The translations under genes and the position numbers were made by a program. Shown here piece by piece: positions 1 through 64,000 of a stretch of 64,000 nt of DNA (positions are counted from its first letter, which is position 1; each line of letters begins with the position of its first letter). Origin of the DNA: a virus. The DNA lies in IMG/VR virus record IMGVR_UViG_3300048839_000424, positions 1 to 64,000 of that record, one strand, 5' to 3'. Below the pieces are notes generated by a model. That model did not search any database and was not told the DNA's origin. It saw nothing but the letters and a program-made list of their open reading frames with translations.

Positions 1-2
1 TC

Positions 3-2447
3 GCTCCTGGTAGCGTAATTCGAGACACGTTCGTAGACCCCTTCTCTAATGAGGCAAGCCGTCTCCGATTATTGACTGACTTCGTGTACCGTTCACAGTC
101 GTTTGATACGCTTCTGGCGATTGACGGGGTGGAAGCTAACGGAACCTCGACGCCAGTCAACCGATCAGCTTACAAGTCGGCTCTCCAGAGAGTCTTCGAT
201 GTTTCCAACCCACAGGATGTACAGACGATTATTGACACGACTTTCGAGCAGTTGGCTTCGAGAAACAATGTGTTCCGACGACCAGGAGTTCGTTCCCGTG
301 GGGTGGTGACGTTCTTCACTCGGAACAAGCCCACAGCTACCGTGTTTATTCCTCTCGGGACACGAGTCTCCAGCGGTGCCATCACTTTTTCGACAACGGC
401 AGACGCAAGCATGCCTCTGTCGAACATCGCTTCATTTTTCAACCCTACCACGGGGATTTACTCGGTGGACGTTCCAGTCCAGGCGGAGCAGGCGGGTATC
501 ACAGGTAACTTGGCTCCAGGGCAGATTCGAACCATCATCAGTTCTCTCCCCGGTTTGTCCGTGACCAATGCTAGCCGCACCTTCGGGGGCAAGAACCAAG
601 ATACCAACCTACGGCTTACGGAGCGGGCTCGTAGTGCTTTGGCTTCCGTAGACACGGGTACGGAGCAGGGAACTCGTCAAGTCGCAGCGGACGTTGCTGG
701 CGTCGAGGAGGCACTGGTCGTTGAGGGTGGTGATCCACTCATGCAAAGAGACTATGACCCTGACTACGGGAAGCATGTCGGTGGAAAAATCGACGTGTGG
801 GTTCGAGGGCAGTCGATAGGTCGAATCACAGACACCTTTGCTTTCACCTTTGAGACAGCAAACGACGTTCAGTTCGTCCTCGTTGGGAACCCTAACCAAC
901 TCGTGCTTCGTGCGCTCGACAAAAATCTGTCTCCTACCAATCCTCTGGCGGAGATGATCAACCGTCCCGACCTTGGGTTGGGGTTACGTAATGCGAATTC
1001 AGGACAGTTTTTTGACCTGACCGATGTGATCATTCAGGACTATCGAACGATCCAGTTGAGCACGGCATTTCCACAACCGGAGGCTACTTTTGGGAACGTC
1101 ATCCTGGGGGATTATCGTTACCAGACAACCAGTGACTTCCAGTTTACTCGTCAGCCGGTTCAGAACGTCGTATCCGTGGTAGGACAGATATCCGGTGATC
1201 TCCCCGATGAGAACTACGCCCTGTTCCAACCCAGCGATCCTCTGTTAGAGGGTAGGTCCGAGGATGCTGGAGATTTCCTTCGCATCTTCCAGGTTAACGG
1301 GATCCCAACCGGGGACACAATTTCCGTCACGGCGGAGACGCATGTCCCCATCGGGGAATTCGATGAGTTCGTGAGCAATTTGGGAGCGAACCCCTTGACC
1401 GTTCGGGTGTTCAACTCGTCTAGGACCATTGAGTTTCGTGGTCCTAATGACCCAAGTGGGCTTTCCGATTACACGATTATTCCTGGCAGTGCAACAACTG
1501 CTCTTGCGATCCGTAGAACGCCTAACAGTCAGATTCGCTCCGGTGAGACGGTCTCGATTGACTACGAGCATGTCGAGAACTTCACGGTGACCTACGAAAC
1601 GAACTTTGTGGTCACCACAACACAGGCGGCCTTGGATCAGACCAAACACGCAACGGCAGATGTTTTGGTCAAAGAGGCTATTCCAGTGCCCGTAGATGTC
1701 ACAGCGACGGTTATTCTTCAGGCAGGGACTTCGAGGAGCGGTGTAGATTCCCGACTTCGTACCAATCTAGTGACGTTTATCAACTCTCTACGTCAAGGGG
1801 CTTCTATCCGTCAATCGGACATCATCAATGTCATCGAGAACACGGTTGGGGTCAGCTATGTGGAGACTCCTTTGACCAAGCTCTTGCGAGGTGAAGGGGC
1901 TAGAGTGGTTCGAGAGGAAATTACAACGGCAAGCAGTAACGACTCCGTTCTTCTCTTGGGGAACCCTCTCACTCCACTGTCATCGAGCACGGTTCAGGTT
2001 TTCCTGCTTACGGACTCGTTGAATTCGGCAACTCTCAATGGGGGAGGCCCAAACACGGACTTCCGTGGTGTGTACCAGGATGACCAGCCCTTGAACTTGA
2101 AACAGAGCGACCCTTTCAGCTTGGTGAACGCCCCTGGACAAGCCTACATCATTGGAAAGGATGGTTTGTCCATTCCTGGGTACTCGGATAATGACACGAT
2201 TCAGAACCAGTTTCCAACTCTTGTGACGGCTCAAGACATCAACAACAAGAGAGTGGAACTTACAGCGAACAGAGTCATGGTTTCGGTTGGGATAGATGAC
2301 CGACCACAGCTACATGACTATACGGTAACATACACCGTGGCGTTTGTCGAGGCCGGTGTGAAGAATTTAGACGCCAGTGTGATCGAGTATTTCGTCCCTG
2401 GGAACTTCATTTTGACCTATACGGAGGATGCGCGTGGGAATCAGTGA
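3..2447 (+). CDS. Baseplate J-like / wedge protein (5'-partial)
   Basis: Frame is open from nt 3 (APGSVIRDTF...), so the gene starts before the window. Baseplate-J-type motifs: GVVTF, IPLGTRVS, VQAEQAGITGN, VTNASRTFGG..DT..L.ERA, and a C-terminal VPVDVTATV...SDIINVIENTVGV. Confidence 0.8.
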   Translation, partial: APGSVIRDTFVDPFSNEASRLRLLTDFVYRSQSFDTLLAIDGVEANGTSTPVNRSAYKSALQRVFDVSNPQDVQTIIDTTFEQLASRNNVFRRPGVRSRGVVTFFTRNKPTATVFIPLGTRVSSGAITFSTTADASMPLSNIASFFNPTTGIYSVDVPVQAEQAGITGNLAPGQIRTIISSLPGLSVTNASRTFGGKNQDTNLRLTERARSALASVDTGTEQGTRQVAADVAGVEEALVVEGGDPLMQRDYDPDYGKHVGGKIDVWVRGQSIGRITDTFAFTFETANDVQFVLVGNPNQLVLRALDKNLSPTNPLAEMINRPDLGLGLRNANSGQFFDLTDVIIQDYRTIQLSTAFPQPEATFGNVILGDYRYQTTSDFQFTRQPVQNVVSVVGQISGDLPDENYALFQPSDPLLEGRSEDAGDFLRIFQVNGIPTGDTISVTAETHVPIGEFDEFVSNLGANPLTVRVFNSSRTIEFRGPNDPSGLSDYTIIPGSATTALAIRRTPNSQIRSGETVSIDYEHVENFTVTYETNFVVTTTQAALDQTKHATADVLVKEAIPVPVDVTATVILQAGTSRSGVDSRLRTNLVTFINSLRQGASIRQSDIINVIENTVGVSYVETPLTKLLRGEGARVVREEITTASSNDSVLLLGNPLTPLSSSTVQVFLLTDSLNSATLNGGGPNTDFRGVYQDDQPLNLKQSDPFSLVNAPGQAYIIGKDGLSIPGYSDNDTIQNQFPTLVTAQDINNKRVELTANRVMVSVGIDDRPQLHDYTVTYTVAFVEAGVKNLDASVIEYFVPGNFILTYTEDARGNQ

Positions 2448-3843
2448 GAAAGACAAGATCCCGAAGAAGCCGTATCTTCCTGACATGCGGGAGCAAAACC
2501 CCGCACCTGTTCCTTTAGAGGGACAACAGGCGATTCGCTCGCTGAAGGATCTGACCAACAACATCATGAATGCGTTTGTTGAGGTTTTGCCTTCCAACTA
2601 CGTCTCCGAGGTTGCCGGTCCCTTTTATCTCTCCCAGTTTCAAGCGGCAGCGGAATATCTAGCCAAAATGCAGTTACTCTCCCAAGATGTTTCCTTGGAG
2701 AGTGACGTAGACTTTGCTCGACCTGAGTTCCTTTGGCAAATGATTGGTTCCTTGGTGTTCCCGGACACGAGGTCTACTTCCCCCAAGGGAATCCCAGAAA
2801 TCTCTGGAGACTTGACTTACCGTGTGTTCTTGAAGCGAATGATTCAGCTTCTTCTCCAAGGCTCGAAGCTCGACACACAACAGGAGGGATTGAGTCTCCT
2901 TACGGACGCCGTTGTGACCGTTCTGGCGAAGGTAGATTTTTCCAACGACCCCAACTCCGCCTGGGGTTTTGGAGACCAGCACGAATTTGAGATCAATATT
3001 CAGGACCGTGCTTTATGGACGACTGAAGAAGGGGAACTGATTGAAGGCGAACTCGGGACTGGGTTCCCTGAAGATGTATTCACGCTCTTCCGCAATAATC
3101 TTCGGATTCTCCGAGCATTGAAGCCCGCCAAGGCTATTTTCGAGTACCGTCATTTGTTTCAGGAGGTGTTCGGGCCTTTGTTCAATGGATTGGATTCCTA
3201 CGAGCTAGAGTCTTGGTACTACGAGGACTTCCGCAAGTTTTGCCTCGGGTACAAAGAAATCAGTGGTGAGGGGGGTGTAACTCTTTCTAGTCGCTTTCTA
3301 TTTTCCGATGCGAGCCGGGACTTCCAAAAGGTCATCCCTGGTTCCACACTGGAAATACTCACCGGCCCAAACTCCGCTCCCTATAATGGAGGACAGGACA
3401 CATACCGTCGAGGTATGTACCGTGTGGTAGGATTACGCCGACTCCCCGCTGGAGCAGAAACTACTCAACGAAAATACACCACGTTCCCTTCCAATCTTTC
3501 AGGTAAAATCACTATCGGAGAGAATGGGGAACTCACCGATTTGAATCAGGACTTCTCTCTCATTACATCCTCCGATGAGACCTTGACCATCCTCTCCGGC
3601 CCGAACTCCGGGACATATCGGATTGAGAGGCTATTGGGTGAGAATGGTGGGTTGAACAATGGGAGTGTGCCAGCGGGGTCTGGGATTACGAGTATTCGAG
3701 TAGCGCAGTCGATTTTAGAGCTACAGTTTCAGATGCCTTTTGTGGCCACGGGTCAGGAGTATCGAATTACCCTAGAGAGACTAGGAGTGCAAAAACCCAA
3801 ATATGTGTTTGGGGAGGATGCTTCCAGTCAGTTTTTACTATAG
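2428..3843 (+). CDS. Baseplate wedge/tail protein (P2 gpI-like N-terminal region)
   Basis: 471-aa ORF directly after baseplate J; YRVFLKRMIQLLLQGS and ILRALKPAK motifs resemble gpI-type wedge proteins. Confidence 0.55.
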   Translation: MRVGISEKDKIPKKPYLPDMREQNPAPVPLEGQQAIRSLKDLTNNIMNAFVEVLPSNYVSEVAGPFYLSQFQAAAEYLAKMQLLSQDVSLESDVDFARPEFLWQMIGSLVFPDTRSTSPKGIPEISGDLTYRVFLKRMIQLLLQGSKLDTQQEGLSLLTDAVVTVLAKVDFSNDPNSAWGFGDQHEFEINIQDRALWTTEEGELIEGELGTGFPEDVFTLFRNNLRILRALKPAKAIFEYRHLFQEVFGPLFNGLDSYELESWYYEDFRKFCLGYKEISGEGGVTLSSRFLFSDASRDFQKVIPGSTLEILTGPNSAPYNGGQDTYRRGMYRVVGLRRLPAGAETTQRKYTTFPSNLSGKITIGENGELTDLNQDFSLITSSDETLTILSGPNSGTYRIERLLGENGGLNNGSVPAGSGITSIRVAQSILELQFQMPFVATGQEYRITLERLGVQKPKYVFGEDASSQFLL

Positions 3844-3889
3844 AACGCCTATACTTTCGGTAGAGGTAGAACCTACAAGGAATTGACAC

Positions 3890-6800
3890 ATGCCAGCAAT
3901 TATTGAGAGCAGAGTGAATGGAATTAACCCGATCGCCGGGGCAAGTCGTGACGATCTTCGGGCGGGGGATATTATCACTCTAAACGATGTCGGCGGTCCA
4001 GGAACTACATGGTCTTGGTCATTGGTTTTCAAGCCCCAGGATGCGAACCGGAATCCTTCGGCGGCGGCATTGGCTGGTAACGTCCTTGGCCCTGGTCCGG
4101 TTACGTTCTCTGTGGACAATGAAGGTCCGTACTTGATTCGTCTGATCAAGGATGCGGGATTGCCAACGGAGTCCATTCAATACGTTCGACTTCGCTATCT
4201 CACCCTTTTTGGAGATCTATCTCTTGTTGCCGCTGGGGAGCGTCGTGATGGAACAGGTGTCATTCCTGTCGATGTTTCCGCTGAAGGCTGGGCGAATGAC
4301 CAGAACTTCAACCTCATCACTCTGAAGAACTACATCAAGCGGGTGTCAACGAGTGGACGTATTCTGTTCGTAGATGCGAACCGAGGACGTAACAACTACA
4401 ACCCACCCAACGATCCCGCCATCGCGGAGGGGTTTGCTGATTATTCGACGATTAATGCAGCAATCACGGCGGCTACATCCAACGCAGCGGTCAATGCGGG
4501 GCTTGTTCCTTCGGCTACGGACCCTTTCATCATTGCGGTGCGTCCCGGTGTCTACGAGGAAGCGGTCAATTTCGCTCCTTTCGTGCATGTCGTTGGCTGG
4601 CCTACGGAGGTTGAGTCCCTTTCTTCGGTAGGGGACCGTTCCGTTGTAGTTCGGACCCCGAGCGCGGGAGTTCTTACTCATACGGTCAGTAGCGCCAACC
4701 CTTCTGATTTCACCATCATCAAGGGGCTTCAACTAGAGAACATCAAAACAACCACGAACGCCGTTGTGCGAAAAGTGGGCACTGGTGTGGCGGTGTTCGT
4801 GGACACTCGTATTGTCCAGAACAGCAATCAGCCCACTGACGGGCCTTGTTTGTCCGTTGAGAATGGTGTGGTCTACGCGGACAATGCGTACCTGTTGAAC
4901 AACAACACGACCTTCGACCGAGACGCCTTGTGGGTCAACCCTACCCCACCGAACACGGCGAGTGCATTTTTCGCAGAATCTCGCTTCTCGGGTTCGAGTG
5001 TAGCAACCCTGAACCCTAATCTTGCTTCCAATGTCAGCGTTGGGTTCCTTCGTTGCTCATTGAACCAGACGAATGTAAGCCCGTTGTCTCATGGTGTAGA
5101 TTCTAACGCCACGACAACGCTTTTCAGCTACTCGGAGGGATTCCTTGTCAATGGGCAGCCGGACTTCGTGCGCATCAACCCTACAGGGGTAGGCTCGGCA
5201 GCGGGTGGTTTGTTTGCAGGGGTCTATTATTCCCGACTTGGATCGATTACTCCATCGGGAACGAGACAAGGGGTACTTTTCAACACCTCGGGCTTGGTAG
5301 GGGTGGCGAACTTTGAGTCTGGGTCATCGGAATACTCCCAGGTGAGTCTGGTAGGTCCAAACCCTCTCGTGCAGAGAGCGGCAACGAACTCGCGGTCCCT
5401 GTTCTATGACAACACCTTGAGTGGTCTAACCGCTGAAAATGTTCAGGACGCGATTGATGAGATTGCCGGAGCGGTTGTCTCCCCATCGTTGGATGTAGCC
5501 TATGACAATGGCCGGATCATCACGGTGGATGCTGATGCCGTTGAACTTCATGGTCCAGGCCCTATCAACGTAGCACCCCCTCTGAATCCAGCGAATGGTG
5601 ACGGTACGCTTCGAGTATATCAACAAATCGAGGTGGGTGCAATCCCAAGTTCGGAAATTCTTGTTGCTTCCAACAACTTCGGAAATGGCCCCTCGATTGA
5701 GATGGGCAACTTGGTCCGAAATGCGGACTCGAACTTCGGTTCTTCGGTCTATCTTGTTGCGAATGCCACAGGTGCGCCGGATTACTACAACTACAATTTG
5801 AGAATCAATGCTGCGGACTCTGAAGGAAACAACCTTCTGGGCTCGACCAAGATGGGTAGCATTATTCTTCGGTGCGGGACGGCACTTTGCAACTCGGGTG
5901 TCAATGCACCGGATGGTGGAGACCTGTTCATGATTGCTGGCGGGGTGGAGGAAGCCTTGGGTGGAAACCCAGGCAACTTGTGGATCACCCCTGGCGAAAC
6001 CGGACTTGGGGTGACAGGGTTTGTCAACATCGTCAATCCAGCGGCAGCAACTTCAGCAACTCTTCAGGGGGCTAACAACTTCGTAGACCTGGCAGCAACG
6101 CCAGCGGGTACCCTGACTTTTGCGACGACCTCTGGGAAGTCCCAGGTGACCTTCTCGGGTGGCGAGAACATCGCTACGATCATTGCTCTGTTCAACGATG
6201 ACACGGGGATTCAGGCGACATGGGCGGGCTTGGGGAACCCCATTGTTCTGACCTCGACTTCGACCGGACCCGATGCGGAGCTAATCTTCATTGACGACTC
6301 CACGGGTGGTACGATCAATACCTATCTTGGTGATTTTTCTATCACTGGAGGAGCGACGTTCACACCGGGTACGTATCCCGAGTTCGTGTCTTTGTCCTCG
6401 AACGCGAATCAGACGCTTGTGGTTGGTAACGGGGTAAATGACCTTGTATATGACGCCGTGACGGGTAAGCTCACGGTTCCTGGTTTGATTGACCCTACGG
6501 GTATGATTTTCGACTTCTTCCCTGAAGCGAGTGTACCAACAGGGCCAAACAAGGGGGCGATTTTTGTATCCGATGGGTCTGGTGGGGCGACAAACACAGG
6601 AGCGATCTACTTCAAGGACTCGGTTGGTACTCTGTATGACTTGACCCTTGGCGGTGGCGGGGGTGCTCCGGCAACATCTACCTTCTTGACGATTAATACA
6701 GAGGGAGGACTTCCAAACTCTCGTCGTCTTCTTGGTACAACGGGTCAGATTACGCTCACTCCTTCCGGTGGCGATTACATCATTGGGATGGCGGATACGG

Positions 6801-7294
6801 CAGTCACGGCAGCTTCGTATACGCGACCTAACGTGACGATTGATGCCAAGGGCCGTATTACGGCAGCGGCTTCTACGGTGGTTCAGGCGGACATTACACG
6901 TTCGATGGTTGTTCCGACAGCCCCTTTGTCTCCCCCACTTCCATTTGTGGTCAATGAGTACCACATTCAGACCCTTCAAAGCGGTTTCGAGTTGGATGGC
7001 GTCAACAATACCTTCAACATCTTCGTCTCCCAGGCGATGGGATTAGCAGCGGGTCTTGCTCTCGTGGATATTCTCGTAGGCCCTCCGGCTGGTCTATACA
7101 CGAGCATTTTGACGGCTCCTATTGACGTAGGGGTTGTTGCATCGGGGACGCTGATTACGGGAACCGCACCAAACTTTAGTGTCGGTCTTCCATACACAAT
7201 CGCTGCGGGACAGGTGATTTATTATCAGATCACGTATAACGCTATCCCAGCAACAGGGGACGGGTTGGTAGTATCTCTGGTAGGAGAGATTTGA
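3890..7294 (+). CDS. Tail fibre/spike-like virion protein (PKD-like N-terminus, beta-helix-like region, fibre repeats)
   Basis: 1134 aa, G/T/N-rich. WSWSL..GPYLIRL (PKD-like), YSTINAAI..RPGVYEE (start of a pectin-lyase-like beta-helix), AENVQDAIDEI and YTRPNVTIDAKGRITAA tail-fibre motifs; AAGGA upstream. Confidence 0.65.
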   Translation: MPAIIESRVNGINPIAGASRDDLRAGDIITLNDVGGPGTTWSWSLVFKPQDANRNPSAAALAGNVLGPGPVTFSVDNEGPYLIRLIKDAGLPTESIQYVRLRYLTLFGDLSLVAAGERRDGTGVIPVDVSAEGWANDQNFNLITLKNYIKRVSTSGRILFVDANRGRNNYNPPNDPAIAEGFADYSTINAAITAATSNAAVNAGLVPSATDPFIIAVRPGVYEEAVNFAPFVHVVGWPTEVESLSSVGDRSVVVRTPSAGVLTHTVSSANPSDFTIIKGLQLENIKTTTNAVVRKVGTGVAVFVDTRIVQNSNQPTDGPCLSVENGVVYADNAYLLNNNTTFDRDALWVNPTPPNTASAFFAESRFSGSSVATLNPNLASNVSVGFLRCSLNQTNVSPLSHGVDSNATTTLFSYSEGFLVNGQPDFVRINPTGVGSAAGGLFAGVYYSRLGSITPSGTRQGVLFNTSGLVGVANFESGSSEYSQVSLVGPNPLVQRAATNSRSLFYDNTLSGLTAENVQDAIDEIAGAVVSPSLDVAYDNGRIITVDADAVELHGPGPINVAPPLNPANGDGTLRVYQQIEVGAIPSSEILVASNNFGNGPSIEMGNLVRNADSNFGSSVYLVANATGAPDYYNYNLRINAADSEGNNLLGSTKMGSIILRCGTALCNSGVNAPDGGDLFMIAGGVEEALGGNPGNLWITPGETGLGVTGFVNIVNPAAATSATLQGANNFVDLAATPAGTLTFATTSGKSQVTFSGGENIATIIALFNDDTGIQATWAGLGNPIVLTSTSTGPDAELIFIDDSTGGTINTYLGDFSITGGATFTPGTYPEFVSLSSNANQTLVVGNGVNDLVYDAVTGKLTVPGLIDPTGMIFDFFPEASVPTGPNKGAIFVSDGSGGATNTGAIYFKDSVGTLYDLTLGGGGGAPATSTFLTINTEGGLPNSRRLLGTTGQITLTPSGGDYIIGMADTAVTAASYTRPNVTIDAKGRITAAASTVVQADITRSMVVPTAPLSPPLPFVVNEYHIQTLQSGFELDGVNNTFNIFVSQAMGLAAGLALVDILVGPPAGLYTSILTAPIDVGVVASGTLITGTAPNFSVGLPYTIAAGQVIYYQITYNAIPATGDGLVVSLVGEI

Positions 7295-7312
7295 GATTTC
7301 GCGCTGTGAATC

Positions 7313-10300
7313 ATGTCATCTGGATATGGTAACGATCCGTTTGGATTCGGACCCTATGGGTCTGTAGAAGGTGTCATTGTCACACCACCAAACCCCCCTG
7401 GTCTTGGCTATGGGGGTGCGGAGTATGGCTATGGTTCATATGGGTCGATTGCCTTCCCAATGCCTACTCCTCCGATCAGTGGGGGGTACGGGGGATGCCC
7501 ATATGGACTTAGCTCCTACGGATGTATCGGTTCATCCCCACCTCGAATCGTCAATGCCATCTCTCTCAATGGCTTCCAGATCGAGCTTTTCTTCTCCGAG
7601 GAAATGCTCATCGACGCGGACTTGACCAATCCCGGTTCGTACACGTTGAACTCGATTCTTGGTGCTGCGGCAGCTACCGTTCTTTCGGTAGATCTCGGTG
7701 TCATGGGCACCTTTGGCCCTACCAGTGTGATTTTGAATCACACTGGAACTACACTAGGAGGTGTCTACGAGATCGTAGCTGTAGGCCCAAAGGCTGCGGA
7801 TGGTGGAGGAAACGTCGAGTGGGATGCTCCCTTCAACCGAACAACGGTTCTCTGCAAAGGTGAACCTCCTGCATTTACGGTGACCCCTATTTCTGGCACG
7901 GAACTTTTGTACCAGTTCGATCAGGATATGCTCCCCGAATCAGGATTCTCTCCTGGCATCGAGGACTTGAATGCCTATGTCTTTGAGTCTACATACCCGA
8001 TCCCTATCATTCCTCAAGCTGTAACTTTCCCTTACAACTTGAACAATACGCAGGTCAAACTTGATGTCATTGGAATGACCTCCGCTACGTACAACGCAAT
8101 CGTAGGCCCAGCGGAAGCTATCATTTACGATGCAACTTATCTTCCTACTCAAAGCACCGAGTTCCAGGTGCAAGAAATTGGCTCTGGAACAGTAACCGTA
8201 GGAAGTCAAGGACTCCTTGTGAGCAAAAACCTCGGGGACACATATGCCCTTCGTTTTGCGGATTTGTCGGGCAAGATTCTGCCCAACTCGTCTTTCCGTT
8301 GTGACGTGAGTTTCGACGTGTCAGCTTCGGGAACCATATCTCCCGCTCTGGGGGACACGCAGTTTCTCTCTATTCTCGTCTCGGATGGGGCCATTGGAGC
8401 AACCCTGACTCTGTTGAGAATCATGGGGGTAGACTTCATTGAGATCAGTAGCGGTGGGTACTTCGTCTCTACAATGGCCAACTGGTCCTCTGGACCAACC
8501 ACAGTCTCCCTCGTTCGCAATCAGAAGGCAGACACGTACACGGTCGTAGTCAACGGGGAGCCCATCGTGTCGGCCTTGACGGGCTCGTACACGGGGTTCC
8601 CAGGTATCCCCTCTGGTGTACAGGTCACCTTTGACCCGGTTGGTCTGTACCAACTCACTGGATTTCCTTTCCAGGGGATTCGTTTCACGTCTACCCAGAC
8701 GGTGTTCTCTGCGGCTTGGAATTTCCTACATCAATGGGGTTCGAGCTTCGTGGGGAGTTCCGCTCTGACAAAGAACTTCCTTCTCACGCAGAAAGGCCCC
8801 TTGGTGAAAGGTTGGGGGGATGCAACTCCAGCGACGAAAGAGGATGTCAGTGTAAAAATCAACGGTGTGGAGGTTGAGATTGATTCCGTCAACCCATACT
8901 ACGGCAAGATTTTTCTCACCATCCCGATTCCCTTGATGCCTCCTGGGTTTCTTCCAGACATCGACGTGGACTATATTTGGTTCTACAACCCGGTGTTCGT
9001 CATGGAAGGATTGAACACGCTCGGATTGGTGTTCAACAAGTACAACCCGTTACCCCTGTGTCCCTTGGAAAACTCCACAGACGCACCTCCCTATGTTGAG
9101 GGGGGTTTTGAATCCACGGAGTTCTCAAGATTCCCTTACGGACTTGCTCTGAATAGCCTCCCGATTCGCCAGCCGCTATTGCGAAGCCCTCGATTCGTTG
9201 GTTTCCAGAAGTCATATACGGCGGCTCTGAATAGCCCTACGACTCTCCTTCTGAATCGTAACAACGTTCAAGTCGCTTTGCCAGACCAAGAGCGTTCTCC
9301 AGAGGGGGAGACCGTGTTTTACGACGCAACGGAAGATCCTACTTTGTCCACACCGGCTTGGATTCAAGTTGGGGGTGGAGTTGGGCTGGAGGATACAATC
9401 CCTGAAGACAGCATTTTTGCCAATGAGACGTTCCTTCTAGCCAAGGACGAAGCTGGTTCCTTCGGTACCGGAGTTCCCTACTTTTTCTACCGTGATGTGG
9501 ACTTCTCGTTCCCATCCTCATTTGTCTACGTAGTACGATTTCAGGTAACGGATGACATTGTGCTTCAACCGCATGGTGTATTCACCGGAGTTGGTTTCGG
9601 AGTTCACACGAACAACCACCTGTACCTCGTTGGGTGTTTGTTGGTCAATGGAGTGCAGCATGTGGGTATTTTGGTAGACCCTGCTCACCCAGAGGAGCTA
9701 GACTCGTGGAAACTCGCCTATGGCGTTGGGATGACGATTTTGAGCGCCACAGATGTCTTGGTGAAGACTTCCGATCTTCCCGTGTCACTACAGCAACAGA
9801 CCACGGACTGTGACGCTGATACGCAGTTTCAGATCACATTCGGAAGTCAAGCGGGGGTGTTTAAAGTCATTGGCATCCGAAACTTTGCGGATGGAACTAC
9901 GAGACTGACACTTGACCCTTCGACCCCCTTCCCAGGGGACTTCACCGTGTTCGGTGGAAATTATATCACGGGGTATTTCGAGACGCGATGGGACGGGAAT
10001 GGAGAGGACAATAACTCGACGACCTACCGACTGATCGTACAAAATGACATCAAGTTGGTGCCCAAGGGCAAGGCGGAGTTGTTCATTGGAGGTTCTTTGT
10101 CTGGGAAGGGCTTGGTGCTCGAAGGTGCGCCTCCCTTTGCCATCCCTCCTGATGGAATCCTTCAGTACCCCACAGGTGAAGAGGGAGAGGTTTTCTGGGG
10201 GTCTTTGGATCGACAGGCGACGAATGCATCCCGTTGGAATTTCGTGAGGTATGCGCTACAGACGGGCCAAACGACGATCAACTTCCGTGGCATCGTGGCG

Positions 10301-12790
10301 GCAGCGGAGATGGCCACCCTGCCCGAGAATGACCCTAACAATATCTGGTTTTTGACTCAAGAGTTTGGTCTGAAGGAAATCCTTCCCAACCCAGGAGACC
10401 CAAGGTTACTTCTGAAGGCGACAAGTTCGAACACTTCCATTGGAGCCGAAGGTCTGGACTTGACCATTGGGTATGCTCGGATTGAGCCTTTTTTGACGAG
10501 ACGCCTTGCGATTGACGTGGATAGCACATTCCAGGTAGACAGCGGTGTGCTCGGTGCTGGAGATGCCGAGATTCTGGTCCGGGATGGGACAAAACAAGTT
10601 CTCCTCGCCTCTCTTTTATACAGAGAGCTAACAAAACGCGAGCTACTTTATCTAACTAACATTAGCCTTGCTGGTCTTTATGTTCCTACTAACCAAGGTT
10701 GGACAAAGACTGGAGCTATTAGTCAAGAGTTTGTCGATGGTAAGCGCATCAAGTTTGGACAGGAGCTTGGAGAGACGGTTGAGTTCACCTTCGACATCTA
10801 TGACAAGTTCGGATTCGTGGTAGACCCAGGGCGTATTTTCGAGGCTCGTTTCACCGTAGATTCGGTGACAACGACTGACCCCTTGGGGGACACGGGTATT
10901 TTCTTCGCTTCGGATGTAGGCCCGGAAGCATCGTCTCGCGGAGTTGGTGTAGAGCTTCGCACCGGAGGGGAAGTTTTTCTTTTCTCTCTAGCAACCGGAA
11001 CGGAGGTCGCATCTTTCAGCTTCGACTGGGAAGACCAAAAAGAACATGTCTACCGCATCGTGGCGGATGCCAATGCCGACTTAGTGTCTTTGGTCATTGA
11101 CCATACGCTGATCGGCTCGGCTCCATTGAGTTCCTTCGATTTTAGCTCGACAGCGTTCACCGCAACATTTGGATTCTCAAACCCACTGACCGAGTGTTTT
11201 GTGGTGATGTCTGATTTGTCCGTATCTGTCATGCCACCCCCTGATGCCAAGAGAACCTTGGGTGTTTGGTTGGGAGGGGATAAGTCCAACATCAATAACT
11301 GGGAGATCCCGCGTACTGACTCTCTGTCCGTACCAAACTCCGATCTTTCGGCGATAGTCGAAGTTATGGATTGGAGATCTCCAACACAGATTCGTATTCA
11401 CCGGGATCCTGAGTGGGGTGTTACGATCTTGCGACCAGATTTGCCACCACCTCCGTTCTTCACGGGCGACTTGTTTGCGAGTCAGATTACGGAACCGAGC
11501 GCGGGTTGGATTAATGTCGAATATCGTCATCTACCTCCTGTTGAGGACAAGGACATGTTCGGATTTGTGTCTTTTGGTGCTTTGGAGGCGGCGTCGATTA
11601 CTCAGCAAAGGTGGGAGGATGTTCGATACCGTATTTACGAGTATGCTTCGGAGAACATCATTGCTCCGCACCACATGCTTTTCAATCAGTACAATGTGAT
11701 CACTTCAGGTGAGCTAAATAAGGACATCACGGTTGAGACAGCGGTTGTGCTTTCTCGGAATAGCTCGACGATTGTGCTTTCGGATTCTGCGATGTACGCA
11801 GACCAAGTGTTCAATATCTCCTATGTCAACAAAGCGGGGAACACGGTTTTTTACTACCCTCCAGCGATTGAGTTCGACAAAGAGACTCAGACCATCACTA
11901 TCGTAGCACAGAACAATTTGGCGTTCCAGCCAAGTCAGGACTTGAACGACGTGGAGGAAGAGGGTGTTATCAATCAATCGTTGAACGATGATAACTGGCC
12001 TTTCGACAACATTGGAGAGGTGTTCCAGCCTGATGATGACCTGGAGTACAGTACGAACCCAAACCCTCCTTTCCTACCGGACCCTGTTATAGTCCCTGTC
12101 ACCATCAACTTCGCCCCTGGGAAGCCGTTGACCTTGACGTATCTTTGCTCACAACCTTTGTTGGATGGAACGACCTTGTTGAATGAGGGGACTCCGATTT
12201 ACACCAAGAGCTTGATTGGTTCATTTGACCGAGACGTGGCCTTCGGTTCTCAGGTGAACGACCCCTATGATTTATTGAACACGGACCCGGATTTTATTCT
12301 CAACGATCCCTTCCGGTATGTGGAGTTCACCAAGGCCAAGCCTAGTGAATATGAGGATATTGAGTTCTGTGAGGTCTCCGAGGGAGACTCCTGTCTCCTG
12401 TCGATTTTCTGCGACAACAATGTTCCAGGGGCTTCTTCATCTCCAGCGAATGGTGGGGCTTCGCAGCCTGGAGACATTGGAAACGGCTTGATTGGCTTGG
12501 ATTTGTCCGGTTTGGCGTTCACGGAGATTGAGACCATCACATTCTCCGATGGACCCACGGGACCATTTAATGCCCCCCTATCTTCCGTGTTTCTGAAGAA
12601 CAGTGGTGGGGATGCGGATCCGGGTGGGTATCTTCAGGATGCGATTTTATTCACGGGAATCGGCTCGGGGACGCCTAATCCGATGGGGTCTGACGGTAAT
12701 GTAGGATGGTCAGTTTTTGGAGTGCTGTACGACACTACAACCAATACCTCCACGGTACTCTACTTCGGGACCGAAGCCCCTGCTCCGTAA
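7313..12790 (+). CDS. Giant virion structural protein with N-terminal GYG repeats and Ig-like domains
   Basis: 1825-aa ORF in the structural cluster; YG-rich repeats in aa 1-75, then PRIVNA..IELFFSEEM..NPGSYTL (Ig-like). Confidence 0.6.
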   Translation: MSSGYGNDPFGFGPYGSVEGVIVTPPNPPGLGYGGAEYGYGSYGSIAFPMPTPPISGGYGGCPYGLSSYGCIGSSPPRIVNAISLNGFQIELFFSEEMLIDADLTNPGSYTLNSILGAAAATVLSVDLGVMGTFGPTSVILNHTGTTLGGVYEIVAVGPKAADGGGNVEWDAPFNRTTVLCKGEPPAFTVTPISGTELLYQFDQDMLPESGFSPGIEDLNAYVFESTYPIPIIPQAVTFPYNLNNTQVKLDVIGMTSATYNAIVGPAEAIIYDATYLPTQSTEFQVQEIGSGTVTVGSQGLLVSKNLGDTYALRFADLSGKILPNSSFRCDVSFDVSASGTISPALGDTQFLSILVSDGAIGATLTLLRIMGVDFIEISSGGYFVSTMANWSSGPTTVSLVRNQKADTYTVVVNGEPIVSALTGSYTGFPGIPSGVQVTFDPVGLYQLTGFPFQGIRFTSTQTVFSAAWNFLHQWGSSFVGSSALTKNFLLTQKGPLVKGWGDATPATKEDVSVKINGVEVEIDSVNPYYGKIFLTIPIPLMPPGFLPDIDVDYIWFYNPVFVMEGLNTLGLVFNKYNPLPLCPLENSTDAPPYVEGGFESTEFSRFPYGLALNSLPIRQPLLRSPRFVGFQKSYTAALNSPTTLLLNRNNVQVALPDQERSPEGETVFYDATEDPTLSTPAWIQVGGGVGLEDTIPEDSIFANETFLLAKDEAGSFGTGVPYFFYRDVDFSFPSSFVYVVRFQVTDDIVLQPHGVFTGVGFGVHTNNHLYLVGCLLVNGVQHVGILVDPAHPEELDSWKLAYGVGMTILSATDVLVKTSDLPVSLQQQTTDCDADTQFQITFGSQAGVFKVIGIRNFADGTTRLTLDPSTPFPGDFTVFGGNYITGYFETRWDGNGEDNNSTTYRLIVQNDIKLVPKGKAELFIGGSLSGKGLVLEGAPPFAIPPDGILQYPTGEEGEVFWGSLDRQATNASRWNFVRYALQTGQTTINFRGIVAAAEMATLPENDPNNIWFLTQEFGLKEILPNPGDPRLLLKATSSNTSIGAEGLDLTIGYARIEPFLTRRLAIDVDSTFQVDSGVLGAGDAEILVRDGTKQVLLASLLYRELTKRELLYLTNISLAGLYVPTNQGWTKTGAISQEFVDGKRIKFGQELGETVEFTFDIYDKFGFVVDPGRIFEARFTVDSVTTTDPLGDTGIFFASDVGPEASSRGVGVELRTGGEVFLFSLATGTEVASFSFDWEDQKEHVYRIVADANADLVSLVIDHTLIGSAPLSSFDFSSTAFTATFGFSNPLTECFVVMSDLSVSVMPPPDAKRTLGVWLGGDKSNINNWEIPRTDSLSVPNSDLSAIVEVMDWRSPTQIRIHRDPEWGVTILRPDLPPPPFFTGDLFASQITEPSAGWINVEYRHLPPVEDKDMFGFVSFGALEAASITQQRWEDVRYRIYEYASENIIAPHHMLFNQYNVITSGELNKDITVETAVVLSRNSSTIVLSDSAMYADQVFNISYVNKAGNTVFYYPPAIEFDKETQTITIVAQNNLAFQPSQDLNDVEEEGVINQSLNDDNWPFDNIGEVFQPDDDLEYSTNPNPPFLPDPVIVPVTINFAPGKPLTLTYLCSQPLLDGTTLLNEGTPIYTKSLIGSFDRDVAFGSQVNDPYDLLNTDPDFILNDPFRYVEFTKAKPSEYEDIEFCEVSEGDSCLLSIFCDNNVPGASSSPANGGASQPGDIGNGLIGLDLSGLAFTEIETITFSDGPTGPFNAPLSSVFLKNSGGDADPGGYLQDAILFTGIGSGTPNPMGSDGNVGWSVFGVLYDTTTNTSTVLYFGTEAPAP

Positions 12791-12836
12791 ATCGTTTATC
12801 CCTCTATCAGAAGGAATTTGAGAGAGATCTAGTTCT

Positions 12837-13490
12837 ATGGCTATCATCAGAGAATATGTGAATAAAATCCGCTCTGGATTTAAAATGGGGGTAGGTGCAA
12901 CATATGCGGAACCTCAAACTAACTATATTGTTCGTGGTGATGTTATTTTTGACATGCGTGATGCTCGAACGGGCGAACTTCAACTCTACAAAGAGAAAAA
13001 GAACGTCGTAGCATTAGACGCGGGACTACTGGTAGCTCGACTTCTTCGTAATCCATTGGAGCCAAAGAACGGCATCAACATGCTTGCGGTGGGCACTGGA
13101 GCATTGGGTCCGGTGTTAGCTCCAAACCCCCCAAGTCAGGAACAGAGACGCCTGAATGAAGAGATTTTTCGTAAGACGTTTGCGGACGTGCCTTTCCGCG
13201 ATGCCAACGGTGCGGCATCTGCGATCCCAACGAGAGTGTTAGACTTCACGACTGTTTTTGGAGAGAGTGAGGCGGTTGGTCCTCTCAATGAGATGGGGTT
13301 GGTATCCACGATCTCCAACAACAATGCGGTCAAAACCCTCAGCCCTAACTTTGCAGGCCAAGGTGGTCAACCTTATGACCCTACCATTGATGTTACCAAT
13401 TACGATACACTCGTGAACTATCTTACCTTTGGTGTGATCACCAAGCCTGCAACTTCCATTTTGACGATCACCTGGCGTTTGAGCTTCTGA
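12837..13490 (+). CDS. Tail-collar / baseplate fibre-attachment protein (DUF3751-like)
   Basis: 217 aa; KNVV..AG, MLAVGTG, LNEEIFRK, TTVFGESEAVGPLNEMGL and ITKP..LTITWRLSF pattern. Confidence 0.65.
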   Translation: MAIIREYVNKIRSGFKMGVGATYAEPQTNYIVRGDVIFDMRDARTGELQLYKEKKNVVALDAGLLVARLLRNPLEPKNGINMLAVGTGALGPVLAPNPPSQEQRRLNEEIFRKTFADVPFRDANGAASAIPTRVLDFTTVFGESEAVGPLNEMGLVSTISNNNAVKTLSPNFAGQGGQPYDPTIDVTNYDTLVNYLTFGVITKPATSILTITWRLSF

Positions 13491-16400
13491 TGTCACGCAA
13501 CAAGTATTTCCCTGGGACTCTTGTCAGCCGGTACCTCAATCCCGATGGGACTGGGTACTCGAATGTTGTCTATCAAAAGGGCAAGCTGGTACTAGATTCC
13601 GAGCTACTGCTCAATCAGTCCCTTCAGGATTTACAGAGAGATCGTTTTCTTGCTCGTCAGATTCCTTCTGGATTCATCCGAGGTCAGGCTCGCGGGGACA
13701 GCTACAATGACTTCAGCTTTGATCAACCTTGGCTTCCCGGCCCGGTGTTGAACCCGAGCTTTACTCCCAACTCCTTCCACATGCGGAAGATTCAGGCCCT
13801 CGTAGCCGGACTTCTCGTGGACGTGGACTACACAAATACGAACACCCCTGGGGATAACCTCATCCTTCTCAATGCGCCTACGGTGTATGACGGAACCCCG
13901 TTGACGGCAAAAAGAACCGATTTCGTGTTCCTTGAAGTGTGGTTGTCCCTGATTTCCGCATCCCCTCGTTCCAAGGGGACATTTCTGGTCAAAGACCCGG
14001 TGACAGCAACCGCTGGCATCGTCATCAACGTCGATGGTGTCGCTTTGACGGGTGTTTTAATCCCACCCGGTCCTAACCAGTTCCAGATTTTCCCCGCAAG
14101 TGCTTCCAGTACGGCGAGTTCCTTGGCTACGGCTATCAACACGTTCGTTCCAACCGTGACGGCAAATCCCGTAGGGAACATCGTGCAAATGACGGCTGTG
14201 ACTCCCGGTGTCATCGGGAATACTATCCTGATCTCCTCGACGCAACCAGCGGCTATCGTCAGATCTAACGCCACCTTGTCGGGAGGATTGGACACACCGA
14301 ACAAACCAACCCAGGATTCCGTCTATCGCAACGGAAACGTGTTGAGTTCATCTTCGGTTGCGCTACCGGATGACATTGAAGACCCTGACGTTGGCGTAGA
14401 AACTACAAAGCGGATTCAAGTTCAGTATCGGATTCGTACTACGACTTCGATAACAAATCTGAACTTTAAGACAGAGGCGGACGGGTTTTCCAACATCAAC
14501 ATTCTTGCTCAAGGGCCGAACACAACTCCGATTGTGAACTACCCCTTTGTTCCAGCCGACCTTTCCAGTTTCCGCTTGAATTCAGACGCAAGGGAGAACA
14601 CAGGATATGGGCTACTCGACAACGGGCTTTATATTGCGGGTAATGGGAGTTCGACTTCAGCTAGCGATCTCAACACTCTGGACGGGTTTATTTACGCGAT
14701 TCCGATAGGGTTCGTGTTCCGTCGCAATGACGCTTATAATGGTGGCGCAGGAACCGGCTTTGACCCGGAGAACAACACCAATGGAGGACTGACCTACAAT
14801 CACGGTCCTTTTGCGAACCCTTACGTCTATGGTCTAGTCAACCCTGGGTTTTCAGACAGACCGGATGGAGCTTTTGCAGACGCCATCAATGAGAACGATA
14901 TTTTGGATCTTCGACGCACGGTGAAACCCAACGGGGTGGATCTAGCGGCGGAGCTTCAGTATCAGATTCAGGCCCTCCAGGACGGTAACTACCGAACATG
15001 GGCGATTGACACCGCTTCCAAGCAACAGTTGGGGAACGGCTCAGGAGATGTGTCTCCTCGAAACCTCGTGTGCAACGAAGTCGGACGCCTTGCAGCACAA
15101 GGAGGAAACCCACCACTTTCGGGAACTACAACCCGTGGTGGAACGGTTCGAAACTTCGACCACTTCGCGCGTCGCTTTGGAGATCAGCCGGTAGTTGAGC
15201 GAGTTGTTCTGGAGTTCCGACCAACGGATACTATTGGAGCCAACCCTGGCAAGTATGTCAGCCGCCCTCTCTATGCTCTGGGGTTCAACGGTTGGGCAGA
15301 GGGGGACACACTGACCCTGGATCTCTCAAATCTGAATGTGACCACCATTGGAGACTTCGATCCCGCTGGGGCTACGGTTCCAGTTGGATACTTCGACTTC
15401 TATGCTCCACCGGGAACAATCATTACGGATGTGTTGAGCGCCTACCACGATGACGGGAATTTCAATGCCGCCGTGGACCAGAAGGTACAAATCGCTACCG
15501 TAGTTGGTATTGGTACTACGGTCTTGCAGGTTGGTTTGGATGTCAATCCAAACCAGGTTACTGGTGGATTGCCTTTGCCAGCGCATGATATGGTAGGAAC
15601 GTCGGGTACGGGAGATGTTGGTTCTACACGTAGAATCTTCTTGGAGGTCGAGGTTACGTACCCACTTGGAGAGGGTTTGACGGATACTCCTGATTGGGAG
15701 ATCGAGCCCGATGCTGCACCCTATCCATATGGCCCTATGTTGGAGAATGACGTGCCTTTTGGTAGTTCCCAAAGACCTACGGACATGGAACGTCCTTTGG
15801 CTCCTTCCTTCCGACAGGGGTTCCGAGAGGTGATGACCGAGTATGTCGCCAACGACCCCACGGGCGGTGGAAACCCTGGAGTTCCGATTGGCACCTTGAC
15901 CCCAGAGACGGTGGTTTCGATTGACCCTTTGACGGTGAGAGCACCCCGTCGAGTTTACGGGGACATGTCTACTACGGTGGCGATCACGGACCTGAACGAT
16001 GCGTTGCCTCGTTCTACGGATGACCCTAATACGGACTACGGGGCTTCGACACGGATTGTTCGGTTGGAGAACACTGGTATTGCCCCAGCGGTTCCTCTTT
16101 CTGGAGCGGGACAGACCTTGGTGAATATCCAGTATTTCGCACAGGATGCGATTCCTAACTATGGAGCACCGGGTTTGGGGTATCAACAGTCGTTCTATTT
16201 CCGAACCAATGCACCGCAAACGGCGGGGGTTAAGGAGGGAACGATATCCGTGCCAGGAAACGCTGTGTTCCCATACACCGGGACGGACCCACTTCCAACA
16301 CCATTGTTGGTGGAGCCTTTGTACGTGAGTGAGCAAGTATGGACGGGTCAAGTTGGGATGGGCAGTGTTGAGCTTCCGTTCCCTTACTTCGCACCCCTAG

Positions 16401-16903
16401 ACCAGATTCCTGTCAATGACGGAAGAACGGAGATTCCTCCAGCGCCTACGACTTTCCCAGGGGAATGGTACTTTGCTGCAACAGCGAATGTGTCTATTGC
16501 GGACTTCGACGCACAGGTGGGCACCTTGGCGTTGCAACAGTTGGTACCAGCGGACGGCTCGACCCTTTGGAACATCGGAGGGGTGTTGACCACGGAGGTG
16601 CCTTTCAAAGATACGGAGTTCCGAGTTGTGTTCCCCTTCATCAACCGCGATGATGCTCGACCTACGGCGATGGCACAACCGATGTCGAACGTGATTCGTC
16701 ATAAGGTTTTTGTACCTTGCCTTGTTCGAGCTTTGCAGGACTCGGCTTTGTTCCGAAAGGATGAGGTCTTGCTGGTTGTTCTGACTCGATGGGGTGAGTT
16801 GGATGATGAGAATGTCATCAAATTCACAGACTCGGGCAATCACTCAGGAGCAGCGGTGTTCCGAACCAAGAATCTACTACTAATCGCAGGAAACCGGGAG
16901 TAA
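13490..16903 (+). CDS. Large baseplate/tail-associated protein (DUF4815/DUF6519-like N-terminus), paralogue 1
   Basis: 1137 aa; NVVYQKGKLVLDSE, RTDFVFLEVW, TTKRIQVQYRIR, YAIPIGFVFRRN and RPDGAFAD..DILDLRR are shared with 24299..29974; start overlaps the previous stop. Confidence 0.65.
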   Translation: MSRNKYFPGTLVSRYLNPDGTGYSNVVYQKGKLVLDSELLLNQSLQDLQRDRFLARQIPSGFIRGQARGDSYNDFSFDQPWLPGPVLNPSFTPNSFHMRKIQALVAGLLVDVDYTNTNTPGDNLILLNAPTVYDGTPLTAKRTDFVFLEVWLSLISASPRSKGTFLVKDPVTATAGIVINVDGVALTGVLIPPGPNQFQIFPASASSTASSLATAINTFVPTVTANPVGNIVQMTAVTPGVIGNTILISSTQPAAIVRSNATLSGGLDTPNKPTQDSVYRNGNVLSSSSVALPDDIEDPDVGVETTKRIQVQYRIRTTTSITNLNFKTEADGFSNINILAQGPNTTPIVNYPFVPADLSSFRLNSDARENTGYGLLDNGLYIAGNGSSTSASDLNTLDGFIYAIPIGFVFRRNDAYNGGAGTGFDPENNTNGGLTYNHGPFANPYVYGLVNPGFSDRPDGAFADAINENDILDLRRTVKPNGVDLAAELQYQIQALQDGNYRTWAIDTASKQQLGNGSGDVSPRNLVCNEVGRLAAQGGNPPLSGTTTRGGTVRNFDHFARRFGDQPVVERVVLEFRPTDTIGANPGKYVSRPLYALGFNGWAEGDTLTLDLSNLNVTTIGDFDPAGATVPVGYFDFYAPPGTIITDVLSAYHDDGNFNAAVDQKVQIATVVGIGTTVLQVGLDVNPNQVTGGLPLPAHDMVGTSGTGDVGSTRRIFLEVEVTYPLGEGLTDTPDWEIEPDAAPYPYGPMLENDVPFGSSQRPTDMERPLAPSFRQGFREVMTEYVANDPTGGGNPGVPIGTLTPETVVSIDPLTVRAPRRVYGDMSTTVAITDLNDALPRSTDDPNTDYGASTRIVRLENTGIAPAVPLSGAGQTLVNIQYFAQDAIPNYGAPGLGYQQSFYFRTNAPQTAGVKEGTISVPGNAVFPYTGTDPLPTPLLVEPLYVSEQVWTGQVGMGSVELPFPYFAPLDQIPVNDGRTEIPPAPTTFPGEWYFAATANVSIADFDAQVGTLALQQLVPADGSTLWNIGGVLTTEVPFKDTEFRVVFPFINRDDARPTAMAQPMSNVIRHKVFVPCLVRALQDSALFRKDEVLLVVLTRWGELDDENVIKFTDSGNHSGAAVFRTKNLLLIAGNRE

Positions 16904-16907
16904 ACGT

Positions 16908-19900
16908 ATGCCAAGAAAAATCAACCCCGGCATCATCAAGAACGGGTCAGGACTTGCAAATGTGGATAGCGTAGACGCCAGTGCGTTTACGGATTCCCTT
17001 GTATTGGGCCAACAAAGCGTCACCAAGGCGATTGCAGAGGGCGACCAAAAACTCGGGAATGCCTACCAGATTACGACGACGGGTACGTTCGGTCAGTACT
17101 TCACCCAGACCGTTCAAGGGAATCTTGACGAAATTGCCGCCCTCATCCCTCAAAAACCTCCCGCATTGGGGGAGTATTCCAACATCTTGAATTTCTCGGG
17201 TATTCCTGATTGGGGGTATCTGAAACTCAACGACGCAGGGTTGATTGCTCGGGGGTTGGTAATTCCTCCCGATGTAACGAACCCGAACTCGGATCGTGAT
17301 ATCTATCCGTACTACTGGGTTCCCCCAGAGGTTGCGGATGACGACAACGGGACAAATCCGCTGCCATTCGTCCCCCAAGGAAATGATCCAGCAACGGACC
17401 CAGTGTTCAATGTCGCAGACGTATTTTACAGCGGAGGTGGGCCTGGGATTGCTCATGCTGGTGGATTCACTCGCTTTGGAGCGGTGATCGAGACGGCTCG
17501 TGTTATCCCTCCAACTTCGTTCCCCAATGTTGTCATTTCAGGGGCTCTGTTCCCAGCGGATAGAGGTGTATTAGCTTTGATTCACTGGCCACCCGGAGCG
17601 GATAGGGCAGGCTTCCTCCTTCAAGCCATCGATCAACGATGCCCCGCAGCGATCTTGCTCGGACAGGGCATCAATGGTGCATCCCCTGATTCTTGTGGTG
17701 GAGGTGCTGGGGGTATTTTCTCCGAGGGGGATATATATGAGTTCCCAGGGCGTGCGACCGGGCAGTTGGATTTGGTAGAAATTCACTCGGGATTTAACTT
17801 CCAGACGGGATCTCCGTTACCAGCCGGACCATTACCAGCAGCAGGTAAGGTGAGACTCGGTACAGATCCAAGTGCTGGTCCTGTGGTTCCAGGAGGTATT
17901 CCTATCTTGGGTGGTACGTCGATTGCGGATGGTGGTGGAGATGACAATAACTTCTTCAGGTACCGACTTCCTTACTTAGAGGACTACTCAACCACAACAG
18001 GAATTAAGTACACCCCAACGGTGGAAAAACCTCGTTATTTCACGAAGCCTGTCATTTCATTGGACCCCCTTGTAGATCTGACACAGGCAGGTAACTACGA
18101 CAACTTCGGGACGGACTATTGGACCTACCAAGTCGCTCGATACCGTCATCGCTTTGAGTTCATCACCGCATGTGGATGTCCACCGGGCGTTCTTGTGGAT
18201 GACGGAACGTACATTTTACTGCATTTCAAGTCCGAGAGAAACTTCGAGGCTTTCGTCCGAGACGGTATCTTCCCTGATGACCCTACAGACGGGTATGAGC
18301 TTTGGGGAGCCGGGTTGGTGGACTATGCAAACCCAGAGAGCCCTGACAATTTGACCCAGGGCGGTCTCCCAGCGGATTTAGACATCCCCGCTTCTACAGC
18401 GTACCACACGATTCGAAGCGCAGTCGCACAGGACTTGGACATCGTAGACCTGAGCGCGGTCGATGCTACTTACAACTTCACAAACACTGTAGACAGCGTA
18501 ATGTCCGTATCCGGTGTCCAATACTTCGTCAGCAACAATACGGCTCCAGGAGATGGATTCCAGATCAATGATGTGAACCTATTGGTAGATCGAATCTATC
18601 GAAACAGCTATCTATTGGGTCAGTCCTCGGTAGCCTCGGATATCACCCCCGGTCTTCGACATCGCCAACCGTTGTTCATGTACGTCGGTGGGTTCACCTC
18701 GACGAATCTCATGAATCTTCCAGGGATCCCAACCTTTGCTGGTGTTCCTTTGCCACAGAGAATTGAGTTCAACTATGTGGAGATCGGAAACCCAAGCGGA
18801 CCTTACAGCTTGGTTGCAGGTCCAGCCGTGGGCGACCAGGCTTCGCTAGTTCTGACCCCTGTAGATCCACCTCTGTTCTTCTTCGGTGATGATATCACTT
18901 GTCACTTCTGGAAAGATGCTCGGGTACGAGCTTTCGGACGACGACCCAAGGACCATGAGACGATCGCTGGTTCCGCCATCGAAATGCTGTTTGACCGACC
19001 CGGTGGAGACCGATTACTCTTTCACACGACCTCACAAGGACCGAACTATGTGAGCTTGGGTGAATATGGGAACTTCACCGTAGCCCCTAACAACTTCCCG
19101 CGTGCTGGGTTGGAAACGGCTCGGAAAGACACGGAGGAGCTTTTCCTCGATGAAGTTTACCGATGGTTCATTGAAGGCATCCCTCTTGCCGAAGGCCCAT
19201 TCGACGGAATACGAGGTAATATCACCGGACCCGGCTTGCCTTTCGTGACCGGGAAGATCGAAGTCCCTGTTCGAGTGGGATCGAGTAACCCCGTGACCTT
19301 TGGTCAAGCGAGCTTCTTGCAACAAAACAAGCATTTAGTGGATCTTGCCACCGATTTAACCGTGAACCGTGAACTTCAAGTAGGGGGTTTCCCCGACAAG
19401 AACCCACCCTTGTCAGAGGGCGTGACCGGACCTGTTCCACAGACGGGTCTCCTGCAATATCCTAAGCTGAATTTTACGACCGGATACCGTCCAAGTTTCC
19501 TTGCGGGAGATATTACGAATCCTCAGTTTGATTACACGACAGCAACGGGTGACAGGAGCTACGTTCGAGTTTTTGACGTAGGCTTCAAGAATGCGGCACC
19601 TGAAGATCAAACCCCTGAAGCTGAAGGACAACCCTTCACCAAGCTGTTTATTCGAGGGTTGACGCTTGGGGACATCGTGTACTTCCCCGGTCTTGGACCT
19701 GGAAATGCGGCTATCTCGATTGAGGTAAAAGTCCCAGGGTTGACTTCGTGGATGGACATAGGTCGTCGAGATGGAGACGGTCCAAGCAAGCAAGATCCTT
19801 GGATGGATGGCGCGGGTTGTCAGGTTGTCGGAGCGGAAACTTTCGATGCAGTCAATCCGACTACTGGGGAACTCGGTTGCCAAGTGAAAATCAATGTTGG

Positions 19901-20117
19901 CCCCGTGGCGACGTTCTTCAAGAACCTAGACCCTTCGATTGAGCAAGACATCATTCCTTTGATGGTCAAGGTGACTATTAAAGACACCCCTGAAGGTCGA
20001 GCTTTGGATTGGACACAGGGGACTGTGAACACTCAAACCTCTGGATGCCGAGGGCTCGTTGCTATCGGTATTGTTCCCAAGAACGGGTCAGTTCTAAACC
20101 CAATTCCTATCGCGTGA
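16908..20117 (+). CDS. Large virion structural protein, unknown function
   Basis: 1069 aa, P/G-rich, GGGAG RBS; TVQGNLDEIA resembles the NVQDAIDEI fibre motif; lies inside the structural operon. Confidence 0.55.
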   Translation: MPRKINPGIIKNGSGLANVDSVDASAFTDSLVLGQQSVTKAIAEGDQKLGNAYQITTTGTFGQYFTQTVQGNLDEIAALIPQKPPALGEYSNILNFSGIPDWGYLKLNDAGLIARGLVIPPDVTNPNSDRDIYPYYWVPPEVADDDNGTNPLPFVPQGNDPATDPVFNVADVFYSGGGPGIAHAGGFTRFGAVIETARVIPPTSFPNVVISGALFPADRGVLALIHWPPGADRAGFLLQAIDQRCPAAILLGQGINGASPDSCGGGAGGIFSEGDIYEFPGRATGQLDLVEIHSGFNFQTGSPLPAGPLPAAGKVRLGTDPSAGPVVPGGIPILGGTSIADGGGDDNNFFRYRLPYLEDYSTTTGIKYTPTVEKPRYFTKPVISLDPLVDLTQAGNYDNFGTDYWTYQVARYRHRFEFITACGCPPGVLVDDGTYILLHFKSERNFEAFVRDGIFPDDPTDGYELWGAGLVDYANPESPDNLTQGGLPADLDIPASTAYHTIRSAVAQDLDIVDLSAVDATYNFTNTVDSVMSVSGVQYFVSNNTAPGDGFQINDVNLLVDRIYRNSYLLGQSSVASDITPGLRHRQPLFMYVGGFTSTNLMNLPGIPTFAGVPLPQRIEFNYVEIGNPSGPYSLVAGPAVGDQASLVLTPVDPPLFFFGDDITCHFWKDARVRAFGRRPKDHETIAGSAIEMLFDRPGGDRLLFHTTSQGPNYVSLGEYGNFTVAPNNFPRAGLETARKDTEELFLDEVYRWFIEGIPLAEGPFDGIRGNITGPGLPFVTGKIEVPVRVGSSNPVTFGQASFLQQNKHLVDLATDLTVNRELQVGGFPDKNPPLSEGVTGPVPQTGLLQYPKLNFTTGYRPSFLAGDITNPQFDYTTATGDRSYVRVFDVGFKNAAPEDQTPEAEGQPFTKLFIRGLTLGDIVYFPGLGPGNAAISIEVKVPGLTSWMDIGRRDGDGPSKQDPWMDGAGCQVVGAETFDAVNPTTGELGCQVKINVGPVATFFKNLDPSIEQDIIPLMVKVTIKDTPEGRALDWTQGTVNTQTSGCRGLVAIGIVPKNGSVLNPIPIA

Positions 20118-20121
20118 TATC

Positions 20122-23100
20122 ATGCCTACCTTTACTGACCAAGATAAAGCCATCCTAGACATCTTACGTAAGGTATACGAGAAATCGGCCTATACGGAGG
20201 CGTCTCGGGATCCGTGGCAGGAGTTGTTCACCCGTGAGACCTCCCATTACGCAGCCAAGTCCGTATTGGCCGCCAGCATGGTCAAGGGTTTTACAGGGTC
20301 ATGGGCGGCTTCGTTTAACTTCGGTTATGGGGCATCGGACATTTTCCTCTTTGATTCCTTCACGGAAACGAATCAGGATCTCAATGGGGCGACGCCTACA
20401 CCCATTCGTGAAGTCACGTCCAAGTTGGGACAAAGAGGTGTTCCTGACATTGACTTCGTTCCCTACAACTGGAGAACCAATCGGTTTGGAAGCAAAGGCC
20501 CTTCACTTATCGGCCATCCGATTTCTTTCGAGGTAGTTGGCCCCACACTTAAATCTCCTGCATGTGATTGGGTCTGGGATTTCGTTCCCGGTGGTGGTCC
20601 AAACGGTGGAGACCTGTTAACGATGGCGGAACGGTATGACGGTGGTGTCCCTACTTGTACAACCATCGCAAGCGCCTACAACTTGCCTACCTTCACCATT
20701 GGGAACTCCAGCGAACCCAATGGAGGATTGTATGTGGTAATCTCAGATGTGGGTGCGGACCCAGGGTCGATGCCTCCCGGCAAAGGAGAGGAGATTCAAG
20801 ACCGATACATCGAGACACTTCCATATGAGCTTTTTCGAGTTGCTTCGGTGGGTGCCAACTTCATCGAGCTTCATCCTTCCAAGCCATTGGCTCCTTTTTT
20901 GACCTCCCCCTTTCCAACCCCTGCGATTCGAGCCATCACGCTCTTGCAGCCCTTCGTGACGAAGCTAGTGGCGGTACCGAACTCGGGAGCGGGGAAGGGT
21001 CGTGAGCAAACCTTCATCGTTGTGACCCCCGAGAGAGCGGCACAGAGCGATTTGTACCCTCCCTATGACGGTGGCAATCCTGGAGATGGGACTTGGCTTC
21101 AGGGCGGATTCACGGGTGCAACAGTCGTTGCGGGTAGCCCTTCGGCTTACGGCGGGAGAAACATTCTTCCAGTGCCCGTTCCTAGAGATGAGCGAAACGG
21201 TGAGCTAGACAGAGATTTGGTTCCAACCTATCTCCCAGTGGGTCGATTCCGAATGCAAAATACCGCTGCTTTCGCTTCGGACGTAGGGGATATTATCAAC
21301 GTCTACGACATCGCCAACGGAAACAGAGCACCGACGACTTTCTCATCGGACTCCGTTCTCGGGTGGTTTCAAATCGTAGACCAACCCAGCCCTGGGTATC
21401 TTGAACTCCAGCGAACGGTAGAGATCGATCCCACCTCTGGGAACACCTATTTCGGTCCCGGACCTTTGTTGACCGCAGCGGACAATGCACAGTCGTATCT
21501 CTCGTACACGGTGCATGACCCTGTGTCCGTGCTTTGGGAGGGGAACTTCAAAGCCGACTACGTAGATTCCTGTCGTTTGACGAATCTGATTGATCCTCGT
21601 TATGTAGAGCGGCTGGAGAAAACGATTTCACAGCCGTCAGCGGGTGGAGACCCACAGTATGCTCCTCCAGGAGCGAACGGAGGGCGAAGTGACCGTGCTA
21701 TTTTCAACACGGCGACCTTACCGAATCTCTCGGGTATCCGCTATGCGGACAACCCAGGAAGCCTTCTAGACCTTGGATTCCGAATGGTCCTTTTTCCCGC
21801 CAAGGATGGCGGAGGGTTCCCGATTCCTGACTTTGATCGCCCTATCTATAGCCGGGAAGCCATCATTGACGGTGGGTTAGATCCTAGCATCAAGCAGTAC
21901 ATCGACATTGACTACTCGGCGGGCATTGTGCGGTTGAGCGTTCCTCCTCCGACCTTGGGACGAGGTGGGTTACCCTCCGTAGCAACGGACATTATTCCGA
22001 ACGGTATCATTGGCCCCGCTCAAAATGAGCGAGGGGAAGTCATCTTGTATGCCGCTTGTGTTCCGTTCTCTATGGAACCCGGTCAGATCGGTACCGGAAC
22101 TCGTGTCACTGGGAAGAAAATCGGTTCAACGCACGACGTAGATGTTCTCTCGGATGAGATCGCAGCGTATGTAAATACAGTAGCAACACCGATTACCCCA
22201 GGACTTCCGGGGTTCACAAACATTGTTCTTGATCGCAAATGGGATGGCCCCAAGACGGGTGTGGTGGAAATCCGTGCTGGAAGTTCTGACACCGTTTCTT
22301 ATGGTATCTGGCAATACAATGACGTACAGGATACGACTATTGTGCCTTTTGGTGGTATTGAGTTCACATTTAGCACTTTAATTGGAGTTCAGGCAAGACC
22401 CTCGAACAGCCCTCCTTTGGTCCCATTGAGTCCGAACAGTTCGTACTATGTGGTTTTGCGTCGTCAAGCGGCGACGGGCCAACTGGCGTTAGATCCGGGC
22501 GAGCTTTACGAAATTGGTCAAATCGACACTTCGTATGGAGCTTCGGCTCGTCCCTCAGCGATGAGGTTCAACGGAGCGGACGTTGAATATTTGCTAGATG
22601 GTTCCGTGGAAATCACTCCTCAAGTGGACCCACAGAGATGGCAGGCATGGGGTACGGTTCACCCTTCGTTGCGCACTCGTGTGTACAACGATGGTGGGGT
22701 GCCTAACCATGTTTCTACGTTTGTACGACCGGACGGATTGTTCAGCGATGCTGCTTTCTTCAATGAACATGGTCAGGTTACAACTCCAGGCCCTCTGCTT
22801 ACGGTGCCTACGGATTATTTCCAACAGACGTTAGACACTTGCAGAAGTCAGTCAGACCCGGAGGGCCAGTATCTTCAGTTTACTCTTGCCAACCCTGGTG
22901 ACATCCGGGCGATGGCATTCTTTAAACCTCTGGTTCGTACAAGTCACAAGTTCCGTTTTGTGAGCAAGTTCTCCTTCATTGCGAATGACCCGCTGGGGGA
23001 CTTCGTGATGTACCAGGGATTCCTGAACCCAGGGGTATTTACGAACATTGCCAATGTGGCGTTAGCCAACCCTGGTCTTTTTGCAACGAACCCCTTCTTG

Positions 23101-23475
23101 GGACTTCGATTCCAGGGAGACCCCCAGGATTTGACCACCCCTTGGGAGATTATTATTTCCGATGGGGCGGGCTTTGTGTTGCAGGAACCCACGATTAGGT
23201 TGAATCCTCTCCTGTCGCATTATCTTGTCATTGAGACGGAGGCTGATGGGTTTGGTAGTCCCCTTCCAAATCGAATCAAGTTCGCCATTTTTGATGTTAA
23301 CTTGAGGCTCCAGTACAAGCGAGTATTTAAGCCCGGTGAGTTCACCCTGCCTTCCGATCAGATTATGTACCCCTTCTTCGGTATCCGAGGAATCGTGGTT
23401 CCGGCAAGAACGGAGTTTAATTCCTACTACATGACCTATGTGACACGCAAGGGTGAACCTGGACCCCGCTTCTAG
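20122..23475 (+). CDS. Large virion structural protein, unknown function
   Basis: 1117-aa ORF, same composition and operon; IDYSAGIVRL motif typical of tail/baseplate proteins. Confidence 0.55.
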   Translation: MPTFTDQDKAILDILRKVYEKSAYTEASRDPWQELFTRETSHYAAKSVLAASMVKGFTGSWAASFNFGYGASDIFLFDSFTETNQDLNGATPTPIREVTSKLGQRGVPDIDFVPYNWRTNRFGSKGPSLIGHPISFEVVGPTLKSPACDWVWDFVPGGGPNGGDLLTMAERYDGGVPTCTTIASAYNLPTFTIGNSSEPNGGLYVVISDVGADPGSMPPGKGEEIQDRYIETLPYELFRVASVGANFIELHPSKPLAPFLTSPFPTPAIRAITLLQPFVTKLVAVPNSGAGKGREQTFIVVTPERAAQSDLYPPYDGGNPGDGTWLQGGFTGATVVAGSPSAYGGRNILPVPVPRDERNGELDRDLVPTYLPVGRFRMQNTAAFASDVGDIINVYDIANGNRAPTTFSSDSVLGWFQIVDQPSPGYLELQRTVEIDPTSGNTYFGPGPLLTAADNAQSYLSYTVHDPVSVLWEGNFKADYVDSCRLTNLIDPRYVERLEKTISQPSAGGDPQYAPPGANGGRSDRAIFNTATLPNLSGIRYADNPGSLLDLGFRMVLFPAKDGGGFPIPDFDRPIYSREAIIDGGLDPSIKQYIDIDYSAGIVRLSVPPPTLGRGGLPSVATDIIPNGIIGPAQNERGEVILYAACVPFSMEPGQIGTGTRVTGKKIGSTHDVDVLSDEIAAYVNTVATPITPGLPGFTNIVLDRKWDGPKTGVVEIRAGSSDTVSYGIWQYNDVQDTTIVPFGGIEFTFSTLIGVQARPSNSPPLVPLSPNSSYYVVLRRQAATGQLALDPGELYEIGQIDTSYGASARPSAMRFNGADVEYLLDGSVEITPQVDPQRWQAWGTVHPSLRTRVYNDGGVPNHVSTFVRPDGLFSDAAFFNEHGQVTTPGPLLTVPTDYFQQTLDTCRSQSDPEGQYLQFTLANPGDIRAMAFFKPLVRTSHKFRFVSKFSFIANDPLGDFVMYQGFLNPGVFTNIANVALANPGLFATNPFLGLRFQGDPQDLTTPWEIIISDGAGFVLQEPTIRLNPLLSHYLVIETEADGFGSPLPNRIKFAIFDVNLRLQYKRVFKPGEFTLPSDQIMYPFFGIRGIVVPARTEFNSYYMTYVTRKGEPGPRF

Positions 23476-23508
23476 GTATTATGACTATATCTAGAGGCTG
23501 TTAGAACC

Positions 23509-24285
23509 GTGCGTATTTTGGCGGATATCTCATCGAATGCAATCCTTCAGGTGGAGAAAAACTCCCCGCTTGGGACGCCTATTTCTCACAATGGGAGGTA
23601 CAGCATTCCTGTGCCGGAGGGAGTGTCCGTTAAAGTTCGACCGGGAAGCATTGTGCTTCCAAGCTCGTCTCCCAATTCGGTTGTTCAACAGGGGTATGCG
23701 GGATTACTCGCTCAAATGCCCTACTTTGAACATGTTCTGTTCAATCCTCTGATTGAGGCCACGGACATGGATGACCTGGACTTCTCTGGGATACTCAATG
23801 AGGGTTCTCCAGCGGTTCCTTATGGCCCACGGTTTCAAGTCGGACGAGGTACGGGAGGCCCGTTGCCAGCGGGTCATGCCCCCAACTCGGTAGCCATTTT
23901 AGAGCAAAACAATACGGTCGCACCTCCGAAACCCGGAGTTCTAGTCACGGACACGATTGATTTGAGTGTGCTGACAGGAGGGGCTGGAGCGGCTGATTTT
24001 GCGGTCTATTGGTACGTGTACGAGTTCGACACGACAGTAGATGTCAGGTCCACGGTTGGTACTTTTGCGAACCAGAACAATCCTTCGATTCGTCAGTTGA
24101 TTGAAACAGACCAAGAGGCATCAGACTTCGAGGTGTTTATTTCGGTCAACGGCGGAGCCAACTTTTTCCCAGTGGAACGTCTCGTTCCCATTTCTTTCTG
24201 TTCCCCCACGAATGCGGTGAAACTAGCATTCAAAAACACGGGTAGTGTCAAGAAGTATCTTGCTACCTACGCAGTATTATTCTGA
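23509..24285 (+). CDS. Putative virion protein
   Basis: 258-aa ORF (GTG start) between structural genes; FISVNGGANF BNR-like turn. Confidence 0.5.
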   Translation: MRILADISSNAILQVEKNSPLGTPISHNGRYSIPVPEGVSVKVRPGSIVLPSSSPNSVVQQGYAGLLAQMPYFEHVLFNPLIEATDMDDLDFSGILNEGSPAVPYGPRFQVGRGTGGPLPAGHAPNSVAILEQNNTVAPPKPGVLVTDTIDLSVLTGGAGAADFAVYWYVYEFDTTVDVRSTVGTFANQNNPSIRQLIETDQEASDFEVFISVNGGANFFPVERLVPISFCSPTNAVKLAFKNTGSVKKYLATYAVLF

Positions 24286-24298
24286 GAGGATTTGAGCT

Positions 24299-27200
24299 AT
24301 GTCCGAAGATTTTGGCAATGGTGTAAGTCGTACCCTTTCTGCTCTCCAGCGACAGTTTCAGAACGTCGTCTTTCAGAAGGGCAAGCCCCCGCTGGATAGC
24401 GAGTTCAATCTTGTTTCCCAGGCATCAGGAGAAGCCCTCCGCCAGTTCGTGAGTAGTCAAGTCCACTCGGGGTTTTTCCTCGACCCAACCTTGGCGCTCG
24501 AAGATTTTGTTACGGACCCACTCAACTCGAATCAGTTCTTCCTCGGTACTCAAAAGAACGATGATGACGGGAACGTCGAGGAACTAGACCCCGTTGTTTT
24601 CGCCAACGTCAATGGTTGGATTATCCCTATCACCGGGACGATTATTAATCAACAGGGGGCAACGACCAATCAGGTTCGTTTAAACCCTCCTCCTGAGTCG
24701 GATAATCGTATTGACTTCGTGTTCCTTGAGGCTTGGCAGGTACTTGTTTCCGCCAACCCCAGCACGGACAACAAACCGTCCGCAAGTACGATTTGGAAGT
24801 ACGGTAACACCGAATACGGTGGTGTGAACATCACAGATGATCTCGTAGACCCAACTATTGGATTTCCTACCACTCGTCGAGTTCAGTTGCAGTATCGGAT
24901 TCGAGTCGTAGGTTCCGGTAACGGGGCTGGTTCGAGCCCGGATCTTTCGATCTACCCAGATGGTTTGGGAGACCCGAACATCACAGCACAGGGTCCAAAT
25001 GACAGCGCCTCGGCTTTCGTGTATGAGAACATGCGCAAGGCATTGGGAGATGCTTCTCTTTGGAGGGCCGGTGACGGTGACCCAGATAATGCGTTAGGAA
25101 CGGTAGATGGATATGTATACGCAATTCCGATCTGTGCAGTTTTCCGTCGCAACTCGCTTCCTTTCGTAGCGGCGACGCTATCAGGCAACCCCAACCAGAA
25201 TGGTGCATTTAATCGCAACCCTTCGGCTATCCTTTTGACCAATCCTCTTGAGGGAGCTAAGAAGCTGACTCAAATGAGTCTAATCAATGCTCTACCCGCG
25301 CAACAGTTTACGGTAGACACGGTAGTTCAGGTGGATTTCGGTCAGGGCTCTGGGTTTGACGACCCTTCGATGGACTTGAACAAGACTTTCATGGTGATTG
25401 ACAATGAGGTCATCGCGATCAAGTCCATCAATACGGCGGTGAACCCAAATCAGGTTGTAGTTCCAGCGGGAGGAAGAGGTCGATGGGGTTCGGACATCGT
25501 GACGCACGAGGGTCGAACAGATCCTACAGTTACGGGAACGGGGTCCAAGATCAACTTCTTCAACACGCGACCCGATGGTAAATTCGCAGACGAGATTGCT
25601 CAAGACGACATCTTGGATCTTCGACGTGGCATCAATATTGGGGATTGGGACTATGAGCGCCTACTGCTTCACAATATCGCCATGTTGATTCGAGGCCGTC
25701 TTCGTTCGACATGGAAGCAGGCGGGAGTTCCCGGTGGGGATACCGAGGGTGTGGATGTCATTGAAGTGGACTACCTTCTTCAAGACGGAGCAACGGCAGT
25801 GCCGAATGGGACCGAAGCGGTTGATGGTCCTGACGGTATTCGTCAAGTATGGTCTGATGCGGCAGCAATTCAAGGAGATGTCACGGTCCTCTGTGACAAC
25901 GACGGGACGATTTCTTCAGGATTCGTTCAGACCCTTGATGACCTAGTTGAGTGGGATGTCGGAGCGGATTTCAAACCATCCGGTTTCATCAACAACTTGG
26001 GGAGCAATGGATACACGAACGGAACCACGATTTTCCTTCATATCGGAGGTGATGACGGAAACCAAGGTGCAAGAAAGACCTTCCGAGCTAACGGCACGAG
26101 AGCAGTACGCTTTGTATCTCCCAAGGAGTATTTCAAGCGTATTCTGCCTGAGACAGACACAGGGTTACAGACTCCAGTGTCTTTGCTGTGGACCAGTACG
26201 GATCAGGCTAATGCTGGAGTTCAAGCTCCAGGGGCCGGATTGCAGGCATTGATTCCTGCCAGTGCGGGTGAGTCACAGACCGAGCACCCAGGTCCAATGT
26301 ACCCCTTAGCAGCCCAGAACTTCGAGTACCCATATCTCGTGACGGGTGGCGTCGTGAATAACGCTCTTGTGGTCACGGGCATCAGTGGAGCGACCCAGCT
26401 TATTGGTAACTCGTTGAATCCGACCATTCCTCTTGGTGAGGGTGAGATCGTTCTCCCAGGACTGAATTTCGATGCGGTTGGGGACTGGTATTCTCTCAAT
26501 GCACAAGGGTTGTTTGCGAACAATCCAGGTGTTCTCAATTTCCCTCTGTTGAGAGGTCAGAGGACTCTGTTCGACATGATTACCAATGGTGGTCGTGATC
26601 GTACTGGAAACTCCTCGGAGTTGTACCTGATTCTTTTCGGGGATGATGAGACCACTGCGAACAACGGAGTTTGGAAGGTCATTGGAGCGGGTACCGCAAC
26701 GGATGCTTCCGGGTCTGGTTTGACAACAAACCCAGCATCGGCGTCGGATCGAGTTCGGGTCAAGTTCATGACTGTAGATCCCTCTGCGGTTGCTGCTCCC
26801 TTCATCTATCAGGACTTCGACAACACGACAACCAAGACCTTGACAGCGCAGATTCGCTCTCAGATTACCAACGCTGAGGATGGTCCTGGTGCTGCGGTTG
26901 GTCCGGCTTCGTTGTGTGTAACACTGACCGATATCAGCGCAAAACTCGGAGGAGCATCTAACCCTTGGAGTGAGACGAACATTAACCCAAGTTCGCTTCC
27001 GGGATTCACCTTGGAGCAGCCCTTTAACGAGAAGCTGGTCATCAATCTGACTCTCCTGTATCATCCCGGTCGTGGGGCAACTCAGCGTGTGGCAACTCGT
27101 ATGGACCGTGTGGCGATGCAAAGTGCGCCAAGCAAGGTTCTTCGTCAGTCCAAGGCGGTGCTGGACCCTACTTTCCCAACGGCCACGGGGGCACCCTCGA

Positions 27201-29974
27201 ATCCAGCGGAAACACAGTTCGATCCAGTTCACGTTCAGACATGGAACCGTTTGCCGAGCTTAGGGTTGCCTGCACCCCAGGCTCCTAACTACGGAGGAAA
27301 TGTCGTTCTGTTCTCCGAGATTGATCGTGAGAATGAGGTGTTCTTCGACAATGGGTCCAAGACTCTGGTACTCCGCCCCGTACAGCGTCAGTCTATGACG
27401 ATTCAGGGGATTACGGTCACTCCCCCTACGGTTGGAGCAACCCTGCTTGGAATTCCAACGATTGACAATCCGAGCGCGGGGACTACATATCCCAACCCCG
27501 CATTGATTCCAAGCGGATGGGATGGCCCCAAGGACGATGCGCAGATTTTCACCACGGGACTTCGAGGTGGATATGCAGTACCACAACAGTATATGCCACG
27601 TTTTGGTCGTCAGGACATCCCTTACTACCAGGACAATGGCCCAGCTTTCGGTACGGGACAGTTCCTCGAAGGAATAAACCACCTGTTCCTGGACACCACG
27701 GATGTAACAAACCCCGTGTTCAATATCATCGGTGGTCAGGATAATCTCTCTGGAGGGAACCTAGTCACTCGATTCCTTCTTCAGACGGGGACCACGAGCG
27801 GGCTCGATTACGCTCAATATGGAACCATCACGGGGACTACAAGTCAAGCCTATCAAGCACGTTTGACTACGGAGATCGACAACTGTTGTTCCGGTGGTGA
27901 GGAAATCGCGGAGTATCTGGCCAATGTGACCTCCTCGGACTTCGGCACGGGACTTCGTGGTATCCAGCTTCCTCCTTATCTGGGAATTGTTCGTCTCTAT
28001 GGTGTGTATGACCGTAGAGATTTCGTAGCCAAGGGTGGGGTGACCTACCAGGCTAACCGAGTCACCCCCGAGGCGAACCGAGCAACAAACTTGCTTCGTC
28101 GTGATGCGACCAAGCAGACGTTGTTTATTTGCAAGGACGGTGCGATTGATCTTACGGGTGAAGCTGACGACCACACGTACATTATTCCAGAGAATGTACT
28201 GGACCTCACTAAGTCTCCTTTCTATGCTGGAGAGGACTTCTCGGAGATGGAGTATGTTGTTGAGTTCACCTGCTTTGGGTTCTCAAAGGGCTTCATCAAC
28301 AAGAACAACTTCGTCATGGCTCGCCGCCATAACGGACAAGGGGCTTTAATCACGGATGGGGACAACCCAGAGCTTGAGGGCGTGCTTATGTGCATCCCGA
28401 GCGCGGCTCCTGACTCTAGCCGAGTCTATGTGTCCTCTACACGTACTGTATACCAGGGAGACCCCTACTTCTCCAGAGCAGGAACGACAAGAACCCTCTC
28501 TGACTATGAGACTCGGTACGGACAGATTTCTCAAAGCGACGCTTTCGAGCTTAGCAAGAGAATTCAACAGTTCGACGCCAATGGAAATCAGATTCCAGAG
28601 ATTCCAAATGCTCGTAAGTTCCAAGTTCTTGCAGCATTGGATTTCTACACGACCTTGGGATCTGGGAATATCGGTGGTCGTTTGTACCCCGGTACTCCTT
28701 TGGATGTGGGGTTCACCCAGAACACTCCCGATGCGGCAACGAGAATCCCTGCCAGTGTGACCACACCGGCTTGGAGAGTGCTCACCCGTGCGTTTACAGA
28801 GGGACAGCAAAAGAACAGTAGCCGAGCTTCGGCTATCCTGGAGATCATTGGTACCAACGCGACCTTTGATTTCGTAACGCCTTCGACGTTCTCGGTGCAG
28901 ACTCTTTCGGGAGCCCTTGTACAATTCAGGGCGGTCAATGGGCCTACTTTGAACCCGGATGAGTTCGATGCGTCATCCCCGGACCCAACGGTTATCGCTC
29001 GTGAGCTTTTCGAGAAAATCAATGAGCGTGCTGACCTCAGTGACACGTTGATTGCGTTCAACGATATCGACAGCACTCAAATCGAGTTGGTGTCCCGAGT
29101 GGTTGGGGCTGAAGGGAACGAAATTATCGTTTCCATCAACGATGAGGAGAACTTCCTACTCAACGTTGCTCGAAGCGGAGATGAGGGGTTCAACTCTCTG
29201 ATCACTTCGACCAATTTACGAGGTGGGGAGGACATTGTAGCTAACGGAGGAAATGGTACGACTCAACTTGAACTCACGGGTATGACGGAGCGGTTGCCGC
29301 TCGGTATTCTCCTTCAGGACTCGGACTTCATCGGGGAGAACCCTCTAAATGACAACACTTCGGCGTTCCAGACGCTTCTTGGAGGAATCCGTCCAAGTCA
29401 GATCTTGCTACCTTTGACTCGTTCTGGTGGTGAGGAGTACACGAGATTTACGGGAGCCCCAGGTGAGCTTATCGCTCAAGGGGATGGTGCTATCTTGGCG
29501 TATGGTGCGTATAATGCAACGACGAATCCTACGGGTAGCAAACGGTTCCGTTTGTTCCGTGGCGGTGGTTCTTTGTTTGTGCTCAACGGTCGTAACCCCG
29601 GTGGTCCGATTGATTGGGTTTCGGACACCTTGGAGCCTGCATTGAAGCCTGTGCTTAAAGGTGGATTACTGGCGTGTAAGGCTCTGTTGGTACGCAACTA
29701 CGTGGAAAATGCGTTCTCTGACGATGCAGTTACCACAGACGGAGATGAGATTCAGTTGATTATTATCTCCCAGGGAATCCTTGGAGATGGTACGACTCAA
29801 ATCCGAGGATTGGATCTCAATGGTATCATTTCACCAACAGGATTTGGTGAAGGTATGGCCGCTTCGGATCGTTACCGCATCGCTGGTAAGCCCATGTATC
29901 AGGGTCGTGTACGCACGGCGCCAAATCCAGATGACATTCTGCTTGCAGTTTTCCCTGGACGTAACGCCTTCTGA
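24299..29974 (+). CDS. Giant baseplate/tail-associated protein (DUF4815/DUF6519-like N-terminus), paralogue 2
   Basis: 1891 aa, GAGG RBS; NVVFQKGKPPLDSEFN, RIDFVFLEAW, TTRRVQLQYRIR, YAIPICAVFRRN, RPDGKFAD..DILDLRR. Confidence 0.65.
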   Translation: MSEDFGNGVSRTLSALQRQFQNVVFQKGKPPLDSEFNLVSQASGEALRQFVSSQVHSGFFLDPTLALEDFVTDPLNSNQFFLGTQKNDDDGNVEELDPVVFANVNGWIIPITGTIINQQGATTNQVRLNPPPESDNRIDFVFLEAWQVLVSANPSTDNKPSASTIWKYGNTEYGGVNITDDLVDPTIGFPTTRRVQLQYRIRVVGSGNGAGSSPDLSIYPDGLGDPNITAQGPNDSASAFVYENMRKALGDASLWRAGDGDPDNALGTVDGYVYAIPICAVFRRNSLPFVAATLSGNPNQNGAFNRNPSAILLTNPLEGAKKLTQMSLINALPAQQFTVDTVVQVDFGQGSGFDDPSMDLNKTFMVIDNEVIAIKSINTAVNPNQVVVPAGGRGRWGSDIVTHEGRTDPTVTGTGSKINFFNTRPDGKFADEIAQDDILDLRRGINIGDWDYERLLLHNIAMLIRGRLRSTWKQAGVPGGDTEGVDVIEVDYLLQDGATAVPNGTEAVDGPDGIRQVWSDAAAIQGDVTVLCDNDGTISSGFVQTLDDLVEWDVGADFKPSGFINNLGSNGYTNGTTIFLHIGGDDGNQGARKTFRANGTRAVRFVSPKEYFKRILPETDTGLQTPVSLLWTSTDQANAGVQAPGAGLQALIPASAGESQTEHPGPMYPLAAQNFEYPYLVTGGVVNNALVVTGISGATQLIGNSLNPTIPLGEGEIVLPGLNFDAVGDWYSLNAQGLFANNPGVLNFPLLRGQRTLFDMITNGGRDRTGNSSELYLILFGDDETTANNGVWKVIGAGTATDASGSGLTTNPASASDRVRVKFMTVDPSAVAAPFIYQDFDNTTTKTLTAQIRSQITNAEDGPGAAVGPASLCVTLTDISAKLGGASNPWSETNINPSSLPGFTLEQPFNEKLVINLTLLYHPGRGATQRVATRMDRVAMQSAPSKVLRQSKAVLDPTFPTATGAPSNPAETQFDPVHVQTWNRLPSLGLPAPQAPNYGGNVVLFSEIDRENEVFFDNGSKTLVLRPVQRQSMTIQGITVTPPTVGATLLGIPTIDNPSAGTTYPNPALIPSGWDGPKDDAQIFTTGLRGGYAVPQQYMPRFGRQDIPYYQDNGPAFGTGQFLEGINHLFLDTTDVTNPVFNIIGGQDNLSGGNLVTRFLLQTGTTSGLDYAQYGTITGTTSQAYQARLTTEIDNCCSGGEEIAEYLANVTSSDFGTGLRGIQLPPYLGIVRLYGVYDRRDFVAKGGVTYQANRVTPEANRATNLLRRDATKQTLFICKDGAIDLTGEADDHTYIIPENVLDLTKSPFYAGEDFSEMEYVVEFTCFGFSKGFINKNNFVMARRHNGQGALITDGDNPELEGVLMCIPSAAPDSSRVYVSSTRTVYQGDPYFSRAGTTRTLSDYETRYGQISQSDAFELSKRIQQFDANGNQIPEIPNARKFQVLAALDFYTTLGSGNIGGRLYPGTPLDVGFTQNTPDAATRIPASVTTPAWRVLTRAFTEGQQKNSSRASAILEIIGTNATFDFVTPSTFSVQTLSGALVQFRAVNGPTLNPDEFDASSPDPTVIARELFEKINERADLSDTLIAFNDIDSTQIELVSRVVGAEGNEIIVSINDEENFLLNVARSGDEGFNSLITSTNLRGGEDIVANGGNGTTQLELTGMTERLPLGILLQDSDFIGENPLNDNTSAFQTLLGGIRPSQILLPLTRSGGEEYTRFTGAPGELIAQGDGAILAYGAYNATTNPTGSKRFRLFRGGGSLFVLNGRNPGGPIDWVSDTLEPALKPVLKGGLLACKALLVRNYVENAFSDDAVTTDGDEIQLIIISQGILGDGTTQIRGLDLNGIISPTGFGEGMAASDRYRIAGKPMYQGRVRTAPNPDDILLAVFPGRNAF

Positions 29975-30759
29975 TGCACCACATTAAACAATCAGACCTG
30001 ACCTTTGACCTACGCCGGGACCATGTTCGAGAATTCCGGCGTAGGATTAAAGATACTCTTCGGTACGGTGGTCATTCGGAAGAACACCGAAAGTTTCTTG
30101 AGTATCAGCTATTAAAAGTTGAGGGGAACGGGGTATACTTGGGCGAACCTCCTAGACCCCCCGGAGCGATTGATGGAAAAGTTCCTGTCAAGAGACCGGA
30201 GATTACGCTAGAAGGAGCGAGCTACGAATACTTAAATCAGTTCCGCATGACGGACCTCATTGAGCTTGGAAAGACGCTTGGGTTGAATTTCGAGCAAACG
30301 ACGAAAGCCGGGATCATTCAACGTCTATTAGAGACCGCAGATGACACAGAAAGACGAAAGATGACACAGAAAGACGAAATTCTAAAAGCCTTCTTGCAGA
30401 GGGAAAACGAACCTCAAGTTCGTGAAGTAAAAGGAGAGATTACACCTCTGACTTGTCGATGTGGTGGGTACCTACAAGAAGTACAGCATCTAGTGGAATT
30501 TCCAATCCCACAACCACCTCGTCATCGAAAGAAGCGGATCGCTAAAAAATGGAAGGTTCGACGGGAGAAAGAGTCAAGAGGAACAAGATTGATCAATGCT
30601 TTAAGTGGATTGATCAGTCGTCCACAATATAGTTGTTCGAAATGCGGGAAATCCGAAGGGTTTTATGCCGCGATAGGCCGGAACATGTTTCCGGTGCAAC
30701 TTTTACCAGACGGTGCAAACCCCGTCTATCTAGAAAGCAACGGAGAATCAGACACATGA
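29974..30759 (+). CDS. Hypothetical protein: Rho-N/HeH-like domain fused to a Zn-ribbon protein
   Basis: RMTDLIELGKTLGL..TKAGIIQRL (Rho-N-like) followed by CRCGG...CSKCG and a basic RHRKKRIAKKW segment; the junction coincides with a 20-bp tandem duplication. Confidence 0.5.
   Translation: MHHIKQSDLTFDLRRDHVREFRRRIKDTLRYGGHSEEHRKFLEYQLLKVEGNGVYLGEPPRPPGAIDGKVPVKRPEITLEGASYEYLNQFRMTDLIELGKTLGLNFEQTTKAGIIQRLLETADDTERRKMTQKDEILKAFLQRENEPQVREVKGEITPLTCRCGGYLQEVQHLVEFPIPQPPRHRKKRIAKKWKVRREKESRGTRLINALSGLISRPQYSCSKCGKSEGFYAAIGRNMFPVQLLPDGANPVYLESNGESDT
30339..30378. repeat. Perfect 20-bp tandem duplication AGATGACACAGAAAGACGAA x2
   Basis: Read directly at 30339-30358 and 30359-30378. Confidence 0.95.
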
Positions 30760-31409
30760 AGAAACTACTAGTCACACTTTCATTTCTAACCACGGCATTG
30801 TTTGCCACGGCTACCCTTGCAGCACCACCGGAGGGTGATACCTCTTCGACCGGCGCAGTAGAGGTTGTCTCTACCACGGGCGAGGCTGCTTCTACGAGCG
30901 GCGATGCAACCCCTGATACTTCAGGTGGTGAAGCTCCCGTAGCGGGAGATCTTGGCGTCGTTGCCTCCAGCACGGGGGGCGAGGAGGACAGCACCGGCAG
31001 TGATTCAGGTGCAGTGGACACCACTGGTGGTGAGACAGGTCCAGCCGAGATTGCTTCCGATGAGGAAGCAGTTGCGGCAGCGAAGGCCCTTTTCGGAGCC
31101 CTTCAGGTGGGTGACATCCCCCTGGCAGTTGCCCTGGGTTTGATGCTACTCGTCTATATCGTTCGTCGTACCCATGTCGCTGACATGTCGAACGCTTGGA
31201 TTGCCGCTGGCCTCTCGGTCGTAGGTTATGTTGCCGCCGACCTTCTTACCGCTGGAGCAGGGAATGTTCTCAACTCCGTGATGAGCGGTCTGATGGCCGG
31301 TATTGCCGCCGCTGGACTTGGTGAGCTTGTTGTCGCCCGTCTGATGAGCGGTAAGGCCGAACCCGCGAAGGCCGAGCCTGCAAAGGCGAATGAGGAGAAG
31401 TCCGAGTAA
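30756..31409 (+). CDS. Membrane protein: signal peptide, S/T/G/D/E-rich linker, holin-like C-terminal TM helices
   Basis: Likely start is ATG 30756 (GGAG upstream, ATGA overlap): MKKLLVTLSFLTTALFATATLA-A signal peptide; about 3 hydrophobic helices ending GLMAGIAAAGLGEL, similar to the GLAAxGxxE motif of A118-like holins. Confidence 0.55.
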   Translation: MKKLLVTLSFLTTALFATATLAAPPEGDTSSTGAVEVVSTTGEAASTSGDATPDTSGGEAPVAGDLGVVASSTGGEEDSTGSDSGAVDTTGGETGPAEIASDEEAVAAAKALFGALQVGDIPLAVALGLMLLVYIVRRTHVADMSNAWIAAGLSVVGYVAADLLTAGAGNVLNSVMSGLMAGIAAAGLGELVVARLMSGKAEPAKAEPAKANEEKSE

Positions 31410-31424
31410 TCCTCTCCCCTAAAG

Positions 31425-31467
31425 AAAAAGCCCCGGTTAGTAACCACTGACCGGGGTTTTTCCTTTT
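31425..31467 (+). terminator. Rho-independent terminator (possibly bidirectional)
   Basis: AAAAAG-CCCCGGTTAGT-aacc-ACTGACCGGGG-TTTTTCCTTTT: 11-bp stem with one G-U pair, T-tract downstream and A-tract upstream; closes the structural operon. Confidence 0.9.
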
Positions 31468-31491
31468 AAGCGTGGGTATGATCTAATTGTC

Positions 31492-31716
31492 ATGCGAGTG
31501 TACGTAAATCTCGACCCACATACACAAGAGGAAGATGTCGAAGCCATCCGTTCGGATTTGGCTCTGAATATGCGAAATGAGTATCCTCATGTGAGTATAG
31601 ATGTTGGTATTGGATCGGCATTTTCAGTATCCTTTATTGGAGTCCCTGAGAAACTCAAAGCGGAAATCTATCTACTGATCAATAGTTACTTTCATGGCGA
31701 AGAAGACGACCTCTAA
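31492..31716 (+). CDS. Hypothetical protein
   Basis: 74-aa ORF just after the terminator, overlapping the start of the chaperonin gene. Confidence 0.55.
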   Translation: MRVYVNLDPHTQEEDVEAIRSDLALNMRNEYPHVSIDVGIGSAFSVSFIGVPEKLKAEIYLLINSYFHGEEDDL

Positions 31717-33247
31717 AAAAGTCCACCACGGATTGCAAGCAAGAAAAGGGCTACTGAAAGGTGCCCTTGATTTGTCACGTCTCGTAGGGGTTACATACGG
31801 CCCCTACGGTCGTAATGTCGTTCTTGACCGTCCCGTAGGGATTCTATCTACCAAGGATGGCGTCACCGTTGCTTGGGAATACGAACCTCAAGACCCGGTA
31901 GAACGCATGGGAGTTCGAATCGTACAGGAGGCGTGCTCGAAAGTCTCCAAGTCCGCTGGAGATGGGACAACAAGTACGGCGGTTCTGATCGGAGCTATCT
32001 TGCGAGAAGCCCATAAATGGGTCGTGGCAGGAAAAGACCCTATGCTCATCGCTCAAGAGATGCAGACGTTCGTGCAGGAGAGCCTGGAGGAGATGTTGAA
32101 TCTCTGGAAACGTGATGTAAGCACGGACACGGACCTACTAACCGTTGCATTAAGAGCCTGTAACGGAGATAGGGAACTAGCAACGGCGTTGGTTCAGGTC
32201 ATGGGCAAGATCGGAACGAAAGGCGTCGTTGTTCTGGAAGAAGGAAAATCCCGAGAGATCGAGATGGTTTTCAAGCAAGGGTTAGAAACTGACAGAGGTT
32301 GGGAGAGTTCGGATTTTTGTCCCTCGGATGACAGTAAGGTGTTTTTCGAGTTGCCCTTGGTCGCTCTGGTAGATGACGTGTTGGAGAAAGCCGAGCAGGT
32401 AGTTCCTATCCTCGAAGAAGCCTCCCAGTTTCCGCATCCTTTGGTGATCGTGTCCAAGGGCATGTACGGGGATGCGTTGAAAACACTCCTCATGAACCAA
32501 GAAACGGTGAAGTCCTGTGGGGTTCGTTGCATGGGACATCATGAGTTCATGAGAACACATTTAGAGGATTTAGCGGCGATATCGGGAGCAACCGTGTGGG
32601 CTAAAGAGTTGGGGGAATATAAGGCGGAGTATCTAGGTTCTGTTCAAACGGTCACGGTCAAGAAGGAGTCCTCGACATTCGTTGCTTTCCCTGATAAAAA
32701 TGAGCAAGTAGCGATGAGAATCCGTCAACTGGAGAATCAACTCGTAAGCACGGAGAGTGTTTTCGAGCAAGATAAGCTCAAGGAGAGAATCGCCAAACTT
32801 TCGGATGGGTTTTGTCTTTTGAGAGTCGGTGGGGATACGGAGTTAGAGATCAAAGAACGTCGTGGAAGATTGGAGGATGCTTTGTTTTCCATGAGATTAG
32901 CGGTAGAGCATGGGGTGGTTCCGGGGGGTGGGCTTACCTTTTTCAAGGTTGGTCAGTTGTTGGAGGATGCGGATAGCATTGGAGAGCGGATACTATCTGT
33001 GGCTTTGAAGGAACCATTCCGCAAGATTTACAGTAATGGTGGTAAGAGTCCTCGCGTGTTAGAGGCTCAAATGGAGTATGTTCCAGTAGACTCTTGGGTA
33101 GGGTATACTCTTGATGGGATACGGGATGTGTCTCAAGGTAAGGGATTGTTAGATTCGGCATCCTCTGTGTTAGAGGTGATTCGAGTTTCTGTTTCGACCG
33201 CGAGTACTATTCTTACCTCAGAGGTTTCGATTACGAGTATCAAATGA
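31694..33247 (+). CDS. groEL: Phage-encoded GroEL-like chaperonin
   Basis: TYGPYGRNV, TKDGVTVA, AGDGTTS, KLKERIAKL, RLEDAL and GVVPGGG motifs; divergent, lacks the GGM tail. Confidence 0.93.
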   Translation: MAKKTTSKKVHHGLQARKGLLKGALDLSRLVGVTYGPYGRNVVLDRPVGILSTKDGVTVAWEYEPQDPVERMGVRIVQEACSKVSKSAGDGTTSTAVLIGAILREAHKWVVAGKDPMLIAQEMQTFVQESLEEMLNLWKRDVSTDTDLLTVALRACNGDRELATALVQVMGKIGTKGVVVLEEGKSREIEMVFKQGLETDRGWESSDFCPSDDSKVFFELPLVALVDDVLEKAEQVVPILEEASQFPHPLVIVSKGMYGDALKTLLMNQETVKSCGVRCMGHHEFMRTHLEDLAAISGATVWAKELGEYKAEYLGSVQTVTVKKESSTFVAFPDKNEQVAMRIRQLENQLVSTESVFEQDKLKERIAKLSDGFCLLRVGGDTELEIKERRGRLEDALFSMRLAVEHGVVPGGGLTFFKVGQLLEDADSIGERILSVALKEPFRKIYSNGGKSPRVLEAQMEYVPVDSWVGYTLDGIRDVSQGKGLLDSASSVLEVIRVSVSTASTILTSEVSITSIK

Positions 33248-34297
33248 GTGACAAATACAAAATCATACACGGAAATATGCTTGAAGTGTTGAAAACACTT
33301 CAAGAAAATAGCATCGACGCCATCGTTTGTGATCCACCCTATGAAATCAATTTCATGGGCCGAGGTTGGGACAAATCCGGCATCGCATTCCAAAAAGAAA
33401 CATGGGCTGAATGTTTAAGAGTATTGAAGCCGGGAGGCTATTTAGTAGCATTTGGAGCGGCGCGAACGATGCATCGCATCACATGCGCGATTGAGGATGC
33501 CGGTTTCGAAATTCGAGACACGTTGCAGTGGGTTTTTGGAAATGGGTTTCCCAAGTCGCTGGACGTTGGTAAAGCTATTGCGAAACGTGCAGGCGGCGAA
33601 ATCGAAGCGCGTGCAGCTATCGAGTGGATGAAGCGCGAACGGGAGAGGTTGGGTCTTTCCCGTGCAGCTCTTGAAGTCCGCATTTTCGGGCGCTGTGATG
33701 GCAACGTGAGGAACTGGGAGGACGCCATTTCGCTACCAAGGCCGGGGCTTTGGCCGCAGATTCGCGCGGCACTCGGGCACGGTGCGACGCTGTTCGACGC
33801 TGTGATGGAGAGGGGTGACGAAAAGGTAGGTGAGACAACCGGATCTTATGGGTATCAAGCTGACGGGTCTAGGTGGAAAAAGCCACGCGAGTTGCGAGAG
33901 CCGAACACAGAAGCAGCGAAAACCTGGCACGGCTACGGCACCGCACTAAAACCAGCGCACGAGCCGATCACGCTGGCCCGAAAGCCCTTACAGGGCACGG
34001 TCGCCGCGAACGTGGCGAAGTGGGGAACGGGCGGGATTGACGTTGACGGGTGTCGGGTCGGGGAGAGCAAGCGCGTGCCTGGTAACGCTAGCTGTGCTAG
34101 CGAGTATAAAGTGGGGCACATCGCAGAGGGTCACTACCTCAAGGGGCTAAGGTATCTAGCGGAAGGTGAGAGTTCCGGTAACGGTCCCAACGTAGGCCGC
34201 TGGCCGCCGAACCTCATCATCGACGACGGCGCGGGCGAGGATCGCCCATGCTGAGGGAGAGATTTCGTTAGAGGATTTGAATGAGTTATTCGGATGA
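33244..34297 (+). pseudogene. Beta-class DNA amino-methyltransferase with XRE-HTH insertion, internally deleted and frameshifted
   Basis: ORF 33244..34254 has DPPY, GFPKS, GTALKPAHEPI and GRWPPNL but no FxGxG; the C-terminus ARARIAHAEGEISLEDLNELFG* continues in the +1 frame at 34229-34297. Confidence 0.75.
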
Positions 34298-34590
34298 GGA
34301 TTGTATCAGTGATAAGGAAGCCCTTTGAGGGATCGACAACGCAAAACGTGTTGGTTCATCATGTCTCGTGTATCAACATTGACGGGACCACCCATCAAAC
34401 TCACGGTGCGGGAAGCAACGGGATTTATGGGAAGTATGCTGCCATTCAAAGCAACAAAACACGAGGACAGGAACTTGGCCGTTGGCCAGCAAACTTGATT
34501 TTGAGCTACCCAGAGGGTGTTGAGACATTGAATCAACAAACAGGGTTGGAGTACAATGGGGCAAGGTTCTTCAGGAATGTTCTGCTATGA
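34294..34590 (+). CDS. Stand-alone MTase middle module (copy 1)
   Basis: MRIVSVIRKPFEGS..INIDG..GRWPANLIL..GARFF, homologous to the internal segment of 33244 and to 44433..45041; ATGA overlaps at both ends. Confidence 0.7.
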   Translation: MRIVSVIRKPFEGSTTQNVLVHHVSCINIDGTTHQTHGAGSNGIYGKYAAIQSNKTRGQELGRWPANLILSYPEGVETLNQQTGLEYNGARFFRNVLL

Positions 34591-35405
34591 AACGACTAGA
34601 TCTAGTTCACTACCGCAAGGGGTCACTAACCTCCGACACGGTTGAAGCCCTCCGTCATTTGGAACTTCGTACCGCCAAAGCTGATAAGAGCTTTGTTCTT
34701 CATGTCTCATCCCGTGGGTTGGAATCCATGAAATGGGGTGAGGTTAGAGAAAACCCTGGTCCTACAGGATGCCGACCTGAATGGTCTGCGGTTCCTACGG
34801 GACGAGAGATTTACCTCCGATTGGAAATCAACGACGACCAAGGACACCCAGACTCAAAGCGAGAAAGAGAACTTGCCTTGCTCTGGGGGTTGGCAATCCC
34901 TCTTGGTTTTACCCCGTGGGTTCGTTACCCCCTCCCTGGTCCCGGTGATGATGTGTTTCACTACTATGGACCGTGGAGATCGTTGATGGACAGTTTGATG
35001 GGAATGGGTCGTGGTGAGGAAGCATGGCCAAGTTTCTGTTGTGCAGCACAGGTTGATGTCGGTGCTTGGGAGGGGAATAGACCTACCGAGCGATTTGTTC
35101 AAGCGCAGTTACACCGTATGGGATACAATCATGGTCCCGTAGATGGAATGGTTGGACCTCGAACAGAGACGGCTCTCAAGGGGGCTGGATTGCATGGGTT
35201 GGCCTTATCAGAGGCGGCAAAAAAACTCACCTCTCTGGAGTCTAAACCAGCCCAGCGGACGAAAAAAAGGAAGGGGCATATCGTTCTCCCGGAGACTAAT
35301 TTCTCTATAACTTCCTATGGACAGGTGAGAACAATCCAAACGGCTCAGGGGGCTGCGGTCGAACTAGATGGCCCTGGTCGGATTATCATCACCACGCAGG
35401 AATAA
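34587..35405 (+). CDS. Peptidoglycan-binding domain protein
   Basis: FVQAQLHRMGYNHGPVDGMVGPRTETAL matches the PG_binding_1 pattern. Confidence 0.7.
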   Translation: MKRLDLVHYRKGSLTSDTVEALRHLELRTAKADKSFVLHVSSRGLESMKWGEVRENPGPTGCRPEWSAVPTGREIYLRLEINDDQGHPDSKRERELALLWGLAIPLGFTPWVRYPLPGPGDDVFHYYGPWRSLMDSLMGMGRGEEAWPSFCCAAQVDVGAWEGNRPTERFVQAQLHRMGYNHGPVDGMVGPRTETALKGAGLHGLALSEAAKKLTSLESKPAQRTKKRKGHIVLPETNFSITSYGQVRTIQTAQGAAVELDGPGRIIITTQE

Positions 35406-36046
35406 TGACGAGATTACACGAAAAGGTCGCATGGGCATGGTTAGACCGATTGCTCGGAAAGAAGGTCGTTGAGCCATCTCCCTCCGTGAACTCTGATTTG
35501 TCTGATGCACAGAAAAAAGCGATCATTGATGACTCGTACCAGAGGATCAAAAAAGACCTCCTTGCGGCTCTGAAAAACGGTCATGCGGAGATTTTTCAAC
35601 AAGCGGAGAGAGCGGGTCGTAGGTGGGGAGTACAACCATTGTTTCTCCTCTATTTCCTCGCTGAAGGAAAAAACTGGCCATCACGTCTTGATGCTACGGT
35701 GAAGGAAAAGCTGCGACTACTTCAGGCTCTTTTACTGAACTTTGGCGTGGCGGAGTTCTATCCGAACGAGATGGGGGAGTTCCCTGATTGGGACAGATTG
35801 ACTTCAGCCATGATGGAGATGGGGACATATGGGTGGGGTGTTGTGGTCTGGAAGATTATCGTCCCGAGCTTTAATGCGGCGGTGAGTCGTGAGGCAAAGC
35901 GGGTGCTTCATATCTTCAAAAGACCGGGGGGTTCTAAAAACCCGGACGCTTTTTGGTATCTCTCCAAGTACTTCCAGAAGTCCTGGTGGCACGATAACAT
36001 CCCCTACAAGCATATCATCCTGATGCTGACTAAAGAACTGTTCTGA
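35405..36046 (+). CDS. Hypothetical protein
   Basis: 213-aa ORF, AGGA RBS, TAATG overlap with the upstream gene. Confidence 0.6.
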   Translation: MTRLHEKVAWAWLDRLLGKKVVEPSPSVNSDLSDAQKKAIIDDSYQRIKKDLLAALKNGHAEIFQQAERAGRRWGVQPLFLLYFLAEGKNWPSRLDATVKEKLRLLQALLLNFGVAEFYPNEMGEFPDWDRLTSAMMEMGTYGWGVVVWKIIVPSFNAAVSREAKRVLHIFKRPGGSKNPDAFWYLSKYFQKSWWHDNIPYKHIILMLTKELF

Positions 36047-36066
36047 AGGCGTATAATGCCTGACGT

Positions 36067-39000
36067 ATGGATGAGGCATTAAAAGTAGCGTATGAGAAAT
36101 TGAAAGAGATCCGGGGTCGCAAGGATCTCGCCCTCAAACCCAACAAGTACCTCAAGGACACCTTTACGGGATTTGATGGGCAGGAGTATCCGTTCAAGCT
36201 ACGGTACTACCAAGTCCAAGGGGTTCTTCACATGGTTGTGATGAATCGTTTTCTTCTTGGGGACGACACCGGCACAGGAAAGTGCCAGCCGTATGATTCT
36301 CTTGTTCTGACTGACAGGGGTCTCCTAAAGATGGGGGAAATCGAAGATTGGTCAGACATGACACCTGATAGCTTTCGCCCTATGAGCAAAAGCCTTCATG
36401 TGTTAGTAGATGGGGAAAAACTCCCCATCAAGAGCTTTTACTATGGTGGGGTCAAGTCTACGGTTACGGTCCATACTAGGTATGGGTTTAAAAACACTGG
36501 GTCACAAGTTCACCCAATGTTAGTTCTTCGGGATGGTTCCCATCAATGGGTGCAGGCTAAAGATCTGATTGAGGGGGACTATCTTTGTATTGAGAGACGT
36601 GAGATGTCCTTCCCCGAGAGTGAGCCCAAGCTAATCGGGAAAGGCCCCTTGGAAGAGGTAACACCTGATTTTGCTCGATTTGTGGGTTACTACATTGGAC
36701 GAGGTACTCTAATAGCTAGAGACCAGATAAGTGTCTCCCAGTACCCAGTGAACCCCCCCGAGGTGCTTGCAGACATTATCCGTGTTATGGGTTCAGTTTT
36801 CAATAAGGTTCCCTCACATCTTAAGGGAATAGACTTGAGTGTCTGTGACACGAGAGCACGACGGTGGTTGGTTGAAAATGGTATGGGTTATCTGAAATCT
36901 GCATACCGAGACATTCCTGACTGTATTCTCCAGGCTTCAAAAACTAGCACTCAAGAGTTTTTACGAGCCTTTTTTGAGGGAGCGGGGCACGTGGATAAGT
37001 CCATCGAACTTACCACCACATCAAAAACACTAGGGGAGCAGCTACAAGTCCTACTCCTGAGATTTGGTGTAGTAGCTAAGAGAGAAAAGGTCTATAGTCA
37101 AGGGGTCTATGGTCAAGAGGGTCATGTTTATTGGCGCCTGACTATATGTGATAGAGAAGCCGAAATCTTTCGTGACCAGATTGGGTTTGTGTCCTCTCGA
37201 AAAAAGGAGGCTTTAAATGCACTCGTCGATTGCAGTACGCCTCTTTTGAACACGTCGTATTTTTACGACCCTGTTGTAGAGATAGAACAAGGGGAAGAAG
37301 AGGTTTTTGACATTGAAGTGGATGACCCTCGTCATTGTTTCGTCAGCAATGGGTTTGTCAATCACAATACTGCGATGGCTATTTCATCCTATGCCTACGT
37401 CTTAGACAAAGAGCCGAATACGAAAGCAGTAGTGCTTACGAACAAGTCCGTGGTTGGTCAATGGGCCTTGGAATTCGAGAAGTTCACGAAACCGGGGATG
37501 ATTCGAGTCATCCAAGTAAGTGGAACCCCAAAGAAGCGGGAAGCCGCTTATGAGGAGTTCAAGAATAGTCAAGGTCCAACCGTGATGATCATGGGATATG
37601 CGACTGCGCGACAGGATGTCAAACAGCTTCAAACCATCAAGGACTACATTTTGATCACGGACGAAGCGAGTGCCTACAAGAACCCTTCCTCCCAGATTCA
37701 CCAAGTCGTTCGGTTCATGGCGAATCAACAGGCGAAGCGCGTCTGGGCTCTCACAGCAACCCTGATCAAGAACAATCTAGTCGAGGGGTATGGGATCTAT
37801 TCAGTCCTGTGTCCGGGATTGTTCCCCCCAACGAAAAATGCGTTCATCAACTCGTATGCAATCACGAGGATGCAGAAAATCGCGGGCTCTAATCGCCAAG
37901 TCCCGGTCATTGTAGGATATCGGAAGGACCACATTGAGAACTTCCGTAACAAAATTGACCCCTTCTTCCTGTCTCGGTCCAAGATGGACGTGGCTTCGGA
38001 ACTTCCCGTGTTGACGATTAGGGAGGACAAGGTAGCGTTGACGCCCGAGCAACAGACGAAATACCAGGAGGCTTTGGATGGTCTCCTAGAGATTGATACG
38101 ACGGGTGAACAGAAGGAGACGACAAAACTCACGAGTCTAATCTACTGCCAACAAATCGTAGACCACCCGGACTTGATTGACTGTGAGGGGGGCTCGTACA
38201 AGATGGACCACTTGTTCGACATTCTCACGGAGGGCGATTTGGCAGGTGAGAAGGTCATTGTGTTCTCGCGGTTCCGCAAGATGATCGACCTCCTGGAGAA
38301 AGAGGCGAAGAAAAAGAAGATCACATCGGTGAGAATCACTGGTGCTGAAACCAAGGAGGAGGTGCGAAAGGAAGCGATGCAAAAGTTCCAGGATCCAAAC
38401 TCTGATGTTCAGGTCTGCTTTATTACTACAGCGGCAGCAGAGGGAATTAACCTCCAAGCGGCGAAAGCCATCGTTTTCTTCGACTCTCCTTGGTCCGCTG
38501 GAGATTACCTTCAGTGTTTAGATGAGGATACAGAAATATTGACTCAAAGAGGTTTTGTGGGTCGTACCTCTATTAAAGAGGATGATTTAGTTGCTGCAAT
38601 GAACACTCAAACCTCTGAAATTGAATGGCAGCCGATTCGTTCTATTACTGATCGTCCACGAGCGCAAGACGAACAAATGTATGAAGTCTCTACGAGACAT
38701 GTAAATATACGTGTCACAGGTGGACATCGTATGTTGTATAGAAGAAAAACGCTTAGAAACAACGTAGCGGTTTGGCCTATGGGGTGGGAAATTGAAACCG
38801 CTGAACAAATGGCAGTAGAGAAAACTCATTATCAAATCCCTGCCGCTGGTGAACAAAATTCAAAGGGGTTACCTCTCACTCAAGATCAACTTGAGTTTAT
38901 AGGTTGGTTCTTGTCTGACGGTTCCCTTAACAAATCAAACCATCAATTGGTAATTTCGCAAGCAATACATCAACCTCAGATTGTAGATTTACGGCGATGC

Positions 39001-39822
39001 ATTGAAAATTGTGGGTTTGATTGGAGCGAGTACAACCGAGATCCCAAAATGACTAAAGGATTTCCAAATGGTAAACCTCAAATAGTCTTCTCTATCCCCA
39101 AAGGAACACAAAACGGCACTCGTGCAAGGAAAGGATGGAAAGAACTAGAACCTTACCTTGACAAAGAGTTGTCACCCTTGTTAGAGGATGTAACCCCCGA
39201 ACAATTAAGTGCCCTGCTCCGAGGGTTGCATCTAGGGGATGGGAGTAAATATAGAGGTGACAAGTGGAATCAAGCCTCTTATCACATTTTCACTGGAAGA
39301 AAGGTTTTTGCCGAAAGACTACAGAGCTTGTGTGTTAGACGCGGTTTTCGTTGTAATCTCTCTATTCGACAGGCTGCACCTGGAAGAAAAGAAGGGTACA
39401 CACTACATATAAAAAAGACTAATGCGTGGTCTCTATGTGGAAATAAAAAAATGATAGGGCGCTCTCATATGTCCCCTTCCAAAAACATAGAACATGAGAG
39501 AGTATGGTGTGTTGAAAATGATTTGGGTACGCTCGTAACACGTCGTCGTGGAAAAGTAGCTGTTGTAGGAAATTGTATTGGGCGAATGATTCGCATTGGA
39601 AGTCAGCATGATCGTTGCTATGCGATTCACTTGGTCGCTTCGGGTACGATTGATGAGGATGTCATTGTGACCTTGAAGAAGAAGATGAAACTCGTAGAGA
39701 AAATCATGGGCAAGAGGTTGAAGGGTGAGAAGGATCAGGATGCCGTCATCGAGGCGGAAAACGACATCTCTGACCTATTTGATTCCGTCCGTGCGAATGC
39801 TCGAACTCGTAAGTACAAGTGA
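36067..39822 (+). CDS. SNF2-family (SF2) helicase/ATPase containing two inteins
   Basis: LRYYQ, LGDDTGTGK|T (motif I), DEAS (II), LTAT (III), KVIVFS (IV), AEGINLQ (V), Q|CIGRMIRIG (VI); spliced product about 536 aa. Confidence 0.93.
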   Translation: MDEALKVAYEKLKEIRGRKDLALKPNKYLKDTFTGFDGQEYPFKLRYYQVQGVLHMVVMNRFLLGDDTGTGKCQPYDSLVLTDRGLLKMGEIEDWSDMTPDSFRPMSKSLHVLVDGEKLPIKSFYYGGVKSTVTVHTRYGFKNTGSQVHPMLVLRDGSHQWVQAKDLIEGDYLCIERREMSFPESEPKLIGKGPLEEVTPDFARFVGYYIGRGTLIARDQISVSQYPVNPPEVLADIIRVMGSVFNKVPSHLKGIDLSVCDTRARRWLVENGMGYLKSAYRDIPDCILQASKTSTQEFLRAFFEGAGHVDKSIELTTTSKTLGEQLQVLLLRFGVVAKREKVYSQGVYGQEGHVYWRLTICDREAEIFRDQIGFVSSRKKEALNALVDCSTPLLNTSYFYDPVVEIEQGEEEVFDIEVDDPRHCFVSNGFVNHNTAMAISSYAYVLDKEPNTKAVVLTNKSVVGQWALEFEKFTKPGMIRVIQVSGTPKKREAAYEEFKNSQGPTVMIMGYATARQDVKQLQTIKDYILITDEASAYKNPSSQIHQVVRFMANQQAKRVWALTATLIKNNLVEGYGIYSVLCPGLFPPTKNAFINSYAITRMQKIAGSNRQVPVIVGYRKDHIENFRNKIDPFFLSRSKMDVASELPVLTIREDKVALTPEQQTKYQEALDGLLEIDTTGEQKETTKLTSLIYCQQIVDHPDLIDCEGGSYKMDHLFDILTEGDLAGEKVIVFSRFRKMIDLLEKEAKKKKITSVRITGAETKEEVRKEAMQKFQDPNSDVQVCFITTAAAEGINLQAAKAIVFFDSPWSAGDYLQCLDEDTEILTQRGFVGRTSIKEDDLVAAMNTQTSEIEWQPIRSITDRPRAQDEQMYEVSTRHVNIRVTGGHRMLYRRKTLRNNVAVWPMGWEIETAEQMAVEKTHYQIPAAGEQNSKGLPLTQDQLEFIGWFLSDGSLNKSNHQLVISQAIHQPQIVDLRRCIENCGFDWSEYNRDPKMTKGFPNGKPQIVFSIPKGTQNGTRARKGWKELEPYLDKELSPLLEDVTPEQLSALLRGLHLGDGSKYRGDKWNQASYHIFTGRKVFAERLQSLCVRRGFRCNLSIRQAAPGRKEGYTLHIKKTNAWSLCGNKKMIGRSHMSPSKNIEHERVWCVENDLGTLVTRRRGKVAVVGNCIGRMIRIGSQHDRCYAIHLVASGTIDEDVIVTLKKKMKLVEKIMGKRLKGEKDQDAVIEAENDISDLFDSVRANARTRKYK
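36283..37368 (+). mobile_element. Intein 1 (362 aa) in helicase Walker A, degenerate LAGLIDADG endonuclease
   Basis: CQPYDSLV...GFVNHN|T; endonuclease blocks FVGYYIGRG and FLRAFFEGAG lack the usual acidic residues. Confidence 0.9.
38515..39573 (+). mobile_element. Intein 2 (353 aa) in helicase motif VI, with LAGLIDADG endonuclease
   Basis: CLDEDTEILT...VTGGHR...VVGN|C; FIGWFLSDG and LLRGLHLGDG; AT-richer than the flanks. Confidence 0.9.
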
Positions 39823-39838
39823 AGGGAGTATAAGGAGA

Positions 39839-40711
39839 ATGAGTAGGAACCCCTTTGCGGACCCCGCTTGTCCGAAATGTCACGGGCGTGGGTTTATTTA
39901 TGCCGAGTCCATGTTAGATGGTGGGCGCTATTGTGAGTGTACGATGGAGGGGATGCGAGTCCAAAATATGACTCGCATCTGGGAATCCTTGGAATCAGCC
40001 AAGGAGATCTCGGTGTTGCGGAACGACCCCCCGCTCAAGAGATTCCTCAAAAAGTCCTGTCGAATCACGGCGCCCGTAGCTCTCTTTAAGGCTCATTTGA
40101 AGGCATTGGCGTACAATATGCCTACGGCATGGAATGCTCGTGTCCATACGGATGCAGAACTCCTAGACGTATGGTTTGGCACCCTGAAGGCACAGGGGAT
40201 GAAAATATACGACTTCGAGATTGAAAACTCGACGTTGAGGGCTATTGACATTCGAGACCTCGTAGAGCCCCATGACCTTTGCATCATCCTCATGGGGGTC
40301 AAGAAACTTCCCAACAAGGAGGCGCCATCGAGCTTAGCGGAGGCGATTTCTTACCGGAACCACTTGGACAAACCCACTTGGGTGATCGACCAACCGGACT
40401 TACCTTTGGATGGTAATCACAGATATCACAATCAGGAAGTCGAACGCATGTTGGCGAAATGGCCGCATGTAGTTCTCTCCGGCCCGAATGTAACGGTGAC
40501 CAACGAACCACGTACAAACTCTCCGGTGGCAACAAATGCTCTAGCGACCGTAGATGACCTACTGGTAACCGAGGATGGGCTTCAAGAGGAAGAAGAGGAG
40601 CTATTCGAGGAGGACGTAGTTTCTGCCCCTCAAACGAAGAATTTGCTTTCGACATTGACGGTAGAATCGAAGTCCAAGAAGCCCTGGAAAGGGAATAGGC
40701 CCAAGCGATGA
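39839..40711 (+). CDS. DnaC/DnaI-like helicase loader with Zn finger, degenerate ATPase
   Basis: Likely start ATG 39839 after AAGGAG; CPKCHGRG...CEC Zn site, DLCIIL and ISYRNHLDKPTWV (DnaC-like); no Walker A; directly upstream of DnaB. Confidence 0.55.
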   Translation: MSRNPFADPACPKCHGRGFIYAESMLDGGRYCECTMEGMRVQNMTRIWESLESAKEISVLRNDPPLKRFLKKSCRITAPVALFKAHLKALAYNMPTAWNARVHTDAELLDVWFGTLKAQGMKIYDFEIENSTLRAIDIRDLVEPHDLCIILMGVKKLPNKEAPSSLAEAISYRNHLDKPTWVIDQPDLPLDGNHRYHNQEVERMLAKWPHVVLSGPNVTVTNEPRTNSPVATNALATVDDLLVTEDGLQEEEEELFEEDVVSAPQTKNLLSTLTVESKSKKPWKGNRPKR

Positions 40712-42273
40712 AGATTTTACTTCGATCCGTATTCATTGTCAATGCGAGTGACAGTGAGCAGTTGTTTCTCCAGAATTACCATGCCTTGGTTGAGTCCGGG
40801 CTTGGTTTTGACATGCTGGAGGACATCAATATTTGGAAGTTCATTCAGGATTTCTATCAGGGGCATGGTCACCTGCCTACACTCCAGACGATTCGTTCTC
40901 ACTTCGAGCGCGTTCAGGAGCTAGAAGTTGTTGACCGTCTTGAACGCTTGGCGATGGAGTCCCCGAAAACTCGTGGTGACTTTATTTCGTTCTTGGAGAC
41001 TCAGGCGGAAGACCGTCGTGTCAAAATCGTCATGGAACTTGCCAAGGAAATGGCGACCATCGCCCAAACGGGTATCGACGTAAAGGACAAGGGCGGGAAG
41101 AACTCCAAGAAGTTCCTTGGGGCCGTAGATGCCATCCGGTGGGTTCTCGATCGTTCGCATGAGCTAGTCTCTCCGACGCTGGGAAGTCGTCTCTCCGGCA
41201 ATGTGGCGACCGATGGGGAGACCTTCATCACCCGGTATGAGCGCGTCAAATCGGACCCACAGTTTGGGATTGGGTGTTATACGGGGATTCGACAGGTAGA
41301 CGATGCCTTGAAAGGGGCAAAGCGGTACGAGCTTTGGATTCACGCAGGATTCACGGGTTCGTTGAAGTCTAGTCTTGCTCTCCAGTGGGCCTACAATCAA
41401 ATGGTCTACTACCGCAATTCGACCCTGTATTTTTCGTTGGAGATGCCTTACATTCAGTGCATGAACATGCTCTATGCGATGCACACGGCACATGAAAAGT
41501 TCGCACAGATTCGAGCGCAGTTGGGGATTCAAGATATCGGGCTCGACTACGAGCGGATGAAAAATGGTGTCCTAGCTCCCCATGAGGAGAAGTTCCTGTT
41601 CGATTACGTAGTTCCCGATTTCAACAAAAAATCCACGGTACCGGCGACGGGTCCATATCCCGTAGAGGCTCATGAGTATGGGGATATCTACATCGAGGTT
41701 GCTGACCCTGACAAAACGGACTTCACGGTTTTGGAGCTACGAGCCAAGGCGGAGTTGATTTATTCCAAAACGCCGTTCAAGATGGTCGTGGTGGACCATG
41801 TGGGTTTGATGTCACCACGGGAGCGATATGGGTCTACTACGGAGAAGATCAATGAGGTAGTTCGAGACTTGAAAAAACTAGCCATGAGTTTCAACCGGGG
41901 TATGGGTATTGCGGTCGTTGGGTTGGCTCAGTTATCTCGTGAGGGGTATCGAGCCGCTGAAAAGAACGGTGGTAAGTACAACTTGACTCACTTGAGTTAT
42001 GCCAACGAGATTGAGCGTTCCGCTGACATTGTGACGGCGACTTGGATTGATGATGACCTGAAAAAAATCAACCGTGGTATTATTCAGTGTTTGAAGTCTC
42101 GTGACCAGGCACCATTTGAACGATGCCCTCTTCGGGTAGAGTTCTCATGTCGTCGAATCACAACGGACAATACGTCCATTGATGAGATTGAGAACAAAAT
42201 TCAAGCAAAGCGGGGGGACATAGACAAGATCAAACCCCACAAGTCGAAAGTACCTGACCTTGGAGACATATGA
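40708..42273 (+). CDS. dnaB: DnaB-like replicative helicase
   Basis: AGFTGSLKS (variant Walker A), FSLEMP, VVDHVGLM, LAQLSR, EIERSADIV, KSRD. Confidence 0.9.
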   Translation: MKILLRSVFIVNASDSEQLFLQNYHALVESGLGFDMLEDINIWKFIQDFYQGHGHLPTLQTIRSHFERVQELEVVDRLERLAMESPKTRGDFISFLETQAEDRRVKIVMELAKEMATIAQTGIDVKDKGGKNSKKFLGAVDAIRWVLDRSHELVSPTLGSRLSGNVATDGETFITRYERVKSDPQFGIGCYTGIRQVDDALKGAKRYELWIHAGFTGSLKSSLALQWAYNQMVYYRNSTLYFSLEMPYIQCMNMLYAMHTAHEKFAQIRAQLGIQDIGLDYERMKNGVLAPHEEKFLFDYVVPDFNKKSTVPATGPYPVEAHEYGDIYIEVADPDKTDFTVLELRAKAELIYSKTPFKMVVVDHVGLMSPRERYGSTTEKINEVVRDLKKLAMSFNRGMGIAVVGLAQLSREGYRAAEKNGGKYNLTHLSYANEIERSADIVTATWIDDDLKKINRGIIQCLKSRDQAPFERCPLRVEFSCRRITTDNTSIDEIENKIQAKRGDIDKIKPHKSKVPDLGDI

Positions 42274-42875
42274 ACCTGACATTAAAACACGGTGATTGCG
42301 TAGAGCGATTGAAAGAAATCGAGTCGAACTCCGTAGATGCGGTCATTTGCGATCCGCCCTATGATATCGCGTTCATGTCTCGAAAATGGGATGATGAGAA
42401 CACGTTGACGAACGAGGCGATCTGGCGCGAGTGTTACCGGATTTTGAAGCCAGGGGGTGAGATTCAAGCCTTTGCGGCAACAAGAACCTTTCATCGGTTA
42501 GCGAGGACGTTCAAGAACATTGGGTTTGAGGGTATGCGATTAAAAGCCTTCACCTATGGGAGTGGATTTCCGAAATCTACGAATATATCGAAGCAGATTG
42601 ACAAACGAGCCAAGGCGGAGAGGAAGGTCGTGGGGTTCAAAAAAGGGGTTGGTGGTCAGAACTTGAATGACCTCGTGAACAACCGGGATGAGATCCGTAG
42701 TACGGATCAGGAAGGTGGTAAGGGGGTTGGAGCGTATGGGACGGGAGCGAAGCAAGTCGCAGTAGATGTACCTATCACGGAACCAGCGACACCGGAAGCC
42801 AAGCTCTGGGACGGGTATGGTACAGCCTTGAAGCCCGCATGGGAACCTATTGTCGTGGCCAAGAAACCTCTGTGA
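42270..42875 (+). CDS. Beta-class MTase N-terminal (catalytic DPPY) half
   Basis: HGDC, VICDPPY, ILKPGG, GSGFPKS, ends GTALKPAWEPIVVAKKPL*; no SAM-binding motif; GGAG RBS and ATGA overlap with dnaB. Confidence 0.8.
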   Translation: MNLTLKHGDCVERLKEIESNSVDAVICDPPYDIAFMSRKWDDENTLTNEAIWRECYRILKPGGEIQAFAATRTFHRLARTFKNIGFEGMRLKAFTYGSGFPKSTNISKQIDKRAKAERKVVGFKKGVGGQNLNDLVNNRDEIRSTDQEGGKGVGAYGTGAKQVAVDVPITEPATPEAKLWDGYGTALKPAWEPIVVAKKPL

Positions 42876-42887
42876 GTGATATAAAAA

Positions 42888-43958
42888 ATGAGCGAGAATA
42901 ATATAAAATCCCCATTCCCATATTTCGGCGGTAAGAGATTGATTGTAGATATGGTTTGGCAGCGCCTCGGAAAGCCAAAACAGTACATTGAACCATTCTG
43001 CGGAAGCGCGGCTATGCTGCTCGGTGCTCCGTCTCCGGCATCTCTGGAGGTGATCTGCGACGGGTCCGGGTTCATTGCAAATTTTTGGCGCGCAGCAAAG
43101 CACCAGCCCGCCGCTGTTGCTGAACATGCCGATTACATTGTAAGCCACATCGACCTCGGAGCGCGGCATCGGTGGCTGATGGATCAGCGCGACCGCATCG
43201 GAGAAATCTTGCAAGACCCCGATCACCCAGGCGATGCGAAGGTCGCGGGGTGGTGGCTATGGGGCCAGTGTTTATGGATCGGTAGTGGCTGGTGCGATTG
43301 GGACAAGACGGGACAGATCCCGCACGTCAGCGACGCCGGGAGGGGCGTGCAGGCGATCGGCAAGATCCCGCACGTCAGCGACGCCGGGTGTGGCGTGCAG
43401 GCGATCGGCCAGATCCCGCACGTCAGCGACGCCGGGAGGGGCGTGCAGGCGATCGGCAAGATCCCGCACGTCAGCGACGCCGGGTGTGGCGTGCAGGCGA
43501 TCGGCCAGATCCCGCACGTCAGCGACGCCGGGATGGGCGGCCTCATGACCAGTTCGGGCCGCGCCGCGTGGGTCGCCCTGCACGCACTCGCGGACAGGCT
43601 GGAGCGATGCCGGGTCATTCACGGAGACTGGTCGCGCGCTATGAATCACCATTATGGCGGGAACAACACAGCGGTGTTCCTTGACCCGCCATATGTCGCA
43701 TATGAGAATCTCTACGGCGTAAAACATCCGGTAGCACTTGATGTCGCAGAGTGGGCCAGGAAGCACGCTCATCTTCGCGTTGCTCTGTGCGGGCACATCG
43801 GAGACTACGAAATGCCGGGGTGGGACGCCGTGCCGTGGGAAAGGTCGCGATTGACATACGGCGGGGCATCGACCAAGGCGAGCGAGTGCATATGGTTCTC
43901 ACCTGCATGTTTTCCACCACCAGATGAATCGAAGGATTTGAACGAGTTATTCGGATGA
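42888..43958 (+). CDS. Dam/D12-class N6-adenine DNA methyltransferase with tandem repeats
   Basis: SPFPYFGGKR, YIEPFCGSAA (motif I), FLDPPY (motif IV): alpha-class order; ends DLNELFG. Confidence 0.88.
   Translation: MSENNIKSPFPYFGGKRLIVDMVWQRLGKPKQYIEPFCGSAAMLLGAPSPASLEVICDGSGFIANFWRAAKHQPAAVAEHADYIVSHIDLGARHRWLMDQRDRIGEILQDPDHPGDAKVAGWWLWGQCLWIGSGWCDWDKTGQIPHVSDAGRGVQAIGKIPHVSDAGCGVQAIGQIPHVSDAGRGVQAIGKIPHVSDAGCGVQAIGQIPHVSDAGMGGLMTSSGRAAWVALHALADRLERCRVIHGDWSRAMNHHYGGNNTAVFLDPPYVAYENLYGVKHPVALDVAEWARKHAHLRVALCGHIGDYEMPGWDAVPWERSRLTYGGASTKASECIWFSPACFPPPDESKDLNELFG
43311..43532 (+). repeat. In-frame 48-bp tandem repeat, 4.6 copies, alternating A-B-A-B-A'
   Basis: Encodes G(Q/K)IPHVSDAG(R/C)GVQAI; units start at 43311, 43359, 43407, 43455 and 43503. 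Confidence 0.95.
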
Positions 43959-43986
43959 TTCTCATCCGTAATCCATTAGGGGGTCC

Positions 43987-44436
43987 GTGACTTCCGAGTT
44001 GCTGATTTGTATAGGAGGAATTAGAACTCCTCCTGTGGATGTGGAATCCTTGGTCAAATGTCTTGGAGTATCTGTAATTTACAAGGACAGTGTAGAGGTT
44101 TCACGACTAGAGGTTAATGGTAACCAGGCTACTATTGTTGTGAACTCAAATGCTTCCAAGCAACGCCAGAGATTTGCTTTAGCGCATGAACTTGGGCATT
44201 TGTTGAGACATGACCTTACGAAACCAACATGCCATTATGATTTCAGAGGGCATGCTGCGATAGAGCGAGAGGCTAATATTTTTGCAGCCTCTCTTCTTAT
44301 GCCAAGGTCTATGCTGGGGTTGTATCTTGGGTACACAAGCCTTGATCTCGACCAGATCGGCCGGGTTTTTGATGTACCACGAACTACTTGTGAGTACCGA
44401 GTAGCGCACTTTCTCCGTGGGTATCGTGATTTATGA
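43987..44436 (+). CDS. ImmA/IrrE-family Zn metallopeptidase
   Basis: PPVDV, RQRFALAHELGH (HExxH), EREANIFAASLLMP. Confidence 0.9.
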   Translation: MTSELLICIGGIRTPPVDVESLVKCLGVSVIYKDSVEVSRLEVNGNQATIVVNSNASKQRQRFALAHELGHLLRHDLTKPTCHYDFRGHAAIEREANIFAASLLMPRSMLGLYLGYTSLDLDQIGRVFDVPRTTCEYRVAHFLRGYRDL

Positions 44437-45041
44437 GAGTAGTATCAGTGATAAGGAAGCCCTTTGAAGGGTCTGCGACTCAAAACATCGTAATCAATGA
44501 ATGTGGTGGGTTGAACATTGATGCCACTCGCATTGGAGGAGAACCTTCACCGTCAGTAGATAGACGTAAATATTCTCCAAAAGAGTGCGTTGGCGCTACA
44601 GGATGGACAACGCCAGCACGTCCAGCATCGTACAATGAACAACGCGCAGGTGAGCAGAGTGGCCGATGGCCAGCGAATCTGATGTTAGTACATACGCCTT
44701 TGTGTGTCTTTGAGGGTCATGTAAAGCAGAAGGGGTACATGATTAATCGTTGGACTGACGGTGCGAAACCTTTCGGTGGGGGAGCGGGACATGACTATGC
44801 GGGACAGCAGCAAAACGATCTGAATGTAGAGTCGTGGAAATGTCATCCGACTTGTCCTGTTTCCCATATGGACTCTCAAAGTGGTGTTTCTAAATCCTCC
44901 GGTGGAAGAATAGGTAACGCTCAGGGGGTATACTCGAACCAAGGTCGCACTGGATGGGGTACAGGACATCAAGCGGGAGACCCTGGGTACGGAGATAGTG
45001 GTGGTGCATCACGGTATTTCAAGCAGGTAAGGAGCAAATAA
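44433..45041 (+). CDS. Stand-alone MTase middle module (copy 2)
   Basis: MRVVSVIRKPFEGS, GGLNIDATRI, GRWPANLML, CHPTCPV, YGDSGGASRYF. Confidence 0.75.
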   Translation: MRVVSVIRKPFEGSATQNIVINECGGLNIDATRIGGEPSPSVDRRKYSPKECVGATGWTTPARPASYNEQRAGEQSGRWPANLMLVHTPLCVFEGHVKQKGYMINRWTDGAKPFGGGAGHDYAGQQQNDLNVESWKCHPTCPVSHMDSQSGVSKSSGGRIGNAQGVYSNQGRTGWGTGHQAGDPGYGDSGGASRYFKQVRSK

Positions 45042-45938
45042 ATGTCACAAGAACCGGAAGAACTAAAATCCTATCTCCAACGCTTGATCTCCCCACCGGA
45101 ACAAGTTGGCCCTATCGTCATCGTCGAGGACGACCTCTCCCAAGTGGACTTTGCCTCCTATGCGGATTCCTCAGTCCACGGATTGATCACAAAGGGGAAC
45201 CCAGAGAAGTATTTCGACGAAATCGACCGTATTCTGCGTCCCGGTGCCCACATTCTCCTGATCTCGGAGCAAGATGACATCAACTTCGAGGGCACTTGTG
45301 CTTTGGAGGATAGGGGGTACGAAGTCCGTGACAGCATTTGCCTCTTGGACTCTCCAGCGGATGAGTTCCTGTACACGACGAAAGCCTCCAAGTCTGAAAG
45401 GAACGCAGGTGTTCCTGAATACACCAATACAGTAGAACAAGCCGTGATTAAAGACGGTCTATCTGATGACCTCTATGCCGATATTCTCTTCCACTTGGAG
45501 GAAAATGGGTTCGATTCCAGTAGCGAGGATGCCTACAAGTCTCTGAAGGGGAAGAAAATCGACCTGAAGCTCATTAGCAAGGAGTACTTGGAGCACTTCG
45601 ACATTGTAAATACGGTGACTCAAGTCGTGCAGAATAATCACCCAACGGTCAAACCGATCTCTATTATGGAATTCTTGATGCAAGACTTGCCCCAGGGGGG
45701 TATTGTTGTAGACCCTTTCATGGGGTCTGGGACAACGGGTATTGCTTGTGTCAGAACGAACCATCAATTCGTTGGAATTGAGCGCGAGGCGGAGTATATT
45801 CGTATTGCTGATGCTAGAGTTCGGCATTTCATTGCCGAGAAGCTAGATTCGGTTGTCTTTGGTATAGTTTCGGAGGCACCCGCATCGCCATCCCCCATGT
45901 CTCAAATCGAGGATGACCTGAATGAGTTATTCGGATGA
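45042..45938 (+). CDS. Beta-class MTase SAM-binding half with degenerate catalytic region (no DPPY)
   Basis: Own AAGGAG RBS; KASKSER, NHPTVKP, DPFMGSGTTG, FVGIE; LITKGNP stands where IVCDPPY is expected; ends DLNELFG. Confidence 0.8.
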   Translation: MSQEPEELKSYLQRLISPPEQVGPIVIVEDDLSQVDFASYADSSVHGLITKGNPEKYFDEIDRILRPGAHILLISEQDDINFEGTCALEDRGYEVRDSICLLDSPADEFLYTTKASKSERNAGVPEYTNTVEQAVIKDGLSDDLYADILFHLEENGFDSSSEDAYKSLKGKKIDLKLISKEYLEHFDIVNTVTQVVQNNHPTVKPISIMEFLMQDLPQGGIVVDPFMGSGTTGIACVRTNHQFVGIEREAEYIRIADARVRHFIAEKLDSVVFGIVSEAPASPSPMSQIEDDLNELFG

Positions 45939-46489
45939 GAAAATCTATGAGAGAACCCACGACAGTACCAAGAGTCATTGCATTGACTGGACCCTTGGGC
46001 GTAGACAAAACTTCTGTTGCGAAGGCTTTACAGGGTCTACTGAAATCTAAGGGCAAAGAAACTGTGCTTGAGTCATTCACTGCACCTGTCCATGCGATTT
46101 TGTCCTCTTTGAACCTAGAGAATAATTGGGAGGTGAAGAAAGCAGTAATCGCTGCAATTCAAAAAAGCATGGGTTCTTGGGCATTGAATACTGCTCTGGA
46201 GAACAGGCTAACAGAAGATGGTGGGTTTAGTCTACACTTGATGCCAGGAGTCCTTCTCGACGATCTTCGCACGTATGAAGAGACGGAGTGGGTAAGGGAG
46301 TACCACGGTGCTATTGTGGAGATCACACACGAGGGTATCGAATACTCCGAAGATTGTGACCCAAATCAGTTTAACTTCGGTCAGACTTTTCAAGGTAGTG
46401 TAGATGCCACTGGGAAAACACCAAAGGAAGTAGCCTTAGAGGTGTTTGATTTGGTCAAGAGACGGGATTACTTGGTCAAGAGAATATGA
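45935..46489 (+). CDS. dNMP kinase-like P-loop protein
   Basis: IALTGPLGVDKT (variant P-loop), SFTAPV, LLDDLRTYEE, similar to phage deoxynucleoside monophosphate kinases. Confidence 0.55.
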   Translation: MRKSMREPTTVPRVIALTGPLGVDKTSVAKALQGLLKSKGKETVLESFTAPVHAILSSLNLENNWEVKKAVIAAIQKSMGSWALNTALENRLTEDGGFSLHLMPGVLLDDLRTYEETEWVREYHGAIVEITHEGIEYSEDCDPNQFNFGQTFQGSVDATGKTPKEVALEVFDLVKRRDYLVKRI

Positions 46490-46496
46490 GGTACCA

Positions 46497-46811
46497 ATGT
46501 ACACGTATAAAGGAAGAGTCATTAAAGTCGTAGATGGGGACACGTTGGATGTCGAGATTGACCTTGGATTTGACATCAAACACAGCATTCGAGTTCGACT
46601 GTTGAATGTCCATGCCCCGGAGATCCATTCCGTCAAGAAAGGTTCCGAGGAATATATTCGTGGTATGGAAGCCAAAGAAAAGGTTGACCAATGGGTCGCT
46701 AGCAACCCTGAAGTGAGGATCCTCACGGTCAAGGACAAAAAAGAGAAGTTCGGCAGGTACCTCGCTGAGATTTGGGACATTTCTCACACGTCTTGCCTGA
46801 ACCACCTGTAA
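46497..46811 (+). CDS. Thermonuclease (SNase-like), C-terminus short
   Basis: Likely start ATG 46497 after GAGG; VVDGDT, RVRL..VHAPE, KFGRYLA. Confidence 0.8.
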   Translation: MYTYKGRVIKVVDGDTLDVEIDLGFDIKHSIRVRLLNVHAPEIHSVKKGSEEYIRGMEAKEKVDQWVASNPEVRILTVKDKKEKFGRYLAEIWDISHTSCLNHL

Positions 46812-46835
46812 AAATCCTGGGGGTAGAAGCGTTTA
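46806..46835 (+). promoter_or_regulatory. Repeated putative promoter, copy 1 (TGTAAA-N17-CGTT)
   Basis: CTGTAAAAATCCTGGGGGTAGAAGCGTTTA; 22-23/30 identical to copies 2 and 3. Confidence 0.6.
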
Positions 46836-46848
46836 GGGGGTAGAGCTT

Positions 46849-47841
46849 ATGAACAAGTTGACTAACATGACGAGCTTTGCTCGTAAGACCAAACACAAGA
46901 AGCCAAAATTCCAGTTGTACCAATTCGGTTTTAACGCCGGAACTGGCAAGTGGTTGGAAGGCTCTTGGGTGACGGTTTCCGAGGAAGACTGGATTAGCAA
47001 AAAGTCCGAGCATGAGGAGATGTGTCAACGTATCCTCATGGAGTTGAAAAATTACACCTACAACGGGTTTGGGGTTCCGCTCAACAGGATGACGAAAGAA
47101 CAACGTCAAGCCTGGGAGCATTTTTCAGGGGTCGTGTTTTTTGATGTCGTTTACCCCAATAAATACATAGGCGTTTGGTCAGCAGAGATGTCCGGTAATC
47201 GCTTGTCGAAGCAGTCCGAAGAGTGGGCTCGTAAGCATGATATCAAGCTACTCCAGTGGGTCAAAGAAACGCCCCAGGGTGCGCCCCTTGATAAAGTCAA
47301 GGGGTATGACATCCCTAGTGATCTTATCATAAAAGGCTCCTCCAATAGAGAACCCGTTGACATAGGCCGTCGAATGTTTGATCAAAAGGTGGAGGATGAG
47401 ATGATCCTGTTCTCAAGGATGACTGAGGTCTTAAGAGCAACCGATGCCTTGCCACCTAACTACTCATATCCTCCCGAAATCTTCGTCTCCGATCAAGTCC
47501 AGTTTTTTAGCGGTCTTGTGTTCTCACATCTTGTCTCCCAAGAAGAAAAGATTGTTCGTATCCAATGGGAAGAAAGTTGTGGCAACACACATCCATATAC
47601 GAATGTCGAAAAAGAGCAAGAGCGATACGTTTGGATGCGGAACCTCGCATACAGTAAGTCCTTCGACAAAGCTACCTTTGATGACCGTTTGGCAGAGGCT
47701 CGAAAAGAGCATAACCAGACCGCTAGAGAGGTTCTAGATTCTAGCAACGGATGTAGACTAGCTTTTGTTATCCCCAAATTCTATGAGGATGGGGCGTTTG
47801 ATCCAGTTGGGGAGAAGGACTACCCTTGGGGGGAACTGTAA
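46849..47841 (+). CDS. Hypothetical protein
   Basis: 330-aa ORF bracketed by promoter-motif copies 1 and 2. Confidence 0.7.
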   Translation: MNKLTNMTSFARKTKHKKPKFQLYQFGFNAGTGKWLEGSWVTVSEEDWISKKSEHEEMCQRILMELKNYTYNGFGVPLNRMTKEQRQAWEHFSGVVFFDVVYPNKYIGVWSAEMSGNRLSKQSEEWARKHDIKLLQWVKETPQGAPLDKVKGYDIPSDLIIKGSSNREPVDIGRRMFDQKVEDEMILFSRMTEVLRATDALPPNYSYPPEIFVSDQVQFFSGLVFSHLVSQEEKIVRIQWEESCGNTHPYTNVEKEQERYVWMRNLAYSKSFDKATFDDRLAEARKEHNQTAREVLDSSNGCRLAFVIPKFYEDGAFDPVGEKDYPWGEL

Positions 47842-47865
47842 AAACTCGTAGGTTAGAGGCGTATA
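47836..47865 (+). promoter_or_regulatory. Repeated putative promoter, copy 2 (TGTAAA-N17-CGTA)
   Basis: CTGTAAAAACTCGTAGGTTAGAGGCGTATA; 29/30 identical to copy 3; 9 nt before ATG 47875. Confidence 0.75.
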
Positions 47866-47874
47866 AGGAGTGTC

Positions 47875-48153
47875 ATGGATACCGAAGCCCTACTCTCCAA
47901 CGTCGAAGCGAAGCGCAAAGCACGCGCATCCGGCCTTCGAGTCGCCATCGTGAGCATGAACCCCCTTGACAAGACGTATCAAGGCAGGGTTCTTTCCTCC
48001 ACGGGTGCGACATGGTATGAGGTTCGGTTGAATCTCTCTGGTCGTCGTTGTCGTTGTTCTTGTGAGGACTTCCAACGGAATCTCCGACCTTGTAAGCATC
48101 TCGCGGCCTTCGCCAAGGTGCTCAGGGACACCCAGACCGGGGTTGTGGCCTGA
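47875..48153 (+). CDS. Stand-alone SWIM zinc-finger protein
   Basis: YEVRL...CSCEDF...PCKHL. Confidence 0.85.
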   Translation: MDTEALLSNVEAKRKARASGLRVAIVSMNPLDKTYQGRVLSSTGATWYEVRLNLSGRRCRCSCEDFQRNLRPCKHLAAFAKVLRDTQTGVVA

Positions 48154-48155
48154 CC

Positions 48156-48566
48156 ATGTTCGATACTCTGTTAGAACTAGGTAAGCAGGTTAGCGAGGCT
48201 CCTGGATTCACCTACCAGAAGGGCATGGTCGTAGTCTACCCCGATTCGGGGTCTGTGGACATGATCGTAGGTGAGGATGAAACCTATTGGCATACCGTCC
48301 CAATGGAGCACGGATTAGTGACTTGGCTCAGAATCAACAAGTCAAAAATGTCATTTATTCCCAAGCTGGATGCTCCTTTGACACGGGCGATCCTCTTGGC
48401 TCAGATTCATGAGCGGTCAAGTAAAACTCGCTCCGTCCACATTGAGCCTTCTCACGAGGGGTTCGTTTGCCATATCCAGAAGGAAGGCGGAGTCGTGGTC
48501 ACCTACTACTCGGACAGCGAAGAAGGTGCCCTAGCCAAAGCCTACTGTGAGTACCCTCACGAATGA
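48156..48566 (+). CDS. Hypothetical protein
   Basis: 136-aa ORF tightly packed between neighbours. Confidence 0.6.
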   Translation: MFDTLLELGKQVSEAPGFTYQKGMVVVYPDSGSVDMIVGEDETYWHTVPMEHGLVTWLRINKSKMSFIPKLDAPLTRAILLAQIHERSSKTRSVHIEPSHEGFVCHIQKEGGVVVTYYSDSEEGALAKAYCEYPHE

Positions 48567-48574
48567 GAATCTAG

Positions 48575-48604
48575 CTGTAAAAACTCGTGGGTTAGAGGCG
48601 TATA
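48575..48604 (+). promoter_or_regulatory. Repeated putative promoter, copy 3 (TGTAAA-N17-CGTA)
   Basis: CTGTAAAAACTCGTGGGTTAGAGGCGTATA; 6 nt before the ligA ATG, with no SD sequence. Confidence 0.75.
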
Positions 48605-48610
48605 GCAGTT

Positions 48611-50509
48611 ATGCAGACACCGGACCAGATCGTGGACTTGCTGATGGCGGCTAAGGACGCCTATTATAACGGCGATCCTATCATGACCGATGCGGATTTC
48701 GATGCCTTGGAGGATCGTCTCCGAGACCTGAATCCCAAGCATCCGTATTTCCGTATGGTCGGCGCAGCGGCGCCAACGGATACGAAATGGAAGAAAATGC
48801 TCCATAGCATTCCGATGGGATCTTTGGACAAGGCACAGGACCATGCGGAAGTCGTTTCTTGGTATCAGCCGGACAAGGGAAACCTTGTTGTTACTGAGAA
48901 GCTAGACGGAATTTCCATCTCCCTCGAATACGAGGATGGGGTTTTTGTTCGTGCGATCACCCGAGGTGATGGTATCGAAGGTGAGGATATCACCCGTAAC
49001 GTGATGCTCATGGATTTCCCGAAGAAGGCTTCGAACCTGACGGGACATGTCCGTGGAGAGATTATTCTCACCAAGGCGAACCATGTTCACCTTCCAGAGT
49101 ACAAGAATCTCCGCAATGCCGCAAGTGGCATCGCCAAGCGTGAAAAAGACGCAGAGGCGTGCAAGTACCTTTCGGTCATGGCGTACCAAGTGATCTCCAA
49201 GGAACTAGTTTTCCCTCGTAAGGAGACGGAGATCCTGGTTCTCCAGAAGCTCGGATTCACAACCCCCAACTACACCCTTGCAACCTCCTTGGAGGAAGTC
49301 GAAAATACCTACGAGGTATATGTCCACTCGATTCGTGAGGGGCTGAACTACGATATTGATGGACTGGTTGTCGAGTATGACGATTTGTCGGTGATGGAGG
49401 AACTTGGGGTAAGCTCATCGGGCCGTCCACGAGGGGCCATCGCGTACAAGTTCCCACATGAGGAAAAAACCGCGACCTTGGAAATGATCGTGTGGCCTAC
49501 TGGTCCTACGGGTCGAGTGACCCCCGTGGCGAAGTTCTCTCCGGTGGATCTGATGGGTGCGACGGTGGCCAAGGCTTCTTTGCACAATGTTGGAAATATT
49601 CAGCGGATCACGAATAAGCAGGGGTTCCGTATTGGAGACAAGATCACGGTTTCTCGTCGAAATGACGTGATCCCTTATGTAGAGCGGCTTGTTTCTGCCG
49701 GTAAGGGCGAGAAGCTAGAGACTCCGACCGTGTGTCTCTCGTGTGTTCATCCGTTGACGCGGGTTGGTGAGTATCTGGTCTGCCAGCAAAAGAACAACTG
49801 TCCAGCACAGATTCTTGGTAAGCTGACCAATTGGGTCAAAAAGACCAATACGATGGATGTCGGTCCCGCGATTTTGGAAGCGGCGGTCAACGCAAGTCTT
49901 GTGTCATCTATCTCGGACTTGTACGGTCTGGCGGAGTCAATGTGGCGTAAGCTCAAGCTCGAAGGTCGGGTCATGGGAGACCTTGGGGCCATCGTGTATA
50001 ATTCAATCATGGGCAACACGGTTCTACCACCGGAGATTATTCTCGGCAGCCTGAATATTGACCTTTGCGGTCGAACCACCTGCAAGACCATCCTGGATAG
50101 TATCTCCTACAAGCCGGGCTCGGTGGCGGATTTGACTCTAATCCCCACCAAGGTCTCATTCGACCAGTTGTCCAAGATCCCTGGCATCGGACCACAGAGG
50201 GCTAAGGCGTTTCTCGATGGTATCACAGAAAACCACGATGAGATCCTCGAACTTGCTCACTTTTTGAGTTTCCCCAAGCGTATCACTAGCGGCAAGGTTC
50301 TCGGTAAGACCTTTTGCTTCACTGGATTCCGAGATCCCGCACTGGAAGCTCGAATCCAGAAGGAAGGCGGAGAAATGAAGTCTTCTGTCGTCAAGGGACT
50401 GGACTACCTCGTGGTAAAGGACAAGAGCACGTCGTCAACGAAGGCTCAAAAGGCGCAGTCCCAGGGTACGATGATCGTGAACCGTCAAGAGCTAGAGGCC
50501 ATGCTATGA
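48611..50509 (+). CDS. ligA: NAD-dependent DNA ligase
   Basis: AYYNG..TDADFD, MGSLDK, EKLDG (adenylation Lys), TRGDG.EGED, RNAASG, DIDGLV, AIAYKF, GRVTP, Zn finger, HhH and C-terminal BRCT. Confidence 0.97.
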   Translation: MQTPDQIVDLLMAAKDAYYNGDPIMTDADFDALEDRLRDLNPKHPYFRMVGAAAPTDTKWKKMLHSIPMGSLDKAQDHAEVVSWYQPDKGNLVVTEKLDGISISLEYEDGVFVRAITRGDGIEGEDITRNVMLMDFPKKASNLTGHVRGEIILTKANHVHLPEYKNLRNAASGIAKREKDAEACKYLSVMAYQVISKELVFPRKETEILVLQKLGFTTPNYTLATSLEEVENTYEVYVHSIREGLNYDIDGLVVEYDDLSVMEELGVSSSGRPRGAIAYKFPHEEKTATLEMIVWPTGPTGRVTPVAKFSPVDLMGATVAKASLHNVGNIQRITNKQGFRIGDKITVSRRNDVIPYVERLVSAGKGEKLETPTVCLSCVHPLTRVGEYLVCQQKNNCPAQILGKLTNWVKKTNTMDVGPAILEAAVNASLVSSISDLYGLAESMWRKLKLEGRVMGDLGAIVYNSIMGNTVLPPEIILGSLNIDLCGRTTCKTILDSISYKPGSVADLTLIPTKVSFDQLSKIPGIGPQRAKAFLDGITENHDEILELAHFLSFPKRITSGKVLGKTFCFTGFRDPALEARIQKEGGEMKSSVVKGLDYLVVKDKSTSSTKAQKAQSQGTMIVNRQELEAML

Positions 50510-50751
50510 TTGTTTTCAAGACAGAGACGGGTAGCGTCTATCAATGGGACAAGGAGCAAGGGAGAATCCGTAGGCTCTCTGGGGATACACCTCCAACGAG
50601 CCGTGTAGGAGATGGATGGAAAACAGCGATCCATGTTCACCTGGAAGTAGGTCGGTCAGCGGTTATCGTCTGGGCGATCACGGACGAAGGGATCTCGCAA
50701 ACGACGGTCACCTCCTTTGTAGTGGAGATTAATCATGCCGAGCTTAATTAG
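50506..50751 (+). CDS. Hypothetical phage protein
   Basis: Likely start ATG 50506 (GAGG, ATGA overlap): MIVFKTETGSVY...TS.V. Confidence 0.6.
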   Translation: MIVFKTETGSVYQWDKEQGRIRRLSGDTPPTSRVGDGWKTAIHVHLEVGRSAVIVWAITDEGISQTTVTSFVVEINHAELN

Positions 50752-50992
50752 TCAACTCAATGACTTGTCGGTGTCAGTTAGCTCACTTCGCTACGTGCGA
50801 ATTCTGCTTGCTAGTCAACAGATCGTAGGCTATACTTTGATCACCGACGATGATTTTCAAGCGTTGGACGAGAACAGCACCTATCAGGTGCCCTCAACCC
50901 GATGCTTGGAATTTGATGATCTAGAGAAGGTCATCAATTTCTGTGTGCAACAAAAACTCACGCTCGATGGAGCGGTGGAAATTTACCTCTAA
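50735..50992 (+). CDS. Hypothetical protein
   Basis: 85 aa, GGAG RBS. Confidence 0.55.
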   Translation: MPSLISQLNDLSVSVSSLRYVRILLASQQIVGYTLITDDDFQALDENSTYQVPSTRCLEFDDLEKVINFCVQQKLTLDGAVEIYL

Positions 50993-51006
50993 CCAAACAG
51001 ACAAAA

Positions 51007-51222
51007 ATGGAACTAATCAGCAAGGAACAGGCAAAGCTCATTCGTACTCTAGGCGCACCGGATGATGGGGATGTATACCCTCTCGGACCCGGCAAGAACG
51101 CGGAGTTCGATGCCTCCAAGAAGGGGTTCACTATCCGAATCAACGGCAAGATCGTTGGAACAGTCCCCCTTCGAGCGGTGATGTCAGGAAGCAAGGATGA
51201 TGGCTCCCGAGAAAACAGTTGA
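51007..51222 (+). CDS. Hypothetical protein
   Basis: 71-aa ORF in the co-directional cluster. Confidence 0.5.
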   Translation: MELISKEQAKLIRTLGAPDDGDVYPLGPGKNAEFDASKKGFTIRINGKIVGTVPLRAVMSGSKDDGSRENS

Positions 51223-51558
51223 TTGGGAGACGCTTTTGAAGCAAATGGAGACCCTTCATAGGGGGGTCTCCTTTCTTCTGTTGCCTACACGAACGTCACC
51301 GAAGTGTTCTCTCGTACAGAGGGCGCTCGAAAACCAGAGGTCTGTCTTCTTCCCAACTTTGAGGATGATGGGGAAGAAGCCGTATTGTCATGGTCCTATC
51401 AGGGTATAAGGTCCAAGACCGTTTCCCTGGAGTTCACAACCGACCGAATCTCATGGTTCGTGATGGATGGTGAAAAATGCCTCGGGGGAAATGGAACAAA
51501 GATCCCGGATTGGGTGTATGATACCATCCAGAGAGTATTCCCAGAGGAGTCGCCATGA
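51197..51558 (+). pseudogene. Probable single hypothetical gene frameshifted at a G6 run
   Basis: ORFs 51197..51409 and 51304..51558 overlap; a -1 shift at GGGGGG (51261-51266) joins them. Confidence 0.45.
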
Positions 51559-51893
51559 ACTCAGATAAGACCAAGTGGGTGTTAGTGAATAACGACGCGC
51601 AGACTACATATACCTTGGGTAATGAGAATTGGCCAAGTTTGAATGGGAAGTCCCCGGAGGAGATTGCTTCAGAAGATCTCCTAGAGAAACTAATGGACGA
51701 CGTGTTTCAGTGGACTGAAGATTATATGCACCACGAGGAATTGGTAATTTTGAGCCTGATCTGGGAAAAGCTCAAATCTCTAGTGACAGAAAATCCTGTG
51801 CTAATCCTCTCTGAATCAGAGGTTGAGGAGCACTGCAAAGGGTATACAAGCATCGGAGAGCTAACCTTAGATAGTCTATGGTATGGAGAATAA
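51555..51893 (+). CDS. Hypothetical acidic protein
   Basis: 112 aa, GAGGAG RBS, ATGA overlap. Confidence 0.6.
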   Translation: MNSDKTKWVLVNNDAQTTYTLGNENWPSLNGKSPEEIASEDLLEKLMDDVFQWTEDYMHHEELVILSLIWEKLKSLVTENPVLILSESEVEEHCKGYTSIGELTLDSLWYGE

Positions 51894-51896
51894 ACC

Positions 51897-52286
51897 ATGA
51901 CTGACGACGAGTTTCAAGCTAAAAAAGAGGAGGCTATACGTAGAGGGTATCGCATTGGATACTCTTGCGTAGTCCCCGGTTTGTCTCAAGGTTGGTTGGG
52001 TAGTAACCCATGTACCGGGTCGTATGACACCGATGAGGAGGTTTGGGTTGCCATTGTCAAAAGCATGGAATCCGATGATGCTCGCTGGGCACGGAGGTCA
52101 TCCCGGCTCTCCATAGAGCGAGCACATCCTTATGACAAAAACCCCTCCCACCTGTACATATACGTGCGGTATGACGGTACTGTGAAGGGGTCGTATCGTC
52201 GAGATCTTGCTGAACTACTGGCAGCGGATGATCACGTAGACCCTAGCAAAATAATCGAGGTCAACTATGCCAAAAAAGAAGACTGA
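51897..52286 (+). CDS. Hypothetical protein
   Basis: 129 aa, GGAG RBS. Confidence 0.6.
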   Translation: MTDDEFQAKKEEAIRRGYRIGYSCVVPGLSQGWLGSNPCTGSYDTDEEVWVAIVKSMESDDARWARRSSRLSIERAHPYDKNPSHLYIYVRYDGTVKGSYRRDLAELLAADDHVDPSKIIEVNYAKKED

Positions 52287-52620
52287 AACCTTCACCGAGA
52301 AGGTCGTAAAAAAGACCCGGAAGAAGAAGCCCACTGTCGAGAACTTCTACGTCCAAGGGTCATGGCCCATTGGAATCAAAGAACTCCCCTTGCTTTTAAT
52401 CCGACCCTCTGAGGAGGTCAAGAAGGTCATGGGCAAGGTCAAAGCAGTTGCCTCGACAATGGACCAGTCCTTGATGATTTGGATGAGTGGCCCCTTGGGG
52501 GATGATATCGTGACCAAAATGAACGATGCAACCCGGATGTTCATTTGGGCGACTTACGATGACGCCAGCGGGCTCGTGTTTGATTTTGAACGAGAGGTGC
52601 CCACTAGCTCGACATGGTGA
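52267..52620 (+). CDS. Hypothetical protein, basic N-terminus
   Basis: 117 aa, GAGG RBS. Confidence 0.6.
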   Translation: MPKKKTETFTEKVVKKTRKKKPTVENFYVQGSWPIGIKELPLLLIRPSEEVKKVMGKVKAVASTMDQSLMIWMSGPLGDDIVTKMNDATRMFIWATYDDASGLVFDFEREVPTSSTW

Positions 52621-53207
52621 CGAGAACGCAAGCACGGGCGGCTAGGGTTCGCAGGAAAGTAGATCTCGGGCATCTACTGCGTAGCTATGGCTACGATGTC
52701 TACCCTGACGCGGAACGGGAACAGCAGTTCCGTTGTGACTTGCACGGTTCGGATAATAAACCATCGGCTCGCTTCTATCCGGCGACCAATAGTACCTACT
52801 GTTGGGTGTGTCAAAAATCCCGTGGTCCCTTGGACTACGTGATGGAAAAGGAGGGTATTGAAATGCGCCCTGCCTTGGACATCCTCGAAGCCAAGTACGA
52901 CTTGGGTGAGTTGAGGTGGTCGGATGAGGCCGAAGATAACCCCCTCCAAAGGTTCGAACAGGAACTCCAAAGTCTTGAGCATCCGAATCGAGGGTTCGAT
53001 GATGAACGAAAATCCGTAAGACGGTTGCTGGACACGGTAACCCGCGAGAGGGATCTGGATCTCCAAACGACTCTAAAACTCTGGGAGGTCTATGACCGAC
53101 TTGTCTATGGGGCCAAATATGAGTCTTGGGGGGAGAAGGAAAGTCTTGAGGGACTTCAGACGTTAAAAACCTCCGTGTTCAAGGAACTGAAAGCGAGAGC
53201 GGAATGA
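52614..53207 (+). CDS. Stand-alone CHC2 primase-type zinc-finger protein
   Basis: FRCDLH..DNKPS..TYCWVC..GPLDYVMEKEG..ALDIL matches the DnaG Zn-binding domain; no TOPRIM domain. Confidence 0.85.
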   Translation: MVTRTQARAARVRRKVDLGHLLRSYGYDVYPDAEREQQFRCDLHGSDNKPSARFYPATNSTYCWVCQKSRGPLDYVMEKEGIEMRPALDILEAKYDLGELRWSDEAEDNPLQRFEQELQSLEHPNRGFDDERKSVRRLLDTVTRERDLDLQTTLKLWEVYDRLVYGAKYESWGEKESLEGLQTLKTSVFKELKARAE

Positions 53208-53659
53208 TCCCCGGTCTGCGATATGCGGTCATCAATGACCCGGATCGGCATGGGTCATTCAGTGTCCTCTATCCAACGCCTTTACCCGGAAACATCTGGG
53301 GTGTACTGGCGCCGATTAAAGAGCATCCTTGGGGTGCATTGATTCCCACGGTGAGCGGAGATTTGTTGTCTCATGCGCTTCATGGTCATCCGAGGGAGTT
53401 GAGAAACGCTCTGGGTCGTCCTCCGTTGCATCGTCCCAAGCTGTTAGTGTTGAAGGATAAGCTCTGCATGGAGCATCAAAAGGATCTCTGTGTGATTCGA
53501 GGCCCCCATTGTATGCCCGGAAGCGGGAAGCTCCCGGACTGTTATGTAGCTCCGTATGAGGATATCGAGCTACGAAGACTTCTGACGGTGATTGGGAAAG
53601 CCTGGGACGAAGGACGTTATGTGTTCGTGGTTGAGGGGGATGAATTCCTTGTCACCTGA
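53204..53659 (+). CDS. Hypothetical Cys-containing protein
   Basis: 151 aa, ATGA overlap, 4 Cys clustered. Confidence 0.6.
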   Translation: MIPGLRYAVINDPDRHGSFSVLYPTPLPGNIWGVLAPIKEHPWGALIPTVSGDLLSHALHGHPRELRNALGRPPLHRPKLLVLKDKLCMEHQKDLCVIRGPHCMPGSGKLPDCYVAPYEDIELRRLLTVIGKAWDEGRYVFVVEGDEFLVT

Positions 53660-53679
53660 GCGTATAGTGTCAGATAGCT

Positions 53680-56600
53680 ATGGAAGATTTCCTGAATTGG
53701 TCTGAAGAAGAACGCCGCCCTAAAGTCCAGAAAAAACCCTGGATGGACCACAAGAAGATGGTTCTGGGCACCGTTGATAACCTCGACGATATCATTGACG
53801 AGTGCATCAAATCGGGACGGTACGCCATCGACCTCGAAACGACGGGGTTGAATAAAAACTCGTATCAGGTTACGATTACGGAAGGTCGAACGAAGGACCA
53901 AATCGTAGGGGTCTGTTTATCCCCCGATGGGAATGTTGGATACTATCTCCCTATTCGCCATCGGAAGGGGGAGGAGCATAACATCCCCGTCTCTCGGGTG
54001 GAGAGGGCGCTACGGAAGTTGGTGGAGTCTAATTCAGTAGCGACTTTTCATCATGCTCGATTCGACCAGGAGTTCTTGCAGTTCTCGGGAGGAAATAATC
54101 CCATCGGTACATGGGATGACCCTAAAAAATGGGATGACACGCTGATTCTAACATATCTCATCAACACCCGAGAGCACAATAAGGGACTGAAGCATCAGTC
54201 CAAGGTTCAGTTGGGTTTCGAGATGATCGAAATTGACGAGTTGTTCCCAGAGGACCACAAGGGAGGATATGACTTCTCCGAGTTGGACCCCTCTTGGGAA
54301 CCCGTGCTTTGGTATGCGGCTTCGGATGCGATCTGTACTTACTGTCTGTATGAAAAAATCTCCCCCATCGTATTGAAGGGGACATCAGAGAGGAAAGCAC
54401 AGGATCAGGTCTATCTCCTGGAGAAGATGTGTCTCCCTGCGACTCGATGGATGGAACGGGTTGGAATCAACATTGATCAGAACGTGGTCATTGACTTGAT
54501 TCGACTTGGACAGAAGGAGTTTTTCACCTGTCTTGAGGAAACCTACGACTTCCTGAATGCCAACCTTGGGAGAAAAGTCGAGCCCGGTTGGTTCTCCTTG
54601 CTCCGAGCGAAGAAAAATCTCGATGACGTAGACTTCAATATCTCGGACCAAATCGAGGAGTTCCGTAAGGAAGCCAAGCGTGAGGGAATGGATGCCCTTG
54701 ATGAGAAGGGGCATTACCTTGTGCTAAAACAGCATAACGGGGAATGGCCAGAGAAGTACGATATTCTTTCTCGACCCCAGCTAGGGCCTTTGTTTGAGGA
54801 GTTGGAGATCCCTGACCTTGCCCGTACTGAAAAATCAGGGCAAGTCAAGACCACACAGGATGAGATTGATCGTCTCTTTCAGAAGTTCGGAGATCAGTAC
54901 CCGTTCCTGCCAAAAATCAAGAGGCTAGGTGAGTTGCAGAAAGCCTTGGGGACGTATTTAATCTCTCTTCGACGGGATGTTGGTCCTGATGGTTGTTTGC
55001 ATCCGTACTACAATCAGTTGGGGACGGATACGGGAAGATATACGACCCCGAGTTCGGATAAACCTCAGTTGGACGGGGGCACGTCTTTCCCTGTACATGG
55101 AACACCGGCTACGTATGACACGAGCCGTCCCGCCTGTCTATTGGGTATTCGCAAGGCGGTCAAAGCCCGTAAGGGGAAGGTTCTTGCGGCATGTTTTGCA
55201 GAGGGTAGCCTAGTCTCAACAAAGAGAGGTTTGATCCCTGTAGAACAAGTCGAAGATACAGACGAGGTTCTCACGGAGGATGGGTGGAAAACCGTATCTT
55301 GGGCTGGCTATACGGGGGATAAAAACACAATAGCAATACAGACTCAAAAAGGGTTTGAGCTTCAAGTTACCGAGGACCACCTAATCCTAATTGCGGGTGA
55401 GAAAGGCTTCTCTTGGAAAGAAGCAAAGGATCTACAATCAGGAGATTGGGTTGTGCAAGTATCCGGTCATCCAATAGGGCAATCTGATAAGTTACCCGAA
55501 ACACCTTGGTCATCCAAAACTATTTCAGTGGTGCAAGAAAAACGCTATCCCTTGAAAACGCCTTCTTATATGACTGAAGGGTTAGCTGAATTTCTCGGTA
55601 GATTTATGGGTGATGGTTCAATCTCGCATGATAACGAATCCCCTGTGTCTGTAAACATTGCCTTGGGGTTAGATGTTAATGAATTACTGCCCAGCCTCAA
55701 CAGGACCGCAAAAGCATTGTTTGACCGAGAATTTGTGCATAAAGGGAGAGGGGATGTTACCATTAGCTCTCGTGTGTTAGCTCGTTGGTTGTGCCTGATT
55801 ACCAACAAAAATAAAGATGTCACAGAATTAGAGGTGCCTCAAGCTATTCTAAGAGGGGGTGAAAACCACACTGCTGCTTTCTTGAGAGGATTGTTTGATG
55901 CTGATGGATCGATAAAGAATAGAAAAGGTGACAATATAACCCTTTGGGTTACTTCAACAAAAATGTCACAACAAGTGCAGTTGATGCTACTGCACCAAGG
56001 CATCCAAGTACGTCGAGTTTCCTGTTCGAGAATAACAAACTTTGGAAGCATCCAAGGGTGGGAAATATCTATTTCTGGTATCAAAAACCTTGATCGGTTT
56101 AAAGAACGGATTGGTTTTTTGACACCACGTAAAACTGAACGCCTCAATCGTTTATTGGCATCGGGGAGAAATAGGGATATGTCCGAATTTTTCCCATTGA
56201 GTCTTGCTAAACAAGCGGTGATATGCCCACGGAACGAAAAAACTCGAAGGGTATTTACCAATGGTAGGCGAAAAAACCGGGTAAGTCGTCATCTGCTAAA
56301 TGCAGCACTACACCACCAAGAGGACTTGAATATGGAGTGGATGCACCTGCTTTTAGATGGACCTCTTTTATTTGATACTGTGGTGCATACCTCTCAGGTT
56401 GGAATCCAGAAGGTATATGATGTAACAGTACCGGAGGGTCAAAAACTCCAGGTGAATGGACTCCTTGCTCACAATTGCGACTTCGGTGGGGTTGAGTTGC
56501 GTATTGCTACCAATCTGTCCCGAGAGCCCAAGTGGATGAAGGAGTATTTCCACTGTAGCTCTTGTGATTTGATCTTCGACAATGGGGATGGGGAGAGCAC

Positions 56601-58452
56601 TCCGATTCCTCCACCGGCTTACTGTCCTCGATGTGGTTCAGACAAGATTGGAGACCTTCACACGTTGACGGCGTTGGCTTTCTACGGTGAAGACAAGGCA
56701 AGTACGAAGGAATTCAAGCAGCTAAGACAGAACGCCAAGAGCGCAAACTTTGCGCTGGCATATGGAGGAGGCCCTTCCGCATTGATGAGGGCTACTGGTT
56801 GTGATGAGAACGAGGGTGCAAGGCACCATAGAACGTTCAATCAGACCTACTCGGTACTAAAACAATGGTGGGATGACACGAAGTCTTTTGCCAAGAGACA
56901 TGGATATGTAGCGACGGCCTTTGGTCGTCAGTATCCGTTACCTGACATCAAGTTGCCTATCACACCGGCTGAAGAACCGGACCCACAGAAGCGGGAGATG
57001 AATCGTAAGTTTCGAGCGAAAGCGGAACGAAACGCTACGAATGGCCCGATTCAGGGTTGTATCCATCCTGAAGAGCGTATCCTAACATCACTAGGGTTCC
57101 TACCCATTGAGGAGCTTGATCGTCTAGGTCAGTCTTTTATGGTGTGGACTGGAAAATCCTGGTCAGAGGGACGGGTGTTCTCGTCTGGTCTGAAAGAGGT
57201 CCGCAAAACAACACTGGATTCTGGGCGTGAGCTAAAAACTAGCCCTGACCATAGATTCCTAACTTGGCAGAGAGGTGTTTTAGGGTGGACCCCTCAAAGT
57301 GAGCTATCCACGGGGGACTGGGTTGCTATCAATTCGAAGGACATTAGTCTCCTACTAGGAGATGGTAGTGAAAAATCACTATGGCTTGGTTGTGGTGACA
57401 CGGCCCCACCTGAATTAATCAAGTGTGTAGGGGAGGTGGTCAGAGCGTCCTCTATTTGGGCTACCCTAACAGCACCAGAAAAGTCAGCGGTGTCTAGGCT
57501 CATGGTGGGGTCTGGAAGCAAGCCTCAATGTGTAAAATACCTGAGTCGAGTACCTGAATCCGAGGCCCCTGCATTCTTGTGGGATTACCTGGAATACGAT
57601 TGGGAGAGAGTGACCACCCTTGAAAATCTCGAAGAACAGGTCGGGATGTTTGATATCGAAGTGTTCGACAAGGAGCACGCTTTTGTAGCTAACGGTGTCG
57701 TAGTCCATAACTGTTCAGCGGACCTGACGAAATTGGCAATGGGTCTGATCTACAAAGAGGTCAAGAAACGCGACTGGTTCGAGAAGGTCCATATGATCAT
57801 TTCGATCCATGACGAGTTGGTGTTCGAGATTGATAAGGACATCTTGGCGGAGGCGCTAGAGGTCTTTCAGGACATCATGACTCGTAACAAGGCGGTTCTA
57901 CAACTCAAGTGGCCCGTGCCTTTGACTACCGATTGTGAGATCGGGTATGACTGGACCGTCAAATGGAATCTCAAGGACTTTCAAGCCCGTCGAGTTCGTT
58001 CTGATGGTGTTCAAGTCGATGAGAAGGGGAAGCCCGATGGCAAAGTGTGGCCTGAAGAGTTCATTCGTATCTTCGGAAGTCGATATGGCTTCGCAGATTT
58101 GCCTATAACGGATAGTAATACTAAGCAGGATGAAGAAAGCACGTCCAACATACAAGCCTCTCAAGAGCCCACGGCGCCCTATCAAGAGTCCAAAGGCGTA
58201 ACCCCTAGCGTAGCACCCCTCCAAGTGGAGAAGCCACAGCGAGGCGACAGCTACGTTTTCCAGTTACGGACTTTGAGCATTGGTGTTGCCGATAGACTCG
58301 CCCAAGTCATTGTTCAATGTGAGGGTCGAGGTACAAATCTGTTGGAGATTCGCACTCCGACGGGAGAAATTATTGCTCCTGGGCCAGAGAAGATCTACGT
58401 GAACCCGTTGGAGTTCGCAACGGTTGCTAAAATCCACGGTTTGTTAGGGTAG
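53680..58452 (+). CDS. polA: Family A DNA polymerase (3'-5' exonuclease + polymerase) with two inteins
   Basis: IDLETTG, HARFD and YAASD (exo); TDTGR; motif A |CDFGGVELR; motif B RQNAKSANFALAYG; NGPIQG|CSAD; motif C IHDELVFE; spliced product about 944 aa. Confidence 0.95.
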   Translation: MEDFLNWSEEERRPKVQKKPWMDHKKMVLGTVDNLDDIIDECIKSGRYAIDLETTGLNKNSYQVTITEGRTKDQIVGVCLSPDGNVGYYLPIRHRKGEEHNIPVSRVERALRKLVESNSVATFHHARFDQEFLQFSGGNNPIGTWDDPKKWDDTLILTYLINTREHNKGLKHQSKVQLGFEMIEIDELFPEDHKGGYDFSELDPSWEPVLWYAASDAICTYCLYEKISPIVLKGTSERKAQDQVYLLEKMCLPATRWMERVGINIDQNVVIDLIRLGQKEFFTCLEETYDFLNANLGRKVEPGWFSLLRAKKNLDDVDFNISDQIEEFRKEAKREGMDALDEKGHYLVLKQHNGEWPEKYDILSRPQLGPLFEELEIPDLARTEKSGQVKTTQDEIDRLFQKFGDQYPFLPKIKRLGELQKALGTYLISLRRDVGPDGCLHPYYNQLGTDTGRYTTPSSDKPQLDGGTSFPVHGTPATYDTSRPACLLGIRKAVKARKGKVLAACFAEGSLVSTKRGLIPVEQVEDTDEVLTEDGWKTVSWAGYTGDKNTIAIQTQKGFELQVTEDHLILIAGEKGFSWKEAKDLQSGDWVVQVSGHPIGQSDKLPETPWSSKTISVVQEKRYPLKTPSYMTEGLAEFLGRFMGDGSISHDNESPVSVNIALGLDVNELLPSLNRTAKALFDREFVHKGRGDVTISSRVLARWLCLITNKNKDVTELEVPQAILRGGENHTAAFLRGLFDADGSIKNRKGDNITLWVTSTKMSQQVQLMLLHQGIQVRRVSCSRITNFGSIQGWEISISGIKNLDRFKERIGFLTPRKTERLNRLLASGRNRDMSEFFPLSLAKQAVICPRNEKTRRVFTNGRRKNRVSRHLLNAALHHQEDLNMEWMHLLLDGPLLFDTVVHTSQVGIQKVYDVTVPEGQKLQVNGLLAHNCDFGGVELRIATNLSREPKWMKEYFHCSSCDLIFDNGDGESTPIPPPAYCPRCGSDKIGDLHTLTALAFYGEDKASTKEFKQLRQNAKSANFALAYGGGPSALMRATGCDENEGARHHRTFNQTYSVLKQWWDDTKSFAKRHGYVATAFGRQYPLPDIKLPITPAEEPDPQKREMNRKFRAKAERNATNGPIQGCIHPEERILTSLGFLPIEELDRLGQSFMVWTGKSWSEGRVFSSGLKEVRKTTLDSGRELKTSPDHRFLTWQRGVLGWTPQSELSTGDWVAINSKDISLLLGDGSEKSLWLGCGDTAPPELIKCVGEVVRASSIWATLTAPEKSAVSRLMVGSGSKPQCVKYLSRVPESEAPAFLWDYLEYDWERVTTLENLEEQVGMFDIEVFDKEHAFVANGVVVHNCSADLTKLAMGLIYKEVKKRDWFEKVHMIISIHDELVFEIDKDILAEALEVFQDIMTRNKAVLQLKWPVPLTTDCEIGYDWTVKWNLKDFQARRVRSDGVQVDEKGKPDGKVWPEEFIRIFGSRYGFADLPITDSNTKQDEESTSNIQASQEPTAPYQESKGVTPSVAPLQVEKPQRGDSYVFQLRTLSIGVADRLAQVIVQCEGRGTNLLEIRTPTGEIIAPGPEKIYVNPLEFATVAKIHGLLG
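55192..56475 (+). mobile_element. Intein 3 (428 aa) at Pol motif A, with intact-looking LAGLIDADG endonuclease
   Basis: CFAEGSLV..VTEDH...GLLAHN|C; FLGRFMGDG and FLRGLFDADG. Confidence 0.93.
57058..57711 (+). mobile_element. Intein 4 (218 aa), endonuclease-less mini-intein at NxPIQG
   Basis: CIHPEERI..TSPDHR...GVVVHN|C; no LAGLIDADG blocks. Confidence 0.9.
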
Positions 58453-58463
58453 GGTGTTAGTAC

Positions 58464-59480
58464 GTGAGCAAGCCTAAAAAGAGTCTCCCCACCATCCAAG
58501 AGCATGTGATGGGGATGATAAAAAAGGACAAGTTCGATTCATTGCAGATCTGTAATGATCCTCGGACTCCGTTCTACATGGACAATGCGAAGTTCACCCA
58601 GACGTTTTGCCGCCGATGTCGCAACGAGGAATGTATTCGAGCCGGTGGTGCGCAAACCCCTTGGCATTGGCGCATGGAGAACCAACCCGAGTATCTACTC
58701 AACAACCCCATTTTTTCCGACATGGGGACGGATGAACATAAGCGGTTGGCTGAAATGGCATTCAAGCTCATTAATGACAAGATGCAGAGGATTGAGATTC
58801 AGTCTCAAACCTGGGAGCCATTAGACCAGATTGACCTGCCCTCGGATGGTATTGACCGAGTTTCCTCACCTGCTGTCACGGATGAATTCGATGAAGCCGC
58901 CAAGGTTTTGTCGAAAGCCAAGGGGAAGAAAGTCAAGGAGTTCCCCAAACCACAGGAGTCTACGCAGGAAAAGCCCGCGAACTTTATCGAAGCCCCACCT
59001 GACGTATCAACCCCATCCGAAGATAACAATCCTCCAGAAGAGGAAAGTGATGAGGGTGTTTTATTCGAGACTCCATTCGTATCGAAGGATGGAAAAACGA
59101 CGTACCGGGTATGGTTGGACAAGGATAGCTATTGGCATTGTACATGTGAGGGGTTCAAACATAAGGGCACCTGTTACCATGTCGTTGAGACCGATGCCTG
59201 GTTGAAAAAGCAGAGTCAAGAAGCAGAGGAGAGAGAACGAGAGGCGGAGCGAGTTCGGAATCTCCCACCTCCACCACAACCGAAACCCGTGAATCCTTCG
59301 ACCCTGAATACACCTCCGCCCACGGCTGGCGTGATGATTGGAGGGGGGACACCACCACCCACGGCAAGTCGATTGCCTCCTGCACGGGTTATCCCCGCTG
59401 TTGACGACCCTTGGTCAGCCCCCAAGGAAAAAGTCGTAAAACCCGGTGCTAAAATCATCGTAGGTAAAAAAGATGACTAA
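58464..59480 (+). CDS. SWIM zinc-finger-containing protein with acidic and Pro-rich regions
   Basis: TYRV..WHCTCEGF..TCYH; N-terminal C..CRRC...C. Confidence 0.75.
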   Translation: MSKPKKSLPTIQEHVMGMIKKDKFDSLQICNDPRTPFYMDNAKFTQTFCRRCRNEECIRAGGAQTPWHWRMENQPEYLLNNPIFSDMGTDEHKRLAEMAFKLINDKMQRIEIQSQTWEPLDQIDLPSDGIDRVSSPAVTDEFDEAAKVLSKAKGKKVKEFPKPQESTQEKPANFIEAPPDVSTPSEDNNPPEEESDEGVLFETPFVSKDGKTTYRVWLDKDSYWHCTCEGFKHKGTCYHVVETDAWLKKQSQEAEEREREAERVRNLPPPPQPKPVNPSTLNTPPPTAGVMIGGGTPPPTASRLPPARVIPAVDDPWSAPKEKVVKPGAKIIVGKKDD

Positions 59481-60492
59481 AGACGAGCTACTGTCTCATC
59501 CTGCCATTGGTCTTGTACTTCGAGACATTCGAGAGGGTCGCCTAGACCTGAAACATGCCTTAGAAGAAATATCCAAGGTTCTCCCGGTTGAAGTAGATGC
59601 CGTCGAGAAGGTCTTGATGGAGTTGTTCTCGGAGTTGAAGCAAGACCTAGTTCTCTACACAGAGGACAGCGATAATCGTCTCCAGGAGTTGGGTCTTACG
59701 AAGGAAGACCTTGTATTCCAACCCGACCCAGACCGGGACACGATCATGCTGAACCCGATGTTCCAGGCTTTGCTCGTGGAGATTCTTCAGTTCGATGGGG
59801 ATATCCCAGAGCTTCGCACAGGGGACTTACCAGAAGGAGCAACGCCAGCGGTTCCGGTTCATTCGAGTTCGGTGACCAACCCCGTTCTTCTTGGAGAAAT
59901 GTTGAAAAGGGCGTCTTCGACCGTCCATGAAAAACTCAACGAGGCTCGATTAAAGATCCTCACGTCAATCAACGACGTGTCCGAGAACACGGCCTTGACG
60001 CCCTATGAGAAAAAACAAGAGCTAGCTCGGTTGGTTAGCACCCCCGTGAGTATACCTGGGTACGAACCTGGAAAGCTGGCCAAGCCGGTCACGGTAACTG
60101 TCGCTCCAATGGAGGTCGAGAGTTTGTCAGACAGGGACAAGCAAGACTTAGCACACAAGGCGTTGACCAGCACGCAGGGGCGAAGATCATCGGTTTCAAC
60201 GATTGAGACGCTTGTGATGGAGGAACTTTTGAGAGAGGGGTTCCAAGGGGTGTCCGTTGGCCCCGTGAAGAACCCTTTGATTCGTACTGAATGGAGTACG
60301 TCGATTGATGGAGGGAGTCGAGAAATTAACCCGAAGTTCTCGTACATCCAAGTAGCGGCTCGGTCCTTGGCTCGCCAGATTAAAAATGAGATTGCAGGTA
60401 AGGCTGGGAGATATTCTCACTTGAGCCTATCCGTGCGGCCTTTGAACACGGTCAGTGAAAGTAGAGTTGGGTTTGTAGCGGAATTGGAGTAA
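59473..60492 (+). CDS. Hypothetical protein
   Basis: 339-aa ORF overlapping the previous stop. Confidence 0.7.
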   Translation: MTKDELLSHPAIGLVLRDIREGRLDLKHALEEISKVLPVEVDAVEKVLMELFSELKQDLVLYTEDSDNRLQELGLTKEDLVFQPDPDRDTIMLNPMFQALLVEILQFDGDIPELRTGDLPEGATPAVPVHSSSVTNPVLLGEMLKRASSTVHEKLNEARLKILTSINDVSENTALTPYEKKQELARLVSTPVSIPGYEPGKLAKPVTVTVAPMEVESLSDRDKQDLAHKALTSTQGRRSSVSTIETLVMEELLREGFQGVSVGPVKNPLIRTEWSTSIDGGSREINPKFSYIQVAARSLARQIKNEIAGKAGRYSHLSLSVRPLNTVSESRVGFVAELE

Positions 60493-60501
60493 TACGGATA
60501 C

Positions 60502-60825
60502 ATGCTGACCATTAATTCGTTGTTCAAGCTCAACACGGTGTTTAGTCAGGCGGTTCAGGAGGATGACGAGTGGTTCGTCATCATGACCGTTGAGAAGTAT
60601 GCGGAGAAAGCTCGTGCTTTGTTGCTGTCCCTTCCTAATGCGATGCTTGGGGGTAGAACGGCTTTGCTCCGAAACGGGACCAGGGTGTCTGTGGTAACGT
60701 TAGATACGGACCTGAAGCCCGATGGTAAGAGCGTGATGTTTTTTGGGCTGGAGGAGGAAATGCTCTCCCCTTCCTTCGAGGAAAAAGCTCTTGTGTGGAG
60801 AAAGTCCGCACGTAAGATTCTATGA
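60502..60825 (+). CDS. Hypothetical protein
   Basis: 107 aa, tightly packed. Confidence 0.55.
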   Translation: MLTINSLFKLNTVFSQAVQEDDEWFVIMTVEKYAEKARALLLSLPNAMLGGRTALLRNGTRVSVVTLDTDLKPDGKSVMFFGLEEEMLSPSFEEKALVWRKSARKIL

Positions 60826-61250
60826 AGACTCAGTACACATTCGTGATTTCCGGGGGTGATCCTTTGACGTTACAGTTGAGGGGGTGTCCACCTATGCGAT
60901 ATGAGGGTCCGGGGTCTACGGTGTTCCATGTCATTTGCACGCGGGAGGAAGCTCTTCATGTTGAGATGACTTTCAAGGAAGCCCACTGCAAGGTCGTTGT
61001 CCATACGCATGGGGAGACGGTCGAGCAGAAACAAATGAGGGTCAATCTTCTTGCATTACAGGGGGAGAACAGTTTTCCGACGAAAGACTGTCCCTCTTGC
61101 CCTTGGTTTGATCCCGAGATTTCAGGTCTCTGTGGGGCTGGTAAGACTGGGAGTGAGCAATACTCCGAAGCTGTGATTAAACATCAAATGAAGTCGGAGC
61201 GATTTAAGGACGCCTACAACAACTGCACATGGGACACGAAATCAAACTGA
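60822..61250 (+). CDS. Hypothetical Cys-containing protein
   Basis: 142 aa, ATGA overlap, CPSCPW..C motif. Confidence 0.55.
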   Translation: MKTQYTFVISGGDPLTLQLRGCPPMRYEGPGSTVFHVICTREEALHVEMTFKEAHCKVVVHTHGETVEQKQMRVNLLALQGENSFPTKDCPSCPWFDPEISGLCGAGKTGSEQYSEAVIKHQMKSERFKDAYNNCTWDTKSN

Positions 61251-62032
61251 CGCCCGCATTGGAGGGCCTGAAGGGGATGGATTCTTCAGTAGGGCTCGTA
61301 GTTACGGACCCACCTTACAACACGTTGGAAAAGTGGCGTGCTGTAGGGACGACGACCAGGCTTACCAAGTCGGATGCAAGTTCGAATGAATGGTTCCCTA
61401 CAGTTGACTTCGACTATTTAAAGGACGTGTTTCGAGAGTGCTACCGGGTATTGAAGCCCAATACTCACATGTACATCCTGTGCGATGAGGAGACGGCGGA
61501 TCACCTAAAACCCATCGTAGACGAGATTGGATTCAAACGGAAGAAGTCCTTGATTTGGCACAAGGTCGGTAAAAAAACCGACGTTCACTGTCCAAAATGC
61601 GGCACTTTTGTTCACACGACGAACAGCCCCGGTGCTCCAGGTATGGGTTATCCGTATCGATCATCGTATGAGATGATTCTCCTGTTGGAGAAGGGGAAGC
61701 GCCCTATGCCTACGGATTTGAGCGTTCGGAATGTGTTGAGTTTCCCGTACCTGAAGGGAAAGTCGTACTACCCTACGGAGAAGCCGGTAGACATGTTGGA
61801 GGTGTTTATCACTCAGAGTTCCAATCCTGGAGATTTAGTTCTTGACCCGTTTGCTGGAAGTGGTTCGACTGGTGTAGCAGCATACAATTTGGGACGAGAA
61901 TTCCTTGGGTTTGACGTGCAGGAGAGAAGCCTGGAGTATTTTTCATCTCGGTTGGGTGAGGTGTCTCTAGTATCCGATACGGAGGATACCAAGAGTGAGC
62001 CCAGCGTCTTTGACCTGTTTGGGGATGAATGA
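61229..62032 (+). CDS. Intact beta-class N4/N6 DNA methyltransferase
   Basis: VVTDPPY, CYRVLKP, YPTEKP, VLDPFAGSGSTG, FLGFD; ends SVFDLFGDE. Confidence 0.92.
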   Translation: MGHEIKLTPALEGLKGMDSSVGLVVTDPPYNTLEKWRAVGTTTRLTKSDASSNEWFPTVDFDYLKDVFRECYRVLKPNTHMYILCDEETADHLKPIVDEIGFKRKKSLIWHKVGKKTDVHCPKCGTFVHTTNSPGAPGMGYPYRSSYEMILLLEKGKRPMPTDLSVRNVLSFPYLKGKSYYPTEKPVDMLEVFITQSSNPGDLVLDPFAGSGSTGVAAYNLGREFLGFDVQERSLEYFSSRLGEVSLVSDTEDTKSEPSVFDLFGDE

Positions 62033-62568
62033 TGGATGTATATCTAAAGGGGTTAGGTCTACAACAGACGGCGGAGTCCTTAAACACTTTTTACAGGGAG
62101 GATGATCGCACCGTAGATTTGATCTTAGTGACTAAACCACGTTCCTTCCAACTGACCACCATAAATGACTTCTCTCAAGTTGAGACAGTTCACATACCCT
62201 CTATCAAAATAGGTTTCAGATTATCCCGTGGGTTTTTAGTGCCTCAAGACGACCATCAGTGGATGGTTCTTGAAGCCTTGCATGAAATGGTGGCGAATTA
62301 TGGGATTTACTGTGACCCCAGGGCGTTCTCTAAAATCGAGGTTGCAATGGATTGGGGTAGTAGTACTACCCCTGTCCTTCGGTTTTTGCCGTTGGCAAAG
62401 CATCCGGTTTGCGACTCCTATGACTTTCACCCTGAACTAGAATGTCCGGGATGTGGGTCACAGTTTTACAACCCTGCTGATCCTGTACTATGGTTAGGTA
62501 CTCCAATTGGGTACGTTCATGAGAGGTGCGTTGGGAGTATACTGAGTGATGCTACACCCGGACGTTGA
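62029..62568 (+). CDS. Hypothetical protein with C-terminal Zn-binding motif
   Basis: 179 aa; CPGC...HERC. Confidence 0.55.
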   Translation: MMDVYLKGLGLQQTAESLNTFYREDDRTVDLILVTKPRSFQLTTINDFSQVETVHIPSIKIGFRLSRGFLVPQDDHQWMVLEALHEMVANYGIYCDPRAFSKIEVAMDWGSSTTPVLRFLPLAKHPVCDSYDFHPELECPGCGSQFYNPADPVLWLGTPIGYVHERCVGSILSDATPGR

Positions 62569-63016
62569 ACAGTGGATCGATGAAAATCCTCGTGAGGGAT
62601 TCGCGTTTAATAACATGCCTGACAGCTATCCTGTCAAGCAGTTGGTCATCAATTCCATCCTCAAGGGGTCAATACCCCAGATTTTGCTCCTGGAACTCAA
62701 TTACTTCATGAACGCCTATGAGCACTATCGAAAGGTAGGTGTAGACTGTTCGGAGGAGCTAGAGTCCTCAAAAGGGCTACGTCGCCCCTATGACCTCAAA
62801 ATTGTCGCTTGGAACCTCTACCGGAAGAATAGTGAGAAAGTCTTCCGCGTAGATTTCACTACCCCTCACGGTTGGAGTGGGTATTTTGACACGAACAATC
62901 CTTCAGTCTTGTCCAGACTCAAACAGGACACGGTGGTAACCATCATTGGGGAGATTGAGTCCGTCGTCACTCCCTACTATGTTGTACTAGGCGGGAAAAT
63001 TGGAGTATCGAAATGA
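62546..63016 (+). CDS. Hypothetical protein
   Basis: 156-aa ORF in the co-directional cluster. Confidence 0.6.
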   Translation: MMLHPDVEQWIDENPREGFAFNNMPDSYPVKQLVINSILKGSIPQILLLELNYFMNAYEHYRKVGVDCSEELESSKGLRRPYDLKIVAWNLYRKNSEKVFRVDFTTPHGWSGYFDTNNPSVLSRLKQDTVVTIIGEIESVVTPYYVVLGGKIGVSK

Positions 63017-63393
63017 CGGATACACTTGAAATAGATCATGCTGAACTGAGACGGATGCTTCTTACGGTCACAAATCAGCACCCTGAACTTCTCCTGACAG
63101 CGGTTGAAGTCTCGCAAGCACTCTCTGAGTTTGAGGTGCAACTTAATCAGAACCCTTTGACAAAGACCTATGCTGAAGCACAGCAAGGTAAAGGGGCCTA
63201 CTACACCGTAACCAGTCAAGGGAAGATTGAGATTCATAAAGCTGGTCGAAGAAAAAAGTCCAAGGTGGAATACGAGGATGTTCCGAAGACCGGACCTGAT
63301 GAGACTCAGACGCACCCGGATATTGAGACTCCCCCCAAGGGATTTTTTAAGACCGGAGACGCCTTGACCCAGCCCGAAGTCGTGTCTGACTAA
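63013..63393 (+). CDS. Hypothetical protein
   Basis: 126 aa, GGAG RBS, ATGA overlap. Confidence 0.6.
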   Translation: MTDTLEIDHAELRRMLLTVTNQHPELLLTAVEVSQALSEFEVQLNQNPLTKTYAEAQQGKGAYYTVTSQGKIEIHKAGRRKKSKVEYEDVPKTGPDETQTHPDIETPPKGFFKTGDALTQPEVVSD

Positions 63394-63434
63394 TTACGCT
63401 ATAACGCGGGTTAGTTAGAGGCGGTGGTAAAAAA

Positions 63435-63857
63435 ATGCCCTTTCCAAGATGTCAGCCGAAGCAAAAGAAGGTTCAGACGAAAGAACCTCCGATTAATTTC
63501 TGGATGACAGAAACGGGGGACAATATGTTGAAGGGTTGCTGTGGTGATGAGGAAAACCCCATCAAGCTCGGTGACTGCTTCATCGTCGATGCTTTGCAAA
63601 GAAACCCCAGGGCAAGATCGGATTTTTGTCTGCTTTACCCCACGCTCTCTGAATGTGAGAAAGAGCGGTTTGATGTCTTGATGCGGGATAATCCGCTGTT
63701 GTTCAAGATGATCACGGATTGTCAGTCGTTGACTGACAAGTTCCAATCCGCTCTCAACAAAACGCCTATTTATACGGCGGGACCACAGGGAGGGAGAAGA
63801 CTACCCATTGGATGCGCACCTCTCCCGGTCCATTTAAGAACGAAGGGGTGTTGCTAA
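63435..63857 (+). CDS. Hypothetical Cys-rich protein
   Basis: 140 aa, GAGG/GGTGG upstream. Confidence 0.55.
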   Translation: MPFPRCQPKQKKVQTKEPPINFWMTETGDNMLKGCCGDEENPIKLGDCFIVDALQRNPRARSDFCLLYPTLSECEKERFDVLMRDNPLLFKMITDCQSLTDKFQSALNKTPIYTAGPQGGRRLPIGCAPLPVHLRTKGCC

Positions 63858-64000
63858 TGAGTGAAAAATCTCCGCTACAATCGAAGAAGTTTTGGGCATA
63901 TCTTGTCAGTGAGGTCGGATTTTTCATCCTCATGGGCATGTTTATTCTCCGCGCTGACTTAAATACCATCGGAGCGAACCTGGCTTTCCAGATCTTATCT
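63857..64000 (+). CDS. Small membrane protein, possibly holin-like (3'-partial; not in the ORF track)
   Basis: TAATG overlap; MSEKSPLQSKKFWAYLVSEVGFFILMGMFIL..., an S(R/K)KFW-type start followed by a hydrophobic helix; runs off the window. Confidence 0.5.
   Translation, partial: MSEKSPLQSKKFWAYLVSEVGFFILMGMFILRADLNTIGANLAFQILS

What the first reader, a model, noticed from the sequence alone, without database searches (positions are those of the whole stretch)
34274..45938. Shared C-terminal peptide tag DLNELFG on methyltransferases of different classes
Seen: GAT TTG AAT GAG TTA TTC GGA TGA (34274-34297), GAT TTG AAC GAG TTA TTC GGA TGA (43935-43958) and GAC CTG AAT GAG TTA TTC GGA TGA (45915-45938). 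All three differences are synonymous. The tag ends an alpha-class (Dam-like) gene and two beta-class genes after short acidic or Pro-containing linkers, and the intact MTase at 61229 ends with the similar SVFDLFGDE. Established: the T4 gp43 C-terminus (SLDFLFG) and bacterial QL(S/D)LF peptides bind sliding clamps. Inference: a portable docking tag that recruits all phage MTases to one hub (clamp/replisome or a replication compartment) so nascent DNA is methylated at once. The invariant DNA could also act as a recombination and ATGA-coupling junction for cassette exchange.
Basis: partly seen in the sequence, partly recalled or inferred. Interest (0 to 1): 0.8.

Follow-up and report, generated by a model that had tools for sequence, protein, structure and literature searches.

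The report
Clamp-docking-like tails on phage methyltransferases
A very large uncultured phage puts the same seven-residue tail (DLNELFG) on unrelated DNA methyltransferases. The tail looks like the peptide that replication proteins use to hold the DNA sliding clamp, so new phage DNA is probably methylated at the replication fork, though binding has not been shown.

Summary
The three DLNELFG-TGA copies are real (0 expected by chance), but only two end a gene. The copy at 34274 is out of frame behind a methyltransferase (MTase) gene that lost about 150 codons. A relative's intact protein ends ...AEGELSLEDLNELFG, so this copy is a relic.

The tail is not just local DNA copying. Hundreds of relatives of all four MTase families in the window end, after variable linkers, in [Q/L/I/V]-x-[D/S]-[L/M/F]-F-[G/A]. 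This is the register of the bacterial clamp-binding motif QL[S/D]LF and of Pol III alpha's QxD[LM]FG. It occurs in 56-75% of two families, against about 3% of neighbouring non-MTase genes.

The tail type follows the genome, not the family. The inserted Dam-like MTase and the deleted beta-class MTase come from Gln-type families, yet both carry the resident Leu-type tail, on a 26-nt patch with shared rare codons.

The 78-kb contig holds no clamp gene, but a syntenic clade member encodes a very divergent DnaN-fold clamp. Binding is untested.

I found no paper on clamp motifs in bacterial or phage DNA MTases. This scan has noted the same phenomenon on at least eight other genomes.

The parts
33244..34254 (+). 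Truncated beta-class MTase gene (P0001). It has DPPY at residue 30 and the RKP...NID...RWPPN module, but no HPTVKP or FxGSG SAM-binding part.
   Evidence: 85% identical over residues 1-99 to P0254 (586 aa), which continues for about 170 more residues.
34229..34297 (+). Out-of-frame relic of the original C-terminus (reads ARARIAHAEGEISLEDLNELFG* in the +1 frame). The deletion joint lies in the 12-nt overlap 34229-34240.
   Evidence: P0254 ends ...ARARIAHAEGELSLEDLNELFG. In a freshwater run, one contig follows the window up to 34240 and then continues as the intact gene; another joins the window from 34229.
34274..34297 (+). Tag copy 1 (DLNELFG + TGA). Not translated as part of the upstream ORF. 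Its ATGA starts the next ORF.
34294..34590 (+). 98-aa remnant (P0008) of the N-terminal module of a second P0139-type MTase gene (starts MRIVSVIRKPFEGS).
   Evidence: Its first 54 nt are 83% identical to 44433-44486. The relative in run X1 has 27 more nt after 34380.
42270..42875 (+). Short DPPY-bearing MTase piece (P0005, piece 'A'). It ends at ...KPAWEPIVVAKKPL and has no tail.
   Evidence: The same short ORF, ending at the same motif, follows DnaB in clade members G001-G003.
42888..43958 (+). Intact Dam-like (D12, alpha-class) MTase (P0002) ending in tag copy 2. It is absent at this position in clade members G001-G003.
   Evidence: Not present between A and B/C in G001-G003.
43935..43958 (+). 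Tag copy 2 (DLNELFG + TGA), in frame after the linker FPPPDESK.
43987..44436 (+). M78 / IrrE-like peptidase gene lying between tag 2 and the B piece.
44433..45041 (+). Piece 'B' (P0006): the RKP...NID...RWPAN...RYF module. It forms the N-terminal ~200 residues of the fused protein in relatives.
45042..45938 (+). Piece 'C' (P0003): MTase-like, with FMGSG and HPTVKP, but GNPEKY in place of DPPY. It ends in tag copy 3. It is separated from B by an in-frame TAA, with AAGGAG upstream of the ATG.
45915..45938 (+). Tag copy 3 (DLNELFG + TGA), after the linker EAPASPSPMSQIED. Its ATGA starts the next ORF, 45935-46489.
61229..62032 (+). Intact beta-class N4/N6 MTase (P0004).
   Evidence: AF2 model: pLDDT mostly above 90 for residues 1-243 apart from one loop (41-52), and a beta-class MTase fold.
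62003..62032 (+). Variant tail SVFDLFGDE + stop on P0004, behind a disordered linker (residues 244-258, pLDDT < 50).
   Evidence: Family tails such as GGI[LF]D[LM]FG[DE].

Best explanation
DLNELFG, and its variant VFDLFG on the fourth MTase, is a short linear docking motif on a flexible C-terminal tether. It is of the same type as sliding-clamp-binding peptides. It most likely inserts its Leu-Phe pair into the hydrophobic cleft of a beta-type sliding clamp. The clamp could be the host's DnaN or a divergent phage-encoded DnaN-like clamp of the kind found in a clade member. MTases would then ride on clamps left on newly replicated DNA and methylate it at once, as DNMT1 does on PCNA.

Within this phage the tail behaves as a transferable module. 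A 26-nt patch encoding it is shared by an acquired Dam-like gene, by the SAM-binding piece of a split beta-class MTase, and by the relic 3' end of a third MTase gene.

Shown: the motif, its conservation, its position, its disorder, its register match to known clamp peptides, and the DNA-level sharing. Inferred: the partner and the biological consequence.
For: 1. The motif is an island of conservation after variable linkers in four unrelated MTase families.
- Dam-like relatives: 15/15 aligned tails, with Q 80% at -4, L 80% at -1, F, then A/G.
- P0001 family: 48/149, Q 58% at -4.
- P0003 family: 101/120, with L 77%, D 74%, L/F/M, F, G 75%.
- P0004 family: 93/120, with I/V 77%, D 52%, F, G 41%.

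2. Enrichment. The regex [LIVMFQ]xx[LIMF]F in the last 12 residues hits 56% and 75% of two families, against 0.5-3% of interior windows. Across about 100 loci it hits 29/113 MTases and 29/977 other ORFs (odds ratio 11, p = 2e-15).

3. The register equals the published clamp motif QL[S/D]LF (PMC9690074) and the Pol III alpha context IGQLDLFGV / IGQFDLFGV. T4 gp43 ends SLDFLFG, with the same L-x-x-L-F-G spacing as the tag. Polyangiaceae DnaE carries GQATMFG / GQTTLFG.

4. Some relatives have QLGLGL, QLGLL or QRRLSLVLP in the same position. By my own knowledge (Pol IV QLVLGL, Hda QLSLPL) this resembles the alternative hexapeptide form of the clamp motif.

5. AF2 of P0004: folded domain 1-243, linker 244-258 with pLDDT < 50, and a tail that is not packed.

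6. The tail follows the genome, not the family. The window's Dam-like gene and the P0254-type gene come from Gln(-4) families but carry the Leu(-4) tail native to the P0003 family. Compare LDDLNDLFG and LDDLDGLFG in that family.

7. All three nucleotide differences between copies are synonymous. Only 11 of 63 possible single changes are, so 0.175^3 is about 0.005 (my arithmetic on the codons listed).

8. A syntenic clade member (G003) encodes a 381-aa protein whose model matches DnaN clamps at Foldseek E 1e-18, TM about 0.6-0.67.

9. A second small phage contig (L018) has two unrelated MTases with Qxx[LM]FG tails.
Against: - No binding measurement or complex model was possible.
- The tag has Leu, not Gln, at -4 and Glu, not Asp/Ser, at -2, so it is not a textbook beta-clamp motif.
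- No DnaN, gp45 or PCNA gene was found in the 78-kb contig. None was found in G001, G002 or G004 either. The contig is only about 15% of the genome.
- The phage's family-A polymerase, DnaB, ligase and SNF2 helicase do not carry the tail. So no known clamp client in this genome shares the peptide.
- Many family members have no tail.
- One tagged protein (P0003) belongs to a family without a canonical catalytic motif.
Confidence: 0.6

Rival explanations
1. The tail docks the MTases on another shared hub rather than a clamp. Candidates are the phage family-A polymerase, the DnaB helicase or an SSB. The mode would resemble the acidic, Phe-terminated tails of T7 gp2.5 and gp4 that bind T7 DNA polymerase (my own knowledge). 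A phage-specific scaffold or compartment protein is another option.
For: The replisome in the window is PolA + DnaB + primase-like + NAD ligase, with no clamp or clamp loader seen. The linkers are acidic and the tail ends near the C-terminus. The tag lacks the Gln of the canonical beta-clamp motif.
Against: The number of residues after the Phe varies from 0 to 12, so a free C-terminal Phe carboxylate is not required. Two of the four families carry the canonical Q-x-x-L-F, and some relatives carry hexapeptide-like QLxLxL tails; both point specifically to beta clamps. The same tails occur on MTases of small phage contigs such as L018. A clade member has a DnaN-fold clamp.
Confidence: 0.2
2. Within this genome the repeat is mainly a DNA-level feature. 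It would be a 26-nt recombination or translational-coupling junction (…GGATGA) left by cassette shuffling among MTase genes, with no role for the peptide.
For: The three copies share the same codon at 4 of 7 sites, including the rarest Leu codon TTA (8% usage) and GGA. P for at least 4 such sites is about 0.02, and copies 1 and 2 share 6 of 7 codons (P = 0.012). One copy is untranslated yet intact. Similarity starts and ends sharply at the tag. Two of three ATGA overlaps start the next ORF. The Dam-like + M78 block is an insertion relative to clade members.
Against: The peptide motif is conserved in hundreds of relatives with unrelated DNA. No other IMG/VR contig has the DNA pattern in frame. 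All differences between copies are synonymous. ATGA overlaps are common in this genome (16 of 65 genes), so the junction is not special. Shared ancestry of the DNA explains how the tail spread, not why it is kept.
Confidence: 0.1
3. The tail is a degradation or turnover signal (a C-terminal degron for a host or phage protease), or an intramolecular regulatory element of the MTases.
For: C-terminal hydrophobic tags can be degrons (my own knowledge). An M78 peptidase gene lies inside the MTase cluster.
Against: No resemblance to known C-terminal degrons was found. The motif tolerates 0-12 residues after the Phe. The AF2 model does not dock the tail on the catalytic domain. The M78 gene is absent at this position in clade members that keep the tails.
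Confidence: 0.05

Closest known systems
Bacterial beta-clamp-binding motif clients (QL[S/D]LF; Pol III alpha internal motif QxD[LM]FG; Pol II, Pol IV, MutS, Hda)
   Same: A five-residue register [Q/aliphatic]-x-[D/S]-[L/M]-F, often followed by Gly. It sits on a flexible terminal segment and forms an island of conservation. Two of the four MTase families have the canonical Gln.
   Different: The clients here are DNA MTases. I found no paper reporting these as beta-clamp clients in bacteria or phages. The window's tag has Leu at -4 and Glu at -2. Binding is untested.
C-terminal gp45-binding peptide of T4 DNA polymerase gp43 (…SLDFLFG)
   Same: Identical spacing and ending, L-x-x-L-F-G-stop, at the extreme C-terminus of a phage protein.
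   Different: No gp45-family clamp was detected. The phage polymerase is family A and lacks the tail. The only clamp seen in the clade has a DnaN fold.
DNMT1 PCNA-binding domain in animals
   Same: The proposed logic is the same: a maintenance-type DNA MTase tethered to the replication clamp so that nascent DNA is methylated (PMC9690074; bioRxiv 354589).
   Different: A different motif (PIP box Qxx[I/L]xxFF), a different clamp, an N-terminal location and an unrelated MTase class. This is analogy only.
Phage Mu late activator MuC, which uses the host beta clamp through a clamp-binding motif
   Same: A phage protein other than a polymerase that carries a clamp-binding motif and depends on the clamp (bioRxiv 2025.01.04.631326).
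   Different: MuC is a transcription factor, and its motif and clamp dependence were tested experimentally. Here nothing has been tested.

Membership tests
Beta-clamp-binding motif (CBM) clients | Pentapeptide matching QL[S/D]LF (Gln at 1, aliphatic at 4, Phe at 5) | tested here: inconclusive
   The tag is L-N-E-L-F, so positions 4-5 fit, position 1 is Leu and position 3 is Glu. The variant tail V-F-D-L-F fits at positions 3-5. Family profiles: Q 80% and Q 58% at position 1 in two families, L 77% and I/V 77% in the other two. Motif definition from PMC9690074.
Beta-clamp-binding motif (CBM) clients | Motif lies in a flexible, exposed terminal or linker segment | tested here: met
   AF2 of P0004: linker 244-258 has pLDDT < 50 and the tail is not packed. 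Linkers vary in length and sequence among relatives.
Beta-clamp-binding motif (CBM) clients | Motif conserved among orthologues while flanks diverge | tested here: met
   Enrichment against controls.
Beta-clamp-binding motif (CBM) clients | A beta-type clamp is available in the same cell | tested here: inconclusive
   None in the 78-kb contig. Syntenic clade member G003 encodes a DnaN-fold protein. A bacterial host necessarily has DnaN, but the host is not identified. Myxococcota is a lead (and note e1-6075617).
Beta-clamp-binding motif (CBM) clients | [quoted passage not shown] | not testable with these tools
   No multimer prediction or experiment was available.
T4-type gp45-binding C-terminal peptides | Extreme C-terminal L-x-x-L-F-G-type peptide | tested here: met
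   T4 gp43 ends SLDFLFG. The tags end DLNELFG.
T4-type gp45-binding C-terminal peptides | gp45-family trimeric clamp encoded by the phage, and the polymerase carrying the same tail | tested here: not met
   PF02916 has no match in G000-G004. PolA ends ...HGLLG and clade PolAs also lack the tail. Caveat: the contig is about 15% of the genome.
PCNA PIP-box clients (DNMT1-like) | Qxx[I/L]xxFF motif and a PCNA clamp | tested here: not met
   The tails do not fit a PIP box. PF00705 has no match.

The most novel reading that the evidence does not exclude
Each huge-phage lineage may have its own clamp-docking 'dialect', matched to a divergent phage-encoded DnaN-like clamp. MTase genes acquired from other phages would be re-tailed by a short DNA patch to speak it. 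Here a Gln-type Dam-like enzyme would have been converted to the resident Leu-type DLNELFG. In the split beta-class enzyme the tail sits on the SAM-binding piece, which lacks a catalytic DPPY, while the DPPY piece has no tail. The clamp would then be the platform on which a multi-piece MTase is assembled at the fork.
Probability: 0.25. Interest if true: 0.75.

Novelty: new member of a known kind. Interest (0 to 1): 0.6.

Why it matters
Coupling of DNA methylation to replication through the sliding clamp is textbook for animals (DNMT1-PCNA). I found no description of it for bacteria or phages in the searched literature.

If phage MTases ride on clamps, that would explain how phages methylate hundreds of kilobases of new DNA fast enough to escape restriction. 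It would add a large class of clients to the clamp interactome. It would also give a simple sequence marker ([Q/aliphatic]xx[LM]FG at the C-terminus) for finding replisome-coupled DNA-modifying enzymes.

This window adds two specific points. The tail type follows the genome rather than the enzyme family. And it can be moved between genes as a 26-nt patch.

Tried and rejected
- IMG/VR scan for the exact DLNELFG-TGA DNA pattern. The only hit was a chance out-of-frame match inside an RNA-virus-like polyprotein.
- blastn of 42000-47000 against cultured phages found nothing. tblastn of P0004 and P0002 against cultured phages gave only relatives at 35% identity or less, too distant to inform on tails.
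- Programmed frameshift at 34252 was rejected. Even read through, the product would lack the SAM-binding half. A relative protein and contigs from a freshwater run show a plain internal deletion.
- Searches for DnaN, gp45 and PCNA families, and for the G003 clamp profile, in G000, G001 and G002 were negative. All are partial genomes, so this is not evidence of absence.
- PHROGs on ten unannotated ORFs gave no hits.
- The search for related loci with alignment A2 failed for lack of a conserved stretch.
So the neighbourhood of P0254, and the pairing of MTases on the same contigs, could not be checked directly.
- The sequencing-run search gave one freshwater run with a small share of words (0.09). 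I used it only for the deletion joint, not for habitat.
- Five literature searches for clamp-binding motifs on bacterial or phage DNA MTases found none.


Full report
**1. Observation**

The degenerate pattern for DLNELFG matches three places on the + strand of the window: 34274, 43935 and 45915. None were expected in 100 dinucleotide-preserving shuffles. The same three are the only copies in the whole 78,215-b IMG/VR record, which CheckV rates as about 15% complete. A six-frame scan finds only one further C-terminal [DE]LF[GD] tail, SVFDLFGDE at the end of 61229-62032. Shared DNA is limited to 26 nt, AGGATTTGAATGAGTTATTCGGATGA, at 88-96% identity. There is no similarity upstream.

**2. What the tags sit on**

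Copies 2 and 3 end real ORFs.
- 42888-43958 (P0002) is a D12/Dam-like MTase with an N-terminal FGG motif and DPPY at residue 266.
- 45042-45938 (P0003) has a PF01555 domain with FMGSG and HPTVKP.

Copy 1 does not end an ORF. ORF 33244-34254 stops at TGA 34252, and the tag lies in the +1 frame, where the reading is ...ARARIAHAEGEISLEDLNELFG*.

A search of 1.8 billion cluster representatives found P0254 (586 aa). It is 85% identical to P0001 over the first 99 residues and near-identical over the RKP...NID...RWPPN module. It continues through HPTVKP and FCGSG and ends ...ARARIAHAEGELSLEDLNELFG. Contigs from one freshwater run support this. One follows the window to 34240 and then continues as the intact gene. 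Another joins the window from 34229 and runs through the tag into the next ORF.

So gene 33244 suffered an internal, frame-shifting deletion between 12-nt microhomologies, and tag 1 is a relic. The ORF behind it (34294-34590) is a decayed N-terminal fragment of another MTase gene.

**3. Clade context**

The window encodes a GroEL-like chaperonin, an intein-bearing SNF2 helicase, DnaB, an NAD ligase and a family-A polymerase with inteins. Three IMG/VR records are syntenic with it: G001 (213 kb), G002 (116 kb) and G003 (289 kb).

In all three, DnaB is followed by a short DPPY-bearing ORF that ends at ...KPA[WF]EP...KP. This is the counterpart of 42270-42875 and has no tail. Next comes a long protein equal to 44433-45041 plus 45042-45938 fused, ending LEDLFGG, FGGMFGG or DLNSFLGF.

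In the window the fused gene is cut by an in-frame TAA, with AAGGAG upstream of the following ATG. The Dam-like gene plus an M78 peptidase gene sit between the short ORF and the long one. This insertion is not seen in the relatives.

**4. The tail is a conserved motif, not just local copying**

- Relatives of the Dam-like MTase at 53-68% identity in IMG/VR end, after variable linkers, in QLGLFA, QTDLFADLGGGS, QTALFG, QQGLFGGVA, QRKLFGDAA, QIDMFAEVA and similar tails.
- The best 120 homologues of P0004 end in ...GGI[LF]D[LM]FG[DE], ILSFF, IFDLL and the like.
- The best 120 homologues of P0003 end in ...SLDDLFG[FLM], SLMDFFGI, GGLFDMFGED, and also LDDLNDLFG and LDDLDGLFG.
- In the P0001 family about a third of tails carry an [LIMF]F pair, and 28 of 149 carry Qxx[LM]F, for example QPTLF, QLDLFGTA and QVSLFGAAS.

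Anchored on the Phe, the four families share one register:

| Position | Residues |
|---|---|
| -4 | Q (80% and 58%) or L / I/V (77% and 77%) |
| -2 | D/S |
| -1 | L/M/F |
| 0 | F |
| +1 | G/A |

Between 0 and 12 residues follow the Phe.

Controls:
- The regex hits 56% and 75% of two families, against 0.5-3% of interior windows.
- Across about 100 loci it hits 29/113 MTase ORFs and 29/977 other ORFs (odds ratio 11, p = 2e-15).
- In species-representative cellular genomes, distant homologues (27-33% identity) of P0004 almost never have a tail.
- The closest cellular homologues (44-48% identity), mostly from Myxococcota, often end QLGLGLE, QLGLL, QLGLSV or QRRLSLVLP.

**5. Resemblance to clamp peptides**

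The published bacterial motif is QL[S/D]LF (PMC9690074). In the Pol III alpha context the consensus peptide is IGQLDLFGV (PMC11703123), and IGQFDLFGV is also in use (PMC7530888). Polyangiaceae DnaE reads GQATMFG / GQTTLFG at the corresponding place. T4 gp43 ends ...KASLDFLFG, with the same L-x-x-L-F-G-stop as the tag. The QLxLxL-like tails of the Myxococcota relatives resemble the hexapeptide form of the motif; that comparison rests on my own knowledge.

The AF2 model of P0004 has a confident beta-class MTase domain (residues 1-243). It also has a disordered linker (244-258, pLDDT < 50) and an unpacked tail. These are the properties of a tethered short linear motif.

**6. DNA-level sharing**

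Given this genome's codon usage, two independent encodings of DLNELFG should share about 3 of 7 codons. Copies 1 and 2 share 6 (P = 0.012). All three share 4, including TTA (8% of Leu codons) and GGA (P about 0.02). So the copies have common DNA ancestry.

Yet the three differences are all synonymous, including TTG to CTG. Only 11 of 63 possible single changes would be synonymous. This indicates selection on the peptide.

The window's Dam-like enzyme and the P0254-type enzyme belong to families where Gln dominates at -4 and Leu is under 7%. Both nevertheless carry the Leu-type tail native to the P0003 family. Since the Dam-like gene is an insertion, the simplest reading is that an acquired enzyme received the resident tail.

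**7. Partner**

No DnaN, gp45 or PCNA family hit was found in G000, G001, G002 or G004. PolA, DnaB, ligase and SNF2 lack the tail in the window and its relatives.

G003 has a 381-aa ORF with a sub-threshold DnaN N-domain hit. With eight homologues it folds (mean pLDDT 71, pTM 0.66) into a three-domain protein. All its top PDB matches are DnaN clamps (E 1e-18, TM 0.6-0.67, about 13% identity). A profile of it finds nothing in the partial G000-G002.

So a divergent phage clamp exists in the clade, but its presence in this phage is unknown. The host clamp is always available. The host may be a myxobacterium (note e1-6075617, not verified here).

**8. Literature and earlier notes**

Five full-text searches found no report of clamp-binding motifs on bacterial or phage DNA MTases. 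The closest are DNMT1-PCNA and phage Mu MuC with the beta clamp. This scan's own notes list at least eight other genomes with 'clamp-docking tails on phage DNA methyltransferases'. Those are unverified AI notes and I did not use them as evidence.

**9. Verdict**

The clamp-docking reading is the best supported (about 0.6) and remains an inference. Tail swapping at the DNA level is also supported. This is a new client class of a known motif type. It is noteworthy mainly for three things: the genome-specific tail type, the re-tailing of an acquired enzyme, and the tail's placement on one piece of a split MTase.

Noticed in passing
window 43263-43550: Five tandem 48-nt repeats inside the Dam-like MTase encode IPHVSDAG(R/C/M)GVQAIG(K/Q). 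Relatives carry about one to six copies of the same 16-residue unit, so this is a family feature with variable copy number. It may be a DNA-contacting repeat region.
   Followed up: partly
window 42270-42875, 44433-45041, 45042-45938: This looks like a naturally split beta-class MTase: a short DPPY piece, an RKP-NID-RWPAN piece, and a SAM-binding piece. The split after ...EPxxxxKP is conserved in three syntenic huge-phage records. The last two pieces are fused in relatives but separated here by an in-frame TAA followed directly by ATG.
   Followed up: partly
window 45042-45938 and its 120 homologues: The P0003 family has G[NTDS]P[ET]x in place of the catalytic (D/N/S)PP(Y/F/W). Only 1 of 120 homologues has a canonical motif. 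It may be a non-catalytic partner subunit, yet it has the most consistently conserved tail.
   Followed up: partly
L299:1501-2646 (G003:C1:230438-231583): A 381-aa protein of a syntenic 289-kb phage is invisible to Pfam thresholds, but its model matches bacterial DnaN clamps (Foldseek E 1e-18). It lies next to a PD-(D/E)XK nuclease and an SMC_N-like ORF. Only eight homologues were found among 5.8 billion proteins.
   Followed up: yes
window 36067-39822 and 53680-58452: The SNF2 helicase carries an intein with a LAGLIDADG domain. The family-A DNA polymerase carries intein/Hint segments at more than one site. The relative P0254 seems to have an insertion (residues ~100-246) in its MTase where P0001 has none.
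   Followed up: no
window 43959-44436: The M78/IrrE-like peptidase gene is flanked by ATGA on both sides, and its 3' end (GATTTATGA) resembles the start and end of the tag. It looks like a cassette inserted at the tag-ATGA junction.
   Followed up: no
L296-L298 (Polyangiaceae DnaE loci): Besides the internal GQ(A/T)T(M/L)FG motif, these Pol III alpha subunits have LGGLER(M/V)FG about 10 residues from the C-terminus. This is a Leu(-4)-x-x-M-F-G peptide of the same type as the window's tag.
   Followed up: no
L018:2095-2952 and L018:3983-4960: A small viral contig has two unrelated MTases side by side, one beta-class and one Dam-like. Both end in Qxx[LM]FG (QVPMFGVK and QRKLFGDAA).
   Followed up: partly
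window 31694-33247: A GroEL/Cpn60-family chaperonin gene lies just upstream of the MTase relic. It is conserved in all three syntenic records.
   Followed up: no

What the first reader, a model, noticed from the sequence alone, without database searches (positions are those of the whole stretch)
42270..45938. Naturally split, three-part beta-class DNA methyltransferase (A + B + C) interleaved with a Dam-like MTase and a protease
Seen: A (42270..42875) has DPPY and stops at EPIVVAKKPL. B (44433..45041) begins at that same motif (VIRKPF) and runs to GGASRYF. C (45042..45938) resumes with FLYTTKASKSER, HPTVKP, DPFMGSG and FVGIE. Gene 33244 shows A and B contiguous in one polypeptide (EPITLARKPLQGTVAANV..GRWP), so the pieces tile one enzyme. 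Each piece has its own start signal (A: GGAG + ATGA with dnaB; B: ATGA; C: AAGGAG) and no internal stops. Established: beta-class MTases act as dimers, and two-chain C5 MTases (M.AquI, M.EcoHK31I) exist; I know of no described three-chain amino-MTase. Inference: a modular heteromeric MTase with alternative A (33244, 42270) and B (34294, 44433) subunits sharing one tagged SAM-binding subunit, used as a tunable anti-restriction or epigenetic system. This is the best candidate for a new system in the window.
Basis: partly seen in the sequence, partly recalled or inferred. Interest (0 to 1): 0.85.

Follow-up and report, generated by a model that had tools for sequence, protein, structure and literature searches.

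The report
Three-part modular phage DNA methyltransferase
A fragment of a roughly 500-kb uncultured phage encodes one DNA-methylating enzyme as three separate proteins (catalytic half, DNA-reading module, cofactor-binding hub), a layout that many related phages keep and that may let one enzyme core mark several DNA motifs.

Summary
A (42270-42875), B (44433-45041) and C (45042-45938) are intact ORFs that cover the motifs of one beta-class (PF01555) amino-methyltransferase. A Dam-like MTase and an M78 peptidase lie between A and B.

The split is conserved, not decay:
- Free A, B and C proteins with the same ends are numerous in public data. DPPY is invariant in 43/43 free A, and FxGSG in all C.
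- Twelve related viral loci show the same joints, often with several A and B genes per single C.
- B-C fusions are common.
- A 213-kb collinear relative has dnaB-A-(variable slot)-B-C at the same place.
- A ~92% identical strain lacks the 1561-nt Dam/M78 insert and has A overlapping B by ATGA.

The complex model (ipSAE 0.87, best control 0.45) pairs A's beta4 with C's beta1, which rebuilds the canonical fold.

- C carries its own conserved, DPPY-less N-half.
- B's loop (aa 37-77) is swapped between near-identical strains.

C, the Dam-like MTase and a third MTase share a clamp-binding-like C-terminal tail.

I found no description in the papers searched. Earlier notes of this scan report the same system on at least eight other genomes. 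Methylation itself is untested.

The parts
42270..42875 (+). A: free catalytic N-half (strands beta4-beta7, DPPY at residues 28-31). It is translationally coupled to dnaB by an ATGA overlap.
   Evidence: Alignment A4 shows DPPY invariant in 43/43 free homologues, all ending at EP..V..KP. A positional orthologue follows dnaB in G001.
42876..44432 (+). Strain-specific 1561-nt insert in the A|B slot. It carries the Dam-like D12 MTase (42888-43958) and the M78/ImmA-like peptidase (43987-44436).
   Evidence: A ~92% identical strain (run X7) joins 42870 directly to 44432. GC is 63-70% in the Dam-like gene against ~48% around it. Neither gene has a homologue in G001 or the other loci. Pfam families.
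43311..43550 (+). In-frame 48-nt (16-aa) tandem repeat, about 5 copies, inside the Dam-like gene.
   Evidence: family D1.
44433..45041 (+). B: free middle (target-recognition-like) module. It starts with its own copy of the beta7 strand (VVSVIRKPF) and ends GGASRYFKQ. H87, C91, C137 and C141 are invariant.
   Evidence: No Pfam family and no PDB sequence relative.
44541..44663 (+). Hypervariable loop of B (aa 37-77), between NID..R and GRWPAN.
   Evidence: The loop is replaced in the 80%-identical relative P0002, while the flanks are ~94% identical. It is replaced by shorter letters in two contigs of run X7. The same loop type occurs in single-chain enzymes P0073 and P0112.
45042..45356 (+). 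Cn: conserved DPPY-less copy of the N-half at the start of the hub protein C (HGLITKGNP in place of DPPY).
   Evidence: phmmer finds 165 clusters at E<=1e-3, with Cn either at residue ~1 (free C) or at ~200 (B-C fusions). In the complex model it touches A residues 71-98.
45357..45938 (+). Cc: SAM-binding half of the hub C (FLYTTKASKSER, HPTVKP, DPFMGSG, FVGIE), followed by a variable linker and the C-terminal tail DDLNELFG.
   Evidence: Model contacts: C 221-224 with A 23-26, and C 243-247 with A 4-7.
33244..34254 (+). A1B1: a second DPPY N-half fused to the first part of a B module. It is truncated after GRWPPNL. Its 3' part has raised GC. Whether it works is uncertain.
   Evidence: It has no positional counterpart in G001.
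34253..34297 (+). Out-of-frame remnant of a linker plus tail (EGEISLEDLNELFG*), in the +1 frame relative to 33244. Its TGA overlaps the ATG of B2.
   Evidence: (family D3). The same letters and the same frame occur in contigs of related strains (loose ends at 45912).
34294..34590 (+). B2: minimal free B module of 98 aa, with the same start (MRIVSVIRKPF) and end (GARFFRNVLL) as B.
   Evidence: (family D2).

Best explanation
A, B and C are subunits of one heteromeric beta-class DNA amino-methyltransferase. It is probably N6-adenine specific, judging from DPPY.

- The hub C supplies the SAM-binding half (motif X, FxGSG, strands beta1-beta3). It also carries a vestigial N-half (Cn) that acts as a docking surface.
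- A supplies the catalytic half (beta4-beta7 with DPPY). A's beta4 pairs in trans with C's beta1, which rebuilds the canonical Rossmann-like fold.
- B supplies the target-recognition module. It docks on A's GYGTALKP loop, and it is fused to C in many relatives.
- Different B modules, and perhaps different A modules, plugged into the same hub would give different sequence specificities.
- The acidic/hydrophobic C-terminal tail of the hub probably tethers the enzyme to a sliding clamp, so that nascent phage DNA is methylated at the fork.

Shown by computation: conservation of the split, the selection signature, B-C fusions, and the predicted A:C and A:B interfaces.
Inferred: actual assembly, methyl transfer, the base and motifs targeted, the role of B's loop in specificity, and clamp binding.
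For: 1. Conserved joints.
- 173 B-like proteins were found, mostly 140-220 aa with ~100% coverage. All start M-x-[IV]-x-x-[LVI]-x-RKP and end GGASR[FY]F.
- 2333 hits to A in the 110-352 aa range, with the top ~100 about 200 aa at 98-100% coverage. DPPY is invariant in 43/43 aligned.
- Free C proteins of 230-320 aa and ~490-aa B-C fusions are frequent.

2. Genomic context.
- Of 79 viral loci, 56 are single-chain A+B+Cc and 12 are split at the same joints. The split ones have 4-nt or 1-nt overlaps and variable order and copy number (A,B,C; B,A,C; B,A,B,C; Bx6,C,Ax2; Ax4,Bx5).

3. Positional orthology.
- The collinear 213-kb relative G001 has dnaB-ATGA-A, a variable slot, then a fused B-Cn-Cc hub and an extra B.

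4. A ~92% identical strain has A's stop overlapping B's ATG, without the insert.

5. Selection.
- dN/dS is 0.14-0.24 for A, 0.09-0.66 for B and 0.15 for C in the L010/L016/L018/L047 clade.

6. Complex model of C+B+A+SAM.
- ipSAE was 0.87, 0.87 and 0.88. Controls gave 0.00 and 0.00 with A replaced, and 0.45 with C replaced.
- That mark was reached by 58 of 80 solved complexes and 2 of 110 mismatched pairs.
- The runs agree in at least 69% of contacts, and the partner's pLDDT is at least 70.
- The tightest contacts are C I221-D224 with A D23-I26, C 243-247 with A 4-7, and B N28-I29 and P80-N82 with A 183-187.

7. C alone and B alone fold poorly (pTM 0.44, pLDDT 56), as expected of obligate subunits.

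8. B's loop (aa 37-77) is swapped between close relatives, while A is 99% and C 94% identical.
Against: - No methylation, binding or expression data exist for any member.
- The complex model is a split version of a fold solved many times as one chain (M.RsrI, CcrM, M.BceJIV). The A:C pass may therefore reflect likeness to those structures rather than real assembly. The calibration also did not include user alignments or a riding ligand.
- The hub carries its own N-half, which could in principle occupy the place given to A.
- The dS values are near saturation, so dN/dS is rough, and it was measured in a related clade, not on this window's genes.
- A's Pfam score is only just above the cut-off (27.3 against 26.7).
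- 33244 is truncated.
Confidence: 0.75

Rival explanations
1. The pieces are wreckage. A single-chain methyltransferase gene was broken by mobile-element insertions and recombination, and A, B and C are non-functional remnants.
For: - A foreign 1561-nt insert sits exactly between A and B.
- 33244 is truncated and has an out-of-frame tail remnant.
- The 26-nt tail repeat (D3) and the 54-nt B-start repeat (D2) show recombination among the MTase genes.
- Inteins and an HNH gene in this neighbourhood, here and in G001, show heavy traffic of mobile elements.
Against: - The same ends recur in hundreds of free homologues, and the catalytic and SAM motifs are invariant.
- dN/dS is below 1.
- The genes overlap in the way of translationally coupled genes.
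- The split persists across phages that are only 40-65% identical in protein sequence.
- The strain without the insert still has A and B as separate overlapping ORFs.
- The decay reading may hold for 33244 alone.
Confidence: 0.07
2. The subunits assemble, but not as a combinatorial DNA methyltransferase. For example, B+C could be a catalytically dead DNA-binding or regulatory protein with A acting elsewhere. Alternatively, the complex could modify RNA or protein, or serve as a decoy against host defence.
For: - C has a complete set of N-half-like and C-half elements without DPPY, and B-C fusions exist without A in the same chain.
- Degenerate beta-class partners such as MettL14 and MTA9 are known to be non-catalytic (PMC7544214).
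- Some beta-class enzymes act on RNA or ssDNA (PMC7544214).
Against: - Free A lacks any SAM-binding half, and it is found next to B/C in every split locus whose contig extends far enough.
- The model places A, not Cn, on C's beta1 edge.
- Single-chain relatives with the same three parts are ordinary phage DNA methylases by annotation.
Confidence: 0.12
3. The pieces are joined after transcription or translation into one chain, by an intron, a split intein, ribosomal frameshifting or hopping, or stop-codon read-through.
For: - B's TAA is directly followed in frame by C's ATG, and relatives have B-C fused, so loss or read-through of one stop would fuse them.
- Inteins are active in this genome neighbourhood.
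Against: - A and B each carry a copy of the same strand motif, so joining them would duplicate it.
- No intein blocks flank the joints.
- Gene order is permuted in relatives (B,A,C; B x6,C,A x2), which no linear joining explains.
- Each ORF has its own start, and C has a strong AAGGAG.
- Two in-frame stops (TGA, TAA) follow A.
Confidence: 0.04

Closest known systems
Single-chain phage beta-class N6/N4 amino-methyltransferases with the same middle module (Pfam PF01555, phrog_67). Examples are mycobacteriophage 'DNA methylase' genes and the 515-aa ORF of the uncultured 485-kb phage LR745208.1.
   Same: They have the same motifs in the same order when A, B and Cc are concatenated: DPPY ... GTALKP ... 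EPxxxxRKP, GTxAxN, GxLNID, GRWPAN, GGASRFF, FxYxxKAS..ER, HPTVKP, DPFxGSGTT. They show 28-47% identity to A and B.
   Different: They are one polypeptide with no Cn domain. Here there are three ORFs, with a duplicated beta7 strand at the A|B joint, extra free A/B copies, and a hub that carries a vestigial N-half.
M.AquI and M.EcoHK31I, natural two-polypeptide C5-cytosine methyltransferases (PMC3404938)
   Same: One methyltransferase fold is naturally encoded by separate polypeptides that must associate.
   Different: They are C5 enzymes with different chemistry and motifs. They have two chains, not three. They have no arrays of alternative subunits and no vestigial half-domain, and they are bacterial RM components rather than a phage kit.
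Type I methyltransferases (HsdM2HsdS) and Type IIB enzymes such as BcgI (PMC3874165, PMC4027205)
   Same: DNA specificity is carried by a separate, exchangeable subunit that plugs into a common catalytic core. This is the working analogy for B.
   Different: HsdM is a gamma-class, complete MTase, and HsdS has two TRDs with coiled coils. Here the catalytic fold itself is also cut in two, and B is unrelated to HsdS by sequence (no Pfam or PDB match).
Beta-class dimers with division of labour, or with a degenerate partner: EcoP15I Mod2, CcrM, MettL3-MettL14, ciliate MTA1-MTA9 (PMC7544214)
   Same: An active motif IV (DPPY/W) subunit works with a partner whose motif IV is eroded. Cn with HGxIxxGxP parallels the EPPL of MettL14.
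   Different: In those systems each partner is a whole MTase domain. Here the degenerate piece is only an N-half fused to the one SAM-binding half, which the model assigns to the other chain.
C-terminal sliding-clamp-binding peptides: the bacterial beta-clamp motif QL[S/D]LF (PMC3716654) and the acidic/hydrophobic C-termini of T4 gp43, gp33 and gp55 (PMC2988020)
   Same: A short hydrophobic/acidic peptide sits at the very C-terminus after a variable linker. Relatives end in DQLSLF, IQLPLF or GQVSLF, and this window has DLNELFG and SVFDLFGDE.
   Different: In the papers I searched I found no report of such a motif on a bacterial or phage DNA methyltransferase. Binding is untested, and no clamp gene lies on the fragments held.

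Membership tests
Beta-class amino-methyltransferase (Pfam PF01555 N6_N4_Mtase) | Catalytic motif IV, (D/S)PP(Y/F) | tested here: met
   A has DPPY at residues 28-31. It is invariant in 43/43 free A homologues.
Beta-class amino-methyltransferase (Pfam PF01555 N6_N4_Mtase) | SAM-binding motif I (FxGxG), preceded by motif X | tested here: met
   C has HPTVKP ... DPFMGSGTT. D224, P225, F226, G228, S229 and G230 are invariant in alignment A3.
Beta-class amino-methyltransferase (Pfam PF01555 N6_N4_Mtase) | Profile match above Pfam's gathering score | tested here: met
   C scores 63.7 bits and A 27.3 bits against a cut-off of 26.7. B has no match.
Beta-class amino-methyltransferase (Pfam PF01555 N6_N4_Mtase) | Motif order IV - TRD - X - I on one polypeptide | tested here: not met
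   The motifs lie on three ORFs, each with its own start and stop. In relatives the order of the ORFs is permuted.
Beta-class amino-methyltransferase (Pfam PF01555 N6_N4_Mtase) | SAM-dependent methylation of adenine N6 or cytosine N4 in DNA | not testable with these tools
   This needs expression and methylome sequencing.
Natural split C5 methyltransferases (M.AquI, M.EcoHK31I) | C5-MTase motifs (PC, ENV, etc.) divided over two polypeptides | tested here: not met
   The Pfam and PHROG matches are to amino-MTase families only. There are three chains, not two.
Type I-like MTase with a separate specificity subunit | HsdS-type specificity subunit and a complete gamma-class HsdM | tested here: not met
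   B has no Pfam family and no PDB sequence relative. The catalytic parts are PF01555, not N6_Mtase/HsdM.
Modular three-part phage MTase (the architecture seen here and in related loci) | Free A ending at EP..V..KP, free B from x-V-x-x-x-RKP to GGASRFF, and a hub made of Cn plus Cc | tested here: met
   The window's A, B and C align end to end with free homologues (alignments A4, A5, A3). The same layout occurs in L010, L016, L018 and L047.
Beta-clamp-binding proteins | QL[S/D]LF-type peptide at or near the C-terminus that binds the clamp's hydrophobic pocket | tested here: inconclusive
   The window's tails (DLNELFG, SVFDLFGDE) deviate from the consensus. Relatives carry the exact type (DQLSLF, IQLPLF). 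There is enrichment: 19/82 MTase ORFs against 14/881 background ORFs, p=2e-13. Binding was not tested.

The most novel reading that the evidence does not exclude
Huge phages carry a combinatorial, replisome-tethered methyltransferase kit.

- One hub (Cn+Cc), held on the sliding clamp by its C-terminal tail, accepts interchangeable catalytic halves (A) and recognition modules (B).
- The hypervariable loop of B (aa 37-77) sets the DNA motif.
- A few small genes would then protect nascent phage DNA against many restriction systems.
- Cassette and loop swaps between strains would re-tune specificity quickly.
Probability: 0.35. Interest if true: 0.88.

Novelty: new variant of a known kind. Interest (0 to 1): 0.74.

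Why it matters
If the subunits assemble as predicted, this is a natural three-chain amino-methyltransferase in which the catalytic fold itself is completed in trans and specificity is carried by swappable small proteins.

- It would explain how huge phages diversify DNA protection at low coding cost.
- It would give a natural scaffold for engineering programmable methyltransferases, because B modules and their 40-residue loop act as plug-in specificity elements.
- It would assign hundreds of unannotated 'hypothetical' proteins (free B, free A halves) to a function.
- The clamp-binding-like tail on MTases of two different classes suggests replication-coupled methylation in phages. That would be a bacterial-virus parallel to the recruitment of DNMT1 by PCNA.

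Tried and rejected
The contigs of the closest relatives (P0241, P0002, P0121) could not be fetched, and dN/dS could not be computed on this window's own genes.
- Single-protein scans for B found nothing in viral contigs and no relative in metagenome contigs. Alignment A1 was too diverse for pattern search, and the narrower A2 worked.
- Searches for a clamp gene (PF00712, PF09116) in G000-G003 found none. These records are only 15-40% complete, so this says nothing.
- No RNA holder was listed among the sequencing runs.
- AF2 of C alone: pLDDT 73.6, pTM 0.44. Foldseek hits to CcrM, M.BceJIV and M.RsrI came at TM ~0.2 only.
- AF2 of B alone: pLDDT 56, too poor for a fold search.
- The joint 43958->44442 with GGATT (runs X1, X2) is the paralogous tail-B2 junction of 34290-34310 laid at the wrong place. 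It is not a deletion.
- P0362, a 1309-aa protein with 17 'Cn-like' stretches, is a translated tandem repeat and a false hit.
- A programmed +1 frameshift joining 33244 to the tail remnant was considered. No slippery or prfB-like site is visible, so it is left open.
- The idea that the Dam-like/M78 genes belong to the system was rejected.
- Literature searches for a split or multi-subunit beta-class phage MTase, or for a clamp-binding MTase, found nothing relevant.

Full report
**What the window is.**
- The window is the first 64 kb of a 78-kb IMG/VR virus record that CheckV rates 15% complete, so it is a fragment of a phage of about 500 kb.
- It is collinear with a 213-kb record (G001, 40% complete) at 40-65% protein identity.

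**Check of the observation.**
- The ORFs, motifs and start signals are as described.
- A (42270-42875) has DPPY and ends WEPIVVAKKPL. Its ATG overlaps the dnaB stop.
- B (44433-45041) starts MRVVSVIRKPF and ends GGASRYFKQVRSK. Its ATG overlaps the stop of an M78 peptidase gene.
- C (45042-45938) starts right after B's TAA, behind AAGGAG, and holds FLYTTKASKSER, HPTVKP, DPFMGSG and FVGIE.
- Pfam places A on positions 1-73 and C on positions 33-219 of PF01555. B has no family. The interleaved genes are a D12-class MTase and an M78 peptidase.

- The pieces overlap, because both A and B carry the strand motif.
- C begins with a 105-residue degenerate copy of the N-half (Cn), with HGLITKGNP in place of DPPY.
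- 33244 stops after GRWPPNL and is followed by a tail coding sequence in the +1 frame.

**Is the split conserved?**
- A search with B returned 173 proteins. Most are 140-220 aa and cover the query end to end. All start M-x-[IV]-x-x-x-x-RKP and end GGASR[FY]F.
- A search with A returned 2333 hits in its length class. The best ~100 are about 200 aa. In an alignment of 43, DPPY is invariant and every chain ends at EP..V..KP.
- A search with C returned free C proteins of 230-320 aa and many ~490-aa proteins that are B fused to C in the order B-Cn-Cc.
- A search of 1.84 billion representatives with Cn alone gave 165 clusters (86 at E<=1e-10). Cn sits either at residue ~1 or at ~200.
- Cn never has DPPY, but it has its own conserved pattern, HG-h-h-x-x-G-x-P. 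It is therefore a maintained domain, not decay.

**Genomic context in relatives.**
- Of 79 viral loci found with a B profile, 56 encode the ordinary single-chain A+B+Cc enzyme and 12 are split at the same joints.
- The split loci show 4-nt or 1-nt overlaps between genes, and variable order and copy number:
  - A,B,C in L018.
  - B,A,C in L016.
  - B,A,B,C in L047 and L010.
  - Six B, one C and two A in L014.
  - Four A and five B in L013.
  - A, then a B-C fusion, then an extra B in L006 and L009.
- In G001, the A gene overlaps dnaB by ATGA exactly as here. It is followed by a slot holding an HNH endonuclease gene and an unknown ORF, then a fused hub (with an intein in HPT|VKP) and an extra B.

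**Evidence from other strains.**
- Contigs of an aquaculture metagenome run (X7, about 92% identical) join 42870 directly to 44432. There A ends ...KKPL with CTATGA, overlapping B's ATG.
- The 1561-nt Dam-like/M78 segment is thus a strain-specific insert. This fits its GC of 63-70% against 48% around it.
- The same run replaces nt 44541-44663 (B aa 37-77) by shorter sequence in two contigs.
- It also has about 420 extra nucleotides between B and C.
- Protein relatives tell the same story. A is 99% and C 94% identical to P0241 and P0121. B is only 80% identical to P0002, because that one loop is replaced while its flanks stay ~94% identical.
- This window's loop type recurs in the single-chain enzymes P0073 and P0112.

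**Selection.**
- In the L010/L016/L018/L047 clade, dN/dS is 0.14-0.24 for A, 0.09-0.66 for B and 0.15 for C.
- dS is near saturation, so these figures are rough.

**Structure.**
- C alone folds with pTM 0.44. It matches CcrM, M.BceJIV and M.RsrI only at TM ~0.2, so Cn and Cc are not packed as one canonical domain.
- B alone is mostly low-confidence, apart from a sheet around the invariant H87, C91, C137 and C141. It has no sequence relative in the PDB.
- The complex of C, B and A with SAM scored ipSAE 0.87, 0.87 and 0.88. Controls gave 0.00 and 0.00 with A replaced, and 0.45 with C replaced.
- That mark was reached by 58 of 80 solved complexes and 2 of 110 mismatched pairs. The runs agree in at least 69% of contacts, and the partner's pLDDT is at least 70.
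- The tightest contacts are:
  - C I221-D224 (the strand before DPFMGSG) with A D23-I26 (the strand before DPPY). This is the canonical beta1-beta4 pairing.
  - C 243-247 with A 4-7.
  - B's LNID and RWPAN with A's GYGTALKP loop.
  - Cn 78-114 touching A 71-98.
- Because these are halves of a fold solved many times as a single chain, the pass may reflect that likeness, and the calibration holds only roughly here. The model supports binding but does not show it.

**Mechanism proposed.**
- The hub C gives the SAM site and a docking surface (Cn).
- A completes the fold in trans and brings DPPY.
- B, often fused to the hub in relatives, brings target recognition through its variable loop.
- Several A and B genes per hub would give several specificities.
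- Assembly, activity, the base modified and the motifs are all inferred.

**The second cluster (33244-34590).**
- It has no positional counterpart in G001 and has raised GC in its 3' part.
- 33244 keeps DPPY but lacks the distal part of B.
- The tail remnant behind it is out of frame, and it is identical in frame in related strains, so it is not a sequencing error.
- B2 is a minimal B with the standard ends.
- A hub tail followed directly by a B gene is the normal layout in L006 and L009. The cluster therefore looks like a recombinant patch.
- B2 may be a working alternative module. 33244 is doubtful.

**C-terminal tails (side finding).**
- Three MTases of this phage end in an acidic/hydrophobic tail: the hub (DDLNELFG), the Dam-like alpha-class enzyme (KDLNELFG) and a single-chain PF01555 enzyme at 61229-62032 (SVFDLFGDE).
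- The first two, and the remnant at 34272-34297, share 26 nt at 88-96% identity.
- All 24 aligned hubs end in SLxDLFG-like or QVSLF-like tails.
- In the related loci, 19 of 82 MTase ORFs with a SAM-binding half carry a QLxLF- or LxxLF-type motif in their last 12 residues. The figures for comparison are 14 of 881 other ORFs, 0 of 15 free A and 0 of 24 free B (Fisher p=2e-13).
- Several tails match the beta-clamp consensus QL[S/D]LF exactly (PMC3716654). The form also resembles the clamp-binding C-termini of T4 gp43, gp33 and gp55 (PMC2988020).
- Clamp tethering is a hypothesis. No clamp gene lies on the fragments held.

**Comparison with what is known.**
- The closest relatives by sequence are single-chain phage beta-class MTases.
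- Natural split MTases described in the papers I could search are two-chain C5 enzymes (PMC3404938).
- Separate specificity subunits are known from Type I and IIB systems (PMC3874165, PMC4027205).
- Active/degenerate beta-class pairs are known from MettL3-MettL14 and MTA1-MTA9 (PMC7544214).
- I found no paper describing a multi-chain beta-class phage MTase or a clamp-binding MTase. The library does not hold most subscription journals.
- Earlier notes of this scan describe the same architecture on at least eight other genomes. They agree with what I tested here but are not independent evidence.

**Verdict.**
- The feature is real, conserved and apparently undescribed.
- It is a new quaternary architecture of a known enzyme family, and its function remains to be shown at the bench.

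Noticed in passing
window 45915-45938, 43935-43958, 34274-34297, 62003-62032: All three SAM-binding DNA MTases of this phage, which belong to two different classes, end in an acidic/hydrophobic tail (DLNELFG, DLNELFG, SVFDLFGDE). The tail resembles sliding-clamp-binding peptides. Relatives end in exact QL[S/D]LF-type motifs, and the motif is enriched in MTases (19/82 against 14/881, p=2e-13).
   Followed up: partly
window 34272-34297, 43933-43958, 45913-45938: The tail is conserved at the nucleotide level: 26 nt at 88-96% identity in otherwise unrelated genes, each time ending in GGATGA, where an ATG follows. This suggests recent recombination or a signal for coupled translation of the next ORF. 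After the Dam-like gene that ATG opens an 11-codon mini-ORF whose TGA overlaps the GTG of the M78 ORF.
   Followed up: partly
window 43311-43550: There is an in-frame 48-nt tandem repeat of about 5 copies (16-aa unit GQIPHVSDAGRGVQAI) inside the high-GC Dam-like MTase, between motif I and DPPY. Copy number could vary without breaking the frame.
   Followed up: no
window 36067-39822: The SNF2-type helicase ORF of 1251 aa appears to carry intein-like insertions. Its G001 counterpart aligns only in part.
   Followed up: no
L093 12113-14671 (G001 164113-166671): The fused hub of the collinear relative (852 aa) carries an intein-like insertion inside the HPT|VKP motif (NDHP-CLHPDD...MTHN-TCKPV). 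The slot between A and the hub holds an HNH endonuclease-like ORF. The MTase locus is a hot spot for mobile elements.
   Followed up: partly
window 31694-33247: A GroEL-like chaperonin ORF (517 aa) lies directly upstream of 33244, with an orthologue in G001.
   Followed up: no
L025 4827-7046: This locus shows another permutation of the kit. Two ~288-aa ORFs have a Cn-like N-terminal extension fused in front of B. They are followed by a free 178-aa Cc with tail NFGDLFG, so the hub is cut between B and Cc rather than before Cn.
   Followed up: no
L085 11216-11629 (G001): A 137-aa HTH (Xre-type) protein ends in VTLGELFGSDE, a tail like that of the MTases.
   Followed up: no
window 45935-46489: A 184-aa ORF overlaps C's stop by ATGA and has a P-loop-like GPLGVDKTS. 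It has no Pfam or PHROG family and no counterpart in G001.
   Followed up: no
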